A DNA stretch of 64,000 bases from an uncultured Kofleriaceae bacterium. Its GTDB lineage: Bacteria; Myxococcota_A; Polyangia; GCA-2747355; CAZCFB01. How positions within the stretch are numbered: position 1 is the first letter of the stretch; each line of letters opens with the position of its first letter. The translations under genes and the position numbers were made by a program. Of this stretch, positions 1-64,000 are shown piece by piece. Below the pieces are notes generated by a model. That model was not told where the DNA came from, made no database searches, and saw only the letters and a program-made list of their open reading frames with translations. The stretch covers positions 11,849 to 75,848 of the forward strand of contig CAZCFB010000007.1 of the NCBI GenBank assembly GCA_964497805.1, written 5' to 3'.

Positions 1-14
1 AAGAGGCCATCGCC

Positions 15-3000
15 GTGCTCACGGGCGAGCCCACGCCCTCCGGGGATGCGCTCGGCGCGGGCGAACCCGAAGAGGGCGGCACCCAGGAGCTCCTGGACGG
101 AGAGATCCTTGAGATGGGGCCGGATGAAGACGAGGACCCCACCGTGGCCGGGGAGCTGGTCGATATCAGCGTGGAGGAGGAGCAGGGGGAGCTGGACCTC
201 ATCGACGACGACGAAACCGGCGTGGGCGTGGATCAGGAGCTGCTGCTGGCCTCCATGGAGCAAGCCGCCAAGGCGCCCCCCCGGGTTCAGCAACACGCCG
301 ACGACGACTCCTCGGCCTTGCTCGTAGACTCCGGTCTGCTCACCGAGTGGACACGTGCCGAGGGGGACGGCCTTGAGCCACAGGCCAGCGGGGAGGAGGG
401 GACCACCGACACCACTGCTGCGGATGAACCCCCGACCATGGCCGAAGAGGCGCCGGGCACCGAGGAGTCTGAGCTCTTGCTCGAACAGAGCGAACAGCCG
501 TGGGGCGAGGCGGTGGACGACCTCGAGGACACCGGCTTCGAGGACGAAGAGGACGAGTGGGACGACGAGGCCACGGTGGCCCATGGGCCCGAGCCGTTGG
601 GAGCGCTGGACTCTACCGAAGAGGTTGTCGGCAGTGAGTGGGAAGAGGACCCCGGCGAGCCCACCGTTGCCCAAATCAACCCGGTGGTGGACAGCGATGA
701 GGCCAGCGCAGAAGAGGAGTGGGGCGACATCGATGACGAGGGGGATCCCACGGTGGCCCGTGGTCCGGAGCCCCTGGGACCCCTGGATGAGGAGGATGAC
801 GGGGAGCCCACAGTTGCCCGTGGCCCGGAGCCTCTGGGGCCCCTCGATGAAGATGATGACGGGGATCCCACGGTGGCCCGTGGTCCGGAGCCGCTGGGGC
901 CTCTGGATGAAGAGGATCCAGGCGAGCCCACCATGGCCCAGGCCAGCCCCATCTCTGATCAGATGGACGGCGTGGCCCCTGAAGGCGCCTGGGCCGACGA
1001 GGACGACGAGGGCGAGCCCACGGTCATCCGAGAGGACTCGGCGCTGGTGCCGGCTGGGCCCTTCGGGGACGGCGCCGGCGACGAGTTCGAGCCGCTGGAC
1101 AGCGAGGAGCTGTCCGAGATCTCCCTGGAGATGGTCATTGATGAGGACGACCTGCCGCCCCTGCCGCCGCCCAGCGGGGTTGAGGTTGACGACAACAACC
1201 CGGAGGAGGGGTGGGGAGACCCGGCCGAGGTGCCAGCCTTCGAGGGCGAGGAGGAGTACACCTCCGGAGACGATCCGTTCACCTTCGACGATGACGACGA
1301 GGAAGAGTACGCGGAGGCCACCCAGGTGCGGGTGGAGCTGCCCAAGCTGCAGGCCATCGTAAGTGATGTTGACGCCGCTTCACCCCGGAGCCTCCTGCCA
1401 GGAGGCGAGGATGGCGTCAGTCTGAACCCGGACGGGTCCCTGGATGACGACGACATGCAGGAGGAGGCCACCGGGTTCTACCGAGAGGAGAACGCCCAGG
1501 TCGCGTTCCCCGAAGTTGAAGACGCCCCATCCCCGAACCTCGCGGAGCCTGGCGAGGGCGCCAGCATTCCCGAGGCGTATGGTGAGCCAGGGCTACAGGG
1601 GGCCCCCACGCCAGTCGGGGTGGAGGGCTTCCCTGGAGATGCTGCTCCGTACGGCGAGCCGCCGGCCAGCCCGGAGCAATCGATGTTCCCCCCCGGGGCA
1701 GACCAGGCGCCGCCTCCCCAACACCTGCCCGATGATCCGTACGACCCGTCGCTGCCGCCGTCGCGCCAGTTCGAGCACCTGCCCGAGGAGCCATACGACA
1801 TCTCTCAGCCCGGGCAACCGGAGCAACCAGCCGCGCCGCAGTACCCGCCCGCGCAGTCCGTGCCGCCGGAGATGGCCCAGGCCTCCACGGTGGACATTCC
1901 GTCGGGGCCGATGAGGGTTGAGCGTACCGAGAACCTCCGCGCGTCCACGCCGGGCCCCAGCGTCTCCAGGGCGCCCGCTCCCGCCCCGGGCGCTCCGGCG
2001 GAGGTGTACGATGCGCGCGCTGGCGCTGAGGCCAGGGTGAAGGCGCCGGAGCCCAAGCCCAGGGCCAAGCCCAAGCCCAAGCCAACCAAACGTACCCTGC
2101 CCAGGCTCATGGGGGGGAACGCCCGCCTGGACAGGGCGGCGCGCACTGGCACCAACCTGGTGGCCATGCTCAAGGGCCGGCCAGGGAGCAAGCGCCTGCC
2201 CGTGCTCGTCGTTTGCACCATCGGCGTCATCGTGCTCGCCTTCGGCATCGGCCGGGTGGTGCGGCACATGCGCCTCGGGGATCAGATCGAGGACAAGCGG
2301 GGCAAGGCGGCCCAGCTGCTCTGGAACGGCAACATGGTGGACTACGCGGCCGCCTCCAGGAGCTACGCCGAGATCCTGAAGCACCGCCCCGAGGACAAGG
2401 CCGCTTACTGGGCACAGTCCAGGGTTCAGGCCGCCATCCCGGTGGAGTTTGGGGATCCAAACCCGCAGGCCGCGCGCAGGGTCGCCCAGACCGACAAGCC
2501 GGGAGCAGACCGGCTGGCCGCGGACATCTACGCCGCCCTCTTCACCGGCTCCCTGGCCCGGGCCAACAAGCTGCTGGAGCAGGGGAGGGTGGCCAGGCCC
2601 GAGGCCGCCATCCTCGCCTACCTGGAGGGGCGCGTGCGCATGCTGGAGGGCAAGGCCGAGGCCGCCCTGGCCTCGCTGGATCGCGCGGTGAAGACGAACC
2701 CTCTGGACACCCTTCATCACCTGTGGCGCGCCGAGGCCCTCGCTGAGCTGGGCAAGGTTCAGAAGAGCCTTAACGCCCACGCCGGCACCCTCAAGCTCAA
2801 CGCCGACCATGTGGGGACCCTCATCGCCAGGGCCCGGGTCCTGCTGGAGTCACGCGGGGACATGAACACCGCGCAGAAGGACCTGGAGACCATCCTCAGC
2901 GGGGCGCGCAGCGCGCTCTCCTCCAAGGGGCAGCGCGGGTGGGCCGCCGTGCTTATGGCGCGCATCCTGCTGACCCGCGGGGACTCCACCCGGGCGCGCA

Positions 3001-4520
3001 CATTTTTGACCAAGGCGCGCACCAACCAGCCGACCCGCGATCCTCTCTTCCTGGATCAGCTGGCCCAGGCTTACCTGGAGTCTTACCAGATGGGCGAGGC
3101 CGAGCGCGTGATCCAGGAGTCCCGCGATCTGCTGCCCGGCCGCCCCCACCCTCACTTCCACCTGGCCCGGGTCTACCTGCTGCAAGGGAGGAGCGCCCGC
3201 TCCCTGGCCAGCCTGAACCGGGCCCGAGGCCTCACCTCTCCGGCCGCCGCCCTGCTCAGGGCGCGCATCCTGTACAGCCTGGGCCGGCACCAGGAGGCCC
3301 TCGCCGAGCTGGACGGCCAGAAGGGCAACCTGCGGGCGAGCCTGGTCCGGGCCGAGATCCTGGCGAGCATGGGCAAGGGGCGCGAGGCCGAACAGGGCCT
3401 GCTCGGCCTGCTCCCGACCAACCGGCGCAGCGTGGAGCTGCTCACCGCGCTCGGGGAGGTTTACCTGCAGATCGGGCGCACCCACCAGGCCCGCCAGCGC
3501 CTGGGGGAGGCGGTCCGCCTGGATCGCTTCGCCTTCCGGGCGCGGCTCAAGCTGGCCGAGGTGGACCTGGCCGAGGGCAAGTACAGCGACGCCCACAAGC
3601 GACTGGCAGAGGCGGCCCGGACCAACAAGGGCAACACCGTCGCCATGCGCAAGCTGGCCGACCTGGAGTTCGTGCTCGGCAACCTGCCCAAGGCCCGGGA
3701 GCTGTACACAACCCTGGTCAAGCGCTCGGCCAATGATCCTGAGGTGCGCCTGGGTTATGCCCGGGTGCTCGCCGCCCAGCAGGAAACCTCCCTCGCTGAT
3801 GTGGAGATCCGGGCCGCGGAGGCGCGCCAGGCCGACCGGATCAAGACGGCGCTTGTTCGAGGAGAGTTCGCCCTGCTCCAGGGCAAGGCGGGGCTCGCCA
3901 TCACCCACCTGACCACGGCCACCGGGGGGACCAAGCCGTCGGCTGAAGCCCTGCATCTGCGCGTGCGCGCCCACCTGATGAACAACGACGAGCACAGCGC
4001 CAAGGCCGCGGTGCAGCGCCTCGCCAGCCTGTACGCCGGCACCCCGGAGGCCCTGGACGCGGCCGGCCGGGTGGACCTGTACGCCGGAAGCTTCTCCAGG
4101 GCTTCGCGCACCTTCGGCCAGGCGCTCCAGGCGCTCCGTACGGCGCCGAGGCCGCCGCTCATGCACGCGGCGATGCTGGTCATGGCGGGGCGCGCCCAGC
4201 ATGATAGCGGGCGCTCGGATCGCGCCATGGCGCGGTACGAGGAGGCGGCCCGCATCTGCCCGCGGTGCGCAGAGCCCCACTACCGCATCGGCCTGGTCCA
4301 CGACGAGAACGAGCGCCAGGACGCCGCCATCTCCAGCCTGCGCCGGGCCAAGAGCCTGGCCCCGAAGATGAAGGAGGTCTACTACGACCTGGGCAGCGTG
4401 CTTGAGCGCGCAAGCCGCATCTCCGAGGCAGCCGCGGCCTACCGGACCTACCTGAGCCTCAAGCCGCCCAAGGAGCTGGCCGACGCGGCGAAAGAGGCGT
4501 TGGAGAACCTGGGGCAATAG
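15..4520 (+). CDS. Large single-pass membrane protein with an acidic repeat-rich N-terminal region and a C-terminal TPR-like solenoid; 5' end may lie outside the window
   Basis: Longest ORF in this region. The frame stays open back to base 3, so the true start may be upstream of the window. The N-terminal ~650 aa are very acidic and Pro-rich, with repeated 'EPTVA(R/H/Q)GPEPLG(P/A)LD' units. A Lys/Pro-rich stretch and one TM helix 'LPVLVVCTIGVIVLAFGIG' follow. The last ~750 aa are Ala/Leu/Arg-rich TPR-like repeats. Overlapping antisense ORFs have junk-like composition. Confidence 0.75.
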   Translation: MLTGEPTPSGDALGAGEPEEGGTQELLDGEILEMGPDEDEDPTVAGELVDISVEEEQGELDLIDDDETGVGVDQELLLASMEQAAKAPPRVQQHADDDSSALLVDSGLLTEWTRAEGDGLEPQASGEEGTTDTTAADEPPTMAEEAPGTEESELLLEQSEQPWGEAVDDLEDTGFEDEEDEWDDEATVAHGPEPLGALDSTEEVVGSEWEEDPGEPTVAQINPVVDSDEASAEEEWGDIDDEGDPTVARGPEPLGPLDEEDDGEPTVARGPEPLGPLDEDDDGDPTVARGPEPLGPLDEEDPGEPTMAQASPISDQMDGVAPEGAWADEDDEGEPTVIREDSALVPAGPFGDGAGDEFEPLDSEELSEISLEMVIDEDDLPPLPPPSGVEVDDNNPEEGWGDPAEVPAFEGEEEYTSGDDPFTFDDDDEEEYAEATQVRVELPKLQAIVSDVDAASPRSLLPGGEDGVSLNPDGSLDDDDMQEEATGFYREENAQVAFPEVEDAPSPNLAEPGEGASIPEAYGEPGLQGAPTPVGVEGFPGDAAPYGEPPASPEQSMFPPGADQAPPPQHLPDDPYDPSLPPSRQFEHLPEEPYDISQPGQPEQPAAPQYPPAQSVPPEMAQASTVDIPSGPMRVERTENLRASTPGPSVSRAPAPAPGAPAEVYDARAGAEARVKAPEPKPRAKPKPKPTKRTLPRLMGGNARLDRAARTGTNLVAMLKGRPGSKRLPVLVVCTIGVIVLAFGIGRVVRHMRLGDQIEDKRGKAAQLLWNGNMVDYAAASRSYAEILKHRPEDKAAYWAQSRVQAAIPVEFGDPNPQAARRVAQTDKPGADRLAADIYAALFTGSLARANKLLEQGRVARPEAAILAYLEGRVRMLEGKAEAALASLDRAVKTNPLDTLHHLWRAEALAELGKVQKSLNAHAGTLKLNADHVGTLIARARVLLESRGDMNTAQKDLETILSGARSALSSKGQRGWAAVLMARILLTRGDSTRARTFLTKARTNQPTRDPLFLDQLAQAYLESYQMGEAERVIQESRDLLPGRPHPHFHLARVYLLQGRSARSLASLNRARGLTSPAAALLRARILYSLGRHQEALAELDGQKGNLRASLVRAEILASMGKGREAEQGLLGLLPTNRRSVELLTALGEVYLQIGRTHQARQRLGEAVRLDRFAFRARLKLAEVDLAEGKYSDAHKRLAEAARTNKGNTVAMRKLADLEFVLGNLPKARELYTTLVKRSANDPEVRLGYARVLAAQQETSLADVEIRAAEARQADRIKTALVRGEFALLQGKAGLAITHLTTATGGTKPSAEALHLRVRAHLMNNDEHSAKAAVQRLASLYAGTPEALDAAGRVDLYAGSFSRASRTFGQALQALRTAPRPPLMHAAMLVMAGRAQHDSGRSDRAMARYEEAARICPRCAEPHYRIGLVHDENERQDAAISSLRRAKSLAPKMKEVYYDLGSVLERASRISEAAAAYRTYLSLKPPKELADAAKEALENLGQ
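741..941 (+). repeat. In-frame 60-bp tandem repeat, three full units plus a partial fourth
   Basis: Units at 741-800, 801-860 and 861-920 are near-identical ('ggggatcccacggtggcccgtggtccggag...'). Each encodes 'G(D/E)PTVARGPEPLGPLDE(E/D)D..'. A partial unit 'ggcgagcccaccatggcccag' follows, and degenerate copies lie upstream (~565-680) and downstream (~1005-1035). Confidence 0.9.
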
Positions 4521-4522
4521 CG

Positions 4523-4543
4523 AACGTCGACGTCGACGTTTTT
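4523..4543 (+). terminator. Candidate rho-independent terminator (perfect 18-nt palindrome followed by a T-run)
   Basis: 'AACGTCGACGTCGACGTT' (4523-4540) is perfectly self-complementary and runs into TTTTT (4539-4543). It starts 3 nt after the TAG of the + strand TPR gene, at a convergent junction with the GH57 gene. A U-tract is present only for the + strand transcript. Confidence 0.4.
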
Positions 4544-6723
4544 CAGATCTTGAAGCTCTCCCCCACTTCGTACCCATCCACCGGCACCTTCACCTCGATG
4601 AAGCCGCTGGACGGCACCGTGCCCACCTGTTGGCCTTCGCGGGTGAACTGCACCGAGAGGCCCACCTGCTGTCCCGGGATCAGGGCGAGCCTGGACAGGG
4701 GGACCGACAGCTCGATCACCTCACCCACAACCACCTCCTGGACGCGCCCAAGCTCCACCTCGGCGCCGTCGGGCGGACCGTGAGTGAGCGCCAGGTGGGG
4801 CTGCTCGCCCGTGACCAGGCGGCAGTTGACCCGTCGCCCGCTCTCCGTGATCTGCAGGTTGACCTGCACCTCCCCGGTCAGGGGAGAGAGGTGCGGTGGG
4901 AGGCTGTCCGCGGGCACCAGGCGGATGTAGAGGCGCCCCGGATCAAAGCCCCAGTACAGGCCTGAGAGGATGGAAGGGTAGGGGGCCAGGGAGCCGGCCG
5001 GGGGGACCCTGTGGTAGCCGGCGCCGCGCCACTCGAAGTAGGAGGCCAGGCTCCCGTCCATGCGCGGGTGCACAAGGTCCGTTGGCTGGCGGGAAGGCGC
5101 CACCGCGCCGCCCTGGGTCAGGGGGCGGAACAGCTCCGCCGGGGGCGTGTCGCCCAGGGCCCTGTAGGCGGCGGCCAGGTGGGCGCGGAAGAGGGCCTCA
5201 TACAGGTCATCCTCCTCGCTGTGGTACGGCTCACCGAGCCACCAGAACCAGTCGGCTCCCTCGGCGTCGAGCAGGTGCTCCAGGGCCTCCGCGCGCTGCT
5301 CCGCGCTTGTCTCCCCCGAGCGTTCCGCCCTGGCCAGCCGCTCCCGCGCGTGGCCCAACAGATCCCAGGCGCGGTTCTTGAGCGCCTCGCCGATCCAGGT
5401 GGCGAAGTTGCCGTCCACCCAGGATCCGGAGTGCAGGTGGTCCAGGGCCACGGCGGGCGGGTGCCGATCAAGCCACTGGCCGAGGGTGGTGGTCACGACG
5501 TCGCCCCCGCGCTCCAGCCGCCCGAAGAGGGCGCCCAGGAACCCGGTCATCGGCTCGGCGTAGCGCTCCCACACGCGCTCCAGCGGCAGCGCCACCACCA
5601 CCAGCGGCGGCGCGTCGCCGTCCACCCGGGCCCCCGCGGCGGCCTGCCGCACCTGCTGGAGGAAGTCGTCCGCCGCGGCGCCCGAGTCCTCCCAGGCGGT
5701 GTACTCCTGCTCCACCCGCCGGGACAGCTCCTCGTGGCGGAAGAAGAGGGCGCTCCCCCCGTGGCGGTACGGCTGGAAAAGGCGGCGGCGCCCCGGCGAT
5801 GAGCCCCGCTCATCCAGGGAGTGGAACAGCACGGACGCATCGCTCACCAGGTAACCGAAGCCCTGCTCTCCGGCCAGGCGCACGCTCTCCGGGCTAACGG
5901 CCAGCTCCGGCGGCCAGAGCCCGCGCGGCTCCCAGCCCACCTCCTTGACGAAGGTGGCGCGGGCACGCTCCATCTGCTCCGCGGCGTCTCCGGGGTTGGC
6001 GAAGCGTCTGGGCAGGCGGGCGTCAGGCGTGGGCCGCCGCGCCGTGTGGCTGTCCACCAGCAGGGGCAGGATCGGGTAGCGGTGGGGGCACGGGATCCAC
6101 TCCACCGATCCCCGGCGGCCCAGGGCCGTCCAGGCCGGCACCAGCCCCTCCAGAAGCTCCCGCTGCCGCCCTATGACCACCTCCTTGTCGGCCTCCTCGA
6201 AGTCGCGCCCCCTGACCAGCAGCGCCTCCACCCGAGGATCCTCGGCCGCGGTGGGCCCGAACCAGGCCAGGTTGAACAGCACCTGCAGGTCGCGCAGCTC
6301 GTCCACGCTCAGGTCCGCCGCACCCCAGGCACCCCCCGCGCCCTGGTGCCCTCGCTTCTCCAACAGCTCACGGTAGCGCGGCATGGGGTGCAGCCGCGCC
6401 TGCCTGTGCACCGAGAAGAAGTAGCGCGCCAGCATGCCCCGCTCCTCGGGGGTCAGCTCCTCGGCGGGGATCCGGGTGAGGGCCAGGCCGGTGTCCTCCA
6501 CCCCTTCCCGGAGCAGACGGATCTGCTCCAGCAGCGGGGGCGAGAGCACGGCGGTCACGTTCACGCCGGGGTGGCGCTCCAGCAGGCTGGCGAAGTCACG
6601 GTAGGTGCCCGCCGCGTGCAGGCGCACCCAGGGGAGGGTGAGGCTGCCGCTGTCGGGCGAGAGGCTCCACGGCTGGTGGAGGCGCCAGACAAAGGCGAGG
6701 TGGATGGGACGGCTAATACTCAC
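4543..6723 (-). CDS. Glycoside hydrolase family 57 protein (alpha-amylase / alpha-glucan-processing type)
   Basis: Motifs typical of GH57: N-terminal 'HLAFVWRLHQPW', 'GSVEWIPCPHRYPILPLLVDS' and 'WPPELAVSPESVRLAGEQGFGYLVSD'. GTG start. The stop of the upstream kinase gene is only 9 nt away. Confidence 0.8.
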   Translation of the reverse strand: MSISRPIHLAFVWRLHQPWSLSPDSGSLTLPWVRLHAAGTYRDFASLLERHPGVNVTAVLSPPLLEQIRLLREGVEDTGLALTRIPAEELTPEERGMLARYFFSVHRQARLHPMPRYRELLEKRGHQGAGGAWGAADLSVDELRDLQVLFNLAWFGPTAAEDPRVEALLVRGRDFEEADKEVVIGRQRELLEGLVPAWTALGRRGSVEWIPCPHRYPILPLLVDSHTARRPTPDARLPRRFANPGDAAEQMERARATFVKEVGWEPRGLWPPELAVSPESVRLAGEQGFGYLVSDASVLFHSLDERGSSPGRRRLFQPYRHGGSALFFRHEELSRRVEQEYTAWEDSGAAADDFLQQVRQAAAGARVDGDAPPLVVVALPLERVWERYAEPMTGFLGALFGRLERGGDVVTTTLGQWLDRHPPAVALDHLHSGSWVDGNFATWIGEALKNRAWDLLGHARERLARAERSGETSAEQRAEALEHLLDAEGADWFWWLGEPYHSEEDDLYEALFRAHLAAAYRALGDTPPAELFRPLTQGGAVAPSRQPTDLVHPRMDGSLASYFEWRGAGYHRVPPAGSLAPYPSILSGLYWGFDPGRLYIRLVPADSLPPHLSPLTGEVQVNLQITESGRRVNCRLVTGEQPHLALTHGPPDGAEVELGRVQEVVVGEVIELSVPLSRLALIPGQQVGLSVQFTREGQQVGTVPSSGFIEVKVPVDGYEVGESFKI

Positions 6724-6732
6724 CTGTGGGGC

Positions 6733-8166
6733 TTACTCGGGCTGGATGATGTCGTCAACCAGATCTGGATCAATTGTCGGCCTGGCGTTGAGCTTCCAGA
6801 TGGCCATCACCACGCCCACGCCCACGATGCTCAGCAGGACCAACACGATGAGCAGCACCTTGAGGGTGCGCGTGCTCATGCCGGCGCTGCTCCCCTTGCG
6901 CAAAGGTTTCTTACCTTTGCGGCCGCCATCGGGCTTGTCGCTCCCCTCCAGGTACTCCTCCAGAGAGCCAAGCTCGGGCAGCTCCGGCGACTCCGGCGGG
7001 GCGTGAAAGGTCATCTTGGCGCCGCCGTCCTCGGTCTCTTCAAGCTCGCTGGTCCAGCCGCGGGTATCGATGAAGTCCCGTGGATCAAGCACCGCGTCCG
7101 GGCGGCCCAGCTGGTCCGGTGTCAGCGGCTGAGCGCCCTGATCATCCTCGGGCGCCTCCTGCAGCGGGGCCAGCCTCGCCACCTCGTCCTGGATCAGCTT
7201 GTCGATGCGGTTTCCAGAGCCGCTCCCCCTGGGCAGGCTGGTGTTCCGCTCCGACTGGCAGTTTCGCACCAGCCGGGAGAGATCGCGGTTCGTCACCTTG
7301 AGCCCGTTGGAGAACAGGTAGTGGGCCAGGGCGTCGTGCAGCTCGTAGGCGGACTGGTACCGCTCCTCCGGATCCAGGGCCAGGCACCCGAGCACCAGCC
7401 GTTCAAGATCGGGGGTGATCTCCGGGTTGAGCGCCACCATGGGCGGCACCCGCGCCTTGCGTACAAGCTCCACCGTCTGATAGTCGGTCTCGCCGTAGAA
7501 CAGCCGCTTGCCGGTGAGCATCTCGAACAGGATGATGCCGCAGGCGAACAGGTCCGCGCGCAGGTCCACGTCCTCGCCGCGCGCCGCCTCGGGGGAGAGG
7601 TAGGAGAACTTCCCCTTAACCACCCCCGGCTCCGTGCTCTCCACCTGGTTGGCCGCCTTGGCCAGCCCGAAGTCCACCAGCTTCACCTCGCCGGTCTTGG
7701 AGAGCAGGATGTTGGGGGGCGAGATGTCCCTGTGGACGATGCCCAGGGGCTTGCCAGACTCGATGTCCACCTTCTCGTGGGCGTAGGCCAGCCCCTTGGT
7801 CACCTCCATCATCACGAACAGGGCCTGCTGGATCTCCAGCCGCCGGTTCTGCCGCTTCAGGCTCTCAACCAGGTTGCGCAGGTTGAGCCCGTCCACGAAC
7901 TCCATGACGATGAAGAAGGTGTTGCCCGAGTACCCGATGTCGAACACATGGACGATGTTTGCGTGATCAAGGAAGAGGCACAGCCGCGCCTCGTCCAGGA
8001 ACATGGAAACAAAGCGTTTATTCTTGGTCAGGTGGGGCAGGACCCGCTTGATGGCCACCTGCTTCTTGAACCCCTGGATCGACTCGGCCTCGCCTCGATA
8101 GATCTCGGCCATGCCGCCGCTATCGAGCTTTTCAATAATCTTATACTTTTGCCCTTGATCGGCCAT
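6733..8166 (-). CDS. Ser/Thr protein kinase (Hanks type) with a C-terminal TM anchor
   Basis: Gly-loop 'LDSGGMAEIYRG', 'VAIKRV', catalytic loop 'HRDISPPNILL', 'DFGLAKA', 'SYLSPE', and a C-terminal helix 'LLIVLVLLSIVGVGVVMAIW'. Confidence 0.9.
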   Translation of the reverse strand: MADQGQKYKIIEKLDSGGMAEIYRGEAESIQGFKKQVAIKRVLPHLTKNKRFVSMFLDEARLCLFLDHANIVHVFDIGYSGNTFFIVMEFVDGLNLRNLVESLKRQNRRLEIQQALFVMMEVTKGLAYAHEKVDIESGKPLGIVHRDISPPNILLSKTGEVKLVDFGLAKAANQVESTEPGVVKGKFSYLSPEAARGEDVDLRADLFACGIILFEMLTGKRLFYGETDYQTVELVRKARVPPMVALNPEITPDLERLVLGCLALDPEERYQSAYELHDALAHYLFSNGLKVTNRDLSRLVRNCQSERNTSLPRGSGSGNRIDKLIQDEVARLAPLQEAPEDDQGAQPLTPDQLGRPDAVLDPRDFIDTRGWTSELEETEDGGAKMTFHAPPESPELPELGSLEEYLEGSDKPDGGRKGKKPLRKGSSAGMSTRTLKVLLIVLVLLSIVGVGVVMAIWKLNARPTIDPDLVDDIIQPE

Positions 8167-8282
8167 GGGGAGAGTTCGGTCCGGAGTTTGCCCGATACTA
8201 CCTCATCTAATTCAAGAAATCCAAAAGGAGATCTCTCTGATTTCGGCTGTTTGGATGGATTTCTGCGGGCCCGGCCGGCTGG

Positions 8283-8714
8283 CTAGATGCCGCGTCTGCC
8301 GAAGGATGGTGGAGGGGGGCCGTCGTCCCGTTCCTGGCGCTCTTGCTCCTCCCGGGACTCCTTGCAGTGGATGCAGAGTGAGGTGACAGGCCGGGCCATG
8401 AGCCGCTTGTAGCCGATCTCCTCCCCGCAATCCTCGCATTCGCCGATCTCCCCCTCCTCCAGGCGAATCAGCGCCTTACGCACCTTGGAGAGCAGCTTCA
8501 TCTCCCGGTCACGCAGGCGCAGGTCGGTTGAGAGCAGCCACTCTGTCACCGACAGGTCGATGGAGTCGCGCCCCGTGTCCGCCTCCCGGTCCATGCTCAT
8601 GCGCAGGCTGCTCTCGGCGTTTGCCATGAGCTGCTCGGCTGCCTCGCCCAGGCGGGTGCGGATCTGCTCGATCTGTTCAGGAGTGAGTTCAGCTGGGCCG
8701 GTTGGCTCGCTCAT
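8283..8714 (-). CDS. DksA/TraR-family C4 zinc-finger protein
   Basis: 143 aa. A coiled-coil-like N-terminal part is followed by 'CEDCGEEIGYKRLMARPVTSLCIHC' (CxxC-N17-CxxC). Its ATG overlaps the clpX stop (ATGA at 8711-8714). Confidence 0.8.
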   Translation of the reverse strand: MSEPTGPAELTPEQIEQIRTRLGEAAEQLMANAESSLRMSMDREADTGRDSIDLSVTEWLLSTDLRLRDREMKLLSKVRKALIRLEEGEIGECEDCGEEIGYKRLMARPVTSLCIHCKESREEQERQERDDGPPPPSFGRRGI

Positions 8715-9916
8715 GACGCCTTCTTTTCGCGGATCAGCTTGGGCCTGCTCCGATCAACAATGGTGGGCTCGTCGATGACGCACTCCACGATGCCTTCAAG
8801 GGAGGGGAGCTCGTACATCACGTCGAGCATCACCTCTTCGATGATGGAGCGCAGGCCGCGCGCGCCTGACTTGCGGCGGTACGCCTCTTCAGCCACGGCG
8901 CGCATTGCCTCCGGGGTGACCCGCAGCCGCACCCCCTCCATCTCGAACAGGCGCTGGTACTGACGCACCAGCGCGTTCTTGGGCTTCCACAGGATCTTGG
9001 TCAGCGAATCCACGTCCAGGTCGTCACAAGAAACCACGATGGGGATGCGCCCCACGAACTCGGGGATCATGCCGTACTTGATCAGGTCCTCGTGCTGCAC
9101 CTTGGCCCGCAGGGCGTTCTTGTCCTCGAGGTTGCGGTCCACGGTGGCGCCGAACCCGAGCCCCTTCTCCCCCACCCGGTTGCGCACCTGATCCTCCACG
9201 CCGGTGAAGCTGCCGGTGCAGATGAAGAGGATGTTGGTGGTGTCCACCTGGATCAGCTCTTGCTGGGGGCGGTTCCTGGAGCCGTCGGGGGTGATGGTCG
9301 CCTTGCGCCCCTCCAGCATCTTGAGCAGGGCCTGCTGCACGCCCTCGCCGGACACGTCCCGGCTCACCGAGGGGCCGCCAGCGCGGCGGGCGATCTTGTC
9401 CACCTCGTCAAGGCAGACGATGCCGTGGGAGGCCCGCTCCACGTCGCCGTCAGCCGCGCGGTACAGGGACTTGATGATGCTCTCGACGTCCTCGCCCACG
9501 TAGCCGGCCTCGGTGATGGTTGGGGGGTCGGCCATGGTGAACGGCACGTCGAGAATGCGGGCCAGGGTCTGGGCCAGCAGGGTCTTGCCGCAGCCCGAGG
9601 GGCCGAGCAGAAGGATGTTCCCCTTGGCCAACTCAACGTCCCCCGGCTTGCCCTTGTAGGAGATCCGCTTGTAGTGGTTGTAGACGGCCACAGCGAGGGC
9701 GCGCTTGGCGCCGTCCTGGCCGATTACGTAGCGGTCAAGCTCGTCAAGGATTTCCTGGGGGCGGGGGTACTGACGGTGGGCTGGGCTCTCGTCCTGCTCG
9801 ATGATCTCATTGCACAGGGCAACGCACTCGTCGCACACGTATACATTTGGCCCGCTGATCAGCTTGCGAACCTCGGAGCGGCGTTTACCGCAGAATGAGC
9901 AACGAATATCGTCCAC
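8711..9916 (-). CDS. clpX: ATP-dependent Clp protease ATP-binding subunit ClpX
   Basis: N-terminal zinc-binding domain '[11 protein letters not shown]...[11 protein letters not shown]', Walker A '[18 protein letters not shown]', '[11 protein letters not shown]', Walker B 'IVCLDEVDK', an LGF(IGF)-type loop 'GLGFGA', and '[10 protein letters not shown]'. No clpP gene is adjacent. Confidence 0.92.
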
Positions 9917-10057
9917 GAAACCTCTTTACCGCTGTGCCAATCCCTATTGTTACACAACTGGTATGACGGTCTATAGCATTTCCTGTGGAAGAGGGGAGGG
10001 AAAGTTCAACTCCGTGGTGGGGCAGCGGCGACGGCGGGATGGGCGGCGGCCCAGGAG

Positions 10058-10990
10058 CTAATGGGGCGCCTTGATGGGGGCCAGGCCCACCCGGAGCCCA
10101 CGGCGGGGGGGCTTGTGGGAGGTCAGCAAGGCGATGACCTTGCCCAGCTTCGTGTCACCCTCAATCCGGACCGGCACCCGGGCGCGATCCCTGGAGAACC
10201 AGATGGCCATGCGCCTGGGGGCGCGGTTGGGCCAGGGGGTGCCGTCGTCCTTGATCTTCTGCCCGGTGCCCTCCACCAGCACGGTGTTGTAGCCCTTGCC
10301 GTCGATGTACAGGCGCTCTTTGCCCGTCACCCTGGCCTTGACCAGCATCATGCTCGTGCCGTTGACCACCCTCATGACGTAGGTGTCCCCCACCTTCAGC
10401 CGCGATGAACGCAGGCTGAACAGGGCGGTGATCGGGTCCAGGTGAAAGCGCCCGGCGGTCATGTTGCGGTGGCGGTGGTAGACCTTGCCGTCCCTGGAGA
10501 GTTTCTGCTTGAGCGGCGCGCTCCAGGTGGTCTCCAGCAGGCGGTCCCGGTTGGGCGCCTTGCGGTCGGCCACCTGCTTGAGCGGCGCCATGTCCCGCAG
10601 CCGCACCGTGGTGATCAAGTCCTCGCGCATATAGCGGATGGCGGAGATGAAGGGCACCGTCTCGCCCATGCCGCGGATGCGTAGGCTGGCGCGCTTGCCC
10701 GTGCCCCGCACCTTGCCCACGGACATGGCCGCGCGGCCGCCCCACACGCCGGCCAGGCTCACCCGGTAGGTGAGGTACTCGCCGCTGCCCCAGCCCACCT
10801 TCCGGCGGGCCACCCTGGCGCGCTTCTTTATCGGCTTGATCACCTTCAGCCGGGCCATGGGGATGATGCCGGGGGCCTGGATCATACGGGTGGCAATTGC
10901 GCTCTTTTCGGCGGGGCCGCCGGCCAGGGCAGGGGAGGCCGGCGCCAGGAGCGCCGTGCCGAGGAGTATGCTGAGTATTTTGCGTCTCAT
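10058..10990 (-). CDS. Secreted DUF3108-like protein
   Basis: Signal peptide 'ILSILLGTALLAPASPALA'. 'GEYLTYRVSLAGVWGGRAAMSVG' and the overall beta-rich pattern resemble the DUF3108 family as I remember it. No enzyme motif seen. Confidence 0.55.
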   Translation of the reverse strand: MRRKILSILLGTALLAPASPALAGGPAEKSAIATRMIQAPGIIPMARLKVIKPIKKRARVARRKVGWGSGEYLTYRVSLAGVWGGRAAMSVGKVRGTGKRASLRIRGMGETVPFISAIRYMREDLITTVRLRDMAPLKQVADRKAPNRDRLLETTWSAPLKQKLSRDGKVYHRHRNMTAGRFHLDPITALFSLRSSRLKVGDTYVMRVVNGTSMMLVKARVTGKERLYIDGKGYNTVLVEGTGQKIKDDGTPWPNRAPRRMAIWFSRDRARVPVRIEGDTKLGKVIALLTSHKPPRRGLRVGLAPIKAPH

Positions 10991-10997
10991 GTTGCCT

Positions 10998-11025
10998 TTG
11001 ACGCGCCAGGTTGGGCGCCTATTTA
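10998..11025 (+). promoter_or_regulatory. Candidate sigma70-type promoter upstream of pdxA
   Basis: TTGACG (10998-11003), a 16-nt spacer, then TATTTA (11020-11025). It lies in the 78-bp divergent intergenic region about 45 nt upstream of the GTG at 11069, which has an 'AGGAGGAG' SD. Sequence match only. Confidence 0.3.
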
Positions 11026-11068
11026 CTCCCTAGTTTGATATTGTACGTCATACGCACAGGAGGAGCTT

Positions 11069-12046
11069 GTGAGCGTACGCGTGGCCATCAGCATGGGAGA
11101 CCCGGCCGGGATCGGACCCGAGATCATCCTGCGGGTGTTGCAGCGGCCAACCCCGGGCGTCTCTCCAAGGGTGTTTGGTTGCCGGGCCGTGTTCCGGCGC
11201 GCCGCCGCCCGCCTGGGGCTCAACCCGAGCCCACCTGGCGTGGTCTGGGCAGAAACCTCCTCTGCCGATGACGGCGTGGATCAGGTGGAGCCGGGGGTGT
11301 CCGATGCCCGGGCCGGCGCCCTGTCGGTGAGCGCGCTGGATACGGCCATGGCGGCGGTTGTGAGGGGCCGGGCCGACGCCCTGGTCACCGCGCCAATCAC
11401 CAAGGCCTCGGCCAGAGAGGGGGGCTTCCCCTTCCCCGGACACACCGAGTTCCTGGCCCACCGCTGCGGCGTGGCGGAGGTGGCCATGATGCTGGCAGGG
11501 CCCACCCTCCGCGTGGTGCCGCTAACAGGCCATGTCCCCCTGTACGCGGTGAGCGAGTGCATCGACGTGGGGCTGGTGCGCGACACCATCCTGCTCACCA
11601 TTGAGACCCTCACCCGGGACCTCGGGATCCACCGGCCCAGGGTGGCCATGGCCGGCCTGAACCCCCACGCCGGCGAGAACGGAATGCTCGGCGAGGAGGA
11701 GCAGGATCTGCTGGAGCCCGGCGTGGCCCTGGCCGTCGAGGCGTTGGAGAAGACCGAGGCCCGCGCCAGGGTGGAGGGCCCGCTGCCCGCCGACGGCCTC
11801 TTCGTCAGCGCCACCAAGTATGACGCCATCGTCTGCTGCTACCACGACCAGGCCATGATCCCGATCAAGATCCGCCACCGCGACGACGCGGTGAACCACA
11901 CCCTCGGCCTGCCAATCGTCCGCACCTCGCCGGCCCACGGCAGCGCCCTGGACATCGCGGCCAAGGGCGGCGCACGGCCCGACTCAATGGCCGCGGCCAT
12001 CAAGATGGCGGTGGATATCGTGCGGCGGCGCCAGCGGGCGCGATAA
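11069..12046 (+). CDS. pdxA: 4-hydroxythreonine-4-phosphate dehydrogenase PdxA
   Basis: 'ISMGDPAGIGPEI', 'VTAPITK', 'FPGHTEFLA', 'GLNPHAGENG', 'YHDQAMIP' and 'RTSPAHGSALDIA' are classic PdxA motifs. Confidence 0.9.
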   Translation: MSVRVAISMGDPAGIGPEIILRVLQRPTPGVSPRVFGCRAVFRRAAARLGLNPSPPGVVWAETSSADDGVDQVEPGVSDARAGALSVSALDTAMAAVVRGRADALVTAPITKASAREGGFPFPGHTEFLAHRCGVAEVAMMLAGPTLRVVPLTGHVPLYAVSECIDVGLVRDTILLTIETLTRDLGIHRPRVAMAGLNPHAGENGMLGEEEQDLLEPGVALAVEALEKTEARARVEGPLPADGLFVSATKYDAIVCCYHDQAMIPIKIRHRDDAVNHTLGLPIVRTSPAHGSALDIAAKGGARPDSMAAAIKMAVDIVRRRQRAR

Positions 12047-12049
12047 CGA

Positions 12050-13882
12050 CTAGTCCTGATTCGCCTCGAACCGGGCCATGTAGGTTTCGGCCACCCTCGC
12101 GACGTCCAGGCGGAGCTCCCGGGCCACGGCCTTGATGAAGCCGCGCAGGTACACCGGCGCGGGCATGGCGTGGAAGTCCTCCTCCTCCATGGCGCGCAGG
12201 TAGGCCAGGGAGATCTTGGTCCGGTTGCACAGGTCGTCCACCTCCAGGCCGCGGGCCTCGCGCACCTGCCGGATCAGGTCCCCCGTGTACTCGGTGTCGT
12301 CGTCCAGGGCCGGCATATCGGGCAGGTCCTCCAGGGGCGGCGGATTCGCCGGGGCGATGATCCCCTCGGACACGGCCGAGGCCGCCGCGCTCCCCTCTGA
12401 GACCTGCTGGGTGATGTCCTTGACGCCGGGGAAGGTGGCCTTGTTGTAGAGGTGGCGCTTCTCCGGGTCCACCAGGGTGGCGTACGCGTCCTCGATGCGG
12501 CGGTGCAGCTGCTCCACCTCCTCGGGCGGGGCGATGCCGAGCACGGCGGTGGAGTCGTGGGCGTAGACGGCGCGCACCCGGCGCTGGGCCCGGCGCACCT
12601 CCTCCTCGGTGGCGCCTGGGTGGAGCCCGAGGATCTCGTAGTGGTTCTGCTGGGCCAGCGGCTTGGGCACCCGCATGCACTCGGGCCGCTCCTTGGTCTC
12701 CAGCTGGATCACCCGCCGCACAACGCGCTCCAGGTCCTTGCAAACCTTGGCGTCGGGGTACTCCACCATCAGGGGGCGCCGCTTGCGCACGGTCACCCAG
12801 GCGAGGTCGTCGTTCTCCACTGGGCCGAGGTAGTCCAGGGGGAGGCCGACATGCCGGCGGCCGGCCACGGTGAGGGCCGGGCCGAGCTTGAGGTCGTCGC
12901 GGGTGCGCACCTTGTTCACCACCAGGCGCGGCTTGAATGAGGCCATCACATGGTGGATCGCCTCGGCCATGGCCGGGTTGCGCTGCATGGCCAGGGCCCT
13001 CATCTGGTTGGGAGTTGGGAGGCCGGCATAGGCCCCCGGGCGCAGCTCCTCGATGAGGGCCTTCATGCCGGGCAGCCCCGCCGCCTTGCGGATGAATGCG
13101 CTCTTGATCAGGCGGAAGCTGCTCTCGATGGAGGTGGGCTCGGGCAGGGTCAGGACCAGGTGGAGGTCAGCCACCAGGAAGAGGTCGAGCACGTTGAAGG
13201 AGGTGCCAGGGTCGAGGTCGATGACCACCACGTCGGCCGGCAGGTTTCGGATCTTGGAGAGCAGCAGGTTCTTCTGGGTGGGGCGCGGGTTGGCCGCGGC
13301 GTAGCCGTTCTGGTGCCCGGGGATCAGGCGCAGGGAGGGGAAGGGGGTCTCACACAGGGAGTCTTCCAGGCTCGCGCCCTCCTTGCGCAGGAAGTCGTGC
13401 AGAGTGGGGCCTGTCTCATTAGCGCCCACGAGGGTGTGGAGGTTGGGGGAGCCCAGGGCGGCGTCCACCAGGATCACCTCCTTGCCAAGCTGCGCAAGGT
13501 AGATTCCGAGGCTGGCGGCCATGAGGCTCTTGCCCACGCCCCCCTTACCGCTGGCCACGGCGATGACCATGCTCGGGGTGGGACGGGATCGCCGCAAGGT
13601 TTCCTCGTCATCCTCGTCAATGGGCTGAGGCGCGGGGGTCAGCTCATCAACGGGTATCTCCGGCTCGGTGGGCGTCTCGGCGATGGGGGGCTCGTCTTCA
13701 GGAACGGGAGGGGGAACGGCCGGCGTATCCGCTGCCGGTGTAGGGGCTATCTTCGCGTCCCAGTCCACCACCACGCTCTCTGGCTTCTCGGCCGGCTCGA
13801 TGAGCTCTTCCAGGTCTCCGCCGCCGTCATTGGGCTCTTTATCGCTCATGGCGTCCATTCTTATCATAGGTGTCCTGGACAC
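12050..13882 (-). CDS. Multidomain protein: acidic/Pro-rich N-terminus, MinD/ParA-type P-loop ATPase, J-like domain and a RodZ-type HTH
   Basis: Deviant Walker A 'VASGKGGVGKSLMAASLG'. J-like 'NHYEILGLHPGATEEEVRRAQRRVRAVYAHD...EDAYATLVDPEKRHLYN', with HPD replaced by AHD. C-terminal 'GDLIRQVREARGLEVDDLCNRTKISLAYLRAMEEEDFHAMPAPVYLRGFIKAVAREL' resembles the RodZ/HTH_25 N-terminal domain. Several in-frame ATG/GTG starts lie in the first 12 codons, so the start is uncertain. Confidence 0.75.
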   Translation of the reverse strand: MSRTPMIRMDAMSDKEPNDGGGDLEELIEPAEKPESVVVDWDAKIAPTPAADTPAVPPPVPEDEPPIAETPTEPEIPVDELTPAPQPIDEDDEETLRRSRPTPSMVIAVASGKGGVGKSLMAASLGIYLAQLGKEVILVDAALGSPNLHTLVGANETGPTLHDFLRKEGASLEDSLCETPFPSLRLIPGHQNGYAAANPRPTQKNLLLSKIRNLPADVVVIDLDPGTSFNVLDLFLVADLHLVLTLPEPTSIESSFRLIKSAFIRKAAGLPGMKALIEELRPGAYAGLPTPNQMRALAMQRNPAMAEAIHHVMASFKPRLVVNKVRTRDDLKLGPALTVAGRRHVGLPLDYLGPVENDDLAWVTVRKRRPLMVEYPDAKVCKDLERVVRRVIQLETKERPECMRVPKPLAQQNHYEILGLHPGATEEEVRRAQRRVRAVYAHDSTAVLGIAPPEEVEQLHRRIEDAYATLVDPEKRHLYNKATFPGVKDITQQVSEGSAAASAVSEGIIAPANPPPLEDLPDMPALDDDTEYTGDLIRQVREARGLEVDDLCNRTKISLAYLRAMEEEDFHAMPAPVYLRGFIKAVARELRLDVARVAETYMARFEANQD

Positions 13883-13949
13883 GCGGTGATAAACTTGGTA
13901 GGTAATTACGAAGCAAAAAACTGTTTATCCTGAATACTCGGAGGGTTGC

Positions 13950-14225
13950 ATGCCGGCCGTTCGGAAACCGATTGATAAGCCCGAGAGAGCCCGCCAGCTC
14001 GCCCGCGCTATCTCTTCTGACCTCAGCCTCTACAACGAGGAGAAGATCCTTGAGGGTATCCAGAATGATACCCTCTTCGAGGTGATGGAGGAGGAGATCC
14101 AGGAGGGGCGTGACCTGTTCAAGAGCCGGGTCACGGACCAGATCTTCACCATGAACATCTACGACCGTGCCATCGTGGATGTGCTCGTCAAGTCCAAGGG
14201 GCACGTCAAGTCCGCGATCTGGTAG
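13950..14225 (+). CDS. Small hypothetical protein (91 aa)
   Basis: ATG preceded by a 'GGAGGG' SD. Plausible charged, helical composition ('ISSDLSLYNEEKILEGIQNDTLFEVMEEEIQEGRDLF'). It lies directly upstream of rluD. I do not recognise a family. Confidence 0.5.
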   Translation: MPAVRKPIDKPERARQLARAISSDLSLYNEEKILEGIQNDTLFEVMEEEIQEGRDLFKSRVTDQIFTMNIYDRAIVDVLVKSKGHVKSAIW

Positions 14226-14260
14226 AGCCCGCACAGGAACCGGCTGTCCACGAGTTCACG

Positions 14261-15187
14261 GTGTCCCAAGGGGATGCTGGTGGGCGCCTGGACCAGTTTC
14301 TGGCCGGCCAACTGCCAACGGTCACACGCAGCAAGCTCAAACGGCACATCGACCTGGGCGCTTGCCTGGTCAACGGTGAGCCCGGGCGCCCGGCCCAGAA
14401 GCTCCACCTTGGGGACGAGGTGCGCTACACGCCGCCACCCCCCCCTCCATCCGAGGTCGTCCCCCAGGATATTCCCCTGAACGTGATCCACGAGGACCCG
14501 GCGGTCATCGTGCTGGACAAGACGCCCGGCATGGTGGTCCACCCGGCGGCGGGGCACCCAGACGGCACCCTGGTCAACGCCCTGCTCGGGCGATACGGAG
14601 CGCTCACCGAGGCCGGGGGGGCGTGGCGGGCCGGCATCGTGCACCGCCTGGACAAGGACACCAGCGGGGTGATGGTGGTGGCCCGCTCCGACGAGGCCCA
14701 CGCCGCCCTGGCCGCGCAGTTCGCCTGCCACTCGGTGGAGCGCCGATACCATGCCCTGGTGACGGGGACGCCGGGCAAGGGCGGGAGCGGGACCTTCGAC
14801 ACCCTGCACGGCCGCCACCCGACCCAGCGCAAGAAATTCAGCAGCCGCGTCAAGCGCGGGCGCCGGGCGGTGACGCACTACCGAGTGCTGGAATCCCTGG
14901 GGTTGGCGAGCCTGGTGGAGGCCACGCTGGAGACGGGACGCACCCACCAGGTGAGGGTGCACTTCGCCGACTCGGGACGCCCGGTGCTGGGCGACCCGCT
15001 CTACGCCAGGCCTCCGCGCCATGCGCTGTTGCGTGAGCTGGCCGCGGACCTGGGGCGCCAGGCCCTGCACGCCCGGGTCCTGGCCTTTGACCACCCCGAA
15101 AGCGGCGAGCGCCTGCGCTTCGTGTCGGAGCCGCCCGAGGACATGGCCCGCGCGCTGACGCGGTTGAGATTGGAGCACGAAGCATGA
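14261..15187 (+). CDS. rluD: 23S rRNA pseudouridine synthase, RluD/RluA family
   Basis: S4-like N-terminus 'GGRLDQFLAG...SKLKRHIDLGACLVNG', catalytic 'HRLDKDTSGVMVVA' and 'TGRTHQVRVH'. The listed start is GTG. The frame is open upstream and the only possible earlier start is CTG at 14219. Confidence 0.88.
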   Translation: MSQGDAGGRLDQFLAGQLPTVTRSKLKRHIDLGACLVNGEPGRPAQKLHLGDEVRYTPPPPPPSEVVPQDIPLNVIHEDPAVIVLDKTPGMVVHPAAGHPDGTLVNALLGRYGALTEAGGAWRAGIVHRLDKDTSGVMVVARSDEAHAALAAQFACHSVERRYHALVTGTPGKGGSGTFDTLHGRHPTQRKKFSSRVKRGRRAVTHYRVLESLGLASLVEATLETGRTHQVRVHFADSGRPVLGDPLYARPPRHALLRELAADLGRQALHARVLAFDHPESGERLRFVSEPPEDMARALTRLRLEHEA

Positions 15188-15984
15188 GCGGTGACGGTAA
15201 CTACATCCTCGATGAGGCCGGGCAGGGGGCCGTTGTGCTGCGTTGTCCGGAGCTGGATCTGCCGGGGGTGGAGCACGGCTTCGCCACCCGCCTGGGCGGC
15301 GTGAGCGTCGGCACGCGGGCCAGCCTGAACTTCGGCATCAAGGGCGGGGATCCATTGGAAAACGTGCTGGAGAACCAGCGCCGCCTGTGCCAGCGCCTCG
15401 GTCTCTCTCCCGAGCGTCTCTACCGGCAGACGCAGGTCCACGGGCGGGCGGTGCAGCTCGTGGCCGGCGGGGATGATGCGGGCAGTGTCTGGGAGGGGGA
15501 ATCGGACGCCATGGTCACGGGCACCCACGGGTGCGCCCTCGGGGTGGTCACGGCAGACTGTGTGCCCCTGCTCCTGGCCTCGCGCCGGGACGGACGCCGA
15601 GCGGTGGCCGCGGTGCACGCCGGCTGGCGGGGCATCGTGGGGGGCGTGATCCAGGCGGCCCTGGCCAGGCTCACGGCCAGCTTCGGGTGCGCGCCAGAAG
15701 ACCTGGCGGCAGCCACCGGGCCCTGCATCGGCCCCTGCTGCTACGAGGTGGGCGAGGAGGTGGCCGGTCAGTTCAGCGAGATCCCCGGGGCGGTGGTTTC
15801 GCAAGGTGACGGGCGTCGCCCTCATCTTGACCTTCCCGCCGCGGTCTCCCGTGTGTTGGCGGAACAGGGCGTGGCCGTGAGCCACGCGGGCCTTTGCACC
15901 AGGTGCCGCGAGGACCTGTTCTATTCCTACCGTCGGGACGCATCGGGGACGGGCCTGCAGATGAGCGTAATTGCGTTGACCTAG
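15184..15984 (+). CDS. pgeF: Laccase-domain protein / peptidoglycan editing factor, YfiH/PgeF family
   Basis: 'QVHGRAV', 'DAMVT', 'TADCVPLLL', 'AAVHAGWRG', 'GPCIGPCCYEVG' and 'CTRC...FYSYRRD'. ATGA overlap with rluD at 15184-15187. rluD-yfiH synteny is known from E. coli. Confidence 0.85.
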   Translation: MSGDGNYILDEAGQGAVVLRCPELDLPGVEHGFATRLGGVSVGTRASLNFGIKGGDPLENVLENQRRLCQRLGLSPERLYRQTQVHGRAVQLVAGGDDAGSVWEGESDAMVTGTHGCALGVVTADCVPLLLASRRDGRRAVAAVHAGWRGIVGGVIQAALARLTASFGCAPEDLAAATGPCIGPCCYEVGEEVAGQFSEIPGAVVSQGDGRRPHLDLPAAVSRVLAEQGVAVSHAGLCTRCREDLFYSYRRDASGTGLQMSVIALT

Positions 15985-16026
15985 ACGTAAACCTGGGCCG
16001 TGGGCCGTGACCGTCCAAGCTCTCAC

Positions 16027-17049
16027 CTACAACGACACCTGCTCGATCTGCGCCCCCTCCACATCAATACTCCCAGCCCCAAGCTTCGCCGCCTTTGCCA
16101 GGTACCCAACCTTGTCAGGCTCGAGGCCCAGCCAGCGGCAGGCGTAGGCGTCCGTCAGCACCGGATCCCAGGCGACCAGGAGCCTATCAATGTGTTCCAC
16201 CTTCCCCGGCCCCACCGGCCCTTTCTCGGTGAGCACCCTCGAGGCGTCGGCGATGGTGATGGTGGGGCGCATTACGGCGGCCAGCTCCGCGATGCAGCCG
16301 TGGAGGTCGGCCCGGTGGTATGCGGCCCGGCGCCAGATGCAGCCCATGAGCTTCTTCACGGCCCCGGACATGGACACCCCCTGGTGGTGCTTGATCACTG
16401 GCATGTTGATGAGGACATCGCAGCGCAGCAGCACCGACGGCACCGCTTGCCACTTTAGCTCCCTGGCGTGGATCGGCATGCGCAGGAAGTCGTCCACCCG
16501 CACATGCTGCTCCGGACTCCAGGGGCTGAGCAGGGCGGCACCCGTACCCCGGGTGGCCTGGTACGCGCCGTTGATGCGGTAGGCGCGCGGCGTGGGATCG
16601 CAGCCCAGGTCAAGGCAGGTGATACTGCTGGCCCCGGCCTCCTTGCAGAAGGAGATTACCCGCCGCACCAGCTCCGGGCTGGTGGTGGCGCCCTTGCCGG
16701 GGGCGCTGGCCCAGGCGAAGTTCGGCGTGAGCACCACCCGGTCGCCCCGGTTGATCAGGGGGCGCGTGGCCCCCAACGCCCTCAGCCCCAGGGGCGCCAT
16801 GTCTTCCAGGCTCTTGCCCGCCACCACCACCATGTCCGCCGAGGGGGGCTTGATCCGCCTTATACCGCCAAGACAGTCCTGCTTGGGTACATGGGCCGGC
16901 GGCGGGGACCGATCGGCCTGGGTGTCGTCCTTGCGCTCGCTCCTGCTGGCCCGCGGCTCCTCCTGCGCCAAGGCCCGGCCTCCAAGGCAGGCCCCCCCCA
17001 GCGCCGCTGCGCCGCCGATGAATTCCCGCCTGCTGGTCCCGCCGGTCAC
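16027..17049 (-). CDS. Tat-exported DUF362-like protein
   Basis: Twin-arginine signal 'TSRREFIGGAAALGGA'. The body ('VVLTPNFAWA...', 'DVLINMPVIKHHQGVSMSGAVKKLMG') resembles DUF362. The GTG start abuts the galE stop. Confidence 0.55.
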   Translation of the reverse strand: MTGGTSRREFIGGAAALGGACLGGRALAQEEPRASRSERKDDTQADRSPPPAHVPKQDCLGGIRRIKPPSADMVVVAGKSLEDMAPLGLRALGATRPLINRGDRVVLTPNFAWASAPGKGATTSPELVRRVISFCKEAGASSITCLDLGCDPTPRAYRINGAYQATRGTGAALLSPWSPEQHVRVDDFLRMPIHARELKWQAVPSVLLRCDVLINMPVIKHHQGVSMSGAVKKLMGCIWRRAAYHRADLHGCIAELAAVMRPTITIADASRVLTEKGPVGPGKVEHIDRLLVAWDPVLTDAYACRWLGLEPDKVGYLAKAAKLGAGSIDVEGAQIEQVSL

Positions 17050-18018
17050 TCAGGCGCTCCCCTTGTGGAATGCCCAGGCCGAGGCGATTAGCCCCTCCAG
17101 GTCAGAGCGGGTGGCCCGCCAGCCGAGCACCTCCCGGGCGCGGTCTGCAGAGGCCACGAGCTCCGGCGGGTCCCCGGGCCGCCGGGGGGCGTCCTCGGCC
17201 GGGATCTCGGCGCCCGTCACCCGCCGCGCGGCCTCGATCACCTCCAACACCGAGTAGCCGCGGCCGGTGCCCAGATTCAGGGCCAGGCTGCTGTCCTCGG
17301 CGGCCATCCACTCCAGGGCGGCCAGGTGAGCCTCGGCCAGATCGAGCACATGGATGTAGTCCCGCACGCAGCTCCCGTCAGGGGTGTCGTAGTCCCGGCC
17401 GAACACCTTGATCGACGGGCGCTGGCCAGTGGGTACCTGGAGCACCAGGGGGATCAGGTGAGTCTCCGGCACATGCCGCTCCCCCAGCCCCTCCCGGGCC
17501 AGGGCCCCGGACGCGTTGAAGTAGCGCAAGGCCGCCGTGCGCAGGCCGTACGCCTCGCCGTAAGCCTTGAGCATGCGCTCGATGGCCAGCTTGGTGTCGC
17601 CGTACGGGTTCACCGGAACCTGGGGGTGGTCCTCGGGGATCGGCACCTGGCAGGGCTCGCCGTAGGTGGCCGCGGTGGATGAGAAGACCAGGTTCCGCAC
17701 ATTGTTGGCGCGCATGGCGTCCAGCAGGTTCAACGCCCCTACCAGGTTGTCGTGGAAGTAGAGGCGCGGGCGGGCCACAGACTCGGACACCTGGGAGTGG
17801 GCGGCGAAGTGCATCACCGCGTCGGGGCGCTGCTCGGCCATGGCCGCCTCCACCTGGGCCAGCACGCAAAGGTCGCCCTTTATCAGGGGGCCGCGCACGG
17901 CGTCGGCGTGGCCGTTGCTCAGGTTGTCGAACACCACGGTGTCGTGCCCCTGGCTGCGCAGGTAATGGGTGGTGATGCTGCCGATGTATCCGGCCCCGCC
18001 CGTGATCATGATCTTCAT
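17050..18018 (-). CDS. galE: UDP-glucose 4-epimerase GalE
   Basis: 'MKIMITGGAGYIGS', 'YGDTKLAIE' (YxxxK), 'RYFNASGA' and 'DGSCVRDYIHVLDLA'. The track ORF (to 18240) has a 74-codon Arg/Pro-rich extension that I reject. The ATG at 18018 overlaps the upstream stop (ATGA). Confidence 0.9.
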   Translation of the reverse strand: MKIMITGGAGYIGSITTHYLRSQGHDTVVFDNLSNGHADAVRGPLIKGDLCVLAQVEAAMAEQRPDAVMHFAAHSQVSESVARPRLYFHDNLVGALNLLDAMRANNVRNLVFSSTAATYGEPCQVPIPEDHPQVPVNPYGDTKLAIERMLKAYGEAYGLRTAALRYFNASGALAREGLGERHVPETHLIPLVLQVPTGQRPSIKVFGRDYDTPDGSCVRDYIHVLDLAEAHLAALEWMAAEDSSLALNLGTGRGYSVLEVIEAARRVTGAEIPAEDAPRRPGDPPELVASADRAREVLGWRATRSDLEGLIASAWAFHKGSA

Positions 18019-19712
18019 CGCTTGGTCTCCGCTTTCTGCACTGCGAGCACCTTGACCCGGAAGAGCCTCGGGTAGTCGTGCCAGTTCTCGTTGGCGCGCT
18101 GGGTGGTCCAGAGCATCTCGCCGTCCCACGCCATGTCCCAGACCCGCTCGGAGGTGGCGTGGATCCAGCCGAGCAGCTTGCCCTGGCGGTCGAACCGGAG
18201 CAGCCGGTCTGCCGGGGCCCAGAACGCCTCGCCGTCCCATGTGAGGCCGCCCGCGGCGTGGATGCGCACGCCGCCGCCAACCTCCCGCCAGGGCGAGGGC
18301 ACGCTGGCCAGCACCTCCCCGTCGGGCCCCAGCCGGTACAGCTTGTGCGTGGCCCAGCCCAGGGCGTACAGATGCTCCCCGTCGTGAGCCAGGCCCTTGC
18401 AGCCGCCCGCCGGGTCAGGGGAGGGGAAGGACCGCCGGACCGCCCCGGTCTTCGGCTCGAGACCATGGATCATCCTGCGGGCGAAGTCCGTCACCCAGAG
18501 CAGCTCGCCGTCGTGGGCCAGGCCCCACGGCTGTGGGCCGGGCGCCTTGAACCGCTTGAGCACCTTGCCGCTGGTCCTGTGCAGCCGGAAGATCTCGCCG
18601 GCCAGGTTGGCGGTCCAGATGTGTTTGCCGTCGAACGTCACGCTCCAGGTCAGGCCCACGCCGCCGCCCAGCTTGAGCATGACCTTCCGGGTCTTGTCCT
18701 CGTCCGGGTAGACATACGGGAAGGGGTCGTTGTGGCGGTCCCCGGGGATGTAGTCGAGGTACGCCCCTGACCCCTCGATGGCGCCCGTGGTCAGCGCCAC
18801 CGTCGGGCGTACCTTGTCTGACGCCTCCTTGACCGTGCCGTCCTCACAGTCCACGGCCACCTCCGGGTGGAGGCCGTCGTAGGTGTTGTCCCCCAGGCTC
18901 AGCTTGTTTTTGCCCCCGCCGCAGCTGATGGCGGTGACCTGCTGCCCGGAGAAGCGGTTGGCTCGCACCTCCGCGTGGGCGTCGTTGTCCAGGGTGAGCC
19001 CCTCCTGGGAGCCCTCGAAGAGGTTCCCCTCCACCCTGGCCTTGCTCGCGTCCAGGTGCAGCCCGGAGGTGCCGCAGTTGGCCACGTAGCTCCCCTCCAC
19101 CGACAGGCGCACCGCCTGCTCCACCGCGATGCAGTTGTAGCCGTTGCCGTAGATCCGGCTGTTGCGCAGGGTCACGGCGCAGCTGTTCTCGGCGTAGAGC
19201 CCCTCCCAGTTGTTGAACCGGATCACAACCCGGTCCAGGGCGACGTCGGTGTTCCAGATGTTGAGCCCGTGCTGGGCGAACTCGAACACGCTGTGGCGGA
19301 TGCGGCTGCCCGCCGCCGAAACCAGCTTGACCATGGACCAGTCGCCGTTGCGGGCTTCCTCGGAGGTTGAGGTAAAAAAGATCGGCTTGTCCCGGGTCCC
19401 CTGGGCGATCAGACGGCCCTCAACCCTCAGGCGCAGGCGGCGATCCGGATCCTTGTAGCCTCGGTAAGCCTTGAACTGGATCCTGGTGCCGGGATCGAGG
19501 GTGAGGGACACCCCCCTGGGCACCAGCAAGTTCTGCCCGACCAGGACGGTCCCGCACCAGCGCGTATCCTCTTTGATGGTGCCGCCGACCTCTCCGGCGG
19601 GCTCGCAATTAGCTTGCGCCGTCAGATCAGGCGCAGGAGAGGGCGCCTGATCTTTCTTGGGACAGCCCGATACCAGGAGGGCCACTGGAGCAATGAGAAG
19701 CAGCAAACGCAC
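18015..19712 (-). CDS. Lipoprotein with right-handed parallel beta-helix repeats and a C-terminal beta-propeller-like region
   Basis: Lipobox 'LLVSGC'. Beta-helix-like repeats 'NIWNTDVALDRVVIRFNNWEGLYAENSCAVTLRNSRIYGNGYNCIAVE'. C-terminal repeats of the type 'LWVTDFARRMIHGLEPKTG' and 'LYALGWATHKLYRLGPDGE' look NHL- or glutamine-cyclotransferase-like. Confidence 0.6.
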   Translation of the reverse strand: MRLLLLIAPVALLVSGCPKKDQAPSPAPDLTAQANCEPAGEVGGTIKEDTRWCGTVLVGQNLLVPRGVSLTLDPGTRIQFKAYRGYKDPDRRLRLRVEGRLIAQGTRDKPIFFTSTSEEARNGDWSMVKLVSAAGSRIRHSVFEFAQHGLNIWNTDVALDRVVIRFNNWEGLYAENSCAVTLRNSRIYGNGYNCIAVEQAVRLSVEGSYVANCGTSGLHLDASKARVEGNLFEGSQEGLTLDNDAHAEVRANRFSGQQVTAISCGGGKNKLSLGDNTYDGLHPEVAVDCEDGTVKEASDKVRPTVALTTGAIEGSGAYLDYIPGDRHNDPFPYVYPDEDKTRKVMLKLGGGVGLTWSVTFDGKHIWTANLAGEIFRLHRTSGKVLKRFKAPGPQPWGLAHDGELLWVTDFARRMIHGLEPKTGAVRRSFPSPDPAGGCKGLAHDGEHLYALGWATHKLYRLGPDGEVLASVPSPWREVGGGVRIHAAGGLTWDGEAFWAPADRLLRFDRQGKLLGWIHATSERVWDMAWDGEMLWTTQRANENWHDYPRLFRVKVLAVQKAETKR

Positions 19713-19762
19713 GAGAAATCAGTAGGTCATACTCAGGCCCCATCGTCCACCCGCCGAAACCC

Positions 19763-20557
19763 TCACTCCTTGGCGGGGACCTTGATTTCCTCCGGCTCAA
19801 TACGCACCTCCACGCCGGGCGGTGTGCTGTCCTGGCCGCTGAGTGCCACCACGATGCGGGGGAAGAAGTGGCCCATCATGGCCAGGCCGCCGAGCAGGAA
19901 GGCGCAGACGATGAGGTTCACCCCGTTCTTGGCCCAGAACCCTCGCCCCCGGCGTCTGGCTGTGGCCGACATCAGAACCTGTTGGGCCAGGGCGTCTCGG
20001 GCCACCAGGGCGCGATCCCGCGACTCCTTCATCCGCTCCAGGTCTTCCTGGATCGTGCCCATCTCCAGCACGAGGTCCGAGCGCTCGTCCCAACCGATCT
20101 CGACGTCATAATCGGCTTCGTCCTTCGATACCGAAGCCGGAGGGGGGGCGGGCTCGCGTCCATCTCTGAGCCGCTCCACCTCGTCGGAGAGCTCGGTCAC
20201 CTGGGCCCTGAGGGTGATGACCTCCTCGTCCAGGGTGCGCAGGTTGTGGCGGGCCCAGTCGCGCTCCTCGCGGGTGGCGGCGACCTTGTCCCCCAGCTGC
20301 TCCAGGAGGCGCTCCATCTCCAGCACCGCGTTCTGGGCGCGGTCCCGCTCCTCGGTGAGGTCCTTGACGCTGGTCCTGAGAGCGTCGGCCTGTCGCCCGA
20401 CAAGTTGATCAGGGCTCACCACGAAGGCGCGGACCTCGGCGGTGTTGCTCCTGGTCAGCTGGCGTCGGGCTGGCTTCGGCGTGGACCGGCGGCGCAGGAA
20501 CCTTGTCCGCGCACCAGCGCAGGAGGGAAACTCGCCGCTTGGAATGCTCTGGCCCAT
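19763..20557 (-). CDS. Coiled-coil protein with a C-terminal TM anchor
   Basis: Heptad-like, charged central region ('LEMERLLEQLGDKVAATREERDWARHNLRTLDEEVITLRAQVTELSDEVERL') and the helix 'LIVCAFLLGGLAMMGHFF'. I chose the internal ATG at 20557 (SD 'AAAGAGG') because the track start at 20755 would overlap mutY by 100 nt. Confidence 0.5.
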   Translation of the reverse strand: MGQSIPSGEFPSCAGARTRFLRRRSTPKPARRQLTRSNTAEVRAFVVSPDQLVGRQADALRTSVKDLTEERDRAQNAVLEMERLLEQLGDKVAATREERDWARHNLRTLDEEVITLRAQVTELSDEVERLRDGREPAPPPASVSKDEADYDVEIGWDERSDLVLEMGTIQEDLERMKESRDRALVARDALAQQVLMSATARRRGRGFWAKNGVNLIVCAFLLGGLAMMGHFFPRIVVALSGQDSTPPGVEVRIEPEEIKVPAKE

Positions 20558-20654
20558 GTGCCGGAACCTCTTTGTACGTATGTATCCAGGATACACATCC
20601 AGGCGGCTGAAGGCTCCCCTAATTATGTTAAGTAAACGTCCCGCGGGAACTTCA

Positions 20655-21773
20655 TCAGCGACGGGAGAGCTGCTCCAGGATCTTCCGGTTGGCCCTGGGC
20701 ATGGGGACCTCGGACAGCTCGCCGGGATCCACCCACTTGCGGGGGTGCCCTTCACCTGCCCTGGGATCCATCTGCTCCAGGCGGCAGGTGTGAGGGTGGA
20801 GCGTTACCTTGAAGTGTGTATAGGCGTGGTTCACTGGCTCCATTGCCTTGATCCGATCCACGCGCAGGCCCTGCTCCTCACGCAGCTCGCGCCGAAGGGC
20901 CTGGAGGATGCTCTCCCCGGGCTCCACCTTGCCGCCCGGGAACTCCCACAGCCCTCCCAGGAGGCCGTCGTATGGCCTGCGTTGGATCAGGATCCTGCCC
21001 CGGTCATCAGTGACCAGGCCGACAGCCACCTGGTGGTGTGGGACGGCCCGACGGGGAGCACGGCGCGGATACGCCTCGGGATCCCCGCCCTCCAGGGCCG
21101 CGCACGCATCGGCCAGGGGGCACCCGCCGCACGCAGGCTTGCGAGGTGTGCAGACCAGGGCCCCCAGCTCCATCACTGCCTGGTTGTGGAGCCGGGCCGT
21201 GCCCTCGGGGAGCAGGTCCTGGGCCAGGTTCGCCACCGTCCGGGCGGCGGCGCCCGCGGCGGGCGGCTGCTCCAGGGCGATGAGCCGGGCCAGCACCCGC
21301 CGTACGTTGCCGTCCACCACGGCCAGGTCATGGCCGAAGGCGAGGCTCTGCACCGCGGCCATGGTGTAAGGGCCCACCCCGGCCAGGGCGGCGAAGGCTC
21401 CCGGGGCGTTGGGTACCTCTCCCCCGTGGAGGCGCATCACCTGGCCGGCGGCGCGGTGCAGGTTGCGGGCCCTTGAGTAGTACCCCAGCCCCTCCCACAG
21501 GCGAAGCACCTGCTCCAGATCCGCGGCGGCCAGCGTCTTCACGGTGGGGAAGGCCTCGAGCCAGCGCTGGTAATACGGGATGACCGTGGCGACCTGGGTC
21601 TGCTGCAGCATCACCTCCGAAACCCAGATTTCGTACGGATTCGTGGTGCGGCGCCAGGGCAGGTCCCGGGCTGTCTCCAGGTACCAGGCGTGCAGGGCCG
21701 GGATCGCCGATTGGGCCACCGCCAGCTCCTGTGGAGATGGCGTGATCAGGCGCTGGAGGTCAGAGCTCTTCAT
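20655..21773 (-). CDS. mutY: A/G-specific adenine DNA glycosylase MutY
   Basis: 'YEIWVSEVMLQQTQVATV', HhH 'LAGVGPYTMAAV', 4Fe-4S 'CTPRKPACGGCPLADAC', and a C-terminal NUDIX-like 'LGGLWEFPGGKVEPGE'. Confidence 0.9.
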   Translation of the reverse strand: MKSSDLQRLITPSPQELAVAQSAIPALHAWYLETARDLPWRRTTNPYEIWVSEVMLQQTQVATVIPYYQRWLEAFPTVKTLAAADLEQVLRLWEGLGYYSRARNLHRAAGQVMRLHGGEVPNAPGAFAALAGVGPYTMAAVQSLAFGHDLAVVDGNVRRVLARLIALEQPPAAGAAARTVANLAQDLLPEGTARLHNQAVMELGALVCTPRKPACGGCPLADACAALEGGDPEAYPRRAPRRAVPHHQVAVGLVTDDRGRILIQRRPYDGLLGGLWEFPGGKVEPGESILQALRRELREEQGLRVDRIKAMEPVNHAYTHFKVTLHPHTCRLEQMDPRAGEGHPRKWVDPGELSEVPMPRANRKILEQLSRR

Positions 21774-21914
21774 GGCGTATTGTTATGGACACGTTGCCGC
21801 TGAAGGAAGCATGATGAACGCTATGATTATTCAGGTGTGCGGCTACGATAGATTGTTCAAAATGAGGTCGGCGCCCTGGGCGCTGTTATTCGAGTCTTTA
21901 CCGGAGGAGAAGGG

Positions 21915-22565
21915 ATGACCCCAATAAGGAAGGCAACAGTCAGCCTGGCTCTGTTGACGCTGTTGGCATCGCCGACGGAGGTCAGCGCGCAACCGAAAGA
22001 CAAGGCGGGCAAGAAGGCCGCGGCGGCCAAGAAGGCGCCCGCAAAAAAGGCTGGCAAGGAAGCCAAGAAGGCGGGCAAGGAAGCCAAGAAGGCGGCCAAG
22101 GATGAGGCCAAGGCGGACAAGGCGGCGGCCAAGGATGAGGCCAAGGCGGACAAGGCGGCGGCCAAGGATGAGGCCAAGGGAGCCAAGCCGGCGGCCAAGG
22201 ATGAGGTGGTCCATGTCCATGTCCACCCAAAGAACATCTCCGACAAGAAGAAAGCAGACGGCAGGCACAAGATGCTGGCGCCGAAGATGGATAGCCTCAT
22301 CGCCGCCCGGCGGGAAACCCGGGACGTACGCCAGAAGGCTGCGGTCAAGGCGCTCACGGACAAGTACGGCGTCAAGGTCAGGCGCCCGGCCGTTCACAAG
22401 GAGCTCCGCAAGATTGCCTGGCTTGAGGCCCGGCTGGAGCGGATAAGAGAGATCTATGTGTTGGCGGAGGAAAAGTGGCTGGTCAAAGAGGTCGACAAGG
22501 CGGCCAGGACCCTTGCCGAGGTCAAGGCAATGAGGCTCAAGGCTGTCATTGGAGGTAAGAAATGA
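21915..22565 (+). CDS. Secreted Lys/Ala-repeat protein with a conserved basic C-terminal domain (cassette 1, gene A)
   Basis: Signal peptide 'VSLALLTLLASPTEVSA', 'AKKAGKEAKK' and 'AAKDEAKADKA' repeats, then 'KKKADGRHKML...ARLERIREI...EEKW'. Paralog of 23030-23683. Confidence 0.7.
   Translation: MTPIRKATVSLALLTLLASPTEVSAQPKDKAGKKAAAAKKAPAKKAGKEAKKAGKEAKKAAKDEAKADKAAAKDEAKADKAAAKDEAKGAKPAAKDEVVHVHVHPKNISDKKKADGRHKMLAPKMDSLIAARRETRDVRQKAAVKALTDKYGVKVRRPAVHKELRKIAWLEARLERIREIYVLAEEKWLVKEVDKAARTLAEVKAMRLKAVIGGKK
22092..22207 (+). repeat. In-frame 33-bp tandem repeat (3.5 units)
   Basis: 'gcggccaaggatgaggccaaggcggacaaggcg' at 22092-22124 and 22125-22157, a variant at 22158-22190, and a partial unit to 22207. 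It encodes 'AAKDEAKADKA'. A 21-bp 'ggcaaggaagccaagaaggcg' doublet lies just upstream. Confidence 0.9.
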
Positions 22566-22984
22566 ACCGCGCCCTGATTGTTGTCCTGGCCCTCCTGCTG
22601 GCGTTCTTTGGCCATGCAGGATGCAAGAACAAGAAGAAGACCGGCGAGGCCGCCAGCAAGACGGGCGTAGCTCACGCTGCCCCGGCCAAGGCGAAGGCCA
22701 AGCCGGAAGCAAAGGCCGCGGCCGCTGATGAGCCAGATGAAACTGAGGCCGGCGACCCGGAGGAGGCCACGGGCAAAGTGACCAAGGAGGCCACGCCAAC
22801 CGGGGCGTACGCCGCATCTTGCCAGAAGGAGCCCGAGACCAAGGACCACGCCGAAGATATCCCCACGTCCGTGGACTTCGAGGAGGAGGCGGCGGCGAAG
22901 ATCACCGCCCTCAACGTGGACGCCGAGTTGAAGCTCTTCATGGCCCATATCTATGATCTGAAATACCCAAACAAGAAGAAATAG
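22562..22984 (+). CDS. Lipoprotein with an acidic C-terminal domain (cassette 1, gene B)
   Basis: Lipobox 'FFGHAGC'. ATGA overlap with gene A. C-terminal 'TGAYAASCQKEPETKDH...VDFEEEAAAKITALNVDAELK' is paralogous to 23683-24090. Confidence 0.65.
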   Translation: MNRALIVVLALLLAFFGHAGCKNKKKTGEAASKTGVAHAAPAKAKAKPEAKAAAADEPDETEAGDPEEATGKVTKEATPTGAYAASCQKEPETKDHAEDIPTSVDFEEEAAAKITALNVDAELKLFMAHIYDLKYPNKKK

Positions 22985-23029
22985 CCGCCCTGAGGCGCTG
23001 ACGAGAGAGCTCAACGGGAGGAGGACAGG

Positions 23030-23683
23030 ATGAATATCTACATCAAGGCAACGGCCTGCCTGGCGCTTGTGGTGTTGTTGGCATTGCCAGCGGTGGCCTC
23101 GGCGCAGCCGGCAGACAAGCCCGCGGCGAAGAAGGCTGGCAAGGCCAAGAAGGTGCCGGCCGCCAAGAAGGCGCCGGCTGCCAAGAAGGCGCCAGCCGCC
23201 AAGAAGGCGCCAGCCGCCAAGAAGGCGCCAGCCGCCAAGGAGCCCGCGGCCAAGGAGCCGGCAACCAAGGAGCCGGCAACCAAGGAGGCTGCCGGTGGGA
23301 AGAAGGTCGATAAGACCAACCCGGCCCAGACTGGCAGCCACAAGAACCCCAAGTTAATTTCAGCGAAGAAGAAGGCTAACGGCCGGCACAAGATGATCAA
23401 GCAGAAGATGAATGACCTGCTCCTGGAAAAGCGGGCGACCCGCGAAGAGCGGCGGGGGAAGGTCCTCGACGTGCTGGAGAAGAAGTACGGCAAAAAGCTC
23501 CTGGTCCCGGCCGTACGTAAGGCCATGCGGAAGTTTTCCTGGAGGAGGGCGCGCCTGGAGAGGATCAGGGATATCGCCACCCTGTCCGAGGAGAAGTGGG
23601 CGCTGAAGATCGTGAACAGGCTCACCGGGGAGTTGGACAAACTGGAGACAAAGGCCCTCGCCGAACTCACAGGAGTCAAGTGA
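23030..23683 (+). CDS. Secreted Lys/Ala/Pro-repeat protein with a conserved basic C-terminal domain (cassette 2, gene A)
   Basis: Signal peptide 'CLALVVLLALPAVASA', four 'AAKKAP' units and four '(A/T)KEP' units, then 'KKKANGRHKMI...ARLERIRDI...EEKW'. This aligns with 21915-22565 along its whole length. Confidence 0.7.
   Translation: MNIYIKATACLALVVLLALPAVASAQPADKPAAKKAGKAKKVPAAKKAPAAKKAPAAKKAPAAKKAPAAKEPAAKEPATKEPATKEAAGGKKVDKTNPAQTGSHKNPKLISAKKKANGRHKMIKQKMNDLLLEKRATREERRGKVLDVLEKKYGKKLLVPAVRKAMRKFSWRRARLERIRDIATLSEEKWALKIVNRLTGELDKLETKALAELTGVK
23159..23290 (+). repeat. In-frame 18-bp (x4) then 15-bp (x4) tandem repeats
   Basis: 'gccgccaagaaggcgcc(g/a)' units at 23159, 23177, 23195 and 23213. 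These are followed by 15-bp 'gc(n)(g/a)ccaaggagcc(n)' units from 23231 to 23290. Confidence 0.9.
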
Positions 23684-24090
23684 TGAAACGCGATCAGATA
23701 CTGTTCTTCACCCTCCTGGTTTTTCTGTTCTGCCCCGCCGGGTGCAAGGGCAAGGGGAAGACCAAGCCGGCGGACTCCAAGGCAACCGTGGTCTCAAAGG
23801 CGGCTGCCACCGGAACGGCAAAAGAGGCGGCCGTTGCCGAGGACGACGAGGAGGACGACGCGCCTTTCGTGAAGGGCAAGGAGGAGAAGCTAACCGGCGT
23901 GTACGCCGCTGCTACCAAGCGCGAGCCAGAAACCAAGGACGATCCCAGCAGGACCCCCACCTTCCTGGACTTTGAGGAGGAAGCGGCCGCCAAGATCACC
24001 GCCCTCAACTTTGGCGAGGAGTTAAAGGCCATCGAGGAGCTACTCGAGGACATGGATGACGAAGACACGGAGGATGTGGAGGAGGACTGA
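23683..24090 (+). CDS. Lipoprotein with an acidic C-terminal domain (cassette 2, gene B)
   Basis: The internal ATG at 23683 (TGATG overlap with gene A) gives 'MKRDQILFFTLLVFLFCPAGC' with a lipobox. 'TGVYAAATKREPETKDD...LDFEEEAAAKITALNFGEELK' matches cassette 1 gene B. It ends in 'EDMDDEDTEDVEED'. Confidence 0.65.
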   Translation: MKRDQILFFTLLVFLFCPAGCKGKGKTKPADSKATVVSKAAATGTAKEAAVAEDDEEDDAPFVKGKEEKLTGVYAAATKREPETKDDPSRTPTFLDFEEEAAAKITALNFGEELKAIEELLEDMDDEDTEDVEED

Positions 24091-24107
24091 GCCGCCCAGG
24101 CTCCCCA

Positions 24108-24926
24108 TCATGCCAGGCGGTAGCCCAGCCGCTCCATGGTCCCCCCGAACGCGTCCTGCAGCAGATCCAGGCACTGCCTGTCCAGGTGATCTCGCCACTC
24201 GTCGGGCTTCCCCTTTCGTACAAACAGGATCCCCAGGTCTTTGCCCTTGAGCCCCGGGTCGGCCTCGGCCGTGCGCCCGCGATCAAGCCGCTGCATGCGC
24301 TCGAAGCTGCTCGCCTGGATGGCCGCGGTGAGGGCCTCGTCGTCGTCGGGTAGATCCAGGGCTCGGGCAGCCCGGCGCGCGCCCGGCAATGGGTCCGCGC
24401 GCATCTCCTCGTAGCCCAGCACCGCCACCCCCGGGTTGTCCCGTTCCGCGGCCAGCCAACCCTCCACATGGGCGTCCCATGTGCCATAACTGTCCAGCTC
24501 CCCGCGCAGGAAGCGGGGTAGGTAGGCCGCCACCGGCTCGTCGGGCCTTAGCCGCCGCTCGCGCTGGAGGAAGAAGTAGTAGGAGGTGGCCACGCTGCGC
24601 GGGTCACGCACCATGTACACCGCCCGCCGCACCCTCGGATCATACGGCTCGTGGCTCTTGAGGAACCTCGGTGAAGCCAGGGCGCGCAGCTCCCGCTCGC
24701 GGTTGCGGTAGATGTCCGGGATCAGCCCGTCGAGGTTGCTGAAGTCCACCTCGCCGCCGCCGTCGCGGCGCAGGAGCAGGGCGCCGAGCAAGAACCTGAG
24801 CCAGGTGTTGCCGCTCTTGGGGTAGGAGGTGATGAAGGTGTCGTCCCCGCGGATGGAGAGGGCGCCCCCCCGGGCCACCACTTTGAGGGCATCCTTCACG
24901 CGCCCGGCTATCCCCTTGCGGTCCAC
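24108..24926 (-). CDS. PAPS-dependent sulfotransferase-domain protein
   Basis: 5'-PSB loop 'YPKSGNTWLRFLL' and 3'-PB motif 'VRDPRSVATSYYFF'. GTG start with a strong SD 'GAGGAGGGAG', 9 nt after the SpoIID stop. Confidence 0.8.
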   Translation of the reverse strand: MDRKGIAGRVKDALKVVARGGALSIRGDDTFITSYPKSGNTWLRFLLGALLLRRDGGGEVDFSNLDGLIPDIYRNRERELRALASPRFLKSHEPYDPRVRRAVYMVRDPRSVATSYYFFLQRERRLRPDEPVAAYLPRFLRGELDSYGTWDAHVEGWLAAERDNPGVAVLGYEEMRADPLPGARRAARALDLPDDDEALTAAIQASSFERMQRLDRGRTAEADPGLKGKDLGILFVRKGKPDEWRDHLDRQCLDLLQDAFGGTMERLGYRLA

Positions 24927-24935
24927 GCTCCCTCC

Positions 24936-26606
24936 TCAGTAGAGCTTCTTGAGCTGGCTGCCAGGGTAGTAGTGCTGGAGGATCTGCTGGTGGGTCTTGC
25001 CCGCCGCGCCCATGCCGGTGGAGCCGGTCTGGCACATGCCGACCCCGTGCCCCCAGCCGCCGCCCGTGAAGACGAAGGCCGCCGGCGGTCCGCCGCCTGG
25101 CCCGGCCTCGGCCTGTACGATGAACATGGAGCTGCGCAGGCCTCCAAACTGGCGCCGGATGGTGAGCTCCCCCTTGACCGTCTTGGCCCCCCGGGTGCCG
25201 CTCACCTTCACCGCTCTGGCCCGGCCGGAGATCCCGCGCTGGAGCACCTCAATGGAGCGCACCTTGCCCACGCCCAGGGCCGCGGTGAGGCGATCCACCC
25301 GGGCGCTTGAGAGGCGCACCGTCCAGCGGATCTTCTTCTTGTTGTAGCGGCTCTTGGCGCACCAGGAGGCGGGAGGGCGGGCCAGCCAGCGGGCCAGGAC
25401 CTTGTCCCGGATCCCGCGCCTGTATGGGGCCATGGCCCTGTCGTCCGCCGGCGCGTCCAGGTGCCCGCGCAGGTTGTTGTCCGGGGGCACGGGCCAGACG
25501 TTATCGTTGTGTTCAGTGTGGCCGCCGCACACCGCGCTGTAGACGGTGTCCACCAGGCCGCCGTTCTGCCGCACCAGGAGCTGGCCCCGGGTGGCCTCCA
25601 CCGCGGCGGTGGTGCGCGGGTGCTCCTGGCCGGCGCCGGCGTACACCTGACAGTGCACACGGGAGCAGAGCAGGTGCGGATCCTCCAGGTGGCGGGTGCC
25701 GATCTTGGCCAGCAGCTGCCCCCTGGCCGCCACGGCCTGGGCCTTCAGGGCGGCCTCCGGCGCGGAGGGAAAGATCTCGGCGGGCACCAAACCCGCCAGG
25801 AGCTTGTCAGCAGGGACCGCGTTGACCAGGACCATTCGCCCTGCGCGATCCGCGGCAACATAGACCTCCCCCCAGTACGGCTTGGTCACGCGGGCGCCCC
25901 CCCGGTTGTAGCTCACCTTGATCCGCTTGCCCGGAGCCGGGGCGAACCAGAGCACATCCTTGATGGTGGCGGTGGCGCGGGCGCTGGCCGGGGTGTCCAG
26001 GGCCACCGCCTGGAAGCGGCCCGACGGCCGCCGCTCAAGCTTTGCCACGGCCGAGGGGCGGGAGAACCCGTACTTCTTGGCCTGGGCCTCCGAGACGCTC
26101 ACGGCCCTGGAGCGGCCACGGTGCGGCCCGGACACGAGCAGGAAGGCCCGGCTGTCGAACACCTTGCCCTTGACCCCGAACACCGTGCCCACCTCCATGA
26201 TCTCCGGCTTGAGGCCCCGCGTCTGCCATCGCCTCAGGTCTTCCCGCATGGGGGCCAGGCCACCGTAATGGTGCCGGGCGAGGATGGCGAAGTACCGCGC
26301 CCGGGCCGGCCGGCTCCCCCGCTTGAGGGTCACCTGCCAACGCTTCCCGGCGCGCACCTCGGATCCTGCCTCGCCGTCGGGGAGCAGCCTGGGGGGCTCG
26401 TCGCTCTCGATGATCGCCTCGCGGAGGCCGTCGGCGATGGCCACCGTGACCACGGGCACGCCCCGAGCGTCGAAGGCGAACTGGTTGGAGTAGAGGCTGC
26501 GCAGCTTGTCAGCCCGGCTGAGTTGATCAGCCAGGGCCGGCGTGCTCGCCAGGATCGGGAGGAGGAGGAGTGCCGTTATCGTGCGTCTCATCATGATCAG
26601 CGCCAT
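24936..26606 (-). CDS. SpoIID/LytB-domain protein (lytic transglycosylase / amidase-enhancer family)
   Basis: Signal peptide 'ALLLLPILASTPALA'. Hallmark 'YSAVCGGHTE' and C-terminal 'GGGWGHGVGMCQTGSTGMA'. Confidence 0.85.
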   Translation of the reverse strand: MALIMMRRTITALLLLPILASTPALADQLSRADKLRSLYSNQFAFDARGVPVVTVAIADGLREAIIESDEPPRLLPDGEAGSEVRAGKRWQVTLKRGSRPARARYFAILARHHYGGLAPMREDLRRWQTRGLKPEIMEVGTVFGVKGKVFDSRAFLLVSGPHRGRSRAVSVSEAQAKKYGFSRPSAVAKLERRPSGRFQAVALDTPASARATATIKDVLWFAPAPGKRIKVSYNRGGARVTKPYWGEVYVAADRAGRMVLVNAVPADKLLAGLVPAEIFPSAPEAALKAQAVAARGQLLAKIGTRHLEDPHLLCSRVHCQVYAGAGQEHPRTTAAVEATRGQLLVRQNGGLVDTVYSAVCGGHTEHNDNVWPVPPDNNLRGHLDAPADDRAMAPYRRGIRDKVLARWLARPPASWCAKSRYNKKKIRWTVRLSSARVDRLTAALGVGKVRSIEVLQRGISGRARAVKVSGTRGAKTVKGELTIRRQFGGLRSSMFIVQAEAGPGGGPPAAFVFTGGGWGHGVGMCQTGSTGMGAAGKTHQQILQHYYPGSQLKKLY

Positions 26607-26732
26607 AGTAGTCCACTTCAGGGACGGTGTCCGGAGCGTATCTGTTCAACGGCGCCCCCGGGGCCAATGGCCCCGAGGCCCCCGTCGCGGCCTCCGGCCG
26701 CATTGTTGCTTCGCACGGCTTCGCCGCGCTGG

Positions 26733-26753
26733 GCCGGGCGCCAAACGCCCGGC
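26733..26753 (-). terminator. GC-rich hairpin directly after the CPBP stop (candidate terminator without a U-tract)
   Basis: GCCGGGCG (26733-26740), loop ccaaa, CGCCCGGC (26746-26753). This is a perfect 8-bp stem 3 nt downstream of the TAG at 26756-26758. No T-run follows on the minus strand, so the function is uncertain. Confidence 0.3.
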
Positions 26754-26755
26754 GT

Positions 26756-27331
26756 CTACTCTTCGACGATGTCAGGGGCGTATCTCTCAAGCTGGCTCAG
26801 GTTGAGGAAGTTGATCAGGAAGTGGGCCAGCATGGCGCCGGCCAGGTTGTGGGTCCACAGGGTGATGGCCCCCATTGCCAGGCCCATGAGCGCGGCGGTG
26901 GCGGTCCAGGGCAGGTAGCGCGCCCGGGGAGGCAGGTGGGCCAGCCCGAAGATTGCCGAGGTGATCCAGAGCCCCAGGCTGGGCTGCATGGCCCCACGGA
27001 AGAAGAGCTCCTCGCCAATGGACGAGAGGAGGGCCAGCCAGAAAGCGTCCCGGCGGGAGAGGGGGCCGAGCACCTGGCCGAACCAGCGGTACATCTCACG
27101 GGCCCAGGCCAGCCAGGCCAGGGAGAGCCGGGTGAGGAGCACCACGCTGATGCCCAGGCCCAGGCCAGCGGTCACGCCGAGCAACAGGTCCATGGGGGAG
27201 GTGATCCCGGGGGAGAACAGGAGCCACGGCCTCCCCGTGAGCGCCCCCCAGATCAGGGCGGCGATGGAGAGGATTGCATAAAGTAAAACGGCCAGCTTGA
27301 GCTGGCCGTTTCGTGAGGCTTGTGCTTCCAA
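26756..27331 (-). CDS. CPBP-family intramembrane glutamic endopeptidase (CAAX protease-like); start uncertain
   Basis: Motif 1 'SIGEELFFRG', motif 2 'FGLAHL', motif 3 'AHFLINF', and multiple TM helices. The listed TTG start abuts the tRNA 3' end, and the first ~18 codons contain the tRNA terminator hairpin. The first ATG is at 27193. Confidence 0.72.
   Translation of the reverse strand: MEAQASRNGQLKLAVLLYAILSIAALIWGALTGRPWLLFSPGITSPMDLLLGVTAGLGLGISVVLLTRLSLAWLAWAREMYRWFGQVLGPLSRRDAFWLALLSSIGEELFFRGAMQPSLGLWITSAIFGLAHLPPRARYLPWTATAALMGLAMGAITLWTHNLAGAMLAHFLINFLNLSQLERYAPDIVEE
27276..27311 (-). terminator. Rho-independent terminator of tRNA-Leu
   Basis: The minus strand reads 'AAACGGCCAGC-TCAA-GCTGGCCGTTT' followed by 'TACTTTAT'. 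This is an 11-bp perfect stem (27286-27296 with 27301-27311) and a 4-nt loop, giving a U-rich tail 'UUUUACUUUAU'. It begins 21 nt after the tRNA CCA end. Confidence 0.65.
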
Positions 27332-27332
27332 C

Positions 27333-27417
27333 TGGTGCGAGGAGGGGGATTCGAACCCCCACAGGTCGCCCCGCTAGCCCCTCAAGCTAGTGCGTCTACC
27401 GATTCCGCCATCCTCGC
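27333..27417 (-). tRNA. tRNA-Leu (anticodon GAG), class II with a long variable arm and an encoded CCA
   Basis: The reverse complement reads 'GCGAGGA TG GCGG AATCGGTAGA CGC A CTAGC TTGAGGG GCTAG CGGGGCGACCTGT GGGGG TTCGAAT CCCCC TCCTCGC A CCA'. The 7-bp acceptor stem pairs perfectly, the T-loop is GTTCGAATC, and the anticodon loop is TT-GAG-GG. Confidence 0.9.
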
Positions 27418-27435
27418 GGCGTCTAAAGCCTGGTT

Positions 27436-27464
27436 TAAATAGCGGCACAGAGAGCCCCTGTCAA
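27436..27464 (-). promoter_or_regulatory. Candidate sigma70-type promoter of tRNA-Leu
   Basis: The minus strand reads TTGACA (27464-27459), a 17-nt spacer, then TATTTA (27441-27436). The -10 element ends 18 nt upstream of the mature tRNA 5' end. The -35 is a perfect consensus and the -10 matches 3 of 6. Confidence 0.45.
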
Positions 27465-27467
27465 CTA

Positions 27468-28862
27468 TCAAACCACATGCACCTTCAACAGGTCGCTGGC
27501 ACCATCCTGTCGGGTTCCCATGACAATGACGACCACCTCGTCCTTCTTGATCAGGCCGCGCGTCTGGGCGGCCTCCAGCATTCGGGCGATGGTGCGGTCA
27601 GTGGAGGGGGTTTCATCGATGCAGAGCGGCGTCACCCCCCAGGGCAGGGCGAGGCGGCGGAACACGGTCCGGGAGGAGGTCACCGCGAGGATTTCCGCCT
27701 CGGGCCGGTACTCGGCGATGAGCGCCGCCGACGTGCCCGACTCGGTGTAGCAGAGGATGGTGGAGGCCTTGAGCTCGCGGGCCGCCACAACCGCCGCGTG
27801 GGCCACGGCGTTGGTGCTCTCCGGCCGCCCCATGGAGGGGCGCCTGGGCAGGGCGCCATAGCGGGGAGAGCCCTCGGTGGTGGAGACGATGCTGTGCATG
27901 GTCAGCACAGCCTTGATGGGGTACTCGCCCGAGGCGGTCTCGCCGCTGAGCATCACCGCGTCGGTGCCGTCCAGGATGGCGTTGGCCACATCCGAGGCCT
28001 CGGCGCGGGTGGGCCGTGGACGCTCCCGCATGGAGTCGAGCATCTCGGTGGCGGTGATCACGACCTTGCCCGCCGCGTTGGTCTGCTCGATGAGTCGTTT
28101 CTGGATCAGGGGCACCCGCTCCGGCCCCATCTCCACGCCCAGGTCGCCGCGGGCCACCATGATGCCGTCCGATTCGGCGAGGATCTCGTCGAACCGGTCC
28201 ACCGCCTCCGGCTTCTCGATCTTCGAGATGACCGGGATCCCGCTGGCCAGGCTCTTGGCCTTGCGCACATCGTCCGGGGTGCGCACAAAGGAGATGGCCA
28301 GGTAGTCCACCTCCAGCTCAACGGCCAGGGTCAGATCCCGGAGATCCTTCTCGGTGAGCGAGGGGGTGGAGAGGGCCACACCGGGCAGGTTCATGCCCTT
28401 GCGATCCGAAAGGTCGCCGCCCACCTCCACCTTGCAGCGCACGTCCTTGCCCTCCGCGCCCAGGACCCGCAGCTCCAGCCGGCCGTCGTCCAGCAGGATC
28501 CGATCCCCGACGCCCACGTCCCGGTGGAGGGGGCCGTAGGTGTGCGGGATCCACCCCGCCGTGCCCACCACCTCCTCGGCGGTGAGCATGACCTCGTTGC
28601 CCCGCTCGAGCTGGATTGGCTTGCCGTCCTGCATCTTGCCCACCCGGATCTTGGGCCCCTGGAGATCGGCCAGCACTGCCACGGGGCGCTCCCGCTTGCG
28701 GGCCACCTTGCGCACCAACTCCAGGGTGCGCCGGTGGGACTCGTGGGTGCCGTGGGAGAAGTTGAGCCGGGCCACATCCAGGCCGGCGTCCATGAGGCTG
28801 GAGATGACCTCGGCGTCGGCCGAGGAGGGGCCCAGGGTGCAGATGATTTTAGCGCGTCGCAT
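27468..28862 (-). CDS. pyk: Pyruvate kinase
   Basis: 'MRRAKIICTLGPSS', 'ARLNFSHG', 'LADLQGPKIRVG', 'DGIMVARGDLGVE' and 'VITATEMLDSM'. Confidence 0.93.
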   Translation of the reverse strand: MRRAKIICTLGPSSADAEVISSLMDAGLDVARLNFSHGTHESHRRTLELVRKVARKRERPVAVLADLQGPKIRVGKMQDGKPIQLERGNEVMLTAEEVVGTAGWIPHTYGPLHRDVGVGDRILLDDGRLELRVLGAEGKDVRCKVEVGGDLSDRKGMNLPGVALSTPSLTEKDLRDLTLAVELEVDYLAISFVRTPDDVRKAKSLASGIPVISKIEKPEAVDRFDEILAESDGIMVARGDLGVEMGPERVPLIQKRLIEQTNAAGKVVITATEMLDSMRERPRPTRAEASDVANAILDGTDAVMLSGETASGEYPIKAVLTMHSIVSTTEGSPRYGALPRRPSMGRPESTNAVAHAAVVAARELKASTILCYTESGTSAALIAEYRPEAEILAVTSSRTVFRRLALPWGVTPLCIDETPSTDRTIARMLEAAQTRGLIKKDEVVVIVMGTRQDGASDLLKVHVV

Positions 28863-28893
28863 GGGGCGATGCTCCGCCCTGGAGCGGCTCAGG

Positions 28894-29592
28894 TCAATGG
28901 CTATGCGTCTTGTCAGAGGGGATGGACGGCATGTCCTTGGGGACCGGCGGCATGTCCTTGGGGACCGGCGGCATGTCAGGCGGGATGGGGGGCATGTCCG
29001 CCGGGATGGGCGGAAGGTCCACCGGGATGGGCGGCATGTCCACCGGGATGGGGGGGAAGTCCTGCTGGCCGTCCGGCGGCACCGGGAGCTGGTCCAGCCA
29101 CTGGAACTTGTCCGGCTTGGGCCCGATGGTGTCCTTCTTCAGGTCTGGCTTGGGGCCCACATCGGGCACCCTGGCGTCCGGGGGCGGGCCCTGGTCCAGG
29201 TACTTCGTCTTGCTCAGGGTTATGTTGAGCACCTCGCACGAGTCCTCGCTCCCCGAAACCGAGCCGGAGCCCGAGGCGATCAGCATGCTTGCGGAGTTCA
29301 GGGCCTGAATATCCAGCGAGAAATCGAAGTCGCCGGAGACCCGGTCGGCCAGGGAGATCTCGAGGGTTGTCTCCCCGTCGGCCAGGCGGCCAGCCACGAA
29401 GATGTCCTCCTGGTAGACCATGTGCCCCAGGGTCATTGCCAGCACCAGGGTCTTGATCTTGCCGCCGTTGATCCCCGCCCCGAGGCTCAGGTTCAACCGC
29501 ACGGTGGCTCCCTCGCTATAGCACTTCTCCGCGCACCCGGGGAGGAACATGGTGGCGGCCAACACGAACAGCATCAGTCTGAGCGCTTTCAT
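28894..29592 (-). CDS. Lipoprotein with a C-terminal Pro-rich heptad repeat
   Basis: The internal ATG at 29592 (ATGA overlap with the upstream gene) gives 'MKALRLMLFVLAATMFLPGC' with a lipobox. The C-terminus is 'PPIPVDMPPIPVDLPPIPADMPPIPPDMPPVPKDMPPVPKDMPSIPSD'. Confidence 0.6.
   Translation of the reverse strand: MKALRLMLFVLAATMFLPGCAEKCYSEGATVRLNLSLGAGINGGKIKTLVLAMTLGHMVYQEDIFVAGRLADGETTLEISLADRVSGDFDFSLDIQALNSASMLIASGSGSVSGSEDSCEVLNITLSKTKYLDQGPPPDARVPDVGPKPDLKKDTIGPKPDKFQWLDQLPVPPDGQQDFPPIPVDMPPIPVDLPPIPADMPPIPPDMPPVPKDMPPVPKDMPSIPSDKTHSH
28928..29053 (-). repeat. In-frame 21-bp tandem repeat (6 units)
   Basis: Plus-strand units 'ggcatgtccttggggaccggc' at 28928 and 28949, with variants at 28970, 28991, 29012 and 29033. 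They encode the heptad 'PP(I/V)P(x)DM' on the minus strand. Confidence 0.9.
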
Positions 29593-30287
29593 TTGAACGT
29601 GATCACTCCCATCTCGGGCTCCTCGCCAGGTTGATTCGCCATCACCCCGGCGGTCACACCCGTGACCACCACCACCGTCCCTATGGCCGTCCAGAACCAC
29701 CACTTCTTGTAAATCGGTGAACCCTTGGGCTTGACCGAGGACGCCTTGGCCTTTTTCCTGACCGTCTTTTTTTTCTTCTTCACCTTGGGCTTCACCACCA
29801 CCGCCTCTTTGGGCAGCTCCAGGTTCAGCACCAGATGCTCACCGCGCTTGAGCTTCAGCTCCTTGAAGACCGTCACATGGCCGCTCTTGACCAGCTCCAG
29901 CTTGTGCTTGCCGGGCCAGAAATAGAGCCGGTGGGGCAGGGGGGTGGTGCCCCGGTGCTTGGTGTTGACCAGGAGCATGGCCCCCTCCACCGGGCTGGTG
30001 AGGGTGAAGCTGGCCAGCCGGGCGCGCAACCTCTTCAGCTTCTTCTTGGCCTGCTTCTTCCGCTTCCATGAGGCGAAGCCGCCGACCTCCACGCCCGCGG
30101 ACTTGAGGAACTTCTCATAGCTCTCGGCCGCCTTGACCTTCTTGCCGGCCTTGAGGGCCCGGGCCGCCTCCTTGTACAGGGCGGCGGGCTTGACCGGCTC
30201 CGGGGCGGCCTCAACGCTCACCGGAGACCCGACCGCCAGACAGACGGCCGTGGTCAGGAGCATCCGGAAGTACATACGCGCTTTCAT
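29589..30287 (-). CDS. PEGA-domain protein with a signal peptide, a Lys-rich segment and a C-terminal TM helix
   Basis: The ATG at 30287 (SD 'GGAG') gives the signal 'MLLTTAVCLAVGSPVSVEA'. PEGA-like 'SPVEGAMLLVNTKHRGTTPLPHRLYFWPGKHKLELVKSGH'. 'KPKVKKKKKTVRKKAKA' is followed by the TM helix 'WWFWTAIGTVVVVTGVTAGV'. Confidence 0.6.
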   Translation of the reverse strand: MKARMYFRMLLTTAVCLAVGSPVSVEAAPEPVKPAALYKEAARALKAGKKVKAAESYEKFLKSAGVEVGGFASWKRKKQAKKKLKRLRARLASFTLTSPVEGAMLLVNTKHRGTTPLPHRLYFWPGKHKLELVKSGHVTVFKELKLKRGEHLVLNLELPKEAVVVKPKVKKKKKTVRKKAKASSVKPKGSPIYKKWWFWTAIGTVVVVTGVTAGVMANQPGEEPEMGVITFK

Positions 30288-30383
30288 CTCAACTCCAGGG
30301 CGGTTGGGGACCCAATCATATCCCCAGTCGGTGGTGTACCTCACCCTATTTTCTGTTATACCCCCCTGTCCAGGAGAGCACTT

Positions 30384-33041
30384 ATGGTACTTCGACCATT
30401 AATCGCGCTGGTTCTGGCCTCTTTGGCCGGGGCCTGCACCATCGACGGCCCCAACGTGGACATCGACGGCAAGGACGTGGAGGCGATCTTCATCCACACC
30501 TCCGACATCCACTCCCGGCTGATCCCGTACAACATGGACCTGCTCCTGACGGACCAGAAGCTCGGTATGGAGCAGAAGTACGGACCCTTCGGCGGCGTGG
30601 CCCGGCTGTCAGCCCTGCTCAAGCAGGAGCGTCGCAACCACCCGCGCGTGGCGTACATCGACACCGGCGACGTGTTCCAGGGGGCCCCGGTCTTCAACGA
30701 GTTCGGCGGCGACATCGAGTTCAAGGCGATGACCCAGAACAGGGTGGACGCCTTCACCATCGGCAACCACGAGTTTGACAGCGGCGCCCACCATTTCGTA
30801 CGCAAGGCGGTGGAGTTCGCCCACTTCGCCATGCTCGGCGGCAACTACTCTCTGCAAGACTGGAACCGGGCAGGCATCACCCCCAACGGCCGTGTGGCCC
30901 AGCCGTACACCATCATCAACATGAAGGGCCTACGGGTGGGCATCATCGGCCTGGCCTCCATGGGCGGCAGCTACGGCGCCAACCTCAAGGGCCTGGTCAG
31001 GCTGAACAACATCGAGGTGGCCCAGAAGTACGTGGACTTCCTGCGCCCCATCGTCGACCTGGTGGTGATTACCTCCCACGTGGGCTACCACGATGACCGC
31101 GAGATCATCTCCCGCACCGAGGGGGTCGACCTCTACTTCGGCGGTCACCTGCACATCGCCCTGAACCCGCCCGAGGTGGTCAAGGACTGCGACGTGGTCA
31201 AGCTGGAGCGGGAGCGGGACCTGTATATCTGCGACACCCCCGCCAAGCTCTCGGCCTCCGCCGCGGTGTGCGAGGGGAACGCGGAGTGCGACAAGCTCAC
31301 CGGCGCGGACCAGACCAAGTGCAAGCAGAAGTGCGCGGCCAAGGCCAGGACCGACTGCGCCACCGAGGCCAAGGAGCGCCACTACAAGGAGAAGCTGGCC
31401 GAGCTGGACCAGAGCATCGCCTTCCTGAAGCGGCGCAAGTGCCGCCCCCGGGATGTGCCCCTGGTGCACTCCGGCGCCTTCCTCAAGTACATCGGCAAGC
31501 TGGAGGTGACCCTGCGCCAGTGCAACCGGCTGGGCGGGGCGGACTTCTGCCTGCTCAAGGACACCACCACCGGCAAGTGCGTGCCAGGCTACGAGCGGCG
31601 GCGCACCTGCCGCGGGAGCATCACCGGGGCCAACGACTGGGAGGTGCTGGCCCACAAGTACACCCTCGTTCCGGTGGACAGCCGCCTGCCCAGTGACCCG
31701 CAGATGCTTGCCCTGCTGGAGCCGTACACCCTCAAGCTCAACCGCAACCAGCGGCTCACCGAGGTCATCGGGTTCGCGTCCGAGCGGGTGCACCGCTTCG
31801 CCAGCTTCGGCGTGGTCACGCCCGACGGCCAGACCGCGCGCGCCGGCGGCGCCAACAAGGGGGACTCGCCCCTGGGCAACCTGGTCTGCGACTCCATGGG
31901 CAACCGGGCCCAGGTGTGGGCCGACTTTGCGGTGACCAACTCCCTGGGCATGCGCTCGGACATCATCCCCGGGCCGCTGGACGTGGAGCAGATGAATAAC
32001 GTCTTCCCCTTCGAGAACTCCATCACCGTCATGTACCTGTCCGGCTTCGAGGTGCAGGAGATGATGGACTTCATCTCCCAGCGGTCGGCAAGCCGCGGTT
32101 GCCAGCCCCAGGCCCAGGTTTCGGGCATCACTGCCACCCTCAACTGCAAGGGGTGCGACGCCAAGGGGGGCAACTCCTGCGTGAGGAGCACCTACGACGG
32201 CCAGCCGTGCGCCCAGAAGGTGACCATTGGCGGGTCCGGGCGCCCCTGCTCCACGGACGCGGACTGCAAGCTGAACGCGGGCCGGGCCACCGGCGAGATC
32301 TGCTCCACCCTGGACCACCCCGACAAGGTGAGCCAGGCGGGTAAGTCGCAGTGCCGCCTTCCGCTGGTCTGCAACCGGGTCTACCGCCTGGCCACCAACG
32401 ACTACGTAGCCCACGGGGGCAGCGGCTTCGCGGTGCTGGCGCGCAACACGACCCAGAAGAACCTGAAGATCCCCCTGCGCGACTCGGCCACCGACTTCAT
32501 CGTCAACATGCCGGGCTGCGCCTCCATCCCCCAGACCTACAAGCAGAAGGTTGATGGCAAGCCCATCAAGAACGTGATCACCGAGGTGCTCGAGCCGCTG
32601 CTCCCCTCGATCAAGCCGGCGGGCCAGCCCGCCAGCGGGGGCGACTGGCTCAAGCAGATGGAGGCAGCCGCCACCTCGGGCGACTGGAAGGGGGCCAACA
32701 CGGCCATGTCCCAGTTCGTGACCGCGCTCAAGGGCGCCAAGAACGCCATCAAGAGCAAGACCGACGCCACGCGCAAGGGGCTCATCAACTACCTGGCCTG
32801 CATCGACGAGGCCCCCAACGCCAAGACCAGCAAGTGCCTGGGCCTTACCTGCCAGCAGAAGCGCCTCTGCACCACCTACAAGGTCGCGGACAGGGGCAAG
32901 TGTGAGGCCCTGGCCCGTGTGCGGAGCGCGATGACCTGTATCAACCTGCCCTGCATCACGGCGGAGCAGGAGGGCCGGATCAACCTGATCAAGAACGACG
33001 GGGCCGGGACCGCTGACCCGAGCGACCCGTTCCCAGAGTGA
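30384..33041 (+). CDS. Lipoprotein: bifunctional metallophosphatase / 5'-nucleotidase with Cys-rich insertions and a C-terminal extension
   Basis: Lipobox 'LAGAC'. Metallophosphatase motifs 'HTSDIHSRL', 'DTGDVFQG', 'GNHEFD', 'TSHVGYHDD' and 'GGHLH'. 5'-nucleotidase C-domain 'NSLGMRSDI...VFPFENSI...GFEVQEMMDF...NDYVAHGGSGF'. At 885 aa it is much longer than typical UshA/NT5 enzymes. Confidence 0.85.
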   Translation: MVLRPLIALVLASLAGACTIDGPNVDIDGKDVEAIFIHTSDIHSRLIPYNMDLLLTDQKLGMEQKYGPFGGVARLSALLKQERRNHPRVAYIDTGDVFQGAPVFNEFGGDIEFKAMTQNRVDAFTIGNHEFDSGAHHFVRKAVEFAHFAMLGGNYSLQDWNRAGITPNGRVAQPYTIINMKGLRVGIIGLASMGGSYGANLKGLVRLNNIEVAQKYVDFLRPIVDLVVITSHVGYHDDREIISRTEGVDLYFGGHLHIALNPPEVVKDCDVVKLERERDLYICDTPAKLSASAAVCEGNAECDKLTGADQTKCKQKCAAKARTDCATEAKERHYKEKLAELDQSIAFLKRRKCRPRDVPLVHSGAFLKYIGKLEVTLRQCNRLGGADFCLLKDTTTGKCVPGYERRRTCRGSITGANDWEVLAHKYTLVPVDSRLPSDPQMLALLEPYTLKLNRNQRLTEVIGFASERVHRFASFGVVTPDGQTARAGGANKGDSPLGNLVCDSMGNRAQVWADFAVTNSLGMRSDIIPGPLDVEQMNNVFPFENSITVMYLSGFEVQEMMDFISQRSASRGCQPQAQVSGITATLNCKGCDAKGGNSCVRSTYDGQPCAQKVTIGGSGRPCSTDADCKLNAGRATGEICSTLDHPDKVSQAGKSQCRLPLVCNRVYRLATNDYVAHGGSGFAVLARNTTQKNLKIPLRDSATDFIVNMPGCASIPQTYKQKVDGKPIKNVITEVLEPLLPSIKPAGQPASGGDWLKQMEAAATSGDWKGANTAMSQFVTALKGAKNAIKSKTDATRKGLINYLACIDEAPNAKTSKCLGLTCQQKRLCTTYKVADRGKCEALARVRSAMTCINLPCITAEQEGRINLIKNDGAGTADPSDPFPE

Positions 33042-33058
33042 TCGGCGTGAGGACGACA

Positions 33059-34609
33059 ATGAAAAGCCTACACACCATCTCCTTGATCCTGGCCGTCGCC
33101 GCCGCTGGTTGCGGTGAGGCCGAGGATTACAACCCGGCCGCGGGCGCCTTCAAGGTGACCTGGACCGCCGGCAGCCCGCCTCCAACAAACTCCGCGGCCA
33201 ACCCGCGGGCCTTCTCCGCCACGGAGGAGACCTTCACCGTGGACATCCAGGCCCTGCGCCACGACAGGGCGGGCCAGGTGAGCACCGACGGGTACAACGG
33301 CTACGTGATGCTCAAGGCCATGCCCACGGGCAAGCTGAACCGGGATCCCTTTACCGTGGAGCTCAAGAACGGCAAGGCCACCGGCATCAAGGTGGGCCTG
33401 AGCCTGGCCTATGGCCATGTGCGGCTGGTGGCCGTGGACCCGGGCTACAAGGAGGCCAAGGTGCTGGCCGACGCCGCCTGTAACAACGGCAAGGACGACG
33501 ACGGCGACGGCTACATCGACTCCGAGGACCGGGGCTGCCTGGTGGGCGGCGACGACAGCGAGGAGGGCGGCACCGGCGCGGCGGGCGCGTCCCCCACCAT
33601 CTACTACGCCAACCCGCGCCTGTACGACATCCAGAACCCGGCGGTCCCTGGCGCCGTGGGCGACGAGTCGCCCCTCAACGGCCAGCGGGTCACCGTGGAC
33701 AAGGGCTGGCTCCTGGTGACGAACCTCTCCTCGGACGGTCTGTACGTCACCGACTTCGAGGGGGCCAAGTGGAACGCCACATCCAAGGTATGGAAGATCG
33801 CCGCCCAGGACCTCTCCTACGACCACATGTTCGCCTTCAACTTCAACGTGCCCCTTAACCTGCAGGTGGGCGACTGCCTGGTGGAACTGGACGGCAAGGT
33901 GGAGGAGTTCTTCGGCTACACCGAGATGGGCTTCCCCAACTGGAAGAAGGGGGACAACAAGTTCTGCTATGCCAAGGCAAAGGCCGGGGGCATGGCCGCC
34001 TGCCCCACGGACGGCACCTACAACAAGGATTGCTGGGACGCCATCAAGAAGCTGGCCAGCACCCCGGTGGACCTGTCCAAGCCCGTGGACATCACCGACA
34101 AGAACGGCACCACCAAGGTGTGGCCCTTCAAGGACCTGACCACCACCGAGCGGTGGGAGGCGGGCCTGGTGCAGGTGTCCAACGTGAAGCTCTTCTCCAA
34201 GGCCAGGATCTGCGATCGAAACGGCAACGGCGAGATCGACTTCAACGATCCCAACGACCCCTCGGGCGCGGAGAAGAACTGCGCCAACGGGTGCGGCGAC
34301 GACGAGACCTGCATCGTCAACGAGCAGTTCCAGGAGTACAGCCAGTGGTCGGTGAACTTCAAGGCGTCCCTGGGCGGCGTGGACTACAAGCAGGAGGTGT
34401 CCGTGACCTCGGGTGGCTCCATCCCCAACTGGAACGCCATGAAGGGGTGTGACTTCAAGAAATCCTCCGACGGCCTGAGCTGCACCCGGGCCACTGACAA
34501 GACCCTGACCAAGGTGCTGGGCACCATGCGCTCGTTCCGTTACGGCCGGCCGCCCTGGATCATCCAGACCCGCTCCCCGGCCGACTGCCCTGACTGCGTC
34601 AACAAGTAG
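33059..34609 (+). CDS. Lipoprotein with a MopE-type Cys/Asp metal-binding motif
   Basis: The ATG at 33059 (SD 'GAGGA') gives 'MKSLHTISLILAVAAAGC'. 'CNNGKDDDGDGYIDSEDRGC' matches the putative metal-binding (MopE/thrombospondin-type-3-like) motif common in myxobacteria. The rest is not recognised. Confidence 0.6.
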   Translation: MKSLHTISLILAVAAAGCGEAEDYNPAAGAFKVTWTAGSPPPTNSAANPRAFSATEETFTVDIQALRHDRAGQVSTDGYNGYVMLKAMPTGKLNRDPFTVELKNGKATGIKVGLSLAYGHVRLVAVDPGYKEAKVLADAACNNGKDDDGDGYIDSEDRGCLVGGDDSEEGGTGAAGASPTIYYANPRLYDIQNPAVPGAVGDESPLNGQRVTVDKGWLLVTNLSSDGLYVTDFEGAKWNATSKVWKIAAQDLSYDHMFAFNFNVPLNLQVGDCLVELDGKVEEFFGYTEMGFPNWKKGDNKFCYAKAKAGGMAACPTDGTYNKDCWDAIKKLASTPVDLSKPVDITDKNGTTKVWPFKDLTTTERWEAGLVQVSNVKLFSKARICDRNGNGEIDFNDPNDPSGAEKNCANGCGDDETCIVNEQFQEYSQWSVNFKASLGGVDYKQEVSVTSGGSIPNWNAMKGCDFKKSSDGLSCTRATDKTLTKVLGTMRSFRYGRPPWIIQTRSPADCPDCVNK

Positions 34610-34618
34610 AGAACTCAA

Positions 34619-36226
34619 ATGATGAGATCGGATAAGGACATGACCCCCAAACGTACCGCCCCAATCACGACTACCCTGGCCGCCCTGGCGGCGCTGATGC
34701 TCTACGCGTCCCCGGCCGTTGCCAACGACTGGATCGACACCCGCATCACCTACACCATCGGTGATGACAACTTCCTCAAGGACGCCGGCGAGCAGGTGCC
34801 AGACTCCCCCCTGCTCAGCGTGGGCGACCGGGACGGCTACCAGCTCCCCTTCGACAACCTGGACCTGGCCTCAACCGGGCGCGAGAACGAGCTGCACCTG
34901 GTGCTCTACAAGAAGGTGACCGGGATCCTGCCCGGGCTGATAACCGAGGCCGCGGCCGCCCTTGAGCTGGACCTCGAGGCCCTGGCAAAGGAGGAGAGCA
35001 TAGGCCGGGTGCTCAAGGACGACTCCTCCTACATCCGCATCGCCTACGCCCTGGACGAGCTGCGCAAGGGGTCCGAGTACATCGACATCGTGCTCTTCCC
35101 CCTGGACGGCGACCGGTTCCGCGCGGGCTACCTCTACGACCTCACCTGGGGCGGCTCTGATATGTTCCCCGGCAAGAAGGGCCCCTCACCGGCGTTCAAG
35201 ATCGGCGGCAACCACGGCTTCATGTACTGGTGGGCCGGCATGAAGATGGTGCAGGGCGAGCTCCCCACCAAGTACGACAAGAGCGTGAGCGGCACCGAGC
35301 ACTCGGTCACCGAGCACGAGACCCTGTACAGCGGCCTGGCGGGCCTGGGCTTCCAGCCCATCGACGGGTTGAGCATCGACGTGAGCGGCGGCTACGTGCA
35401 GCAGGCCCACAACCAGCTGCGCGACATCGCGGCCACCACCGTGGACGCGGCGGGCGGCTCGGCGCGGCTCGCCTACGGCCGGGGCCTCAAGGTGGGCCTC
35501 TCCTCGGACCTGAAGCTGCTGCGTAATGACCGTGAGTTCCTGGAGAACCTCTCCCGCCGGCCCACCTACAAGACCGACGACAGCGTGAACTGGCGCGTGG
35601 CGGCGGAGGGCAACGTCATCGCCCAGACCCTTGCCGATCCGGACAAGGCCGGCTCCACCACGGTGCAGCTCGCCTCGGCCGCGGCCCTGGACTTCCGCCT
35701 GCAGCGCAACTACCTGCGCCTCAACGCCACCGTGGTGTACCGCAGCCTGGAGTTCAACCTGATGAACAAGCCGGGCCTGCCCACGTACGTGGCCTTCTCC
35801 GACGATCAGATCATCCAGCCCCAGATCTTCGGCGCTGTTTCGCTGGACTACCACTTCCCCAAGCTCTGGCTCACCCCGGGGATCCAGGCCGGCGTGGAGA
35901 TGCCGCCCGCAATGAAGACCGAGCTCTACTCCACCGACGCGGGAAGCACCCCCTCCACCAACCTGATCGGAACCTACACTGTGATCGTGGGCAGCGACGG
36001 GGAGTACCGGATCTTGCCCGAGGACGAGGACCGCGTGCCAGTCTACTCGGTGCGCCTCAACGCGCGCTGGTACCCGTCGGACATGCTCACCATTTTGGCC
36101 TTCTTCCTGTTCGAGTACGACCACAACGCGGCTGTGCTTGATTTCGCGGCCGACCAGACCAAAACCCGGACCTTCGACGAGCCGGTGCGCATCGGCGCGG
36201 GCATCACGGCGCAGGCGCGGTTCTAA
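34619..36226 (+). CDS. Probable outer-membrane beta-barrel protein
   Basis: Signal peptide 'LAALAALMLYASPAVA'. Alternating beta-strand-like pattern throughout, and a C-terminal 'GAGITAQARF' ending in Phe, which is an OMP-type beta-signal. Confidence 0.55.
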   Translation: MMRSDKDMTPKRTAPITTTLAALAALMLYASPAVANDWIDTRITYTIGDDNFLKDAGEQVPDSPLLSVGDRDGYQLPFDNLDLASTGRENELHLVLYKKVTGILPGLITEAAAALELDLEALAKEESIGRVLKDDSSYIRIAYALDELRKGSEYIDIVLFPLDGDRFRAGYLYDLTWGGSDMFPGKKGPSPAFKIGGNHGFMYWWAGMKMVQGELPTKYDKSVSGTEHSVTEHETLYSGLAGLGFQPIDGLSIDVSGGYVQQAHNQLRDIAATTVDAAGGSARLAYGRGLKVGLSSDLKLLRNDREFLENLSRRPTYKTDDSVNWRVAAEGNVIAQTLADPDKAGSTTVQLASAAALDFRLQRNYLRLNATVVYRSLEFNLMNKPGLPTYVAFSDDQIIQPQIFGAVSLDYHFPKLWLTPGIQAGVEMPPAMKTELYSTDAGSTPSTNLIGTYTVIVGSDGEYRILPEDEDRVPVYSVRLNARWYPSDMLTILAFFLFEYDHNAAVLDFAADQTKTRTFDEPVRIGAGITAQARF

Positions 36227-36227
36227 G

Positions 36228-37169
36228 ATGAGCGCGGCAAGCGACGTCCTCGCCCTGGACCTGGGGGGCTCAAAGCTGGCCCTGGCCACGGTGAGCCGCA
36301 CGGGGGACCTGACCCGGCACGAGCGCAAGCCAACGGCGGAGGTGCCGGACGGGGATGCTCTCGTGGCGTGGGTGGCGGAGCAGACCACGGCCTGGGGCAT
36401 GGAGCCCCTGGGGCTGGGCATCAGCGCCGGCGGCCCCCTGGACGATGTGGAGGGATGCATCACCTCCTGGCCCCGCATGGAGCACCTTTGGGCATACCCC
36501 CTGGGCGAGAAGCTCAAGGCGGCCATCCCCTCGCTCGCCTCGGTGAAGCTGGTCAACGACGCCAACGCGGCGTGCGCGGGGGAGGCGGTGTTCGGCGCGG
36601 CGCGGGGGCTGAAGCGCGCCATCTACATCACGGTCTCCACCGGCGTGGGGGGCGGCGCGGTGGTGGGGGGGCTGCTGCTGCGCGGGGAGCGGGGCAACGC
36701 CGCCGAGTTTGGCCACATGATCGTGGATCCCAACGGCCCCATGTGTGATTGCGGCCAGCAGGGCTGCCTGGAGGCGGTCTCCTCTGGCTCGGGGCTCTTC
36801 CGCCGGGCGGTGGAGGCGGGCATGGTGGACCCAGAGGAGATGGGCTGGGCCGAGATGGGCTACTGGCTGGCCGAGCGCCTGGAGCAGGGGGACGCCGGCG
36901 CCGAGGGGCTGTGGGAGCGGGCCCTGGACGGCCTGGCCGTGGGCATCACCAACCTGTACAACGCCTTCGTGCCCCAGGCCATCGTGCTGGGCGGCGGGCT
37001 GTGTGGGCTGGTTCAGCAGGACGAGGAGCGGCTGCGGGCCCTGCTGGAGAAGCGGGCTCGGCTCATGCCCCTGCCCCAGGGGGTGGTGCGCTTCTCCCTG
37101 AACCGGGACACGATCCCCCTGCTGGGCGTGGCGGCAGTGGCCGGAGGGTGGATTGGTCAGGAAGCGTAG
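36228..37169 (+). CDS. ROK-family sugar kinase (glucokinase / N-acetylhexosamine kinase type)
   Basis: The ATG at 36228 lies 1 nt after the preceding stop. 'VLALDLGGSKLALA', 'NDANAACAGE', 'ITVSTGVGGG', the ROK zinc motif 'CDCGQQGCLEAVSSG' and 'IVLGGG'. I reject the track ORF's 30-codon Arg-rich extension. Confidence 0.85.
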   Translation: MSAASDVLALDLGGSKLALATVSRTGDLTRHERKPTAEVPDGDALVAWVAEQTTAWGMEPLGLGISAGGPLDDVEGCITSWPRMEHLWAYPLGEKLKAAIPSLASVKLVNDANAACAGEAVFGAARGLKRAIYITVSTGVGGGAVVGGLLLRGERGNAAEFGHMIVDPNGPMCDCGQQGCLEAVSSGSGLFRRAVEAGMVDPEEMGWAEMGYWLAERLEQGDAGAEGLWERALDGLAVGITNLYNAFVPQAIVLGGGLCGLVQQDEERLRALLEKRARLMPLPQGVVRFSLNRDTIPLLGVAAVAGGWIGQEA

Positions 37170-37201
37170 GGTAGACTCGGGGCCTGAATTGGAGGCGTAG
37201 C

Positions 37202-37477
37202 GTGTACCTCGGAAGAGTCATGGGCACGGTGGTTGCCGAGAAGAAGATCGAGGGGACAGAGGGCTTCAAGTTCCTCATTGTCCAGCCCCTGGATCACAAC
37301 GAACAACCCACCGGCGACCCCATCGTGGCCGCGGACACGGTCCGGGCCGGCCCCGGCGAGCTGGTCTACCTGACCCACGCGCGGGAGGCGGCCCAGGCGT
37401 GCGAGCCCTGGTTCGTGCCGGTGGACGCCGCCATCATCGGCATCGTGGACAGCGTGGACACGGACGACGAATCATGA
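37202..37477 (+). CDS. Bacterial microcompartment vertex protein, BMC-P (EutN/CcmL family), paralog 1
   Basis: 'MYLGRVMGTVVAEKK..EGTEGFKFLIVQPLD....GDPIVAADTVRAGPGELVYL....PVDAAIIGIVDSV' fits the PF03319 pattern. 91 aa, GTG start with a 'GGAGG' SD. Confidence 0.85.
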   Translation: MYLGRVMGTVVAEKKIEGTEGFKFLIVQPLDHNEQPTGDPIVAADTVRAGPGELVYLTHAREAAQACEPWFVPVDAAIIGIVDSVDTDDES

Positions 37478-37743
37478 AGATCTGTCGCGTACTCGGCACC
37501 GTCACCTCCACCGCCAAGCAGCCGGTCTACGAGGGCCAGAAGCTCATGGTGGTGCAGCCCCTCAACGCGGACCTGGAGAACGAGGGGCACTCCTACCTGG
37601 CCGTGGACCGGGTGCAGGCAGGGGTGGGCGACCTGGTCATGGTCAACTCCGAGGGGAACGCGGCCCGCTCCCTGTTCAACCGCGAGGTCATCTGCATCCG
37701 CTCCCTGATCACAGGCATCATCGATGAGGTGGACGTCCCGTGA
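37474..37743 (+). CDS. Bacterial microcompartment vertex protein, BMC-P (EutN/CcmL family), paralog 2
   Basis: The internal ATG at 37474 (ATGA overlap) gives 'MKICRVLGTVTSTAKQPVYEGQKLMVVQPLN....YLAVDRVQAGVGDLVMV...RSLITGIIDEVD'. 89 aa, PF03319 pattern. Confidence 0.85.
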   Translation: MKICRVLGTVTSTAKQPVYEGQKLMVVQPLNADLENEGHSYLAVDRVQAGVGDLVMVNSEGNAARSLFNREVICIRSLITGIIDEVDVP

Positions 37744-38498
37744 GGCGAATGAGCGAGGCTGATCAGCGCCGGGAGCTCCACCACTACAGCGTGCGCCTCT
37801 GGGAGAGGGGGTGGGTGGCCAACCACGACGGGAACCTGTCGGCGCGGCTCCCCCGGGCGCGCCTCATGTGCACGCCCACGGCCATGTCCAAGGCGGACAT
37901 CGAGGCCGACATGATGCTGGTGCTGGATGACACCGGCAAGAAGCTGCAGGGGGAGCGCAAGCCCTTCTCCGAGATCAACCTGCACCTGGCCTGGTACCAC
38001 GCCCGCCCCGACGTGGGGGCGGTGATCCACGCCCACCCGGTCACCGCCACCGCCCTGGGCGTGTCGGGCAAGTCCCTGGACAGGCCCTTTTTGCCAGAGG
38101 CCGTGGTGAGCCTGGGGCCCATCATCCCCACTGTGCCCATGGCCATGCCGGGGCAGGAGGCGGTGCAGGCGGCCGCGCCCTACCTGGACGAGTACGACGC
38201 CCTGATCCTGGCGGGCAACGGGGTGATCACCTGTGGCCCCGACCTGGAGCTGGCCTACCTGCGCATGGAGCTGGTGGAGCACCTGGCGCGCATCTACGTG
38301 GAGGCCACCAGGGTGGGCGGCCCGGATCCGCTGCCGCCCCGCTTCCTGCAGCCCCTGCTGGCGGCCAGGGCAAAGGCGGGCCTGGGCCCCGAGGCCAGGG
38401 GCGGGCAGACCACCCGGCCCACTGATGCCCCCGCCGGCGCGGAAGGCGATCTGGCGACCATCATCAAGTCGGAGATCGGCAAGATCCTCGGCGGGTAG
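37740..38498 (+). CDS. Class II aldolase/adducin-family protein with a C-terminal linker and amphipathic helix
   Basis: 'LWERGWVANHDGNLSARL', 'FSEINLHLAWY' (catalytic Glu region) and 'VIHAHPVTATAL' (two Zn-ligand His). Either GTG at 37740 overlaps the BMC-P stop (GTGA) or the ATG at 37749 is the start. The tail is 'GLGPEARGGQTTRPTDAPAGAEG-DLATIIKSEIGKILGG'. Confidence 0.85.
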   Translation: MRRMSEADQRRELHHYSVRLWERGWVANHDGNLSARLPRARLMCTPTAMSKADIEADMMLVLDDTGKKLQGERKPFSEINLHLAWYHARPDVGAVIHAHPVTATALGVSGKSLDRPFLPEAVVSLGPIIPTVPMAMPGQEAVQAAAPYLDEYDALILAGNGVITCGPDLELAYLRMELVEHLARIYVEATRVGGPDPLPPRFLQPLLAARAKAGLGPEARGGQTTRPTDAPAGAEGDLATIIKSEIGKILGG

Positions 38499-38505
38499 CT
38501 TTTCA

Positions 38506-39633
38506 ATGAGAAATGCCTTCATCGCGCTGCTGGTCCTTGTCACGGCATGCGGCGAGGAGGATCCGTCCGGCCAGGCGCCGGATCCCATCAAGGAGATCGT
38601 CGCCGGGGTGGTGAAGCCGTACGTGGATCCGGCCGCGGCGCTCACCGACGCGAGCAAGACCGTGGGCCTGGTGGTGGCGGCCCTGGGCGAGGCAGGGGAG
38701 GGGACCTACGGCTTCGGGGAGACCAGCGCGGGCAGCGGGGTCATCCCCGACGGGGACACCGTCTTCCAGATAGGTTCGGTGAGCAAGGCGCTCACCGGGT
38801 TGATCCTGGCCCAGCAGGTGGCGGAGGGCGGGCTCGCTCGGAGCGCGCTGGTGGAGGCGCTGTTGCCGGCCCTGGCTGGATCCAACGGCACGAAGAAGGT
38901 CACCCTCGGCATGCTCGCCGCCCACCACTCGGGCCTGGAGAGCATGCCCACCAACCTGCCCAAGAATGACCCCATCAGCCCGGCCACTGGCTACACCCTT
39001 GCCGCGCTCAAGACCTACCTCTTCGGGCTCGCCGCCCCCGTGGCCGCGGGGAAGGCGTACAAGTACTCCAACCTCGGCATCGGCCTGCTCGGCCTCGGGC
39101 TTGAGAAGCAGCTCAAGGTGACGGGGTACAACGCGCTCCTGGTCGCCACCCTGAGAAAGGAGCTGGGGATAACGGACCTGTGGGGGCAGGTAAACAAGCT
39201 GCCCGCTCTGGCCATGTCACGCCTGGCCCAGGGGTACGCCAACAAGGGGACCGCCCGGGTGGCAGGACACCCCGGGCAAATGGGGGTGCTGGCCGGCGCC
39301 GGCGAGGCGCTGACCACGGGCAAGATCGCGCTGCTCTTGCTGGAGACCTTCACCGGCCAGCGCGCCGGGGCCCTGGACGCGGCCGTTGCCGAGTGGGTCA
39401 AGCCCATCAAGCCCATGACCGGGGGAGACAGCATCGCCTACGCCCTGGAGGTCCAGCCCGACGGAGGCGGCCACATCTACAAGAAGGCAGGCAACACCGC
39501 GGGCGGCTACTCCGCCTACCTGGCCTTCCGCCGGGACAAGAAGGTGGGCGTGTTCGTCATGGCCAACGTTGCCTCGTTCAAGGGCGTCAAGACCATGGCC
39601 CTGACCATCCTGGAGAAGCTGGCGGCTCAGTGA
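38506..39633 (+). CDS. Lipoprotein, beta-lactamase-related serine hydrolase (class C / PBP4*-like fold)
   Basis: The ATG at 38506 gives 'MRNAFIALLVLVTAC'. SxxK 'FQIGSVSKALTG', YxN 'YKYSNLG' and a KTG-like 'YKKAGNTAGG'. I reject the track ORF's 91-codon extension, which overlaps the aldolase. Confidence 0.8.
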   Translation: MRNAFIALLVLVTACGEEDPSGQAPDPIKEIVAGVVKPYVDPAAALTDASKTVGLVVAALGEAGEGTYGFGETSAGSGVIPDGDTVFQIGSVSKALTGLILAQQVAEGGLARSALVEALLPALAGSNGTKKVTLGMLAAHHSGLESMPTNLPKNDPISPATGYTLAALKTYLFGLAAPVAAGKAYKYSNLGIGLLGLGLEKQLKVTGYNALLVATLRKELGITDLWGQVNKLPALAMSRLAQGYANKGTARVAGHPGQMGVLAGAGEALTTGKIALLLLETFTGQRAGALDAAVAEWVKPIKPMTGGDSIAYALEVQPDGGGHIYKKAGNTAGGYSAYLAFRRDKKVGVFVMANVASFKGVKTMALTILEKLAAQ

Positions 39634-40072
39634 ACCGACTGGTCCTGGGGTGACATGTCCGGCTTAGGGTTGCAGACCGCGCAGCCAGAGAACTTGTAGC
39701 GCGGCCGGGTACAGCCAGTGACCGGGTCGGTGTCCTCGGACTTACAGCTGAAGTGCACGTGGCACCAGTTGAAGGTTTTCGGGCGTTCCTTGCAGCCCCA
39801 CTTGAAGTGGAGGCATCCGCAGTGGTTCGTGGTCCAGCCGGTCCAGGCCGACACTACGATGCAGGTGCAGGGCAGGTCGGGGCCTCGGCGGTCGGGCGGC
39901 CACAGGTCCGGAGGCAGGTCCGGGGGGGGGTGAACAAGTCGGGCAGCGTGGACTGGTCGGAGGGGGCGTCGCTGATGGTCAGGTCGGTGGGGGGCGAGCT
40001 CTCGTCGTCGCCGGGGCAGGAAAACAGCGCAATGGCCAGCGGAACAATCCAGATCAAGTTGGCTCGTCTCAT
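39627..40072 (-). pseudogene. Small Cys-rich lipoprotein gene interrupted by a frameshift at a C9 (plus-strand G9) homopolymer
   Basis: The ATG at 40072 (SD 'GGAGAGGGAGGG') gives 'MRRANLIWIVPLAIALFSC...STLPDLFTPP'. That frame stops at 39854. The Cys-rich C-terminal part ('PPPDLPPDLWPPD...CTCIVVSAWTGWTTNHCGCLHFKWGC...') is in the adjacent frame of ORF 39627-40331. One extra C in the run would join the two frames seamlessly. Confidence 0.6.
39922..39930. repeat. G9/C9 homopolymer at the frameshift site
   Basis: Read directly: 'gtccggggggggggtgaac' contains nine consecutive G at 39922-39930. Confidence 0.95.
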
Positions 40073-40112
40073 GGTCCCTCCCTCTCCATGATATGTGCAG
40101 CCAGGGGGCTCG

Positions 40113-40916
40113 ATGGTCCCGGGTGCTAAAATGACGGCTCCCATGTTGCGATCCGTCCTTGCCGTCTTCTCCACGCTGGTGTTGGCCGCCTGCTCGGAGC
40201 AGTCTGCGAGACCTGCTGCGGACGGAGCGCCACAGCCGGACCTCACCATCTCCACACCCGACCAGGCGCCGCCGGTTGATCAGCGGCCGGCCGTGGACCG
40301 GGGCAGGCGCTTTTGCGCCCCACACCTGCACTACTGCGACGGCCCCAATCTATTGAAGTGCTCCCATGACGGCCACGATTTCCTGTTGGTTCGGAGCTGC
40401 AGCGCCAGATGGGGGCTGTCCTCACCGCGTTGTGTGCTCTGCCCGGGCGGCGGCGCGGGGTGCGGGCCTGGCGTCGGGCCGGCGCGGGTGGTCATGACCG
40501 GCCTGGCCAGCTTTGACCTCACCTACCTCCCCGAGTGCGACAAGACCGCCACCTACACCACCACCGGCGGGGGCGGCAAGACGGGTTACATGATGACCTT
40601 CACCTTCAAGTACAAGGGCTTCACCTTCAAGCACACGCTGTATGTCGGCATGGGGAGCAGCAGCGAGATGCTCTCCTTCACAGATGCCACCCGGAGCCTC
40701 TCCTGCGATGTGAGTATCAACAATGCCGGTACCGGATCGCCACCCGGCAAGCTGTACGCCAAGTACTGGAAGGACAGTGACTACAACATCAGCCGCCACC
40801 CCAGACGCTACAGGGGATACGACTACATCAAGTCCCATGGATACATGACCTGCGACAAGGGGAGCACCTGGAAGAAGTTCACCTTCTCGGCGAAGCTGCC
40901 TGGACCGATGTATTAG
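40113..40916 (+). CDS. Hypothetical Cys-containing lipoprotein
   Basis: The ATG at 40113 (SD 'AGGGGG') gives 'MVPGAKMTAPMLRSVLAVFSTLVLAAC'. Alternative starts are at 40095 and 40131. The mature N-terminus 'PDLTISTPDQAPP' resembles that of the divergent frameshifted lipoprotein. The C-terminal half is Tyr/Lys/Thr-rich and beta-like, with locally lower GC. Confidence 0.5.
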   Translation: MVPGAKMTAPMLRSVLAVFSTLVLAACSEQSARPAADGAPQPDLTISTPDQAPPVDQRPAVDRGRRFCAPHLHYCDGPNLLKCSHDGHDFLLVRSCSARWGLSSPRCVLCPGGGAGCGPGVGPARVVMTGLASFDLTYLPECDKTATYTTTGGGGKTGYMMTFTFKYKGFTFKHTLYVGMGSSSEMLSFTDATRSLSCDVSINNAGTGSPPGKLYAKYWKDSDYNISRHPRRYRGYDYIKSHGYMTCDKGSTWKKFTFSAKLPGPMY

Positions 40917-41943
40917 CGTCCCCTTTGCCCATGGCGGTCAGCAGGGCGGGAAAGATGGCGTCGGCGAGCATCTTGTGCCCACGGTTGTTCGGGTGGATCG
41001 GGAGGCGCCTGGGATTGGCGCGCCAATTTTTTAGCTCCCGGCTGTAGTGGATCTCCTCGGCGCCCGCCCAGAGGTCGGAGAGATCAACCGGCGTGATGCC
41101 CTCCTCCTCCAGCAGGGCCTTCATCAGGGCCAGCTCTTCCGCCCACCAGCTGCAGGGGGTATTTTCCGCCGGCGGAACGGCGCACATGGAGTCGCCGGTG
41201 GGTTTGACCAGGACCACCACCAGAGGGACGCCCGCCTTCTTGGCGTGCTCACGCATGGCCCGGGCGTAGGTCTTGAACTGCTCGCGTCCCTCGGGGGTGA
41301 TGTATCGCCGCGCGCCCGGTTCATCGCTTGAACTCAGGGCGTACCAGGCGAAGTTCGCCAGGTAGCTGTTGGAGGCCCACCAGCGCAACAGGGGGCGGCG
41401 GATCCGCTCGGGCAGCAGCACCAGGCTGTCGTCCTTGCGGTAGGCGATGCGCCACTCCAGGTCGTCTGCGAACACCTGAAAGAGGGCGATATCCGGCGGC
41501 CGCCCGTCCTGCAACCAGGTGATGAACCGGGGCATGGAGATACACATATTCGCCCCGTTGCGCGCGACATTCTCCAGGTGTACTGGACGGCCGAGGTGTT
41601 CTCCCAGGCGCCTGGCCAGCAGCGCCGCGAAGCCGCGCCCGCCGGTGGAGCCGATACCGTCAGCCACCGAGTCGCCGCCAACCAGGAACCGCAGGGCGCC
41701 GGGCGGAGGAGTCGGGGTTCCGCGGGGCCGGCCGCCGCGCCGGATCTCGTCAAGGGGAGGGCAAGGCGGGATCCCCCCCCCGGGGGTGAGAAGGGGGAGC
41801 GTGGATTCCGGGCCGTCTCCGTCTTCTGCAAGGGCGGCCTTGCTGGGCAGGTCCGGGTAGAACACCCTCATCGCGGCCTCGATGAAGAGCAGAGTGAAGA
41901 GCATGGAGCAGACGACCAGGAGCCCCTTGCGGCCCCAACTCAT
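40879..41943 (-). CDS. SGNH/GDSL-family hydrolase with an N-terminal TM anchor
   Basis: The internal ATG at 41943 (ATGA overlap with the helicase stop) gives 'MSWGRKGLLVVCSMLFTLLFIEAAM'. Block I 'FLVGGDSVADGIG', plus a C-terminal 'HPNNRGHKMLA' (DxxH-like block V region). Confidence 0.7.
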   Translation of the reverse strand: MSWGRKGLLVVCSMLFTLLFIEAAMRVFYPDLPSKAALAEDGDGPESTLPLLTPGGGIPPCPPLDEIRRGGRPRGTPTPPPGALRFLVGGDSVADGIGSTGGRGFAALLARRLGEHLGRPVHLENVARNGANMCISMPRFITWLQDGRPPDIALFQVFADDLEWRIAYRKDDSLVLLPERIRRPLLRWWASNSYLANFAWYALSSSDEPGARRYITPEGREQFKTYARAMREHAKKAGVPLVVVLVKPTGDSMCAVPPAENTPCSWWAEELALMKALLEEEGITPVDLSDLWAGAEEIHYSRELKNWRANPRRLPIHPNNRGHKMLADAIFPALLTAMGKGDANTSVQAASPRR

Positions 41944-43943
41944 TCGGGCTGCTCCTCGATCTCCCACCGCTCGTACAGGGGCGCGTCCTTGGGCAGCTCG
42001 TTGACGAAGCGTGACAGGCGCAGCAGGTGGCGCATGCCGTCGCGCTGCTCCTGGAACTGGGGCTGGCACAGGTAGAGCTGCTCCTCGGCCCGGGTGGCGG
42101 CCACGTAGAACAGGCGGCGCTCTTCCTCCACGTCCTCGTCGGTGCGCACGGCCATCCCCCCGGGGAACATGCCCTCGCTCAGGCCGATGACGAACACCGC
42201 CTTCCACTCCAGCCCCTTGGCCTGGTGCACGGTGCTCAGGGTCATCTTCTCCTCGGGGACCTCGCCCGGGCTGATCCCCTCGGCGGCGATGCCGGCAACC
42301 AGGGCCAGCTCACTGAGGAACCGCTCCAGGTCCCCCTCGTAGGTGGCGGTGTAGGTGGCCAGCTGCTCCAGGTCCTCGATGCGCGTGTCCGCGTTGGGGA
42401 AGCGGTCCCTGGCGTACTCCTTGTAGTGGGCCTTGAGCACCGCCTCGATCATCTCGGGGATGCCGCCATCCCCGCCCATACGCCTCATCAGCTCGCCCAG
42501 CCGGTGAATGGCCGGACGCGCCCGGGGGGGCAGGGCGGCGATCATCCCTCCGTCGCCCAGCAGCGCCGCCGCGTCGTCGGGCGCCCGCTCCCCCTCGATG
42601 ACCTTGAGCACCCGGTCCACGGAGGCGCGCCCCACCCCGGGCCACTGCTGCAGCACCCGCTGCCAGGCCAGGGCGTCGGAGGGGTTGTGGGCCAGGCGCA
42701 GGTAGGCGGTGACATCCTTGATGTGGGCCTGCTCGAAGAAGCGCACCCCCGAGCGAACCGTGAACGGGATCTTGCGCCGCACCAGCTCCACCTGCAGCTC
42801 CAGGCTGTGGGAGTGCGCCCTGTAGAGCACGGCCAGGTCGCGAAGCCCGTGCCCCTCCTCCTGGTACAGCTGAAGCACGCGCTGGGCCACGAAGGCGGCC
42901 TGCTGCTCGGCGTCGCGCAGGGGGATCAGCGCCGGCGTGATGCCCGGCTGCTTCTCGGCCCGCAGCACCTTGGGGTACTGGCGCTTGTTCTTGGCGATGA
43001 CCGCGTTGGCCAGGTGAAGGATCTCCGGCGTGGAGCGGTAGTTCTGCTCCAGCTTGAACACCGTGGCCCCGGGGTAGCGCTTGGGGAAGTCGATGATGTT
43101 GCGGAAGTGCGCTCCCCGGAAGGCGTAGATGCTCTGGGCGTCGTCGCCCACCACGCACAGGTTGCCGTGCCGCGCGGCGCACAGGTCCATGATCTCCCCC
43201 TGCAGCAGGCTGGTGTCCTGGTACTCGTCCACCAGCACATGCTCGAAGCGGGAGGTGAGCTCCTCGGCGGGGCCCGGGTGCTCGGTGAGCAGGATCTTGA
43301 AGAAGAGCAGCAGGTCGTCGTAGTCCACCAGCCCGTGCTGCAGCTTGCGCGCCACGAAGCGGTCCACTACCCGGCTGATCTCGTCGGTGAGGTGGCGGAA
43401 GCGGAAGGCGTGGGCCTTGACCGACTCGGCGATGCCTATCTGGCTGTCCACGGCCCGGCTCAGGATGTGCAGCAGCAGGCGCGGCTTGGGGAAGCGCACC
43501 GCGCGCAGGGTCTTGCCCTCGTCGGCCAGGCAGGTGGCCATCAGGTCGGTGGCGTCCTCGCTGTCCAGGATGGCGTAGTTCTCGGGCAAGCCCACCTGGT
43601 CGGCGTGGCGGCGAAGGGCCAGGTTGCCCACATGGTGGAAGGTGCCGGCCCAGAGCGGCTTCAGCTCAGCCTCAAGCAGCCCCTGCACCCTCCTTATCAT
43701 CTCCCGCGCCGCGCGGTTGGTGAAGGTGCAGAGCAGGATCCGCTCCGGGCTTACGCCCGAGGAGATCAGATGCGCCGCGCGGTAGGTGAGGGTGCGGGTC
43801 TTGCCGCTGCCCGCTCCGGCGATGATCAGGGCGGGGCCCTCCCGGTGGAGCACGGCCTGCATCTGCTGCTCGTTGAGCTTGCCCTCCAGCTCCAGGCGGC
43901 CGCGCGCGGGCTTGCTCGTTCTGATGATGAACTTGGTGGTCAT
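41940..43943 (-). CDS. uvrD: UvrD/PcrA/Rep-family ATP-dependent DNA helicase
   Basis: Motif I 'IIAGAGSGKTRTLTYR', 'CTFTNRAAREM', motif II 'VLVDEYQDTS', 'VVGDDAQSIYAFRGA', 'LEQNYRSTPEIL' and 'LSTVHQAKGLEW'. Confidence 0.9.
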   Translation of the reverse strand: MTTKFIIRTSKPARGRLELEGKLNEQQMQAVLHREGPALIIAGAGSGKTRTLTYRAAHLISSGVSPERILLCTFTNRAAREMIRRVQGLLEAELKPLWAGTFHHVGNLALRRHADQVGLPENYAILDSEDATDLMATCLADEGKTLRAVRFPKPRLLLHILSRAVDSQIGIAESVKAHAFRFRHLTDEISRVVDRFVARKLQHGLVDYDDLLLFFKILLTEHPGPAEELTSRFEHVLVDEYQDTSLLQGEIMDLCAARHGNLCVVGDDAQSIYAFRGAHFRNIIDFPKRYPGATVFKLEQNYRSTPEILHLANAVIAKNKRQYPKVLRAEKQPGITPALIPLRDAEQQAAFVAQRVLQLYQEEGHGLRDLAVLYRAHSHSLELQVELVRRKIPFTVRSGVRFFEQAHIKDVTAYLRLAHNPSDALAWQRVLQQWPGVGRASVDRVLKVIEGERAPDDAAALLGDGGMIAALPPRARPAIHRLGELMRRMGGDGGIPEMIEAVLKAHYKEYARDRFPNADTRIEDLEQLATYTATYEGDLERFLSELALVAGIAAEGISPGEVPEEKMTLSTVHQAKGLEWKAVFVIGLSEGMFPGGMAVRTDEDVEEERRLFYVAATRAEEQLYLCQPQFQEQRDGMRHLLRLSRFVNELPKDAPLYERWEIEEQPE

Positions 43944-43995
43944 TCGTTCAGTGCCGCCGGGCGTACGAGGGGAGGGGAGGGCGACATGCTCGGGA

Positions 43996-44451
43996 TCAGT
44001 CCTGGAGGAGGAGGGGGAGCTGGCGGGCCACGCTTCCGGCGGCCGCGCGGGAGAAGGCGTCCCAGGCGAAGCGGAACTGCTCGCTGATGACGTCCATGTT
44101 CATCCCGTCCTCCTCGTCCTCGTCGTCCGGATTCTCCAGCACCTCCAGCTCCTCACGCAGCTCCTCCAGCGCCTCCATCAGGGTCAGCGCAGAGCCGAAT
44201 GTGAAGTCGCCCATGTTGAATGTGCTGTCGAACTCCACCGGCAGGTAGATGTTGGCGGCGATGTCCAGGGCTTCGAGACGGTCGAGGAAGTCGGCGAAAT
44301 GATCGTCCTCCAGCGGCTCCTCCACCTCGACGTCGTCGTCCTCCTCGGGCGGGAGCTCCATTACGTCAAGCTCCTTTAGCTCCAGCATGAGCTTCTCCCG
44401 CTCATTTTCTGGGAGCAATTCCTCAAGAGGAACAAGCTTCAGCTCGGGCAT
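43996..44451 (-). CDS. Highly acidic hypothetical protein (151 aa)
   Basis: The ATG at 44451 gives 'MPELKLVPLEELLPENEREK...'. By my count there are 46 Asp/Glu against 9 Lys/Arg residues. It lies directly upstream of the helicase on the same strand. No family recognised. Confidence 0.5.
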   Translation of the reverse strand: MPELKLVPLEELLPENEREKLMLELKELDVMELPPEEDDDVEVEEPLEDDHFADFLDRLEALDIAANIYLPVEFDSTFNMGDFTFGSALTLMEALEELREELEVLENPDDEDEEDGMNMDVISEQFRFAWDAFSRAAAGSVARQLPLLLQD

Positions 44452-44487
44452 TTGGCTGCCTCCCTCAAAGGTGGTACAGCTCGAACC

Positions 44488-47181
44488 ATGGCCCAATCGT
44501 CGGGTGAGTTCAAGAGCCTTGAGGGGCTGAAAGAGGATGAGCTCCGTCTGGCCTGCGCCAAGCAGGTTCGCGGCGCACGGGAGTGGCTCGCGGCGGCCTC
44601 AACCGGGGCGGATCCCGCCGGGCTCCTGGCCTGGCACGCGGCCAAGCTGGATCAGCTGGCCAGGGCCCTGTTCCGCCGGGCCGGTCTGGGCGATGAGCGC
44701 CTGATCAGCCTGGTGGCCCTGGGCGGATACGGCCGCGGCGAGCTGTACCCTCACTCGGACCTGGACCTGCTCGTGCTGTGCGAGGAGGAGGAGGCCGAGG
44801 CGGTGAAGGTGGTGGAGGCGGTGGTCTACCCCCTGTGGGACGCGGGGGTGAAGGTGAGCCACGCCGTGCGCACCCAGGCCGAGACCCTGGACCTGGCCAG
44901 CGAGGACCTCACGGTCTGCTCCTCCCTGCTGGACGCGCGCCACCTGGCCGGCAACGAAGGCCTGACCCACGCGCTCCAGGCGGCGGGGCTGCGCCGCCTG
45001 TTTGGGCCGGAGTCGGGGCGCTTCATGGCGCTGCTTCTGGAGGAGCGCGCCGGACGCCACCACCGCTTCGGGGACACGGTCTACCTCCTGGAGCCGAACA
45101 TCAAGTCGGGCCGGGGCGGGCTCCGCGATCTGGCCACCGGCCTCTGGGCGGCCAAGGCGCGCCTGGGGCTGGACGAGCTGGACCAGCTGGACGCCGAGGG
45201 CGGCGCGTCACCGCGGCAGGAGCGGGCGCTGCTCCACGCGCAGCGGTTCCTGCGCCAGCTCCGCCTGGCCATGCACAACGAGTCGGGCAGGCAGCAGGAT
45301 CAGCTCACCTTCGAGCTGCAAGAGCGGCTGGCTCCGGCCCTGTTCCCCGAGGAGGAGGTGCCCGGGATCCGCCGCGCGACCCCCGCGGTGGCCCCGGCCG
45401 TGGAGCGGCTCATGGCGGCGTACTATCGCCATGCCCACGCCGTGGTCATGGAGACCGAGGGGATCCTGGAGCGGCTGCACCTCATGGACCGGGCCCAGCC
45501 GCCCGGGCAGCCGGTGACCGCCGACGAGGGCGAGCACCTGGAGCTGGCCGGGGACCTGCTACGCACCAACACCCCGGAGCGCCTGTGGCAGGAGCCGGCC
45601 GAGCTGGTGAGGGCCTTCTTGCTCTGTCAGGAGCGTGGCGCGCGGCTCGACAGGCCCACCCGAGACCTCCTGGCCGAGGCGGCCGCGGGGGAGCCCGGTC
45701 TGCAGCTGGCAACGGATCCTCGCGCCGCGGAGCTGTTCATGGAGCTGCTGGCACACCCCGAGGGGCCCGAGGAGGGCTCGGCCTTTGAGGATGCCCATGA
45801 CCTGGGCGTGCTGGCCGCCATCCTGCCGGAGTTCGGCCCCTGCACGGGGCGCGTGCAGCACGACCTCTACCATGTGTACACCGTGGACCGTCACTCCCTG
45901 TACGTGGTGGCCCAGATCAAGGCCTGGATGCGGGGGGAGGGGGCAGAAGAGCACGCAACGGCCGTGGACCTTGCGTCCCGGCTGGAGCGGCCAGAGGCGC
46001 TGCTCATGGCTGCCCTGCTCCACGACGTGGGCAAGCCCCTGGGGGGAGGGCACGCGGCCAGCGGGGCGAGGCTGGCCCGGGGCGCCTCCGCTCGCCTGGG
46101 CCTGGACGCCGAGCTCATGGAGGATGTCACCTTCCTGGTGCGCCACCACCTGACCATGGCCCACACCTCCCAGCGCCGGGACCTGGAGGATCCTGAGGTC
46201 ATCGGCCGCCTGGCCGGGCTGGTGGGGGGGATCAACCGGCTACGCGCCCTCTATCTGCTCACCCTGGCGGACACCGCCATGACCGCGCCCGGCAACCTGA
46301 GCGAGTGGAAGGCGAAGCTTCTGGAGGAGCTGTACATCAAGACTTACGGCTTCCTGGCCCTGGGCAAGAGCCTCACCCTGGAGGATCGGGAGCGGCAGGC
46401 AGCCGAGCGGCGGGAGAAGCTGGAGGGGGTGCTGCGCGGCCGCTTCGGCGAGGAGGGCGTGGTCATGGCCCAGCGCCTGCCCAGCTCAATGCTCCTGGCC
46501 CACGAGGAAGACGACCTGCTGCACCATGTGGGCGCGGCCCTGGACCTGGACGTGGGCGAGGTCCAGGTTTCAACCCGGGTGCGCCGGCGGGGCGCTGACA
46601 CCTGGCAGCTCACCGTGTGCTGCGCGGACCGGCCGGGACTGCTGGCCGCCATCACCGGGGTGATGTTGGCTCACCGCGTGGAGGTGCTGGCTGCTCAGGC
46701 GCACACCCTCTACCCCCGGCCCGGCGAGCCCCTGGGCACCCGGGTGCTGGACATCTTCACGGTGCGGGCCCCGCGCGCGGATGATCAGCCGCCGTGGCAG
46801 CGCCTGGAGCAAGACCTGGGCGGCGTCCTGGGCGGCGAGGTGATGCTGGACGCCCTGGTGCGCAGCCGCATAGCCCCCGGATCCCCGCTGCTCCGGCGGG
46901 TGGTGCCGAGGATCCCCACCGAGGTGACCCTGGACAACGACGCGTCGGACCGCTTCACCGTGGTGGAGGTGCAGGCGGAGGACGGCGTGGGGGTGCTGCA
47001 CGCCATCACCCGGGCGTTGAGCGACCTCGGCCTGGCCATCCAGGTTTCCCGGGTGAACACCGAGGCCTCCCGCGCGGTGGACATCTTCTATGTCTGTGAG
47101 GCGGACTCCGGGGAGAAGCTCCTGGACCCGGCGCGGCAAGCCGATGTGAAGCGGAAGATCGCTGGCGCCCTCGGCAGCTGA
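44488..47181 (+). CDS. glnD: [Protein-PII] uridylyltransferase / uridylyl-removing enzyme GlnD
   Basis: Nucleotidyltransferase 'LVALGGYGRGELYPHSDLDLLVL', HD domain 'LLHDVGKP', and two C-terminal ACT-like domains ('QLTVCCADRPGLLAAITGVM', 'TVVEVQAEDGVGVLHAITRAL'). The start is the ATG at 44488 or the TTG at 44452. Confidence 0.9.
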   Translation: MAQSSGEFKSLEGLKEDELRLACAKQVRGAREWLAAASTGADPAGLLAWHAAKLDQLARALFRRAGLGDERLISLVALGGYGRGELYPHSDLDLLVLCEEEEAEAVKVVEAVVYPLWDAGVKVSHAVRTQAETLDLASEDLTVCSSLLDARHLAGNEGLTHALQAAGLRRLFGPESGRFMALLLEERAGRHHRFGDTVYLLEPNIKSGRGGLRDLATGLWAAKARLGLDELDQLDAEGGASPRQERALLHAQRFLRQLRLAMHNESGRQQDQLTFELQERLAPALFPEEEVPGIRRATPAVAPAVERLMAAYYRHAHAVVMETEGILERLHLMDRAQPPGQPVTADEGEHLELAGDLLRTNTPERLWQEPAELVRAFLLCQERGARLDRPTRDLLAEAAAGEPGLQLATDPRAAELFMELLAHPEGPEEGSAFEDAHDLGVLAAILPEFGPCTGRVQHDLYHVYTVDRHSLYVVAQIKAWMRGEGAEEHATAVDLASRLERPEALLMAALLHDVGKPLGGGHAASGARLARGASARLGLDAELMEDVTFLVRHHLTMAHTSQRRDLEDPEVIGRLAGLVGGINRLRALYLLTLADTAMTAPGNLSEWKAKLLEELYIKTYGFLALGKSLTLEDRERQAAERREKLEGVLRGRFGEEGVVMAQRLPSSMLLAHEEDDLLHHVGAALDLDVGEVQVSTRVRRRGADTWQLTVCCADRPGLLAAITGVMLAHRVEVLAAQAHTLYPRPGEPLGTRVLDIFTVRAPRADDQPPWQRLEQDLGGVLGGEVMLDALVRSRIAPGSPLLRRVVPRIPTEVTLDNDASDRFTVVEVQAEDGVGVLHAITRALSDLGLAIQVSRVNTEASRAVDIFYVCEADSGEKLLDPARQADVKRKIAGALGS

Positions 47182-47268
47182 GCGCCGCCGGATGAATTAA
47201 TACCCGGCCTGATCCCGTATCAATTCCTGGTGTACCATCTTGTGCGACCCGCACCCGAGAGAGGACTC

Positions 47269-48297
47269 ATGCGTACTCGAATCATGATCATTGCCCTGCT
47301 GCTGACAAGTTGGAGCGCCGCGGCTCAGGCCGGCCCGGAGGCTGCGCTCAGGAAGGGGGCGGCGGCCCTCAAGGCTGGCGACCTCGAGGGAGCCGTGGTG
47401 GCCTTCACCCAGGCCATCAAGGCCTTCCCCGGGGACGCGCGCGGCTACTTCCAACGGGGCGTGGTGCTGCGCAAGCAGAAGAACCCGGGCCAGGCCATGG
47501 CCGACTTCCGCGCCGCGATCAAGCGCCAGCCCGGCATGGCCGAGGCTCACAACGGCCTGGGCGCCCTGCTGTTCGAGGCGGGGGACGCCGAAGAGGCGCT
47601 CAAGCACCTGTCGGCCGCGGTGAAGGCGAAGCCCTCCTACGGCAGGGCCTGGTTCAACCTCGGCCTGCTGCACTACGACAAGAAACGCTATGACAAGGCA
47701 GCCCAGGCATACATCATGGCAGGCAAGTACCTGCCAAGAGACGCCGATGTGCGCCTCAACCTGGGCGGGGCGCTGTTCAACCTGGGCAAGCTCCCGGCCG
47801 CCATCAAGGCCCTGGAGGCGGCTGTGGGTCTGGAGCCGAGGAACCCCATGGCCCGCTTCAGCCTTGGATCCCTGCTAATGAAGAAGAAGGACCTGGCCGC
47901 GGCGGAGATCCAGCTGGCCAAGGCGGTGAAGCTGGAGCCTCGCTACCTGCGCGCCTGGTACCGCCTGGGCCTGGTCCAGGGACGCCAGGGCAAGCTGGAT
48001 GAAGCCGAGGGAACCCTGGAGAAGACCCTGAGCCTGGTCCGCGGCAAGAACCGCGCCCTGATACTTTGTGACCTGGGCAAGGTCCAGCGCAAAAAGGGCA
48101 AGCTCAAGGCGGCGCTCAAGAGCTACGCCGCCGCCATCAAGGCCAACCCCAAGCACCACAAGGCTCACCTCCTGATGGGCCTGGCCCATGCCTCCGCCAA
48201 GAAATGCAAGAAGGCCAAGGCCTCCTTCCGCCGCTTCATCAAGGGCACAAAGGCGCCAGACAAGGTCATGAAGGAATTAATGAAGAAATGCAAGTGA
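47269..48297 (+). CDS. Secreted TPR-repeat protein
   Basis: The ATG at 47269 (SD 'GAGAGAGGA') gives the signal 'MIIALLLTSWSAAAQA'. Consecutive 34-aa TPR units follow ('AEAHNGLGALLFEAGDAEEALKHLSAAVKAKPSY', 'GRAWFNLGLLHYDKKRYDKA...'). Confidence 0.8.
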   Translation: MRTRIMIIALLLTSWSAAAQAGPEAALRKGAAALKAGDLEGAVVAFTQAIKAFPGDARGYFQRGVVLRKQKNPGQAMADFRAAIKRQPGMAEAHNGLGALLFEAGDAEEALKHLSAAVKAKPSYGRAWFNLGLLHYDKKRYDKAAQAYIMAGKYLPRDADVRLNLGGALFNLGKLPAAIKALEAAVGLEPRNPMARFSLGSLLMKKKDLAAAEIQLAKAVKLEPRYLRAWYRLGLVQGRQGKLDEAEGTLEKTLSLVRGKNRALILCDLGKVQRKKGKLKAALKSYAAAIKANPKHHKAHLLMGLAHASAKKCKKAKASFRRFIKGTKAPDKVMKELMKKCK

Positions 48298-48341
48298 AGG
48301 GCCCGGAATCGTAGGGGACGCTGTTGCGTCCTGGCTCGTGC

Positions 48342-49829
48342 CTAAAGCGTGAGAATCTTCGTGGCCACCAGCGGATCGCCCGTGGCCTGTTCAGTCCCCT
48401 CCAGCAGGGCGACGAGCTTCTTGCTGCCCTTGGGGATCTGGACGGTCAACACAACCAGGGAGGCGCCTGTCTTCACCGGCGCGTCAAGTGCCTGAGCGCC
48501 CAGCAGCGTGCGCTTGCCCGCCTCATCCTCGGCGAAGATCCGCACCCTCCCGCCGGCCAACTCGGCGCTCCGGTTGACCACCTCCACCTGGGTGGCGGAC
48601 TTGAGGGCCAGGTCCACCTTGCCTCGCAGCAGGTGATCGATGAACCCGGCGGAGAAGCCCACGGCCCTGGGGAGCAGCTCCCTGGCCGCGGCGGCGTACA
48701 CCCTGTTGTCCAGCCGGAACATGAGCTTGCCCTTGCGTCCCAGGCGGTAGGCCAGCAGGGGGCGATTTCCCCTGGGATCACGCAGGTAGCAGGTCTTCTT
48801 GGCTGCGCAGGCCAGGTCGATCTTGCCCAGCGGGGGCTCCTGAAAGGTCAGCCCCTTCTCCAGGCGTTTCTGGAGCTGCTTCAGGTCGGTCCCCGGGAGG
48901 AGCTGGGTGTTGGCCGGGATGGTGCCGGGGGAGAAGTGGGCCAGGTGGGTCAGGTCCGCGAGGCCGTCCCAACGGGGGGAGTGAAAAAATTGCCGCAGGG
49001 ATGCGCGGGCCACGGCGGGGCCCTTGTACTTGGGGATCCCCAGGCGGCCGTACTGGCTGGCAACGAACCGCTCGTAGGCCGAGCCCCGGTCGTAGGTGCT
49101 GGACCCCAGGCGCTCCAGGTGCCCGTCGGCGAAGTCGTTGCGCGCGTGGGTGGGGGAGGCCATGTCCTGGAGCACATGGAGCATGGCTCCCAGGGCGGTG
49201 AGGGCCAGGGCAAGGTGGTGCGCCCGGCGGGCCGGAGCGTCCTCGCTCACCGCGGCGGCCAGCTCGCGGTGGAAGGCCGCCATGCCGTGAGGATTCTCCG
49301 GCGCGAAGAGCCAGTCCGTGGCCAGCTTGCCGGTGAGATCGAAGCCAGTGCCGGTGAAGAACTGGCGCACCGTGTCGCCCCCCTCCAGGGTGGCCAGCAG
49401 GCCGAGCACCCACCCGGTAATGGGGCGCAGGTTCTTGAGGCCGCTGTTGGTGGTGGGGCAGAGGAAGTGGTGCCGGTTCTCGCTGGCCGGCATCTCCGCC
49501 AGCACGGCGCCGGCGAGGGCCCATGACATGGCGTACTGGCCGTAAGACTTGTCCGGGCGGTAGCCGCCGCCTGGATCCATCTTGTCCAGGTCGAGCTGGA
49601 GCAGCCGGTGTGCCCGGGAGTCCATGGCCTCCCCCTGGATCTGCAGGCGGGTGAAGAGGCCGAGCCCCAGGCCGTGTTCGCCGCGCAGGTAGGCGTGGAG
49701 CTTGCTGGCCAGGGCCGCCTCGGTGGTGAGCCCCACATGGGTGTCAGGCCCTTCGTAGGCCAGGGCCGGGCTGGCGTTCCAGGCGAGCATGGCCGCGCAG
49801 AGCAGGAGGATGTTGCGGGCACGGCTCAT
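48342..49829 (-). CDS. Secreted hypothetical protein, possibly a zinc-dependent phospholipase C / S1-P1 nuclease-like fold
   Basis: Signal peptide 'ILLLCAAMLAWNASPALA'. 'HVLQDMASPTHARND' fits the HxxxDxxxPxH zinc motif of the PLC/P1-nuclease superfamily. The rest is not recognised, so the functional call is tentative. Confidence 0.45.
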   Translation of the reverse strand: MSRARNILLLCAAMLAWNASPALAYEGPDTHVGLTTEAALASKLHAYLRGEHGLGLGLFTRLQIQGEAMDSRAHRLLQLDLDKMDPGGGYRPDKSYGQYAMSWALAGAVLAEMPASENRHHFLCPTTNSGLKNLRPITGWVLGLLATLEGGDTVRQFFTGTGFDLTGKLATDWLFAPENPHGMAAFHRELAAAVSEDAPARRAHHLALALTALGAMLHVLQDMASPTHARNDFADGHLERLGSSTYDRGSAYERFVASQYGRLGIPKYKGPAVARASLRQFFHSPRWDGLADLTHLAHFSPGTIPANTQLLPGTDLKQLQKRLEKGLTFQEPPLGKIDLACAAKKTCYLRDPRGNRPLLAYRLGRKGKLMFRLDNRVYAAAARELLPRAVGFSAGFIDHLLRGKVDLALKSATQVEVVNRSAELAGGRVRIFAEDEAGKRTLLGAQALDAPVKTGASLVVLTVQIPKGSKKLVALLEGTEQATGDPLVATKILTL

Positions 49830-50971
49830 TTCTCGTCCTCGTCTTCGTCCTCTGCGCCGCCCTCGCCCTGGCCGGATTCACTCTTCTCTTCCGGGCTGTA
49901 TGGGGGCAGCCGGTGCAGGTGCTCCTGGAGCTTCTTGCCCAGCGTGAGCAGCATCTCATCCTTGACGCACTGGCCGCGCCCGCAGGTCAACAGGAGGATC
50001 ACCGAGTCGGTGCGGTCCATGACGCCGAGGCCCAGAATCTCACCCTGGACCACGGAGAAGGAGCGGTCCCCCACCTCGTCGTTCTGCTTGCTGTTGGGCA
50101 GGGCGTTGAGCAGCTCCTCATAGCGGGTGGTCATGGCGTCGCCCGAGGCCCGCCAGAGGCGGACAGCGACGTCGTAGCGTTCCGGTTTGCCCTCGGCCCT
50201 GAAGTGGAGGGAGTCTTGCACCTCGGACCGCGGCTCCTTGAGCCGGCCCACCGTGAAGGCGCCGGTGTATCCGGTGATGGCCCTGAGCTCGTCCGAGGTG
50301 AGCAGCTTTCCGGCGTCAAGCATGAAGGGTGAGCTGCTGGCCAGGGGCTTGAGGGCGGCCCCGCCGGAGGAGAGCCCGGTGGCGGCCTTTCTCTCGCCGT
50401 CCAGCTCGGCGGCAGCGGCCAGGACCTCCCACGCGGAGGCTTCCCGTACTGCCGTGGCGCCCCCGATGAAGAGGAGATGACGCGCGCGCGAGAGCTCCGG
50501 GCTCCAGCGGGAGAGGGCCACCTGAGCGTCAAGCTGGGCGAAGTTGCTGTGGCGTGTGCCGCCAGAGGTGAAGCTCCGATCATGCCGGTACGCCGCGTAC
50601 CCCTTCTTGTACACCACCAGGGTGAGGTTGGAGAGGCGGGTGCTCATACCGGTTGGGAGGTCCCGCAGGGACGGAACCTGGTAGCGGCCGTCCACGTCCG
50701 TGGTGGTCTCCATCACCCGGCTGGCCTCCGGGGCGCTGTTCCCCACGCCACGCTGGAAGTGCCAGCTGGCAGCGACCACGGCCCCGGCGATGGGGGTTTG
50801 GGAATCAGCATCAACCACCTGGCCGGCGAATGGACCAAAGGGGGACCCCTTGGCCACGGACTGGGATCGCTCCGGGAAGCTGGGAGCGCGCACCATGGGG
50901 CCGCACCCACAAAGGAGCGTTGTTACCAAGAGATTGACGGCCAGATAGCGAATTGGTACTTTCCTTTCCAC
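49826..50971 (-). CDS. Lipoprotein with a carboxypeptidase-regulatory-like (CarboxypepD_reg) domain and an acidic tail
   Basis: Lipobox 'TTLLCGC'. 'GQVVDADSQTPIAGAVVAASW...TTTDVDGRYQVPSL...VVYKKGYA' matches the CarboxypepD_reg pattern. C-terminal 'GEGGAEDEDEDEK'. The downstream gene's ATG overlaps its stop (ATGA). Confidence 0.55.
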   Translation of the reverse strand: MERKVPIRYLAVNLLVTTLLCGCGPMVRAPSFPERSQSVAKGSPFGPFAGQVVDADSQTPIAGAVVAASWHFQRGVGNSAPEASRVMETTTDVDGRYQVPSLRDLPTGMSTRLSNLTLVVYKKGYAAYRHDRSFTSGGTRHSNFAQLDAQVALSRWSPELSRARHLLFIGGATAVREASAWEVLAAAAELDGERKAATGLSSGGAALKPLASSSPFMLDAGKLLTSDELRAITGYTGAFTVGRLKEPRSEVQDSLHFRAEGKPERYDVAVRLWRASGDAMTTRYEELLNALPNSKQNDEVGDRSFSVVQGEILGLGVMDRTDSVILLLTCGRGQCVKDEMLLTLGKKLQEHLHRLPPYSPEEKSESGQGEGGAEDEDEDEK

Positions 50972-51063
50972 AAGTTGGGCATTCCCTATTAACTCAGGTC
51001 AGCGACGATGTAAATGAGCATTTGTCGGCTGATCGCCCAGGAACCTTCAGGTAGGAGTGACCA

Positions 51064-52521
51064 GTGCCTTCGTGCTCAAGCTGTGGTAAGGACAACCGGG
51101 ATGGCTCCCGCTTTTGCCAGTATTGCGGGACTCCAATGAGTCAGCCGGCCCCCAAGGAAGAGGAAGCCGCCAAGGAGAACGTTTGTGCCTCCTGTGGCAC
51201 CGAAAACGCCCCGGGAATGAAGTTCTGTAAGGCGTGCGGCAAGCCCCTTGAGGCCAAGGAAGAGAAGCCTGAGAAGGTTATCTGCGCCAGTTGCAGTGGG
51301 GAAACCCCATCAGGCTTCAAGTTCTGTCAGCACTGCGGGAAGCCGCTGGTGGCAGGTGAAGCTTCCGCGCCCGTGGCTTCCACGATCAAGACCGAGCCGC
51401 CTCCGCCGGAGCCAGAGCCGGAGCCGGAGCCGGAGCCCGAGCCGGAGCCCGAGCCGGAGCCAGAGCCTGAGCCCGAGCCGGAGCCTGAGCCGGAGCCCGA
51501 GCCGGAGCCCGAGCCGGAGCCTGAGCCGGAGCCGGAGCCAGAGCCGGAGCCAGAGCCTGAGCCCGAGCCTGAGCCGGAGCCTGAGCCGGAGCCAGAGCCG
51601 GAGCCGCTAGCAATCCCGCCGCATCCTGATCCGGAGCCAGAGCCAGAGCCGGAGCCCGAGCCCGAGCCCGTGGCAATCCCGCCGCTGCCCGATCCGGATC
51701 CGGTCCCGCCGCCCGAGCCCGCGATCAAGGATTTCGAACACCGCGGTGGCATGGAGACGCCCATCGCCGTGCCCAAGGTCGGCGCGGAAGGCGCCAAGGA
51801 GACCGCTCCGCCGGATCACTCCGCGCCTGCGATGCCGCAAGCCGCCGCCGCTGCTCCTGTCTCTGACAAGGCCGTGCTGGCTCGCCTGGTATCGGTTAAC
51901 CGGGATGGCAGCGATGGCCAGGAGCACCCGATCAACGAGGAGAGCTGGGATTTAGGCCAGACCGACGGTCACATCTGCTTCCACGATGATCCGTACCTGG
52001 GGCCACGCCACTGCCGAATCTACAAGGAGGGAGGGTCCTGGTTGATCCGGGACCTGAACAGCTGCAACGGGGTCTACCTGCGCCTGCGGGAGCCGGTGAT
52101 GATCGCCGGCGGCGACTTCGTGCTGCTCGGCAAGGAGGTGCTCCGCTTCGACCTCGCCGGGGACCACGAGCGCAGCATGATCCCCGCGGTCCAGCACGGC
52201 GTGCTGCTCTTCGGTTCGCCCCACCGCAACCCGTGGGGCCGGCTGCAGCAGTACACGGTGGCGGGCGTCTATAGCGACTGCTTCCACCTGCACCAGCCGC
52301 AGGTCATCATCGGCCGCGAGGAGGGAGACCTCCTGTTCACCGATGACCAGTTCATGTCCAGGCGGCACCTGCAGATCACCCTGGACGGGGACCAGGCCTG
52401 GGTCGAGGACCTGGGCTCCTCCAACGGTACCTTCCTGCGTATCCGTGAGCCGAAGGTGCTCACCGACGGCGATCTGGTGCGCATCGGGGACCAGCTACTC
52501 CGCTTCGAGATCAACGCGTAA
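51064..52521 (+). CDS. Triple zinc-ribbon, (Glu-Pro)n linker, double-FHA-domain protein
   Basis: Three ribbons: 'CSSCGK..FCQYCG', 'CASCGT..FCKACG' and 'CASCSG..FCQHCG'. A long EP repeat follows, then two FHA-like units ('[26 protein letters not shown]...[13 protein letters not shown]' and '[26 protein letters not shown]...[13 protein letters not shown]'). Confidence 0.85.
51409..51606 (+). repeat. 33 consecutive GAG-CCN codon pairs (hexanucleotide coding repeat)
   Basis: Read directly. An unbroken (gag ccN) run spans 51409 to 51606 and encodes (EP)33. The third positions of the Pro codons vary (g/a/c/t). Confidence 0.95.
51634..51669 (+). repeat. Second (GAG-CCN)x6 run
   Basis: Six further EP codon pairs follow the 'LAIPPHPDP' spacer. 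Confidence 0.9.
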
Positions 52522-52556
52522 GCGCGCCTCGGCCCCGCCAACGTCCCGAATTCTGA

Positions 52557-53522
52557 ATGCCCCCCGTCCGAGTCAGGGTCGCGCTGGAGTCGGACATCGG
52601 GCTCGTCCGTCCGCGCAATGAGGACCTGGTGCTGGCCTCGCAGTTGGCCGGCGGCGAGGTGCTCCACCAGGGGCAAAACAGCCTTGAGGTCGAGCCCGGC
52701 CGCGCGGCGTTGCTCGCCGTGTTGGACGGCATGGGAGGAACCCTGGCCGGGGACCGAGCCAGCCAGCTGGCCGGGGAGGTCGTTAACAGGGAGGTGGAGG
52801 CGGCCCACGCCAGGACCCGCGACGCGCTGGCGGAGAGCCTGATCCAGAGCCTGATCCAGGCAAACACTGAGGTTCGGCGGGAGGGGCGCGAGGACCCGAG
52901 CCGGCGCGGCATGGGCACCACGCTCACCGCGGCCTGTGTGATGGACGGCCACCTGCTCCTGGCCCATGTGGGTGACTCCAGGGCGTACATCTTGCGGGGC
53001 GACCGGCTGATCCAGCTCACCGAGGACCAGTCCCTGGCCCTGCCAGCGGAGTCCGGAGGCGACGGGCCAGAGGAGAGTGGGCAGGGCATGGCTCACTCCA
53101 ACGTGGTGCTCCAGGCCCTGGGCATCGCCGAGTATTTGGACCCGTTCATGGCCTCCATCCCCCTGGCCGAGGATGACCTCCTCTTCCTGTGCAGCGACGG
53201 GGTCTCGGCTCAGGTCCCCGGGGAAGAGATCCGGCTGGTGCTGTTGGAGGCCGGAGATGAACTGGCGGAAGCGGCGGCTGAGCTCACGGCCAGGGCCAGG
53301 TCTGCCGGCGGGCAGGACAACGCCAGCGCCCTGTTGGCGCGGTTCAGCGGCGGCGGGTTGGAGTCCGGGGCCGAGACGCCGGTGGATGCCGAGGTCCTGT
53401 CGCCGCCCGGCCTGGTGCGGCACCTGCGACAACGGTTCGTGATGCAGGTGCTCCACGCCGTGGGGGTGCTCGTGGTGCTGTTCCTGCTGCTCCTGGGGCT
53501 TATCCTGCTGGTACAGGGTTGA
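52557..53522 (+). CDS. PP2C-family Ser/Thr phosphatase with a C-terminal TM anchor
   Basis: 'SDIGLVRPRNEDL', 'VLDGMGG', 'GMGTTLTA', 'AHVGDSRAY', 'LFLCSDGV' and 'GGQDNASAL', then the helix 'VLHAVGVLVVLFLLLLGLILLV'. Confidence 0.88.
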   Translation: MPPVRVRVALESDIGLVRPRNEDLVLASQLAGGEVLHQGQNSLEVEPGRAALLAVLDGMGGTLAGDRASQLAGEVVNREVEAAHARTRDALAESLIQSLIQANTEVRREGREDPSRRGMGTTLTAACVMDGHLLLAHVGDSRAYILRGDRLIQLTEDQSLALPAESGGDGPEESGQGMAHSNVVLQALGIAEYLDPFMASIPLAEDDLLFLCSDGVSAQVPGEEIRLVLLEAGDELAEAAAELTARARSAGGQDNASALLARFSGGGLESGAETPVDAEVLSPPGLVRHLRQRFVMQVLHAVGVLVVLFLLLLGLILLVQG

Positions 53523-53570
53523 GGCGCAGTGGCGGCCCTGGTAAACAAAGCGGCCCGGAGGAATTAAGCG

Positions 53571-55271
53571 ATGCCGAGCCTGGTCATCGGAAAGCGGGGT
53601 AAGGATACGCTTCGGCGGCTGCTCCGCTCCGTCGGGATGCTGGTGCTTGTGCTGGTGCTCAGCCTGGTGCTGGTCTACACCGCCTTCCGGCAGTGGACCC
53701 TCATCAACGTGCCCGAGGACGACGGGCCGCCGCTTCCTGCCACGGTGACCCTGGAGTCAACGGACACCGGCCGGCCGATCTTGACCGCGGGCAAGAGCAA
53801 GCTGGAGCGCCGCGGGGGTTTCTGGCGCTTCACCCTGCGGGGCGGTCCGCGAATGATGGGCCACAGCCACGGCCTCCTGGCCAGCAGGGTCACGGCCGCC
53901 ATGGACCGACAGGTGGCCCTGGAGCTGAAGCGCCGCATCCCTGAACGCGCCCGGCGCTGGTACCTGAGCAACCGCTCCCGCTGGCGTCACCGTGACCTGA
54001 TGGACGGCGTGCCCCCGGTGCGCCTGGTTGAGCTGGCGGCCTTCAGCCGCACCATGGTGGACTCCTCCGAGTTCCCCGAGCCCCCGTTTCACCGCCTGCT
54101 CTATTACCACGCCGTGCACGAGCTGACCGGGGAGGCCACGGATTCGCCCTTGCCTGGCAGCCACATGTTCGCGGCCTGGGGCAAGAAGACCGTTGAGAAC
54201 CGTATGCTCGTGGGGCGCACCTTCGAGCTGGCGGCCGGGCGGATGTTCGACACCGACAAGGCGCTGCTCATGTACCAGGCAGAGGAGGGCATCCCCTTCG
54301 TCTCGGTGGCGTGGCCAGGCATGATGGGGGTGGTCACCGGGGTCAACGCCCGGCGGCTCTTCGTGGCGGTGAACGCGGCACACAGCGACGACGGCCTGGA
54401 GGACGGGATCCCCCTGACCCTGCTGGCCCGGGAGCTGCTGGAGCAGGCCAGCAACATCAAGGAAGCGATCAAGCTGATCAAGGCGCGGCCGGCCATGGCG
54501 CCAGGCATCTTCATGCTGGCCGACGGCAAGGCCCAGGACGCGGTTGTGCTGGAGTTCACCCCGACCAAGGTGGCCGTGCGCAAGGGCCGCGGCGGGCTGG
54601 TTGTGGCTGCCAACCACCTCCAGAACCCCAAGTTCAAGGGGGACGCGGCCAATGATTGGCGCCGGCGGTACAGCACGAGCGAGGCCCGGGGCAAGCGGCT
54701 CAAGCAGCTGCTGCGCCGCTTCGGCGGGCGCCTGGATGTTGAGACCGCGGCGATGATCCTGCGCAACCGTACGGGCGTGGATGACGAGCCCCTTGGGCTG
54801 GGCAACCGGGCCGCGCTGGACTCCCTCACCGCCACCCACGGGGTGGTGGTGGACTTGTCGGCCTTTGTTCTCTGGATCAGCCGCGGCCCCCACCTGTTGG
54901 GCGCCTTCGAGCCTGTGGATCTGAAGACCCTCTTCGGGGAGGCGACCACCGCGGCCGTCGCGACGGCGCCCAAGCAGATCGCGGCCGATCCCCTGGGCGC
55001 CTCACCCCGCCTGGAACGCTACCGTCTGGCCCTGGCCCAGCTGGCCCACGCTCGCTGGCTCCAGGGCGTGAAGAACCTGGCCGGCGCCCTGGACTTCGCC
55101 ACCCGGGCCACGAGCATGGATCCAGACCTGGAGCGGGCCCACAAGCTGCGGGGCGACCTGCTGTGGCAGATCGGGCGCAAGGAGGAGGCGCGCAAGGCGT
55201 ACCGCCGCTACCTGGAACTCCACCCACCGTCGCTCATGGAACGCGAGGCGATCAAGGCGCGGATGGAATAG
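53571..55271 (+). CDS. Membrane-anchored Ntn-hydrolase-like (peptidase C45-like) protein with a C-terminal TPR
   Basis: N-terminal TM 'MLVLVLVLSLVLVYTAF'. The central 'FAAWGKKTVENRMLVGRTFE...FVSVAWPGMMGVVTGVNARRLFVAVNA' resembles C45 / acyl-CoA:6-APA acyltransferase-like Ntn hydrolases. The C-terminus 'AHKLRGDLLWQIGRKEEARKAYRRYLELHP' is TPR-like. The family call is tentative. Confidence 0.5.
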   Translation: MPSLVIGKRGKDTLRRLLRSVGMLVLVLVLSLVLVYTAFRQWTLINVPEDDGPPLPATVTLESTDTGRPILTAGKSKLERRGGFWRFTLRGGPRMMGHSHGLLASRVTAAMDRQVALELKRRIPERARRWYLSNRSRWRHRDLMDGVPPVRLVELAAFSRTMVDSSEFPEPPFHRLLYYHAVHELTGEATDSPLPGSHMFAAWGKKTVENRMLVGRTFELAAGRMFDTDKALLMYQAEEGIPFVSVAWPGMMGVVTGVNARRLFVAVNAAHSDDGLEDGIPLTLLARELLEQASNIKEAIKLIKARPAMAPGIFMLADGKAQDAVVLEFTPTKVAVRKGRGGLVVAANHLQNPKFKGDAANDWRRRYSTSEARGKRLKQLLRRFGGRLDVETAAMILRNRTGVDDEPLGLGNRAALDSLTATHGVVVDLSAFVLWISRGPHLLGAFEPVDLKTLFGEATTAAVATAPKQIAADPLGASPRLERYRLALAQLAHARWLQGVKNLAGALDFATRATSMDPDLERAHKLRGDLLWQIGRKEEARKAYRRYLELHPPSLMEREAIKARME

Positions 55272-55325
55272 CGTGATCCGTGGGGCGTGATCCGTGATCC
55301 GTGGGGCGTGACCGTGACCGTGGGC
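55271..55325. repeat. Nested short direct repeats at a convergent gene junction
   Basis: The sequence reads 'GC GTGATCC GTGGG / GC GTGATCC GTGATCC GTGGG / GC GTGACC GTGACC GTGGG'. It fills the whole 53-bp gap between the stops at 55271 and 55325. A related 'GCCGTGG GCCGTGA CCGT' lies at the 15985-16026 convergent junction. Confidence 0.85.
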
Positions 55326-55927
55326 TACACCCCCAACCCAAGCCTGAAGAAGGCCAGGATTGTGACGTCGAAGCCGTGGCTGTTGCCGTGGTTGACGGGG
55401 GTCCCTGGGCCGCCGAAGGCGTAGTGGTAGCCGATCATGGGCAACAGCCCGATGGATAGCACCTTGGCGAAGCCGTAGCGGATGCCCAGGCCGGCGCGCA
55501 CCCCCACGGCGCGGGTGCTCTTCTGCTCGTACTTGACGTCGTTGATCTCCACGATGGACTCCTCTGGCAGGAGGCCCAGCTGAATCCCGGCGCCCACCCG
55601 GATCAACAGGTGCAAGTTATCGGTGAGCTCGAGGGCCCAGTCCCCGCCCAGGTTCGCGGTGATCAGGTGCGCGCTGAAGGCGTCGAAGTCGGATCCGATC
55701 CAGCCCATGTAGTCGGCGTAGATGCCGATGAACAGGATCTTCACCCCGACCTCCGCGCCGATGGCCCCGCCGTTGGCGTGGTTGTAGAAGTCCTTGTCAG
55801 AGGTGCCGTAGCCCCAGCCGTAGCCGGCCACGGGGGCCACCCAGAACTCGAACCATTTGGCCTCGGCCCTGGGGGCGGCCAGCAGGATGGAGGTTGCCAG
55901 GAGGGCGGGGATCAGTTTGCGGATCAT
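55325..55927 (-). CDS. Small outer-membrane beta-barrel protein
   Basis: Signal peptide 'ALLATSILLAAPRAEA'. Gly/Tyr/aromatic-rich alternating strands, with a C-terminal 'ILAFFRLGLGV'. Resembles the 8-stranded OMP (OmpA-beta/OmpW-like) class. Confidence 0.6.
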   Translation of the reverse strand: MIRKLIPALLATSILLAAPRAEAKWFEFWVAPVAGYGWGYGTSDKDFYNHANGGAIGAEVGVKILFIGIYADYMGWIGSDFDAFSAHLITANLGGDWALELTDNLHLLIRVGAGIQLGLLPEESIVEINDVKYEQKSTRAVGVRAGLGIRYGFAKVLSIGLLPMIGYHYAFGGPGTPVNHGNSHGFDVTILAFFRLGLGV

Positions 55928-55955
55928 GGTTTCGCTCCGGTATGGGCGGCGGACA

Positions 55956-56645
55956 TCACTTCTGCTTCGCCGCTGGCTTCATATCGTCTAGCAGGGCTTC
56001 GATGCGCGCCTGGTCAAACCCCTGCACCAGGGTGCCGCCCACGTCGAGCACGGGCACCCCGCTTGCCGAGACGCCGGCGGCCTTGGCCTTGGCCAGCAGC
56101 TCCTGGGCCGCCGCCTGGTCCTTCTCTATGTCCTTCTCAATGTACGGCACGCCGCGTCCCGACAGGTACTGGCGCGCGGTCTTGCAGGCGCCGCACCAGG
56201 AGGTGGCGTACAGGATCACCTGGCCGTGGCCCGCGGTGGCCTCGCCGGGCTTGGGGGGAGGGTCCGTGGCTCCGGCGCCCGCCCTGCCGATGGCGGCCGA
56301 CTCGAAGGCCGCGCGGGACATGACCACATGGGGGAAGGCGCCGTCGTCGCCCGCGGTGCGCAGGTCGGCCACGTACACCAGCTCGTGGTCCATGCGCCGG
56401 GCCGGCTTGATGCCGAGGTCCACCACCCGAACCCAACCCCGCCGATCTTCAGGGACCTTGTCCAGCTTGTCGACGGTGGCGAAGCCTCCCGCCGTGGTGG
56501 CGTGGGTGAAGAGCATCTCCCGGTCGGCCTTGACCACGATCTTCGGCAGCGAGGACGCCTGTACCTCCTGCACCGGCGCGGGGGGCTTCTGCTCCTTGCA
56601 CGCGGCCAGGGAGAGCACGAGACAAAGGGGGAGCACACGAAACAT
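55956..56645 (-). CDS. Lipoprotein with a C-terminal glutaredoxin-like (CxxC) domain
   Basis: Lipobox 'LSLAAC'. C-terminal 'VILYATSWCGACKTARQYLSGRGVPYIEKDIEKD...GVPVLDVGGTLVQGFD' has a glutaredoxin/NrdH-like fold signature. Confidence 0.7.
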   Translation of the reverse strand: MFRVLPLCLVLSLAACKEQKPPAPVQEVQASSLPKIVVKADREMLFTHATTAGGFATVDKLDKVPEDRRGWVRVVDLGIKPARRMDHELVYVADLRTAGDDGAFPHVVMSRAAFESAAIGRAGAGATDPPPKPGEATAGHGQVILYATSWCGACKTARQYLSGRGVPYIEKDIEKDQAAAQELLAKAKAAGVSASGVPVLDVGGTLVQGFDQARIEALLDDMKPAAKQK

Positions 56646-56796
56646 GGGGCTATTGTAGCGCCTTCTGGGCGAGGGGAAATAGGACTGTGATCACAGCGGG
56701 GACAGTCACGGTTCGTCGACGTCATCAGCGCGCGGCAACCGGACCGTGACATTGTCGGCCGATGACCTGATGATTGTCGACACAGAAGGAGGGGGC

Positions 56797-59700
56797 ATGG
56801 CCAGAGGCCGGGGAAGGAAGAGGCGACGGAAGCAGCTTGAGCCCGAGGAAGTGTTGAGCGGGCGGATTGTCCCCGAGGTCCTGGAGCTGGTACGCATGAT
56901 CCGCCGGGTCAATCCCACGGACCGCGGCCTGCACCCCAACGAGGAGGAGCGCCGCTACGGACAGAAGACCGCGTTGCAGGGCACCCTGATCTCACATTTC
57001 CAGGACCAGCTGGAGGTGGTGGCCGAGGACGATGATCTTGTCCTGCTGCGTCACAAGCCCAGCGGCGAGGACGCCTGCCACGCAAAAATTTCGGGGCTTG
57101 AACACGGGGCGCGGCGTTGGGTCCGTTTCAAGCTCGACGAGCAACAGAGCCCCCTTGTCCCGCTCACCGCTGGCGATGAAGACGTGGGCCATCAGCCCAC
57201 GGTGCTCGCTGCTGACGCTTCGGTTGAGCCCGTTGCGGAAGGACTCGATCCTGACGCGGGGCAGCTGGCACCGGACGAGCTGCTCGGCATGGGCGACGCG
57301 TCCATGGCCGAGTACGACTACCTCGCCGCCCGGCAGCAGTACGAGGCCGCCCTGGTCAGGTCCAGAGGACGTCTGCCCGCCGCGCGCGCGTTGCTTGATC
57401 TCCTGGTCAACACCCTGGCCTCCTACCAGGAGGCGCTGGGCGTGGCGGTTCAACTGTCCCCGGACGCGGCCAGGGCTGCCGAGGTCCGCGTGCTGCTTGG
57501 GTTGGCCGCGGCCCACCTGGGAGAGGCTGACCGGGCAGAGGATCATGTTCGCGGGATCGCCGATCCGGAGGCGGCGGAGGTCCACCTGGTGCTGGCACGC
57601 AAGGCCCTGGGCAGCGAGCAGGCTGACCTGGCGAACAGCCGGCTCGAGGCGGCCCGTGAGCTTGCTCCTGCCCACCATGGCGTGCATGCCCTTGACAAGG
57701 ACCTGGCGGCGCTCCGGGCCAGGTTGCTCGGCCCGCTGGAGCAGGAGGTGAAGCAGGCGCTCGCCTCCGGGGAAATCGTCGAGGCGGAACAGCTCGCGAA
57801 GGATCTTCTGGAGCAGTGGCCAGACAGCGAGGTGGCCAGGGAAGCTCTCCGCCAGGTCCGGGACGCAAGACGGCGTGAAAGGAGTGAAACCCTGATCCAG
57901 CGGGCCGATGAAGCCATGGCCCAGGAGAGGTTCGGCGAGGCTGCTGCGCTGCTTGAGCAGGCGATGGCTGGGGGAGCAGATGAGAAGGTCCGGGCCAGCC
58001 TTGAGGAGGCCAGGCGCCGACAACGGGAGAGAGAAGATGAGGCGGCGGTGGACGCGGTGATCGCCGCGCTCGAAACCGGGGAGCTACGCAGCGGGCTGGC
58101 CCTTTACCTGGGGCTCGAACCGCGGCTGCGAGCCGCTGTGCGCCAGCAAAATAGTTCTCCTCACCTCGGCCGCCTGGAAGAGTCAGAGGCCCGGGCGCCG
58201 GCCGCTCAACGCGTTGACGCAATCCTGGCCTTGAGTGAAGCGGCGGTGTTGCTCGACGCCGGCGCGGAGGCGGAGCTCATCGAGTTGCTTGAGCGCCACC
58301 AACAGGCCCTGCAGGGGGTCAAGGATGCCGGGAAGCTCCTCGGTGAGGCCAACTCCCGCCTGCTCGCCAGGCGCCGTTCAGCGGCCCTTGATGGGCTGAA
58401 GCAGGCCAAGGACGCCCTCGCCCGGGGGGAACCTGACCAGGCGCGGCGACACTGGGATAGCGTGGACGTCTCCGCGCTCAAACAGGGTGAGGAGCAGCAG
58501 GCGCGCGCGGTAAGGACCGGCATCGACGAGGCGAACGACGAGCTGGAATCATCGAGGATGCTTCGACAGCTCCAGGAGCGGGGGGAGCTGTTCAGCGCGC
58601 GTGCCCTGGCGCGGCGGCGCCACGACGTGACTCGGGGGGGGACCAAGGCCAGGTGGCGGGAGCGGCTCGATGAAATCCAGGCCGGGATCCGCCGTGAGTG
58701 GAGGTATCAGAGCTTCGACTCCCCCGGCGATCCTGCCATCAACGTCATTGAATTCCGCGGGAGTGGGGGCAGCACCTCGGACTGGCTGCTGCCCGGCGGA
58801 GAGAGCATCGTCCTGGTCTCAATGGAGGGACAGTGGGTGTTCCTCCGCGTCATGGACATCTCGACCCGGCGGGCGACCAGGGCCGCTTCTTTTCGCACCC
58901 CTGAACCCATGGGAGCGCCCGGGACATGGTCTGTCAGCGGGAGCACGATCTGGATCTTCGGGGCGGCCGGTTGGTTGCTACAGATCGACTGCGAGAGTCT
59001 GGAGATTCTCGGATGGAGCTGCCCGCGCGACCTCCTGCCCGCTGAGATCAAGGACATGGGGCTGCAGGTCGTGCGCAGCGGCAAGTACATGTGGCTGACC
59101 TGCCCGGAGGCGAGCACCTCCATCGTCGATCTGGAGCGTCAACGCGTCATCCGCACCCTGGAGAAGGCGCCGGCGATCACCGCCATTACATGCGCTGGCG
59201 AGGTCGGGTTGTTCGGGCAGATCGGTGAGAAACCAGCGCGGCCCTATACCGAGCGCGGCACCCCCCTGTCCGGCAGCACGGTACGGGATGACATGAGCCT
59301 GGTGGCGGCTACCGGTCACCCCGGCGGCGATGGATTCGTGATCCTCTACATTCCGGCTCAACAGAATGCGACGCCGTCGATCCGTATCGGCGCGCTGAGC
59401 CGATCAGGTCATCTCGTCTTTTCTGCCCTCCTGGATGGCGTGTCCCCGCGCCACCAACAGTCGCTGGCCTGTGCCCGACGCCAGGGGCTCGTTTTTCATC
59501 TGGCCACGACGCCCCTGCCGAGCAAGGTGCTCATCGCTTACCGTCTGGACGACGAGCGGGCAGAGGAGATCTACCGGGTCCCGGTATCTGCGGCCACCCT
59601 GCTGGCCACGGATCGGGAAGGCCAATGGGTGGCCGCCGTCACGGCCCGGGAGGGCGGGGTGGAGATCGTGCCGCTCGACGAGGATCCGCGGTCGCTCAAC

Positions 59701-60624
59701 CGGGCCAAGAGCGTGCGCGACATGGAGCCCCTCCCCCAGCTCGACGCCAGCTACCTGGGCTGCGGGGGGGCCATGTTCAAGACCCGCCCCCAGGCCCGGG
59801 AGCTCGCCGCCGAGCTGCGCACGCTGCCCGAGGCGGACGCCGAGTCCATGGTGCGGCGCCTGCGCCAGGAGAAGGTCGGTGAGCAGGAGTACCTGCAGGA
59901 TCTTACACAGGCCCAGATGATGGCCGGGGAGATGGTCGAGCAGGATGGCGAGCATCAATGGCGGCACAATCCCGGCCACCCCGGCGCCATGGCGACCCAC
60001 GCGCACGGGCTCGCTGTGGACGGGAAATGGGGAGAGGCCAGGCGCGCGCTGGATCAGCTGAACTTCAGGGGCCTGGGTGAACCGGTGGCCAGGCACCTGT
60101 TCCACCTGCACGGTTTGGCCAACTACAAGGCGGGGGACATGGAGATGGCTGAGGCGGCCTGGCTTGAAGGCGCCGCTTGCGCAGAGGGCGACTGCAAGAT
60201 CAAGCCCTGCGTCGACCTCCTGTGTCTCGAGGACCAGCGACATGATGAAGGAGGACAAGGGCAGGACTCGCCACCGGTTCAGCAGGTGATCCAGGCAGTG
60301 ATCGCAGCTGACGCCGCCAGGCAAGGAGGTGATCCCGGGGCCGCGCTCGAGCATGTTGACCATCCGCTGATCTGGTTCTTCCGCGAAGAGCAGGGCCTGG
60401 CCCGCCTCGCCGAGGCGTACCTGCACATGGAACCCAGGACGGCCGCGGAGCTCTGGAAAAAGGGCCTCGTGCTGGCCGCCTTCGTCCAGCGTCACCGGCC
60501 AGCGTATGGCACAGCCAACCTGACGCCATACGAGGTGCCGTTCCCAGGCCACACCTGGAGCAGCGAGCGATTCGATACCATCGCCGACGCGGCCTCCGAG
60601 TGGCTGGAAGGGGATGATCGGTAA
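56797..60624 (+). CDS. Large (about 1275 aa) hypothetical protein: basic N-terminus, helical repeats, a beta-rich central region and a helical C-terminus
   Basis: ATG at 56797 with an SD 'GAAGGAGGGGG'. The N-terminus is 'MARGRGRKRRRKQ'. About 500 aa of Ala/Leu/Glu/Arg-rich TPR-like helices are followed by ~330 aa of beta-like sequence ('WVFLRVMDIS', 'TIWIFGAAGWLLQID', 'YMWLTCPE') and then helical TPR-like repeats. No enzymatic motif recognised. Confidence 0.6.
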   Translation: MARGRGRKRRRKQLEPEEVLSGRIVPEVLELVRMIRRVNPTDRGLHPNEEERRYGQKTALQGTLISHFQDQLEVVAEDDDLVLLRHKPSGEDACHAKISGLEHGARRWVRFKLDEQQSPLVPLTAGDEDVGHQPTVLAADASVEPVAEGLDPDAGQLAPDELLGMGDASMAEYDYLAARQQYEAALVRSRGRLPAARALLDLLVNTLASYQEALGVAVQLSPDAARAAEVRVLLGLAAAHLGEADRAEDHVRGIADPEAAEVHLVLARKALGSEQADLANSRLEAARELAPAHHGVHALDKDLAALRARLLGPLEQEVKQALASGEIVEAEQLAKDLLEQWPDSEVAREALRQVRDARRRERSETLIQRADEAMAQERFGEAAALLEQAMAGGADEKVRASLEEARRRQREREDEAAVDAVIAALETGELRSGLALYLGLEPRLRAAVRQQNSSPHLGRLEESEARAPAAQRVDAILALSEAAVLLDAGAEAELIELLERHQQALQGVKDAGKLLGEANSRLLARRRSAALDGLKQAKDALARGEPDQARRHWDSVDVSALKQGEEQQARAVRTGIDEANDELESSRMLRQLQERGELFSARALARRRHDVTRGGTKARWRERLDEIQAGIRREWRYQSFDSPGDPAINVIEFRGSGGSTSDWLLPGGESIVLVSMEGQWVFLRVMDISTRRATRAASFRTPEPMGAPGTWSVSGSTIWIFGAAGWLLQIDCESLEILGWSCPRDLLPAEIKDMGLQVVRSGKYMWLTCPEASTSIVDLERQRVIRTLEKAPAITAITCAGEVGLFGQIGEKPARPYTERGTPLSGSTVRDDMSLVAATGHPGGDGFVILYIPAQQNATPSIRIGALSRSGHLVFSALLDGVSPRHQQSLACARRQGLVFHLATTPLPSKVLIAYRLDDERAEEIYRVPVSAATLLATDREGQWVAAVTAREGGVEIVPLDEDPRSLNRAKSVRDMEPLPQLDASYLGCGGAMFKTRPQARELAAELRTLPEADAESMVRRLRQEKVGEQEYLQDLTQAQMMAGEMVEQDGEHQWRHNPGHPGAMATHAHGLAVDGKWGEARRALDQLNFRGLGEPVARHLFHLHGLANYKAGDMEMAEAAWLEGAACAEGDCKIKPCVDLLCLEDQRHDEGGQGQDSPPVQQVIQAVIAADAARQGGDPGAALEHVDHPLIWFFREEQGLARLAEAYLHMEPRTAAELWKKGLVLAAFVQRHRPAYGTANLTPYEVPFPGHTWSSERFDTIADAASEWLEGDDR

Positions 60625-60662
60625 CGGCCCGGCCAAGGGCAAGGGCTTCATTCACCCGGGGA

Positions 60663-62888
60663 TTACTTCTCCGGCGGCAGGTGGAGGCCCAGCTGGTGGG
60701 GGGCCAGGCGGAGCACCACCTTCTTGAGCCGGTCCCGTTTCTCCTCGCGCCATGTCTCAAGCAGGGTCTCGATGCGGTCCTGGCACACCTCTGTGGGCAT
60801 GGCCACGAAGTCGCGCAGGAAGATGACCTGCTCCTCCTTGGCCTCGGCGTACTCCTCGTCGGTGATGTGCCCCTTCTTGTGCATTCGCCGCAGTATCCTG
60901 CGCGTGTACTTGTCCCACTTGGGGCTGAGCTGGCCCTTGCAGTAGTGGATGTAGCGGCCCTTGGGCGAGGGGAGCAGGGTGGCGAAGTAGGCGGCTTCCA
61001 GCGGCGAGATGGCCACGGCCGGCTTGCCGAAGTAGTGCCTGGCCGCGGCGCCGATGCCGTAGATGCCCGGGCCGAACTCGATGACGTTGAGGTAGATCTC
61101 GAGGATCCGCTCCTTGGTCAGGTTCTGCTCCAGGTACCAGACGATGAACAGCTCCTGCAGCTTGCGGGAGAGGGTTTTCTGGTGGCCGAGCAGCACGTTC
61201 TTGACCATCTGCATGGAGATAGTGGAGGCGCCCAGGCGGAACCCGCCGCGCTCCAGGTTGCGCGCCAGGGCCACCCGGAACTGGCTGGTGATGAAGCCGC
61301 GGTGGCGGAAGAAGGCGCCGTCCTCGGTGGTGAGCAGGGCCTTCCACACCATGGGCGAGATCTCGTCGTACGGCACGTAGTCATCGCTCTCGGGGGAGAT
61401 TGTCAGGTTCACGAACTGGCCGGGCTCAACCTCCACCTCGTGGATGAAGGGCAGCTGCAGGCGCTCGGCGCTGACCCACTCGGGCGCCTTCTTCACCTTG
61501 CAGCGGTAGATGCTCATCTTGCCGCCCAGGGAGAGCGCCTTGAGGTTGCTGAAGTCGATCCTCGCCTTCAGGTCCGCGGAGAACTTGCCCCGCATTGAGA
61601 AGCTCCTGATCTCGGGCACCAGCGTCGGGGGGAAGCTGGCCAGGACCTTCTGGCATGGCACCGGCGGCACCACCAGCCGCAGGTCGAGCACCGGCTTGCC
61701 CAGGCGGCGCTCCAGGGAGCCGGAGAGGGTGGCCTCCACGCCGCGGGTCTTGACGGTGATCGCCTCCAGGGTGAGGCGGGCCTCCTTGAGGTGGGCCTGT
61801 CCGCGCACGGTGAGCTGGCCCTCCAGGTCCGGCACCACCGCGCGGGCCAGGGCAGGGTGGAACAGGTCGAGGCCCTTGAGCTGGAAGCCGCCGTCCAGGT
61901 CCAACACCCCCGCCTTTAGGGTCATGGTGAGCTTGCCGTCCACCTCGGCCTTCTTGGGGTGGATCACCGGGGAGCGGCGCAGCAGGCTGCCGACCCGCTC
62001 CAGGTTGAACTTCTTGGCCGTCAGGTCCAGCTTGCCGTCCAGGCGCGCGGGGTCCAGCCAGCCGGTGGCCTTCCAGAGCTCGGCCTCGGCCCCGCCGTAG
62101 CTGCCCGACAGATCCAGGCTCAGGCTGGGAGCTGCGCCCTCCTTCTTGGCGGCCCGGGGGACGATGGTGCCCTTGACGCCGGACAGCTGCAGGCGCGGGA
62201 GCAGGCGCAGCTTGCCGCCCTCCAGGTGGAGGGTGGGCCAGCCGGAGGGCGAGCCCGGGGTGTGCTCCACGCGGGCCGTCTTGAAGGTGACGTCGTGGGG
62301 CAGACGGGCCGCGCTGAGCAGCACCTTCTGCAGGGACAACCTGGAGGCGCCGCCCCGCCTCACCTTGCCGGAGAGGCTGGCCGCGGTGAGCCGGAACCGC
62401 TCCTTCTCGTCGTTGACGGTGAGCTCGCCCGAGGTGACCTTCACCGGGCCCAGGCTCAACCGGCCGCCGCCCGCCGCGCCGCCGCTGCCCTTGCCGCCGC
62501 CGCGCACCCGGTCCATGAGCTGCTGCAGGTTGGCCCGCTGGCCCTTGCCCCGGTGCACATGAAGCTTGAAACCCTGGACCAGGCCGCGCTCCACCTCCAG
62601 CTTACCCTTGAGCAGGGCCGCCGGGACGTAGTTGGCGCCCACGCTTGCCGCGCGGAACAGCGGCGCCACGGCCGCGTCCCCGGGACAGCTCAGGCTGACC
62701 TCCCGCACCTCCACTTTTTGCCACCCCAGGTAGAGGCTGCCCATGGCCACCTTGCAGCCGGTGCGGGCCTCAACCTTTGGCAGCAGCTCGTTGTGCACGT
62801 ACCACTTGCTCGCGCGGGGGGCGCTGAACACGGCGGCGCCGGCGATGACGCCGAGGAGGACGAGCAGGATGATGAGACGTTTGAGCAC
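60663..62888 (-). CDS. Membrane-anchored protein with an AsmA-like N-terminal region and a C-terminal GT51 peptidoglycan glycosyltransferase domain (no transpeptidase domain)
   Basis: GT51 motifs 'ALLTTEDGAFFRHRGF', 'GASTISMQMVKNVLL', 'RKLQELFIVWYLEQNLTKERILEIYLNVIEFG' and 'GIGAAARHYFGK'. The N-terminus 'LKRLIILLVLLGVIAGAAVF' is a TM helix, followed by ~480 aa of repetitive beta-rich sequence. The start is GTG at 62888 or TTG at 62924. The rest of the 1092-aa track ORF is antisense to the GMC gene. Confidence 0.8.
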   Translation of the reverse strand: MLKRLIILLVLLGVIAGAAVFSAPRASKWYVHNELLPKVEARTGCKVAMGSLYLGWQKVEVREVSLSCPGDAAVAPLFRAASVGANYVPAALLKGKLEVERGLVQGFKLHVHRGKGQRANLQQLMDRVRGGGKGSGGAAGGGRLSLGPVKVTSGELTVNDEKERFRLTAASLSGKVRRGGASRLSLQKVLLSAARLPHDVTFKTARVEHTPGSPSGWPTLHLEGGKLRLLPRLQLSGVKGTIVPRAAKKEGAAPSLSLDLSGSYGGAEAELWKATGWLDPARLDGKLDLTAKKFNLERVGSLLRRSPVIHPKKAEVDGKLTMTLKAGVLDLDGGFQLKGLDLFHPALARAVVPDLEGQLTVRGQAHLKEARLTLEAITVKTRGVEATLSGSLERRLGKPVLDLRLVVPPVPCQKVLASFPPTLVPEIRSFSMRGKFSADLKARIDFSNLKALSLGGKMSIYRCKVKKAPEWVSAERLQLPFIHEVEVEPGQFVNLTISPESDDYVPYDEISPMVWKALLTTEDGAFFRHRGFITSQFRVALARNLERGGFRLGASTISMQMVKNVLLGHQKTLSRKLQELFIVWYLEQNLTKERILEIYLNVIEFGPGIYGIGAAARHYFGKPAVAISPLEAAYFATLLPSPKGRYIHYCKGQLSPKWDKYTRRILRRMHKKGHITDEEYAEAKEEQVIFLRDFVAMPTEVCQDRIETLLETWREEKRDRLKKVVLRLAPHQLGLHLPPEK

Positions 62889-62945
62889 TGACGGGATTCT
62901 TCGGGGAGGGGAGGGGAATGTCAATGAAGTGATATCCTCACCTCC

Positions 62946-64000
62946 ATGGCCACCACATATGATGCTGTGATCATCGGTAGCGGCTTTGGCGGCTCCATCC
63001 CGGCGCTGCGCCTGGCCGAGGACGGGCGCAAGGTGCTGGTGCTGGAGTGGGGCAAGAAGTACACATCCAAGGACTTCAAGCACTCCTTCGACCTGCGCTA
63101 CCTGCTCGACTTCTACGTCACCCGCAACAACGCCGACTTCTCCTTCTTCGTGCGTTACGGGAGGCTCCTCGGGGGAGGCTCCATGGTCTTCTCCGGCGCC
63201 ATGTACCGGGCCCCCACCGAGGCGTTCTCCTACCGGGACCGCACCGGCTACAAGGTCTGGCCTGACGGCATCGATCGCAAGACCCTGGATCCGTACTACG
63301 ACCTGGTTGAGAAGGAGATGCAGGTCAACCAGGTGAGCTGGAAGGACGTACCCCGCTCGGGCGGCACCTTCGGCAAGATGGTGGACAAGCTGGGCCTCAC
63401 CTGCGACCGCGGCCGCTACAACTACGTGGACTGCAAGGGGTGCGGCTTCTGCGAGGCGGGCTGCATCTACGACAAGAAGATCACCCTGCTGCACAGCTAC
63501 ATCCCCAAGGCCATGGCCAAGGGCGCCGAGTTCCGCACCGGCTGCTACGCGCAGAAGATCAAGCCCAAGGGCACCGGCTATGAGGTGACCTACCGCGAGG
63601 CCGGGGGCAGGGTGGTCACCGTCGAGGGAAAGACCCTGCTCCTGGCGGGTAACGGCGTGGAGACCCCGGCCCTGCTCATGCGCTCCAAGGCGGACCTGCC
63701 CAACCTGAGCAGCCAGGTGGGGAAGAACTACAACAACAATGGAGACATCGCCTTTGTCTGGCTGCTGCCCGACACCTTCCCCGAGTTTCACCTCTACATG
63801 GGGCGCGATAACTCCGGGCTCATGTGCTACGCGTTCTGGAAGGACCACAAGATCACCTTCCACCCCGGCGGCCCGCCCCCGGCCTTCATCGCCGGCCTGG
63901 ATCTGCACCGCAAGGACAAGCTGGCCTGGGGGTTGGAGCACAAGCGCATGATGCGCACCTACTACGACGGGCGCATGGTGGTGGCCCTGGCCATCGGGCT
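62946..64000 (+). CDS. GMC-family FAD-dependent oxidoreductase (cholesterol-oxidase-like), 3'-truncated by the window edge
   Basis: Absent from the ORF track because no stop falls in the window. My translation from the ATG at 62946 is 'MATTYDAVIIGSGFGGSIPALRLAEDGRKVLVLEWGKKY...'. This has the Rossmann GxGxxG FAD motif and 'LLGGGSMVFSGAMYRAP', and stays open to base 64000 with a strong GC3 bias. Confidence 0.8.
   Translation, partial: MATTYDAVIIGSGFGGSIPALRLAEDGRKVLVLEWGKKYTSKDFKHSFDLRYLLDFYVTRNNADFSFFVRYGRLLGGGSMVFSGAMYRAPTEAFSYRDRTGYKVWPDGIDRKTLDPYYDLVEKEMQVNQVSWKDVPRSGGTFGKMVDKLGLTCDRGRYNYVDCKGCGFCEAGCIYDKKITLLHSYIPKAMAKGAEFRTGCYAQKIKPKGTGYEVTYREAGGRVVTVEGKTLLLAGNGVETPALLMRSKADLPNLSSQVGKNYNNNGDIAFVWLLPDTFPEFHLYMGRDNSGLMCYAFWKDHKITFHPGGPPPAFIAGLDLHRKDKLAWGLEHKRMMRTYYDGRMVVALAIG

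Follow-up and report, generated by a model that had tools for sequence, protein, structure and literature searches.

Exported proteins with Lys/Ala-rich spacers are not unusual, one example being TolA of the Tol-Pal system, of which domain II is a periplasm-spanning helix rich in Lys, Ala, and Glu. Helical lipid-anchored elements of the envelope, proposed to act as tethers or spacers, are represented by the Lpp/OprI-type alanine-zipper lipoproteins (PF11839), and charged spacers by the ER/K single alpha-helices (SAH). Mycobacterial HBHA and the Pseudomonas AlgP/histone H1-like proteins join a coiled-coil or helical region to Lys/Ala/Pro repeats, through which polyanions (sulfated glycans or DNA) are bound. 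Small lipoproteins encoded beside a cationic exported product are known from bacteriocin/lantibiotic immunity of the NisI/SpaI type.

A two-gene cassette with partial likeness to these systems is present in two tandem copies within a 64,000-nt stretch of DNA (referred to as the window) from an uncultured Kofleriaceae bacterium. The cassette encodes an exported basic protein (A) followed by a predicted lipoprotein (B). Like TolA domain II, A is an exported, highly charged, low-complexity envelope spacer rich in Ala, Lys, Glu, and Asp, but it lacks an anchor in the membrane at its N-terminus, where a signal peptide with a cleavable A-x-A site was assigned by pattern, and in place of the TolA C-terminal domain its conserved part is another three-helix bundle paired with a dedicated lipoprotein. 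A-B resembles Lpp/OprI as a helical, lipid-anchored envelope element, but anchor and helix belong to separate polypeptides, no Lys for linkage to peptidoglycan is conserved at the C-terminus, and the matches to PF11839, which fall in the arms of two relatives, stay below the cutoff of 23.1 bits (17.5 and 15.7 bits). With HBHA, AlgP, and H1-like proteins, A shares the combination of a helical part with Lys/Ala/Pro repeats; homology, however, was not detectable, the repeats of A lie N-terminal to the helical domain, and A is set apart by its Sec signal peptide and its pairing with a lipoprotein. The reading favored here, with a probability of about 0.5, is that B anchors A to a membrane through contact between the basic bundle of A and an acidic helix of B, and that the charged arm presented by A varies, being polycationic in the window lineage.

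All four genes lie on the forward strand. A1 (216 aa; 21915-22565) begins with a signal peptide, continues with an arm of Lys/Ala/Asp/Glu repeats, ends in a conserved three-helix domain, and is followed by B1 (140 aa; 22562-22984). After a spacer of 45 nt (22985-23029), which bears the Shine-Dalgarno site of A2 (GGGAGGAGGA) and in which a search for a forward-strand terminator found none, the second copy is composed of A2 (217 aa; 23030-23683) and B2 (135 aa; 23683-24090). Shine-Dalgarno sites of the GGAGG type are located upstream of all four genes. Pairwise alignment gave 43% identity across 136 aa for A1 and A2 (E 1e-28) and 51% across 106 aa for B1 and B2 (E 5e-21), in agreement with the initial annotation, in which the locus was described as a tandem duplication of a two-gene cassette. 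The overlaps of A with B that it had reported were confirmed at both junctions, the A1 stop and the B1 ATG (22562) overlapping as ATGA and the A2 stop and the B2 ATG (23683) as TGATG. The A and B genes never share a reading frame.

Signal peptides and lipoboxes were assigned by sequence pattern. The N-termini of A1 (21915-21989) and A2 (23030-23104) each show a Lys/Arg n-region, a hydrophobic core of about 12 residues, and a predicted Sec cleavage site after residue 25 (between VSA and Q in A1, and between ASA and Q in A2). B1 and B2 carry the lipoboxes HAGC and PAGC, respectively, each with the lipidation Cys at residue 21; this Cys is invariant in an alignment of 18 B sequences, and both proteins are accordingly classed as putative lipoproteins. 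Signal peptides and lipoboxes recur in every relative examined, and this family-wide conservation by pattern supports the envelope location originally proposed. Lys/Ala(/Pro) repeats of this composition recall H1-like proteins, even though no database match lies behind the resemblance, and A1 and A2 might be taken for ordinary cytoplasmic histone-H1/AlgP-like DNA-binding proteins with N-termini that merely mimic signal peptides. This is extremely improbable: signal-peptide-like N-termini with A-x-A sites were found by pattern in all full-length A relatives, whatever the composition of the arm, the obligate partner is a lipoprotein, and neither A1 nor A2 gave a match at or near the curated cutoffs to the H1, Hc1, or AlgP families (Pfam, NCBIfam).

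The residue following the lipidation Cys (+2) is Lys in both lipoproteins (C-K-N-K in B1, C-K-G-K in B2) and in every B of the window clade. In Myxococcus xanthus, Lys at +2 marks lipoproteins of the inner membrane (PMC3222651). If this rule is assumed to transfer to Polyangia, it points to an inner-membrane location for the B proteins of the window clade; because the +2 residue varies among other clades (S, E, D, or G), the assignment does not generalize.

The conserved C-terminal domain of A, about 110 aa in length, is confidently predicted to form a strongly basic, antiparallel three-helix bundle. In the AlphaFold2 model of the A1 domain (pLDDT 90.8, pTM 0.74), four helical segments make up the bundle. 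The domain covers 116 aa with a net charge of +17 in A1 (22215-22562) and 117 aa with a net charge of +20 in A2 (23330-23680), and both carry the signature PAV+xEL+xxAWxxARLxRI. Its nearly invariant residues are four arginines (R36, R39, R73, and R76). Wherever no extra domains precede it, the domain has a net charge of +8 to +27; in two members with such domains the value is 0 to +2. As calculated for the mature proteins, A1 has a net charge of +28 (pI 10.2) and A2 of +35 (pI 10.6).

B is a small lipoprotein in which a long, disordered linker leads to a conserved acidic helix motif at the C-terminus (P-T-x-x-D-F-E-E-E-A-x-x-K-I-T-x-x-N-x-x-x-E-L); F, E, E, and N of this motif are shared by all 18 aligned sequences, and D is nearly invariant. 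In B1 the conserved region reads TGxYAA...EPETKD...PTxxDFEEEAxxKITxLNxxxEL (22799-22933), and the corresponding region of B2 lies at 23893-24027. The acidic tail claimed for both lipoproteins was found in B2 (24028-24087; EELLEDMDDEDTEDVEED) but not in B1, which ends with the basic sequence YPNKKK, yet has a net charge of -11 in its last 85 residues. Mature B1 and B2 have calculated net charges of -4 and -18, and the range across the family is -4 to -23. The combination of a basic protein with an acidic lipoprotein partner is thus a family-wide charge pattern, as had been proposed for the window, with the A domain mostly at +8 to +27. No correlation between the net charges of the A domain and of B was apparent by eye across the pairs.

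The repeat arms differ between the two copies. By TRF analysis, the A1 arm (22047-22206) is composed of 2.7 copies of a 21-bp unit (22047-22102) and 4.4 copies of a 33-bp unit (AAKDEAKADKA; 22062-22206), and the A2 arm (23144-23287) of 5.3 copies of an 18-bp unit (AAKKAP; 23144-23239) and 3.5 copies of a 15-bp unit (AAKEP/ATKEP; 23235-23287). Two close relatives (L005 and L006) are identical to the window save for one gap of 33 nt in the A1 arm, and the A1 proteins P0001 and P0002 are 205 and 216 aa long. This apparent difference of one 33-bp unit between sister assemblies (3.4 versus 4.4 copies) may be a true polymorphism or a collapse in assembly. The different in-frame arrays and the one-unit change bear out the claim that the low-complexity parts have evolved independently. 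The A2 arm, with a net charge of +0.19 per residue, is rich in Pro, which occurs at roughly one position in six and makes a helical form unlikely.

Among relatives, the N-terminal part of A is a freely replaceable passenger, represented in the window lineage by the polycationic arm of Lys/Ala(/Pro) repeats. A genome of the same genus has, at the syntenic locus, an A with a 173-aa arm of the classic ER/K type, and such arms also occur in other relatives; about 0.7 of their residues are charged and i,i+4 pairs of opposite charge are frequent, whereas the Ala/Lys(/Pro) arms of the window have few such salt-bridge pairs (0.04-0.05 per residue). Members of the Kofleriaceae type, 500-750 aa in length, carry the A domain after Trp-rich repeats and further domains. 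The description of A as a Lys/Ala polycation therefore holds for the window lineage but not as a defining trait, the net charge of the arm ranging from -4 to +18 among relatives. An arm that is polycationic in only part of the family excludes polyanion binding as the core function. Binding of eDNA, EPS, or polyP, as raised in the initial annotation, is conjectural.

In some relatives (L016, P0015, and P0022), His-rich or His/Lys/Asp arms precede the same C-terminal domain, and VHVHVHP in A1 and HVHP in its relatives stand directly before the A domain. Together with a sub-threshold match of one relative to SMBP (PF16785; 16 bits against a cutoff of 29), these features could suggest a periplasmic pair for metal binding or buffering, with the variable arm as the part that binds metal ions and B as its carrier or anchor. 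Such a role is very improbable, however, given that the window arms contain no His, that His-rich arms are a minority, that the HxHP motif is not conserved beyond the window clade, and that no metal-transport genes were seen nearby.

The distribution of the family was examined by profile searches for the A domain and the B motif in 401 Polyangia genomes. Of these, 45 contain the A domain and 56 the B motif. For 46 of the 49 A matches, B is located directly downstream on the same strand, usually with an overlap of 4 or 1 nt; the pairing first noticed in the window is therefore conserved, linkage rather than dispersal being the rule in the other genomes. At 25 inspected loci the stop of A and the start of B overlap by 4 nt in 12 cases and by 1 nt in four, and are otherwise 2-17 nt apart. 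Against the A-domain profile (A5), A1 and A2 scored E 1e-48 and 3e-47, values that are partly circular as both are among its seven sequences, and other, independent relatives reached E values down to 1e-31. An apparent near-uniqueness of the family (three matches in 5.8 billion proteins and none in 60 relatives by single-sequence search) was rejected as an artefact of sensitivity, as profiles find the family across Polyangia. A six-frame HMM search of the 61%-complete genome to which the window belongs found no further paralogs. Taken together, the A-B pair is a conserved, uncharacterized two-gene envelope module across the class Polyangia (Myxococcota).

This linkage bears on whether A and B act jointly. 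The two might be co-expressed but independent, A being a soluble periplasmic helical chaperone or stress buffer of the Spy, CpxP, or Skp kind and B an unrelated small lipoprotein. A is basic, exported, and predicted to be all-helical, with flexible charged regions as in periplasmic holdases, and the A-B complex is itself a proposal. Nevertheless, A resembles Spy, CpxP, and Skp in neither sequence nor fold (for Spy/CpxP, no Pfam match and no Foldseek match in the PDB below E = 4), and a shared function is the readiest explanation for genes that remain neighbors, with overlapping codons, almost without exception in different families and orders. Independent action is thus considered unlikely.

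Searches of known families and folds agree with the initial statement that no family is recognizable. Scans of A1, B1, A2, and B2 against Pfam, NCBIfam, and PADLOC gave only low-complexity or coiled-coil noise below the cutoffs, as did Pfam and NCBIfam scans of diverse relatives; the sole PADLOC match was a coiled-coil artefact (JetC, E 0.015, 11 bits), and no model of anti-phage defence or toxin-antitoxin systems was matched. The alignment profiles of A and B found no relative among PDB sequences, matches to LptM/YifL being limited to the lipoprotein signal peptide, and Foldseek comparison with the PDB, using a poor and then a good model, gave nothing below E = 4. For TolA, A matched no Pfam or NCBIfam model and its C-terminal domain had no match in PDB sequences or folds. 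In databases, all members are named "hypothetical protein" or carry names that are low-complexity artefacts, and the automatic naming of IMG assigns "colicin import membrane protein" to some A homologs.

In most genomes the cassette is single-copy and occupies a syntenic housekeeping position flanked by mutY and a sulfotransferase gene. In the window, mutY (HhH-GPD and NUDIX domains; 20655-21773, reverse strand) is divergent from A1, an arrangement also seen in gene tables of two relatives (L005 and L007) and in the same-genus genome. The PAPS-type sulfotransferase (PF00685, E 5e-31; 24108-24926, reverse strand) adjoins the cassette also in three other genomes (L004, L007, and G001); being convergent with B2 across a gap of 17 nt, it is not co-transcribed with the cassette. 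A and B were duplicated together as a unit, and both copies are retained in two lineages. In the tree, A2 groups with the A2-like gene of L014 (support 97/96). The tandem duplication is older than a species split and common to two species. Neighboring genes are inconsistent across the family, MBOAT or unrelated genes being found in other clades. A link to sulfate esters, raised by the adjoining sulfotransferase and by sulfatase-family genes downstream of the cassette in six Polyangiaceae loci, was downgraded: these "sulfatases" lack the C/S-x-P-x-R formylglycine motif (reading S-Y-T-A-K), the sulfotransferase is transcribed separately, and the neighbors differ in other clades.

The genomic setting also bears on another explanation, raised in the initial annotation as a toxin-and-neutraliser-like pair, in which A is a membrane-active polycation for antimicrobial action or predation, released by a predator, and B an immunity lipoprotein that neutralizes A at the membrane of the producer. 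The hosts are predatory myxobacteria, A is very basic and B acidic, the tight coupling resembles that of bacteriocin/immunity pairs, the arms evolve fast, the cassette is duplicated, and a GspE-like ATPase gene lies divergently upstream in five of about 20 Polyangiaceae loci. Such an arsenal would, however, fit poorly with a single copy in most genomes at a syntenic housekeeping position, with arms that are neutral or acidic in many members, and with the bundle, not the cationic arm, being what is conserved. The surroundings showed neither a dedicated exporter nor a processing gene nor signs of mobile elements, and PADLOC gave no match. With NisI/SpaI-type systems in particular, no similarity was detected, and the A-B locus has no modification or export genes, is a single-copy, syntenic chromosomal site, and does not conserve its cationic arm. 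The toxin/immunity explanation is accordingly held to be quite unlikely.

The favored reading, anchoring of A by B, is as follows. B is translationally coupled to A, and the acidic helix of B would dock on the basic bundle of A, tethering A to a membrane (the inner membrane in the window clade, if the M. xanthus rule applies). The charged arm would thereby be exposed to the periplasm, where it would serve as a spacer or a polyelectrolyte, and the arm of the window lineage may bind anionic envelope polymers. After the duplication, the arms diverged through repeat slippage. Docking is favored by the A-B linkage, the charge complement, the fold of the A domain, the modular arms, and the conserved export signals; against it weigh a charge complement that may be coincidental, the charge of only -4 in B1, and the inconsistent neighbors. 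A wider proposal, tentative and rather doubtful as a whole, is that A-B is a new kind of two-piece tether, in which an acidic lipoprotein captures a basic three-helix domain and hangs interchangeable passengers (polycationic brushes of Lys and Ala, rulers of the ER/K type, arms rich in His, or entire domains) on a membrane; in the window lineage, repeat slippage would tune the length and charge of the arm, which would space or bind sulfated or anionic envelope glycans from the neighboring sulfotransferase.

The Polyangia are large-genome predators and natural-product producers with a poorly characterized envelope. The A-B module, for which there is neither a curated family nor a solved relative, is present in about one in seven of the sampled Polyangia genomes. 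Its proposed architecture, in which an acidic lipoprotein serves as anchor and a docking domain carries an exchangeable passenger, is testable. Should docking fail, A-B would be an ordinary lineage-restricted pair; should it hold, the module would offer a small natural device that tethers exported proteins to a membrane, and an example of polyelectrolyte arms in the envelope that evolve by repeat turnover.

The four open reading frames proposed in the initial annotation are present on the forward strand as two cassettes, A1 (21915-22565, 216 aa) with B1 (22562-22984, 140 aa) and A2 (23030-23683, 217 aa) with B2 (23683-24090, 135 aa as counted from the ATG at 23683), where A represents the exported basic proteins and B their lipoprotein partners. 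The spacer between the two cassettes is 45 nt. Pairwise alignment supported the proposed paralogy, giving 43% identity over 136 residues in the C-terminal region shared by A1 and A2 (E 1e-28) and 51% identity over 106 residues for B1 and B2 (E 5e-21). The predicted overlaps, ATGA at A1/B1 and TGATG at A2/B2, are seen in the DNA, and a GGAGG-type ribosome-binding site is located 5' of the start of each of the four genes. By Tandem Repeats Finder, the arrays of A1 were resolved into a 33-bp unit (4.4 copies) and a 21-bp unit (2.7 copies), and those of A2 into an 18-bp unit (5.3 copies) and a 15-bp unit (3.5 copies), in agreement with the claim that the repeat units differ between the copies. The net charge of the mature proteins is +28 for A1 and +35 for A2, both the arm (the variable stretch between signal peptide and conserved C-terminal domain) and the domain being basic, and that of the mature lipoproteins is -4 for B1 and -18 for B2. 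The acidic tail once assigned to both lipoproteins holds for B2 but not for B1, which terminates in YPNKKK.

The G+C content of the cassette region is 0.59-0.64 as against about 0.70 in the flanks, and this dip, probably explained by the many AAG Lys codons, is therefore not taken as a sign of foreign DNA. Within the AT-richer leader between mutY and A1, a sigma-70-like site is located at 21786-21815, and a 34-aa ORF, MNAMIIQVCGYDRLFKMRSAPWALLFESLPEEKG, predicted at 21814-21918 by the gene callers of public assemblies and overlapping with its stop the A1 ATG, is probably spurious. At the other end, B2 and the sulfotransferase gene are convergent, with stops just 17 nt apart (24091-24107), and no terminator-like hairpin was found in this gap.

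For the window proteins, no match near threshold was obtained from Pfam and NCBIfam, and no relative was found by sequence-profile searches of PDB or by Foldseek, in line with the earlier statement that no family was recognizable; both protein families are new to curated libraries. At first the pair seemed unique: when the A1 domain was compared with 5.8 billion proteins by word-indexed search, only the domain itself, a variant shorter by one repeat, and one relative with 65% identity were returned, and single-sequence searching of 60 related genomes gave no matches. When 1.84 billion representative proteins were searched exhaustively with a narrow profile of 3 sequences, 19 clusters were identified at E <= 1e-3, only 3 of which were below 1e-10, indicating that the Lys/Ala subtype of the window is rare within a modest family. 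The genome of the window itself, a 61%-complete MAG, includes these two cassette copies only. More relatives were recovered by B-based searching, and a pattern scan of species genomes located a distant pair in the MAG L016, consisting of A with a His/Lys/Asp/Glu arm and B of 80 aa, followed by two genes for sulfatase-family lipoproteins.

In a phylum-wide sample of 401 Myxococcota genomes, the A domain was identified in 25 by a profile of seven sequences, 22 of these matches being in Polyangia, the class of the window. Among 401 genomes sampled within this class, 45 were matched by the A profile and 56 by the B profile (18 sequences; C-terminal motif fully covered). The pairing of A and B was retained in these class genomes, with a B match just downstream on the same strand for 46 of the 49 A matches; among the three exceptions, one is located at a contig end and the B motif of a second fell below the cutoff in that search. 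The B matches seemingly devoid of A are largely explained by the limited sensitivity of the A profile, which is biased toward the window, and for two of them (G335 and G350:C110) weak A matches were detected directly upstream in the phylum-wide profile search. By exact look-up, the hosts are Polyangiaceae, Kofleriaceae, and "Myxococcales" MAGs, by which the assignment to Myxococcota is confirmed, and the label is always "hypothetical protein"; the names assigned automatically to homologs in IMG ("colicin import membrane protein" and "chromosome segregation ATPase") are due to low-complexity or coiled-coil composition only.

At 25 inspected loci, every full-length A carries a signal-peptide-like N-terminus and every detected B a lipobox Cys. 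A cytoplasmic H1-like role of A is contradicted by these conserved export signals and is barely credible. The A stop and the B start overlap by 4 nt at 12 of the loci and by 1 nt at 4, and are otherwise 2-17 nt apart; an independent, chaperone-like function of A is unlikely, since it leaves the near-obligate coupling to B unexplained. The net charge of the A domain ranges from +8 to +27, except for two members with extra domains, and that of mature B from -4 to -23. Near-invariant residues of A are arginines, one Gly, and the ARL core; in B, the lipobox Cys is invariant, as are the F, E, E, and N of a C-terminal helix motif. The A1 domain was modeled by AlphaFold2 from an alignment of 24 sequences (pLDDT 90.8, pTM 0.74) as an antiparallel three-helix bundle with helices at residues 10-34, 36-56, 58-83, and 87-112. 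One B homolog of 153 aa (P0009) has a Cys-rich tail, CKTCPVPCDSCSKCPKRW, in place of the acidic tail.

The region of A from the signal peptide to the bundle is variable. The arms in the window clade are composed of Lys/Ala/Pro/Glu repeats, and those of the window are polycationic (+0.15 to +0.19 net charge per residue), the Ala/Lys/Asp/Glu-rich arm of A1 being probably helical and that of A2, with Pro at about every sixth residue, probably extended. In a genome of the same genus, the mutY/sulfotransferase locus is occupied by only one cassette (L057, G001:C11:18500-27000, positions 3942-5047), the A arm of which is not a Lys/Ala repeat array but a 173-aa ER/K run (71% charged, net +38), and two further cassettes on other contigs (L058 and L059) carry PEDKP-type repeat tails. 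The arms of other members are ER/K, His-rich, or Pro-rich; metal binding by the A-B pair fits only the His-rich minority and is a very improbable function. In three Kofleriaceae-type loci (L062, L063, and L065), the A domain forms the C-terminal end of exported proteins of 500-750 aa with 2-6 Trp-rich repeats (GFVWVxGHWDWKxGKWDWVPGHWERERAGKxWRPG) and an IPT/TIG-like segment, and the B lipoprotein gene is still located 3' of the long A gene.

The A gene is located directly upstream of B in all close-relative contigs retaining upstream DNA. Four of these (L007-L010) carry a single cassette between mutY and the genes for sulfotransferase, SpoIID, Rce1-like protein, and pyruvate kinase, with otherwise the synteny of the window. 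The possibility that A is an antimicrobial polycation and B its immunity lipoprotein fits poorly with such single-copy syntenic loci and with the non-cationic arms among relatives, and is considered improbable. The family of the window has a convergent PAPS-type sulfotransferase gene beside the cassette and then SpoIID; A-B is followed by sulfotransferase also in L004, and is flanked in L011 by genes for nitroreductase and MBOAT acyltransferase. In L015, an A fragment with B adjoins a gene on the minus strand (501-1571), convergent to this distant cassette from samples of the same study, for an exported CHAP-domain-like protein, in which the linker is rich in Pro/Gln and the C-terminal repeats are rich in Cys. 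In six Polyangiaceae loci (L016, 6174-9064, and five related), one or two sulfatase-family (PF00884) genes for exported lipoproteins lie downstream of B on the same strand, the formylglycine motif C/S-x-P-x-R being replaced by S-Y-T-A-K. A Lys/Asp/Ala repeat tail with two copies of KKDDAAKAKASP terminates at least one of the encoded proteins. A gene for GspE/PilB-like ATPase, whose N-terminal part includes a hydrophobic segment, is located divergently upstream of A in five of about 20 Polyangiaceae loci (L038, L039, L041, L042, and L045). These neighbors are envelope-related but inconsistent across the family, and give weak hints only.

The contig L014 carries a B1-like fragment followed by A2-like and B2-like genes, and thus the tandem duplication is present in a second species. 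In trees, the L014 genes were grouped with A2 (support 97/96), B1 (98/98), and B2 (97/97) of the window, indicating that the unit was duplicated before the species split and that both copies were retained. The repeat units differ even among orthologs. Over 10.6 and 5.9 kb, two metagenome assemblies from sister samples (L005 and L006) show no mismatch to the window, but their A1 array (22062-22206 in the window) is shorter by one 33-bp unit and the encoded protein has 205 aa instead of 216 aa; this difference represents either a real length polymorphism or repeat collapse in assembly.

In this module, the basic bundle of A, the acidic helix of lipoprotein B, and the translational coupling of the two are conserved; all sequence preceding the bundle in A is exchangeable. 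In the simplest reading, the bundle of A would be a docking module for lipoprotein B, which would anchor the N-terminal cargo of A to a membrane. In M. xanthus, Lys at position +2 marks inner-membrane lipoproteins (PMC3222651). All the B proteins of the window clade carry Lys at +2, and thus the complex would be located on the periplasmic side of the inner membrane, assuming that the M. xanthus rule carries over to Polyangia. The arm may plausibly bind anionic envelope polymers or act as a spacer, and the A-B architecture resembles that of tethers and spacers already known from the envelope, such as TolA domain II, Lpp-type lipoproteins, and ER/K helices. This mechanism is testable but unproven. 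The finding itself is real and more general than could be seen from the sequence alone: in the two cassettes, a conserved, unannotated two-gene envelope module of Polyangia has undergone a tandem duplication specific to this lineage and carries polycationic repeat arms.

Follow-up and report, generated by a model that had tools for sequence, protein, structure and literature searches.

A hexamer-free locus of two BMC-P genes and a class II aldolase gene, very probably a satellite of a Haliangium ochraceum-type microcompartment in an uncultured Myxococcota bacterium

Bacterial microcompartments of the Haliangium ochraceum type (HO) were catalogued by Sutter, Melnicki, Schulz, Woyke and Kerfeld (Sutter et al. 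2021, Nat Commun, PMC8217296), who list 41 loci, 30 of them type I, including that of H. ochraceum, and 11 type II. The main loci of type I encode shell proteins and an aldehyde dehydrogenase only. For 24 of the type I loci, a PF00596 aldolase is encoded on a satellite, a type I satellite with two BMC-P genes and the aldolase is described explicitly, and in type II the same unit is fused into the main locus (PMC8217296). By definition of the catalogue, all catalogued type I genomes with a satellite have a main locus. The function of the HO organelle is called enigmatic in the same work, which proposes a role with nucleic-acid sugars by analogy to the sugar-phosphate utilisation (SPU) microcompartments: the HO aldehyde dehydrogenase (AldDH) is closest to the enzymes of SPU5 and SPU7, both of which have been proposed to serve the catabolism of nucleic-acid sugars (PMC8217296). 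The SPU microcompartments have a DeoC-type PF01791 aldolase and RpiB, whereas the aldolase considered here belongs to PF00596.

In this article, we compare with these systems a locus of three adjacent genes, two for BMC-P proteins (P1 and P2) and one for an aldolase, within a 64-kb stretch of DNA (the whole of which we call the window). The locus shares with the HO type I satellite the BMC-P pair, the PF00596 aldolase with a C-terminal extension and the myxobacterial host, and it shows no difference in kind, the copy in the window coming from an uncultured lineage. We conclude from the analysis below that it is very probably a type I satellite of an HO-type microcompartment in an uncultured Myxococcota bacterium. 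A preliminary description had presented the locus as a new puzzle, which it is not, the type I satellite having been catalogued already in 2021 (PMC8217296); because Sutter et al. 2021 describe exactly such a satellite, the locus is an ordinary further example rather than a new system. The other main point of that description, namely a shell-gene locus that lacks hexamer genes and is linked to the H. ochraceum-type organelle, is borne out, the three genes being orthologous to the BMC-P/BMC-P/aldolase unit of HO loci. The features of the locus and its surroundings are collected in Table 1.

Table 1. Coordinates of the features discussed, in positions of the window
Feature	Coordinates	Strand	Remarks
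Gene run, genes 1-3	30384-39633		UshA-like metallophosphoesterase/5'-nucleotidase with lipoprotein signal; 523-aa lipoprotein; 535-aa protein ending in Phe
Gene run, genes 4-8	30384-39633		ROK kinase; P1; P2; aldolase; beta-lactamase-fold lipoprotein
Shine-Dalgarno-like GGAGG	37191..37195	+	6 nt 5' of the P1 GTG; read from sequence
BMC-P paralogue 1 ("P1" class)	37202..37477	+	91 aa, GTG start, predicted vertex pentamer subunit
BMC-P paralogue 2 ("P2" class)	37474..37743	+	89 aa, ATG start, overlaps the P1 stop
Class II aldolase/adducin-family enzyme	37740..38498	+	252 aa (GTG 37740) or 249 aa (ATG 37749); predicted lumen cargo
AAC codon, Asn160	38217..38219	+	aligns with His155 of E. coli FucA, its third zinc ligand
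Linker, poorly conserved, low-confidence	38385..38438	+	residues about 216-233; length and sequence vary in alignment
C-terminal amphipathic helix, predicted encapsulation peptide	38439..38486	+	residues 234-249, ends ...GDLATIIKSEIGKIL

The two small open reading frames had been read as EutN/CcmL proteins, and a significant profile match to PF03319 is indeed obtained for each. P1 matches PF03319 (EutN_CcmL) with E 5.5e-27 (94.5 bits) and P2 with E 1.5e-24 (86.8 bits), against a cut-off of 25 bits, and both proteins cover profile positions 1-83 of 83. The best PDB matches of both are pentameric BMC-P structures, including the H. ochraceum shell pentamer 5V74 (P1: 4i7a, E 9e-15, and the HO shell BMC-P 5v74, E 1e-13; P2: 4i7a, E 3e-10), and P1 and P2 are expected to be subunits of vertex pentamers, pentamer formation being a prediction from their sequences. 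Translated from its GTG start, P1 begins with MYLGRVMGTVV, the canonical BMC-P N-terminus, and PF03319, 4i7a and 5v74 all align with it from residue 1. The ATGA overlap reported between the two frames is present in the sequence, the stop of P1 and the start of P2 sharing positions 37474-37477.

The identification of the third gene as a class II aldolase likewise holds (PF00596, Aldolase_II, E 2.6e-40, 138.7 bits against a gathering cut-off of 22.2). A GTGA overlap with P2 had also been claimed for this gene: the GTG at 37740 does overlap the P2 TGA at 37741-37743, but the ATG at 37749 is an equally plausible start, since the equivalent M-[SN]-E begins most homologues and an identical aldolase protein has been called elsewhere at 249 aa. 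Translational coupling through GTGA is thus possible rather than certain, because the homologues, like one independent gene call, point to the ATG; the gap between P2 and the aldolase is at most 5 nt whichever start is used. The closest PDB entries are 6voq (named "Aldolase", E 1.6e-21) and the FucA entries (E 1e-19 to 1e-16). None of the NCBIfam equivalog models reaches its cut-off, the best score being that of 3-oxo-tetronate 4-phosphate decarboxylase (92.6 bits against 250), followed by ribulose-1-phosphate aldolase (88 against 300) and the FucA models (70-82 bits against cut-offs of 264-400, the 82 against 264). Because all these scores are far below the cut-offs, no characterised specificity can be assigned, and by its sequence the protein can be filed only at the level of the class II aldolase/adducin superfamily (PF00596).

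The same reserve applies to the active site. The preliminary description had called the zinc and catalytic positions intact, which is correct for the Glu and the His-x-His motif: Glu78, His97 and His99 (in the 252-aa numbering) correspond to Glu73, His92 and His94 of FucA and are invariant in 121 homologues. It is not correct for the third His ligand, which is replaced by Asn160. The LAGNG segment of the window aldolase is aligned against LANHG in all five HMMER alignments to PDB aldolases, and a MAFFT alignment with FucA likewise puts Asn160 at His155. In comparison with E. coli FucA (PDB 1FUA), the PF00596 fold and the equivalents of Glu73, His92, His94 and Asn29 are kept, whereas His155 is changed to Asn, Tyr113 to Leu and Ser71 to Phe. 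Judged by sequence, the protein therefore lacks the full zinc site of the FucA/RhaD type (H92, H94, H155, E73). Since the third His and the equivalent of Tyr113 are missing and no curated specificity model is reached, we treat aldol cleavage as an assumption.

One alternative is that this is not a FucA-like zinc aldolase but a member of the aldolase family with another metal site and another reaction (a decarboxylase, epimerase or dehydratase), or a non-catalytic cargo or scaffold protein. We consider this unlikely, although not to the extent that it could be passed over. The Asn at FucA His155 and the Leu at Tyr113 speak for it, as do the similarity scores, which are best for the decarboxylase model and for the unnamed "Aldolase" of the PDB. 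Of 201 family members, 154 carry Asn and 47 carry His at the position of Asn160, and no covarying column that would provide a replacement ligand in the Asn-type proteins was found among them. Type II (main-locus) aldolases could be scored in six cases, all of them with the His, so the Asn appears to be the derived state; neighbour-joining and parsimony place His at the root with about 7 changes, which is a rough estimate. On the other hand, Glu78, His97, His99 and the Asn of the phosphate loop are invariant and Asn160 itself is kept in 154 sequences, a pattern that favours a functional active site. Moreover, divalent metals can be ligated by Asn, and apart from the ligand site the His- and Asn-bearing proteins are indistinguishable in the alignment, the only other difference being at the adjacent residue 159.

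In the reading that we prefer, the protein is most likely a cargo of the shell lumen that would make an aldehyde for the dehydrogenase of the main locus. This view relies on the C-terminal tail. In the alignment of homologues the conserved aldolase core ends at about residue 215 and is followed by a variable linker and then by a C-terminal segment that is again conserved (xLxxxVRxEIxRVL) and reads GDLATIIKSEIGKIL in the window copy. The AlphaFold2 model (mean pLDDT 92.5) has high confidence up to about residue 220, the blocks that hold the linker (221-240) have mean pLDDT of 72 and 58, and DSSP assigns a helix to residues 234-249, whose hydrophobic residues lie on one face. C-terminal encapsulation peptides are known on class II aldolases of microcompartments (Aussignargues et al. 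2015, PMC4594438), and the layout of such peptides, a terminal amphipathic helix of about 17 aa behind a poorly conserved linker, is found in this tail; the linker of about 18 aa is shorter than the published range of 23-81 aa (PMC4594438). The AldDH of the related loci carries an N-terminal helix that is similar in character. The aldolases of the Planctomycete/Verrucomicrobia-type (PVM) and GRM5 microcompartments combine the PF00596 fold with a C-terminal encapsulation peptide, as predicted for the window aldolase.

Apart from P1 and P2, the window appears to be free of shell genes. The earlier observation that it contains no PF00936-like frame is confirmed across all 828 six-frame ORFs: BMC-H of H. 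ochraceum (HO-5815, with a query sequence identical to PDB 5DJB), PduA and CcmK2 match nothing at E<=10, and tblastn of the BMC-H queries against the window gives chance matches only. Queries taken from related loci (BMC-H, BMC-T, BMC-Tdp, the BMC-P of the main locus and AldDH) retrieve only the two known BMC-P ORFs. Within the 64 kb there is consequently no detectable PF00936 hexamer or trimer gene, third BMC-P gene or acylating aldehyde dehydrogenase gene. When 29-42.5 kb was scanned for promoters and terminators, no signal exceeded the shuffled expectation.

The comparison with other genomes shows where such a trio of genes normally belongs. Homologues of the aldolase number 2,485 at E<=1e-20; a source name is given for few of them, and it is then Myxococcota, Myxococcales, Polyangia or Deltaproteobacteria. 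In a scan of one genome per species we obtained 539 relatives and analysed the best 80 of the 539 loci, which are mostly labelled Myxococcales, Polyangia, Bradymonadia, Myxococcota or Deltaproteobacteria. P1-like and P2-like genes precede the aldolase in the same order in 77 of these best 80. Flanks of 8 kb or more on both sides are available for 32 loci, and in 30 of these no BMC-H gene lies within reach. In seven of the 80 (L035, L046, L047, L057, L059, L068 and L072) the trio stands directly behind genes for BMC-H, BMC-P, AldDH and BMC-T, giving the order H-P-AldDH-T-P1-P2-ALD, with an AldDH of 469 aa and a tandem-domain BMC-T; the identities of the shell proteins and AldDH were verified with Pfam in L047. 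The BMC-H of related HO loci matches HO-5815 with E 1e-45, is about 80% identical to it and begins MADALGMIE.

Pairwise identities among the proteins of the window, the related loci and HO-5814, the solved shell pentamer of H. ochraceum, separate three distinct BMC-P classes. P1 shares 47-52% identity with the first paired BMC-P of the related HO loci and 34-41% with the class of the main locus, whereas P2 shares 40-47% with the second paired BMC-P; P1 and P2 are 36% identical to each other, each being closest to a different class in the related loci. HO-5814 is 57-60% identical to the BMC-P class that adjoins BMC-H in these loci and 44% identical to P1. The identities thus indicate that the window holds the two paired classes without the HO-5814-like class that travels with the hexamer gene. 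The synthetic H. ochraceum shell (HO-5815 as BMC-H, HO-5814 as BMC-P; PDB 5V74, 5DJB) shares its protein folds with the BMC-P proteins of the window, but its HO-5814 represents the main-locus class, which is absent here, while the window proteins represent the two paired classes.

The window locus therefore has the composition of an HO type I satellite, namely two PF03319 genes of distinct classes with a PF00596 gene directly downstream and no PF00936 gene in the 64 kb, and its three genes are orthologous to the P1-P2-aldolase unit of complete type II HO loci, which have an HO-like BMC-H and an AldDH with an N-terminal encapsulation peptide. The term satellite is applied to the host organism by analogy with these relatives.

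A satellite implies a main locus, and we looked for one in two ways, by look-ups of AldDH homologues and by a metagenome scan with a DNA pattern encoding MADALGMIE, which all 16 of the HO-type BMC-H genes already collected contained. The main loci sampled in this manner have the order Tdp-H-P-AldDH-T alone, or the same followed by P1-P2, or by P1-P2-aldolase. Many metagenomic HO main loci in the sample end after BMC-T, without the paired BMC-P genes; these are type I main loci, which would need a satellite with the paired BMC-P. Many others have the paired BMC-P without an aldolase, so that an aldolase is not a general feature of this class of organelle. The window lies on a metagenome scaffold of 82,561 bp (ENA ERZ23498639, scaffold_684), and an aldolase identical to that of the window is also present in ERZ23498660 as well as JGI metagenome 3300007510. 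Six clusters of AldDH homologues were looked up without finding the host main locus, none of them coming from ERZ23498639, ERZ23498660 or 3300007510, and no contig from metagenome 3300007510 is among the matches listed (at least 120) in the MADALGMIE scan. Cluster P0180, from another sample of the same study, was rejected as the host main locus: it carries its own paired BMC-P genes and so probably belongs to a different organism. We attribute the failure to find the locus to the source of the sequence, which is a metagenome scaffold. To judge by its relatives, the host in all likelihood has a main locus elsewhere in its genome.

The same observations bear on the alternative that the organism has no hexamer genes and that the EutN-fold pair and the aldolase act outside any microcompartment, for example as a scaffolded enzyme complex. 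The missing PF00936 gene in the 64 kb and the host main locus that was not recovered in the contig look-ups or the metagenome scan would both be expected in that case, and P1, P2 and the aldolase are kept together far more consistently than they are kept near shell genes. However, orthologous trios do occur inside complete HO loci, every published type I genome with a satellite has, by the catalogue's own definition, a main locus as well (PMC8217296), type I main loci without paired BMC-P genes are common in metagenomes, and the aldolase retains a tail of the shell-targeting kind. We regard such a free-standing module as highly improbable. An assignment of the locus not to HO but to PVM or one of the other aldolase-signature microcompartments (ACI, GRM5) is scarcely credible: such loci likewise encode a PF00596 aldolase carrying an encapsulation peptide at its C-terminus, and the BMC-P triplet is also found in ACI loci, but the closest genome loci (among the best 80 of 539) come from Myxococcota-type MAGs and, where shell genes are adjacent, these show the HO architecture, with an HO-5815-like BMC-H, an AldDH with an N-terminal encapsulation peptide and BMC-T.

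With the assignment to an HO-type satellite as the preferred reading, the neighbouring genes can be considered as a possible indication of the substrate. The preliminary description had gone further and taken them as the best available clue, which the comparison does not sustain, because only the trio is conserved. The trio lies in a run of eight co-directional genes with gaps of at most 32 nt, with the ROK kinase gene directly upstream and the gene of the beta-lactamase-fold lipoprotein directly downstream. The ROK kinase was rejected as a conserved partner of the module, being absent from all of the best 80 of 539 genome loci; only the lineage of the window and a relative with 82% aldolase identity have it. 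In this relative the gene order is that of the window up to the aldolase, which is directly followed by a UvrD helicase gene, and 38506-41943 of the window is consequently read as an insertion. The block of the nucleotidase-like, 523-aa and 535-aa proteins adjoins the trio in 7 of the 50 loci with enough flank, there in convergent orientation. It was rejected as a functional partner because it comes together with pyruvate kinase and other housekeeping neighbours, which makes synteny by descent with a local inversion the simpler reading. The 535-aa protein encoded upstream of the ROK kinase is a predicted outer-membrane protein. Since nothing beyond the trio is conserved enough, the neighbours provide at most a weak hint at the substrate.

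The working of the locus that we infer, from pentamer formation and encapsulation to the aldolase reaction with its substrate and the main locus in the host, would be as follows. The three genes, being coupled tightly or translationally, would be made together. P1 and P2 would be two of the three paralogues of the "BMC-P triplet", whose pentamers cap the vertices of the shell, and the linker and amphipathic helix of the aldolase would act as the encapsulation peptide that takes the enzyme into the shell lumen. There the aldolase would cleave a ketose phosphate to a triose phosphate and an aldehyde, and the aldehyde would be oxidised to an acyl-CoA by an encapsulated acylating AldDH, whose own gene would presumably accompany those of BMC-H, BMC-T and the third BMC-P in a main locus at another place in the genome.

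The HO shell serves as the principal model in structural and engineering work on bacterial microcompartments, and our results confirm the published picture of the HO loci with a larger sample of 80 species-level genomes (the best 80 of 539) and at least about 120 metagenome contigs. The aldolase of the window lineage is at most 60% identical to that of any species-representative genome and at most 82% identical to those of other metagenome contigs. No mention of Hoch_4425, Hoch_4426 or Hoch_4427 was found in the literature searched. Two of the observations are potentially useful to researchers working on HO function: in most satellite-encoded aldolases the third zinc-binding His has given way to Asn, and the gene neighbourhood beyond the trio is too poorly conserved to indicate the substrate. 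A more far-reaching proposal, which we consider improbable, is that the encapsulated "aldolase" of the window lineage has a remodelled active site, without the third His and the Tyr of FucA, and that the lineage-specific string of genes from the secreted nucleotidase to the aldolase marks a nucleotide- or sugar-derived feed into the organelle. If this were true, FucA-like cleavage would not be the signature reaction of many HO-type microcompartments, and the feed pathway would provide a first handle on the HO substrate.

In the aldolase encoded beside the two BMC-P genes, Asn occupies the position of a zinc ligand in the E. coli L-fuculose-1-phosphate aldolase FucA, as it also does in 154 of 201 family members, a set that includes the aldolases of 80 related genome loci. 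The ligand itself, His155 in FucA, is kept in all six scorable aldolases from type II loci, in which the trio of two BMC-P genes and the aldolase gene is fused into the main locus. No column compensating for the His-to-Asn replacement was found among the 201 family members, and at the position of FucA Tyr113 the window aldolase has Leu.

Main loci of the Haliangium ochraceum (HO) type, sampled by aldehyde dehydrogenase (AldDH) look-ups and a metagenome scan, occur in at least three arrangements, namely 1) Tdp-H-P-AldDH-T alone, 2) the same genes with paired BMC-P genes, and 3) the same genes with both the paired BMC-P genes and the aldolase. The second arrangement means that many organisms have paired BMC-P genes without an adjacent aldolase. 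The scan used a DNA pattern encoding MADALGMIE, which matched 16 of 16 HO-type BMC-H genes from loci already collected; the great majority of the matches listed in metagenome contigs fell inside loci with HO-type shell genes. At its N-terminus the HO-type AldDH carries an amphipathic helix, MLPREQVSEIVERVL, after which comes a linker rich in Pro and Ala; this helix is the counterpart of the one at the C-terminus of the aldolase.

Locations of the features discussed

Feature	Location	Remark
Three adjacent small genes (216, 140, 217 aa)	window 21915-23683	
Three-gene block adjoining trio	window 30384-36226	co-directional with trio
ROK-family sugar kinase (PF00480)	window 36228-37169	ends 32 nt upstream of first BMC-P gene
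AAC codon, Asn160 of aldolase	window 38217-38219 (+)	site of FucA third zinc ligand His155
Beta-lactamase-fold (class C/AmpH-like) lipoprotein gene	in window 38506-41943	starts 7 nt past aldolase stop
HO-type AldDH	L047 (type II locus) 7398-8807 and equivalents	

The top NCBIfam match of the ROK kinase is the N-acetylmannosamine kinase subfamily, with a score under the cut-off. This gene is limited to the window lineage and a relative with 82% aldolase identity, being absent from the 80 other genomes compared.

Downstream, the beta-lactamase-fold gene is followed by two small ORFs, a 267-aa protein without family match and a GDSL lipase. The whole segment is missing in the closest relative, where UvrD lies directly 3' of the aldolase, which marks it as a lineage-specific insertion.

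Elsewhere in the window, the three small genes sit in the lowest-G+C stretch (0.62), where A strongly outweighs T on the + strand (skew 0.39). Their products have signal-peptide-like N-termini, the 216-aa and 217-aa proteins being alike there, and none of the three has a Pfam match.

Of the three products of the upstream block, one is a UshA-like 5'-nucleotidase/metallophosphoesterase lipoprotein and another is a lipoprotein of 523 aa that bears an acidic double-disulfide repeat; the third, 535 aa long, is without family match and has Phe as its C-terminal residue. An equivalent block adjoins the trio in seven further species, where it is convergent. Because pyruvate kinase accompanies the block, its position beside the trio is likely inherited synteny. 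A less likely reading links the nucleotidase block to the proposed role of HO organelles in nucleic-acid catabolism.

What the first reader, a model, noticed from the sequence alone, without database searches (positions are those of the whole stretch)
38379..38495. C-terminal linker plus amphipathic helix on the aldolase looks like a BMC encapsulation peptide
Seen: after the ~210-aa aldolase core, the protein continues with a low-complexity Gly/Pro/Ala/Thr linker ('GLGPEARGGQTTRPTDAPAGAEG'). It ends in 'DLATIIKSEIGKILGG', where hydrophobic residues (L, I, I, I, I, L) recur with i/i+3/i+4 spacing.

Established knowledge: cargo enzymes of metabolosomes are targeted by ~15-20-residue amphipathic helices, set off by a flexible linker at the N- or C-terminus.

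Inference: this aldolase is probably lumenal cargo or shell-associated. That would make it a signature enzyme rather than an accidental neighbour.
Basis: partly seen in the sequence, partly recalled or inferred. Interest (0 to 1): 0.65.

Follow-up and report, generated by a model that had tools for sequence, protein, structure and literature searches.

The report
Microcompartment targeting tail on an aldolase
The aldolase gene that follows two microcompartment vertex-protein genes ends in a flexible linker and a short conserved helix that fits the known "encapsulation peptide" pattern, a feature the literature has already noted for this type of locus, so it is a sound but largely ordinary finding.

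Summary
ORF 37749-38498 (+) is a class II aldolase (PF00596) in a tight operon behind two BMC-P genes. After the fold ends at about residue 212 it carries a conserved cap (KAGLGPEARG), a 15-residue variable linker and a terminal helix, DLATIIKSEIGKIL.

Among the 120 nearest homologue clusters, 117 keep an extension of at least 28 residues. The linker varies freely in length and sequence, while L238, I242, R/K243, E245, I246 and L250 are conserved. AlphaFold predicts the helix both in the full protein and in the isolated tail. Solved class II aldolases stop at the core.

This matches the published definition of a BMC encapsulation peptide. It also matches the published description of the Haliangium-type (HO) type I satellite locus: two BMC-P genes plus an aldolase whose C-terminal extension is "possibly an EP" (Sutter 2021).

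Caveats:
- Amphipathicity of this single peptide is only moderate (shuffle p about 0.1-0.15).
- About a third of the HO-clade aldolases (17 of 45), 16 of them still next to BMC-P genes, have lost the tail.
- Docking of the helix onto the enzyme could not be excluded.
- Nothing here is experimental.

Side observations are a His-to-Asn change at the third metal ligand and conserved synteny with a 5'-nucleotidase and a ROK kinase.

Verdict: new member of a known kind, low to moderate interest.

The parts
37202..37477 (+). BMC-P (pentameric vertex shell protein) gene 1
   Evidence: PF03319 EutN_CcmL, E 5.5e-27, covering profile positions 1-83 from residue 1. Its stop overlaps the next gene's start (ATGA at 37474-37477).
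37474..37743 (+). BMC-P gene 2
   Evidence: PF03319, E 1.5e-24. Its stop at 37741-37743 lies 5 nt before the aldolase ATG at 37749, or overlaps the alternative GTG at 37740.
37749..38498 (+). Class II aldolase-family gene (249 aa from ATG 37749; alternative GTG 37740 gives 252 aa; residue numbers in this report use the 252-aa frame)
   Evidence: PF00596, E 2.6e-40. AF2 mean pLDDT is 95. Foldseek top hits are FucA/DrdA/YgbL-type structures with TM(target) about 0.9. An identical protein, P0001, occurs in two independent metagenome assemblies.
38373..38402 (+). Conserved C-terminal cap of the enzyme, K212-G221 (KAGLGPEARG).
   Evidence: Column entropies are 0.1-1.6 bits; A213, G214 and L215 are each conserved in at least 115 of 120 sequences and R220 in 104 of 117. 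The AGLGP part is retained in the tail-less Archangium/Myxococcaceae-like orthologues, which end '...AGLGPKPK'.
38403..38447 (+). Variable linker, G222-G236 (GQTTRPTDAPAGAEG)
   Evidence: Column entropy is 2.6-3.7 bits. Total tail length after L215 ranges from 30 to 78 residues in tail-bearing homologues. AF2 pLDDT dips to 67 for residues 231-240. Composition is 40% G/A/S, 20% T, 13% P, with no aliphatic residues.
38448..38495 (+). Putative encapsulation peptide: terminal helix D237-L250 (DLATIIKSEIGKIL) plus GG
   Evidence: AF2 predicts a helix at 233-251 in the full protein (pLDDT 92 for 241-250). The isolated 39-aa tail without an alignment also gives a helix at 234-250 (pLDDT 86-87). Conserved positions are L238 (96/117), I242 (V/I 108/118), R/K243 (95/118), E245 (111/118), I246 (I/L/V 115/116) and L250 (101/115).
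38217..38219 (+). Asn160 codon (AAC) at the position of the third metal-ligand His of class II aldolases
   Evidence: The query 'LAGNG' aligns to 'LANHG' in PDB 6voq, 6vop and 4c24. Of the nearest homologue clusters, 105 of 120 have GNG and 15 have [NS]HG or GHG.
36228..37169 (+). ROK-family sugar kinase directly upstream on the same strand. It is possibly functionally linked but is not part of the EP.
   Evidence: PF00480, E 3e-50. It is conserved immediately upstream of BMC-P, BMC-P, aldolase in relatives with 82% and 63% aldolase identity. It is absent from the more distant loci.

Best explanation
Residues 222-252 of the aldolase are a C-terminal encapsulation extension: a disordered linker followed by a short amphipathic helix. 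It targets or tethers the enzyme to a Haliangium-type (HO) bacterial microcompartment, whose other shell genes and aldehyde dehydrogenase lie elsewhere in the genome.

The inferred mechanism follows characterised EPs. [quoted passage not shown] The linker leaves the presumed aldolase oligomer free.

Shown here: the gene arrangement, the fold boundary, the helix prediction, the conservation pattern, and the absence of the tail from non-BMC homologues. Inferred: binding to the shell, lumenal location, and the role as the aldehyde-generating signature enzyme.
For: (1) The operon is BMC-P, BMC-P, aldolase with overlapping or 5-nt junctions. The same order is found in about 30 Myxococcota genome loci and in closer metagenomic relatives.

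(2) The fold ends at about residue 212. Solved homologues are 203-222 aa, and Foldseek alignments span 206-215 columns of the 252-aa model.

(3) Family pattern: 117 of 120 nearest clusters carry the tail. Linker columns have 2.6-3.7 bits of entropy and the tail length varies from 30 to 78 aa. Helix positions L238, I242, R243, E245, I246 and L250 have 0.5-1.5 bits. Segment dN/dS is lower in the helix (0.31, 0.85, 0.33) than in the linker (0.59, 1.13, 0.57) in all three comparisons, though 14-15 codons per segment is noisy.

(4) The helix is predicted with and without the enzyme core.

(5) Outside the HO clade, tail-less aldolases never have shell genes within 6 kb (0 of 13), against 13 of 21 tail-bearing ones (Fisher p = 0.00024).

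(6) In HO type II-like main loci, the aldehyde dehydrogenase N-terminal EPs (MERQQLESLVEKVLARLQAG, MERDKVTDLVERVLSRIQAG) share the h..hh...h..h pattern. They also share the 'LV..xL.RL.G' residues with the aldolase tails of the same loci (VSSVVRDALKRLG, AGDLVAAALKRLG).

(7) Literature: PMC4594438 and PMC8217296 with its Suppl. Data 2 describe exactly this feature and this satellite locus.
Against: The single-sequence amphipathic moment is modest (muH 0.35-0.44, shuffle p 0.10-0.15), and the window tail scores only 6 bits on the family motif HMM.

In the HO-type clade, 16 of 17 tail-less aldolases still sit next to BMC-P genes. The tail is therefore dispensable for the gene association, and within that clade its presence does not track shell-gene proximity (p = 0.38).

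AF2 gives the helix pLDDT 92 in the full-length model, and I could not inspect coordinates or PAE, so docking onto the enzyme is not excluded.

No BMC-H, BMC-T or aldehyde dehydrogenase gene is present in the 64-kb window, so the existence of a complete shell in this genome is assumed.

EPs have been reported to work poorly in recombinant HO shells (PMC6056538).
Confidence: 0.75

Rival explanations
1. The terminal helix is an intrinsic element of the enzyme, such as an oligomer-interface clamp, an active-site lid or a regulatory element, with no role in microcompartment targeting.
For: AF2 assigns pLDDT 92 to the helix in the full-length model. R243 and E245 are conserved as specific residues rather than as generic polar positions. 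In E. coli FucA the C-terminal tail contributes to the neighbouring active site (my own knowledge of the FucA structural literature, not checked here). Tail presence does not correlate with BMC-P adjacency inside the HO clade.
Against: The helix is predicted just as well in isolation, so the high pLDDT need not mean docking. The linker varies from about 14 to about 60 residues and tolerates large insertions, which is unusual for a fixed structural element. Close orthologues of about 50-60% identity do without the tail entirely. Solved class II aldolases have no equivalent element. Outside the HO clade, tail presence correlates strongly with shell genes.
Confidence: 0.1
2. The helix is EP-like but acts mainly in cargo-cargo association. 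It would nucleate an enzyme core with the EP-bearing aldehyde dehydrogenase, or bind specifically to the two co-encoded BMC-P paralogues at shell vertices, rather than binding generically to hexamer facets.
For: The aldolase tails resemble the AldDh N-terminal EPs in HO type II-like loci. The aldolase is persistently co-encoded with exactly two BMC-P genes. EPs are reported to trigger aggregation before encapsulation (abstract of PMC7221423).
Against: There are no direct data. Tail-less aldolases keep the same BMC-P, BMC-P neighbourhood, so the pairing with BMC-P does not depend on the tail.
Confidence: 0.1
3. The C-terminal amphipathic helix is a membrane-targeting sequence of the MinD/FtsA kind that places the aldolase at the inner membrane.
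For: The architecture, a flexible linker followed by a short C-terminal amphipathic helix ending in ...GKILGG, superficially resembles the MinD-type targeting sequence (my own recollection).
Against: The family consensus carries a nearly invariant acidic residue (E245) and an acidic N-cap (D/E237), and it has no aromatic residues. The gene context is shell proteins. The same tail type occurs on aldolases inside complete BMC loci.
Confidence: 0.03

Closest known systems
C-terminal encapsulation peptides of BMC-associated class II aldolases (PVM, PVM-like, GRM5, ACI types; Aussignargues et al. 2015, PMC4594438; Sutter et al. 2021, PMC8217296)
   Same: It is the same enzyme family (PF00596) and the same terminus. 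The helix is about 12-17 aa, aliphatic-rich and proline-free: 37-43% I/L/V here against the published 34 +/- 8%. A poorly conserved G/A/S/P-rich linker precedes it, and cytosolic homologues lack the extension.
   Different: It contains no cysteine, whereas published aldolase linkers average 5.5% Cys. The helix motif (L..[LI][VI]R.E[IVL]..[VA]L) is specific to this myxobacterial clade. No targeting experiment exists for this clade.
HO (Haliangium ochraceum-type) BMC, type I satellite locus (Sutter et al. 2021, main text and Suppl. Data 2)
   Same: The locus has two adjacent BMC-P genes followed by a pfam00596 aldolase, with no BMC-H or BMC-T gene in the locus. [quoted passage not shown]
   Different: The source is an uncultured marine-metagenome lineage; the best species-representative genome hit has only 54% aldolase identity. 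The main locus was not observed. The aldolase belongs to a sub-clade with Asn in place of the third metal-ligand His. The locus is embedded in a 5'-nucleotidase / lipoprotein / outer-membrane-like protein / ROK kinase gene string that the passages I read do not mention.
N-terminal EP of metabolosome aldehyde dehydrogenases (PduP type; HO AldDh)
   Same: It is a short amphipathic helix with hydrophobic residues at i, i+3, i+4 spacing. The HO type II-like AldDh EPs found here share the pattern and several residues with the aldolase tails.
   Different: It sits at the opposite terminus, on a different enzyme, and there is no detectable sequence homology beyond the pattern.
E. coli L-fuculose-1-phosphate aldolase FucA and 5-deoxyribulose-1-phosphate aldolase DrdA (PDB 1FUA, 6BTG/6BTD)
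   Same: The fold is the same (TM to target about 0.9). The equivalents of Glu73, His92 and His94 are conserved (E78, H97, H99).
   Different: Sequence identity is only about 24-30%. The third ligand His is Asn here. An extra 40-residue tail is present. No NCBIfam equivalog model comes near its cut-off (best 92.6 bits against a cut-off of 250), so the substrate is unknown.

Membership tests
BMC encapsulation peptide (definition of Kinney 2012 / Aussignargues 2015) | Extension at the N- or C-terminus of an enzyme encoded with BMC shell genes | tested here: met
   The tail follows the PF00596 core. The gene is in an operon with two PF03319 genes.
BMC encapsulation peptide (definition of Kinney 2012 / Aussignargues 2015) | Segment of about 15-20 residues predicted to form an alpha-helix | tested here: met
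   AF2 predicts a helix at 233-251 in the full protein and at 234-250 in the isolated tail.
BMC encapsulation peptide (definition of Kinney 2012 / Aussignargues 2015) | The helix is amphipathic | tested here: inconclusive
   All six aliphatic residues fall within a 180-degree arc. However, muH is 0.35-0.44, shuffle p is 0.10-0.15, and the value sits only around the top fifth of background 16-mers (19% reach it). The family-profile muH is 0.44-0.51 with shuffle p of 0.07.
BMC encapsulation peptide (definition of Kinney 2012 / Aussignargues 2015) | Separated from the catalytic domain by a poorly conserved linker of variable length | tested here: met
Linker columns have 2.6-3.7 bits of entropy and tails are 30-78 aa long.
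BMC encapsulation peptide (definition of Kinney 2012 / Aussignargues 2015) | Absent from homologues that are not associated with a BMC | tested here: met
   Solved homologues of 203-222 aa lack it. Outside the HO clade, 0 of 13 tail-less loci against 13 of 21 tail-bearing loci have shell genes within 6 kb (p = 0.00024). Caveat: inside the HO clade, 16 tail-less orthologues are still BMC-P-adjacent.
BMC encapsulation peptide (definition of Kinney 2012 / Aussignargues 2015) | Sufficient and/or necessary to target cargo to the shell | not testable with these tools
   This needs reporter fusions or co-purification.
HO-type BMC, type I satellite locus (Sutter 2021) | Two BMC-P genes adjacent to a pfam00596 aldolase, away from the main shell locus | tested here: met
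   One search identifies the genes. A phmmer scan of all window ORFs with BMC-P and BMC-H seeds finds only the two BMC-P genes in 64 kb.
HO-type BMC, type I satellite locus (Sutter 2021) | Main locus elsewhere in the same genome with BMC-H, BMC-T, a third BMC-P and an AldDh bearing an N-terminal EP | not testable with these tools
   Only this 64-kb window and the same region in two metagenome contigs are available.
HO-type BMC, type I satellite locus (Sutter 2021) | The aldolase groups with HO-type aldolases rather than PVM, GRM5 or ACI types | tested here: met
   In a rough NJ tree of 79 core sequences, the window falls in the Myxococcota clade. That clade holds the BMC-P, BMC-P, aldolase loci and the loci with 3 BMC-P, BMC-H and AldDh, and it is separate from the Acidobacteria (ACI) and Firmicutes clades. 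No H. ochraceum reference sequence was in the set.
Canonical metal-dependent class II aldolase (FucA type) | PF00596 fold | tested here: met
Canonical metal-dependent class II aldolase (FucA type) | Three-His metal site (FucA His92, His94, His155) plus the catalytic Glu73 | tested here: not met
   E78, H97 and H99 are present, but the third His is Asn160. The FucA ligand identities come from my own knowledge of the FucA literature.
Canonical metal-dependent class II aldolase (FucA type) | Match to a curated equivalog model that would name the substrate | tested here: not met
   The best NCBIfam hits are far below their cut-offs: 92.6 against 250, 88 against 300, and 82 against 264.

The most novel reading that the evidence does not exclude
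The EP-tagged protein belongs to a large, conserved sub-clade of HO-type aldolases with a remodelled metal site (third His replaced by Asn). In this lineage it is encoded in a fixed gene string: secreted 5'-nucleotidase, lipoprotein, outer-membrane-like protein, ROK sugar kinase, BMC-P, BMC-P, aldolase.

If that linkage is functional, the aldolase would be the missing signature enzyme of the HO microcompartment, whose native function is still called enigmatic. It would cleave a kinase-generated, nucleotide- or sugar-derived ketose phosphate to an aldehyde that the encapsulated aldehyde dehydrogenase consumes. This would give a concrete, testable pathway for the best-studied model shell.
Probability: 0.2. 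Interest if true: 0.6.

Novelty: new member of a known kind. Interest (0 to 1): 0.3.

Why it matters
The HO shell is the main structural and engineering model for bacterial microcompartments, yet its native cargo and function are unknown. A native, conserved C-terminal targeting helix from HO-type aldolases could have practical use as a loading tag. It also supports treating the aldolase as genuine cargo.

The finding itself does not change the current picture. C-terminal EPs on BMC aldolases were described in 2015, and the HO satellite aldolase extension was flagged as a possible EP in 2021. What this analysis adds is:
- a defined clade-specific motif;
- evidence that the tail was secondarily lost in Myxococcaceae-like lineages;
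- the altered metal ligand;
- a conserved nucleotidase and kinase neighbourhood that could guide functional tests.

Tried and rejected
- I tried to score the tail with the published EP HMM library (Sutter 2021, Suppl. Data 5). The stored file is truncated before the aldolase EP models, with no occurrence of 'aldol'.
- I tried to read Lassila 2014, which used a 'predicted targeting peptide' with HO shells, to see whether it came from the aldolase. The paper is not held, and the secondary papers I checked did not say.
- Searches for the Hoch_4425, Hoch_4426 and Hoch_4427 locus tags found nothing.
- A 17-column HMM of the helix, built from homologues under 62% identical, is too short to be discriminating. 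The window tail scores 6 bits, similar to chance hits elsewhere in the window. I therefore rely on full-length homology and register, not on motif score.
- The single-sequence hydrophobic moment is not significant.
- An overall tail-versus-shell-gene contingency across all 79 loci is weak (p = 0.088). It became informative only after splitting by clade.
- I checked whether the ROK kinase is a general neighbour of BMC-P, BMC-P, aldolase. It is not present in any of the 80 species-representative loci except an unrelated Bacillota locus. It is present only in the closer metagenomic relatives.
- In Kofleriaceae-like loci the homologues of orf535 and orf523 are 3-4 kb away, with unrelated genes between (DUF1223, lactonase-like, 3D domain). 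That linkage may be residual synteny rather than functional coupling.
- Model coordinates and PAE are not exposed, so the docking question could only be approached indirectly, by folding the tail alone.

Full report
**What is there**

The window region 37202-38498 (+) holds three tightly packed genes.
- Two are BMC-P (EutN/CcmL, PF03319) genes, at 37202-37477 and 37474-37743. They overlap by ATGA.
- The third is a class II aldolase-family gene (PF00596, residues 12-187, E 2.6e-40). It starts at ATG 37749, or at GTG 37740 in the ORF list, and ends at TAG 38496-38498.

The finding's coordinates, 38379-38495, are exactly residues G214-G252 of the 252-aa frame, and the quoted strings are correct. 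A phmmer scan of every ORF in the 64-kb window with BMC-P and BMC-H seeds finds only these two shell genes. This is therefore a satellite locus, not a complete microcompartment locus. The identical aldolase and the same neighbours occur on contigs from two independent metagenome assemblies.

**Anatomy of the tail**

AlphaFold2, run with a 120-sequence alignment, gives a confident class II aldolase fold (mean pLDDT 95). The last core helices are at 200-212 and 216-219, followed by a dip to pLDDT 67 for residues 231-240 and a terminal helix at 233-251 with pLDDT 92. Foldseek matches to FucA, DrdA, YgbL and AraD structures cover only 206-215 columns. The solved homologues are 203-222 residues long, so the last 40 or so residues lie outside the known fold.

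- Residues 213-221 (AGLGPEARG) are strongly conserved and belong to the enzyme.
- Residues 222-236 form a hypervariable spacer. Its entropy is 2.6-3.7 bits per column and its length varies, so that total tails run from 30 to 78 residues.
- Residues 237-250 carry a clade-specific motif, [DE]-L-x-x-[LIV]-[VI]-R-x-E-[IVL]-x-[RA]-[VA]-L, with E245 present in 111 of 118 sequences.
- By extension length, 117 of 120 clusters have a tail of at least 28 residues.

**Is it more than chance?**

On its own, the window peptide is only moderately amphipathic. Its muH is 0.35-0.44, and 10-15% of shuffles and 19% of background 16-mers do as well. It also scores poorly on a short motif HMM.

The evidence for a real element is evolutionary. 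Hydrophobic and two charged positions are conserved against a freely drifting linker. Segment dN/dS is lower in the helix than in the linker in all three pairwise comparisons, although 14-15 codons is a noisy sample. The 39-residue tail folded alone, without an alignment, is again predicted as coil followed by a helix at 234-250 with pLDDT 86-87. The helix is therefore autonomous, and the high confidence in the full-length model need not mean that it docks on the enzyme.

**Context in other genomes**

A scan of species-representative genomes returned 80 loci. I classified them by tail length, shell genes within about 6 kb, and metal ligands, and placed them on a rough NJ tree.
- In the Acidobacteria/Firmicutes half of the tree, no tail-less aldolase has shell genes nearby (0 of 13), against 13 of 21 tail-bearing ones (Fisher p = 0.00024). 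This reproduces the published rule.
- In the Myxococcota (HO-type) half, the BMC-P, BMC-P, aldolase arrangement is common, but only 28 of the 45 aldolases keep the tail.
- Of the 17 tail-less HO-clade aldolases, 16 still sit beside BMC-P genes. One large Archangium/Myxococcaceae-like group ends at '...AGLGPKPK', and others end at '...KAFPGR'.
- These tail-less forms are nested among tail-bearing ones, which suggests secondary loss. It shows that the tail is not needed for the gene association, but it does not show that the tail is something other than an EP.

In loci with three BMC-P genes, a BMC-H gene and an aldehyde dehydrogenase (HO type II-like; L011 and L016), the dehydrogenase has an N-terminal EP: MERQQLESLVEKVLARLQAG and MERDKVTDLVERVLSRIQAG. 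The aldolase tails of the same loci (…VSSVVRDALKRLG, …AGDLVAAALKRLG) resemble these in spacing and in several residues. This is consistent with both peptides addressing the same partner.

**Comparison with what is known**

Aussignargues et al. 2015 found a C-terminal EP of about 17 aa on 21 of 23 BMC-associated class II aldolases. It sat behind a 23-81-residue non-conserved linker and was absent from 12 non-BMC aldolases (PMC4594438). The composition of the window's helix falls within their ranges: 37-43% I/L/V and no Pro. So does its linker, which is G/A/S/T/P-rich.

The window is a new, uncultured member of it. No experimental test of an HO aldolase EP was found, and Hagen et al. 2018 note that EPs often recruit heterologous cargo to BMC shells ineffectively.

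**Mechanism and rivals**

The best-supported reading is an encapsulation peptide (confidence about 0.75). The disordered linker presents a short helix whose aliphatic face, together with R/K243 and E245, binds lumenal shell surfaces and/or other EP-bearing cargo during assembly, so that the aldolase becomes lumenal cargo.

Three rivals remain.
- An enzyme-intrinsic helix (0.1). This is not excluded, because model coordinates and PAE were unavailable. It is disfavoured by the variable linker, by natural tail-less orthologues and by the autonomous helix prediction.
- A cargo-cargo or vertex-specific variant of EP function (0.1).
- A membrane-targeting helix (0.03). The conserved acidic residues and the gene context argue against it.

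**Side observations**

Metal site. The position of the third metal-ligand His of class II aldolases ('NHG' in 6voq, 6vop and 4c24) is Asn160 here ('GNG'). Of the nearest clusters, 105 of 120 share this change. In the genome set, all 21 Asn-type aldolases of the HO clade fall in the window's group or among the tail-less forms. The Kofleriaceae-like, type II-like, ACI and non-BMC aldolases keep His, with L046 the only exception. E78, H97 and H99 are retained, so a 2-His-1-Glu site may persist. No NCBIfam equivalog model comes near its threshold, so the substrate is unknown.

Synteny. In the window, and in relatives with 82% and 63% aldolase identity, the gene string is fixed: 5'-nucleotidase (Metallophos + 5_nucleotid_C), a 523-aa lipoprotein-like ORF, a 535-aa ORF with a signal peptide and a C-terminal Phe, a ROK kinase, BMC-P, BMC-P, aldolase. 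A 56%-identical relative instead has a nuclease-like gene and two unknown genes placed divergently, plus an MFS transporter. Kofleriaceae-like loci keep homologues of orf535 and orf523 3-4 kb away, with unrelated genes between. This is compatible with the published suggestion that HO compartments, like SPU compartments, serve nucleic-acid-derived sugar catabolism. It remains weak evidence.

**Verdict**

It is a new member of a known kind, and interest is low to moderate (0.3). The most novel reading still open is that this altered-metal-site, EP-tagged aldolase, together with its nucleotidase and kinase neighbourhood, defines the native pathway of the HO compartment. I put that at a probability of about 0.2, with an interest of about 0.6 if true.

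Noticed in passing
window 38217-38219 (Asn160 codon of the aldolase): The third metal-ligand His of class II aldolases ('NHG' in PDB homologues) is Asn ('GNG') in this protein. It is also Asn in 105 of the 120 nearest homologue clusters, while E78, H97 and H99 are kept. In the genome set, the tail-less Myxococcaceae-like HO aldolases share the Asn, whereas the Kofleriaceae-like, type II-like, ACI and non-BMC aldolases keep His (one exception, L046). This may indicate an altered metal site or altered chemistry.
   Followed up: partly
window 30384-37169 (+): 5'-nucleotidase 30384-33041, ORF 33038-34609, ORF 34619-36226, ROK kinase 36228-37169: The gene string of secreted 5'-nucleotidase, lipoprotein-like 523-aa ORF, 535-aa ORF with a signal peptide and C-terminal Phe, and ROK kinase sits directly upstream of BMC-P, BMC-P, aldolase. 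It is conserved in relatives with 82% and 63% aldolase identity (L083, L085, L086). It is partly retained in rearranged form near Kofleriaceae-like loci (L024, L028, L032, L036, L041). It may be a functional link to nucleotide or sugar scavenging.
   Followed up: partly
Homologues P0067, P0071, P0073, P0081, P0084, P0091, P0105, P0106, P0109, P0119; loci L024, L027-L029, L032, L036, L038, L041, L047 (aldolase linkers): A subset of tail-bearing aldolases carries a conserved Cys-containing motif in the middle of the otherwise variable linker: 'VVACAPAP[PH]G[SA]DVEV' or 'VVACAPAPHS.VPT..PGG'. The window protein lacks it. Its function is unknown. Published BMC aldolase linkers are also unusually Cys-rich (5.5%).
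   Followed up: no
Loci L008, L012-L015, L017-L019, L022, L030 (ending '...AGLGPKPK') and L004, L010, L031, L033, L052 (ending '...KAFPGR'): Aldolases in Archangium/Myxococcaceae-like and some other Myxococcota genomes keep the BMC-P, BMC-P, aldolase arrangement but have no linker or helix. They are nested among tail-bearing forms in a rough tree, which suggests the putative EP was lost secondarily.
   Followed up: partly
window 38506-39633 (+): A beta-lactamase-family (PF00144) gene with a lipoprotein-type signal (…LVLVTAC…) starts 8 nt after the aldolase stop codon. It is not conserved downstream of the aldolase in relatives, where the downstream genes are UvrD, RF-1 or an MFS transporter, so it is probably an unrelated neighbour.
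   Followed up: partly
window 37202 / 37220 and 37740 / 37749 (start codons): The Pfam profile alignment starts at residue 1 of the GTG-37202 product, so BMC-P gene 1 probably starts there (91 aa) rather than at the 85-aa start used by the metagenome gene calls. The aldolase probably starts at ATG 37749 (249 aa) rather than at the GTG 37740 in the ORF list.
   Followed up: yes
L011 1708-1770 and L016 3247-3309 (AldDh N-termini); L055 4549-4914: The HO type II-like aldehyde dehydrogenases have N-terminal EP-like helices (MERQQLESLVEKVLARLQAG, MERDKVTDLVERVLSRIQAG) that resemble the aldolase tails of the same loci. A 122-aa ORF in an Acidobacteria (ACI-type) locus also carries an EP-like segment (DELRSLVRDAIARHLGG).
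   Followed up: partly
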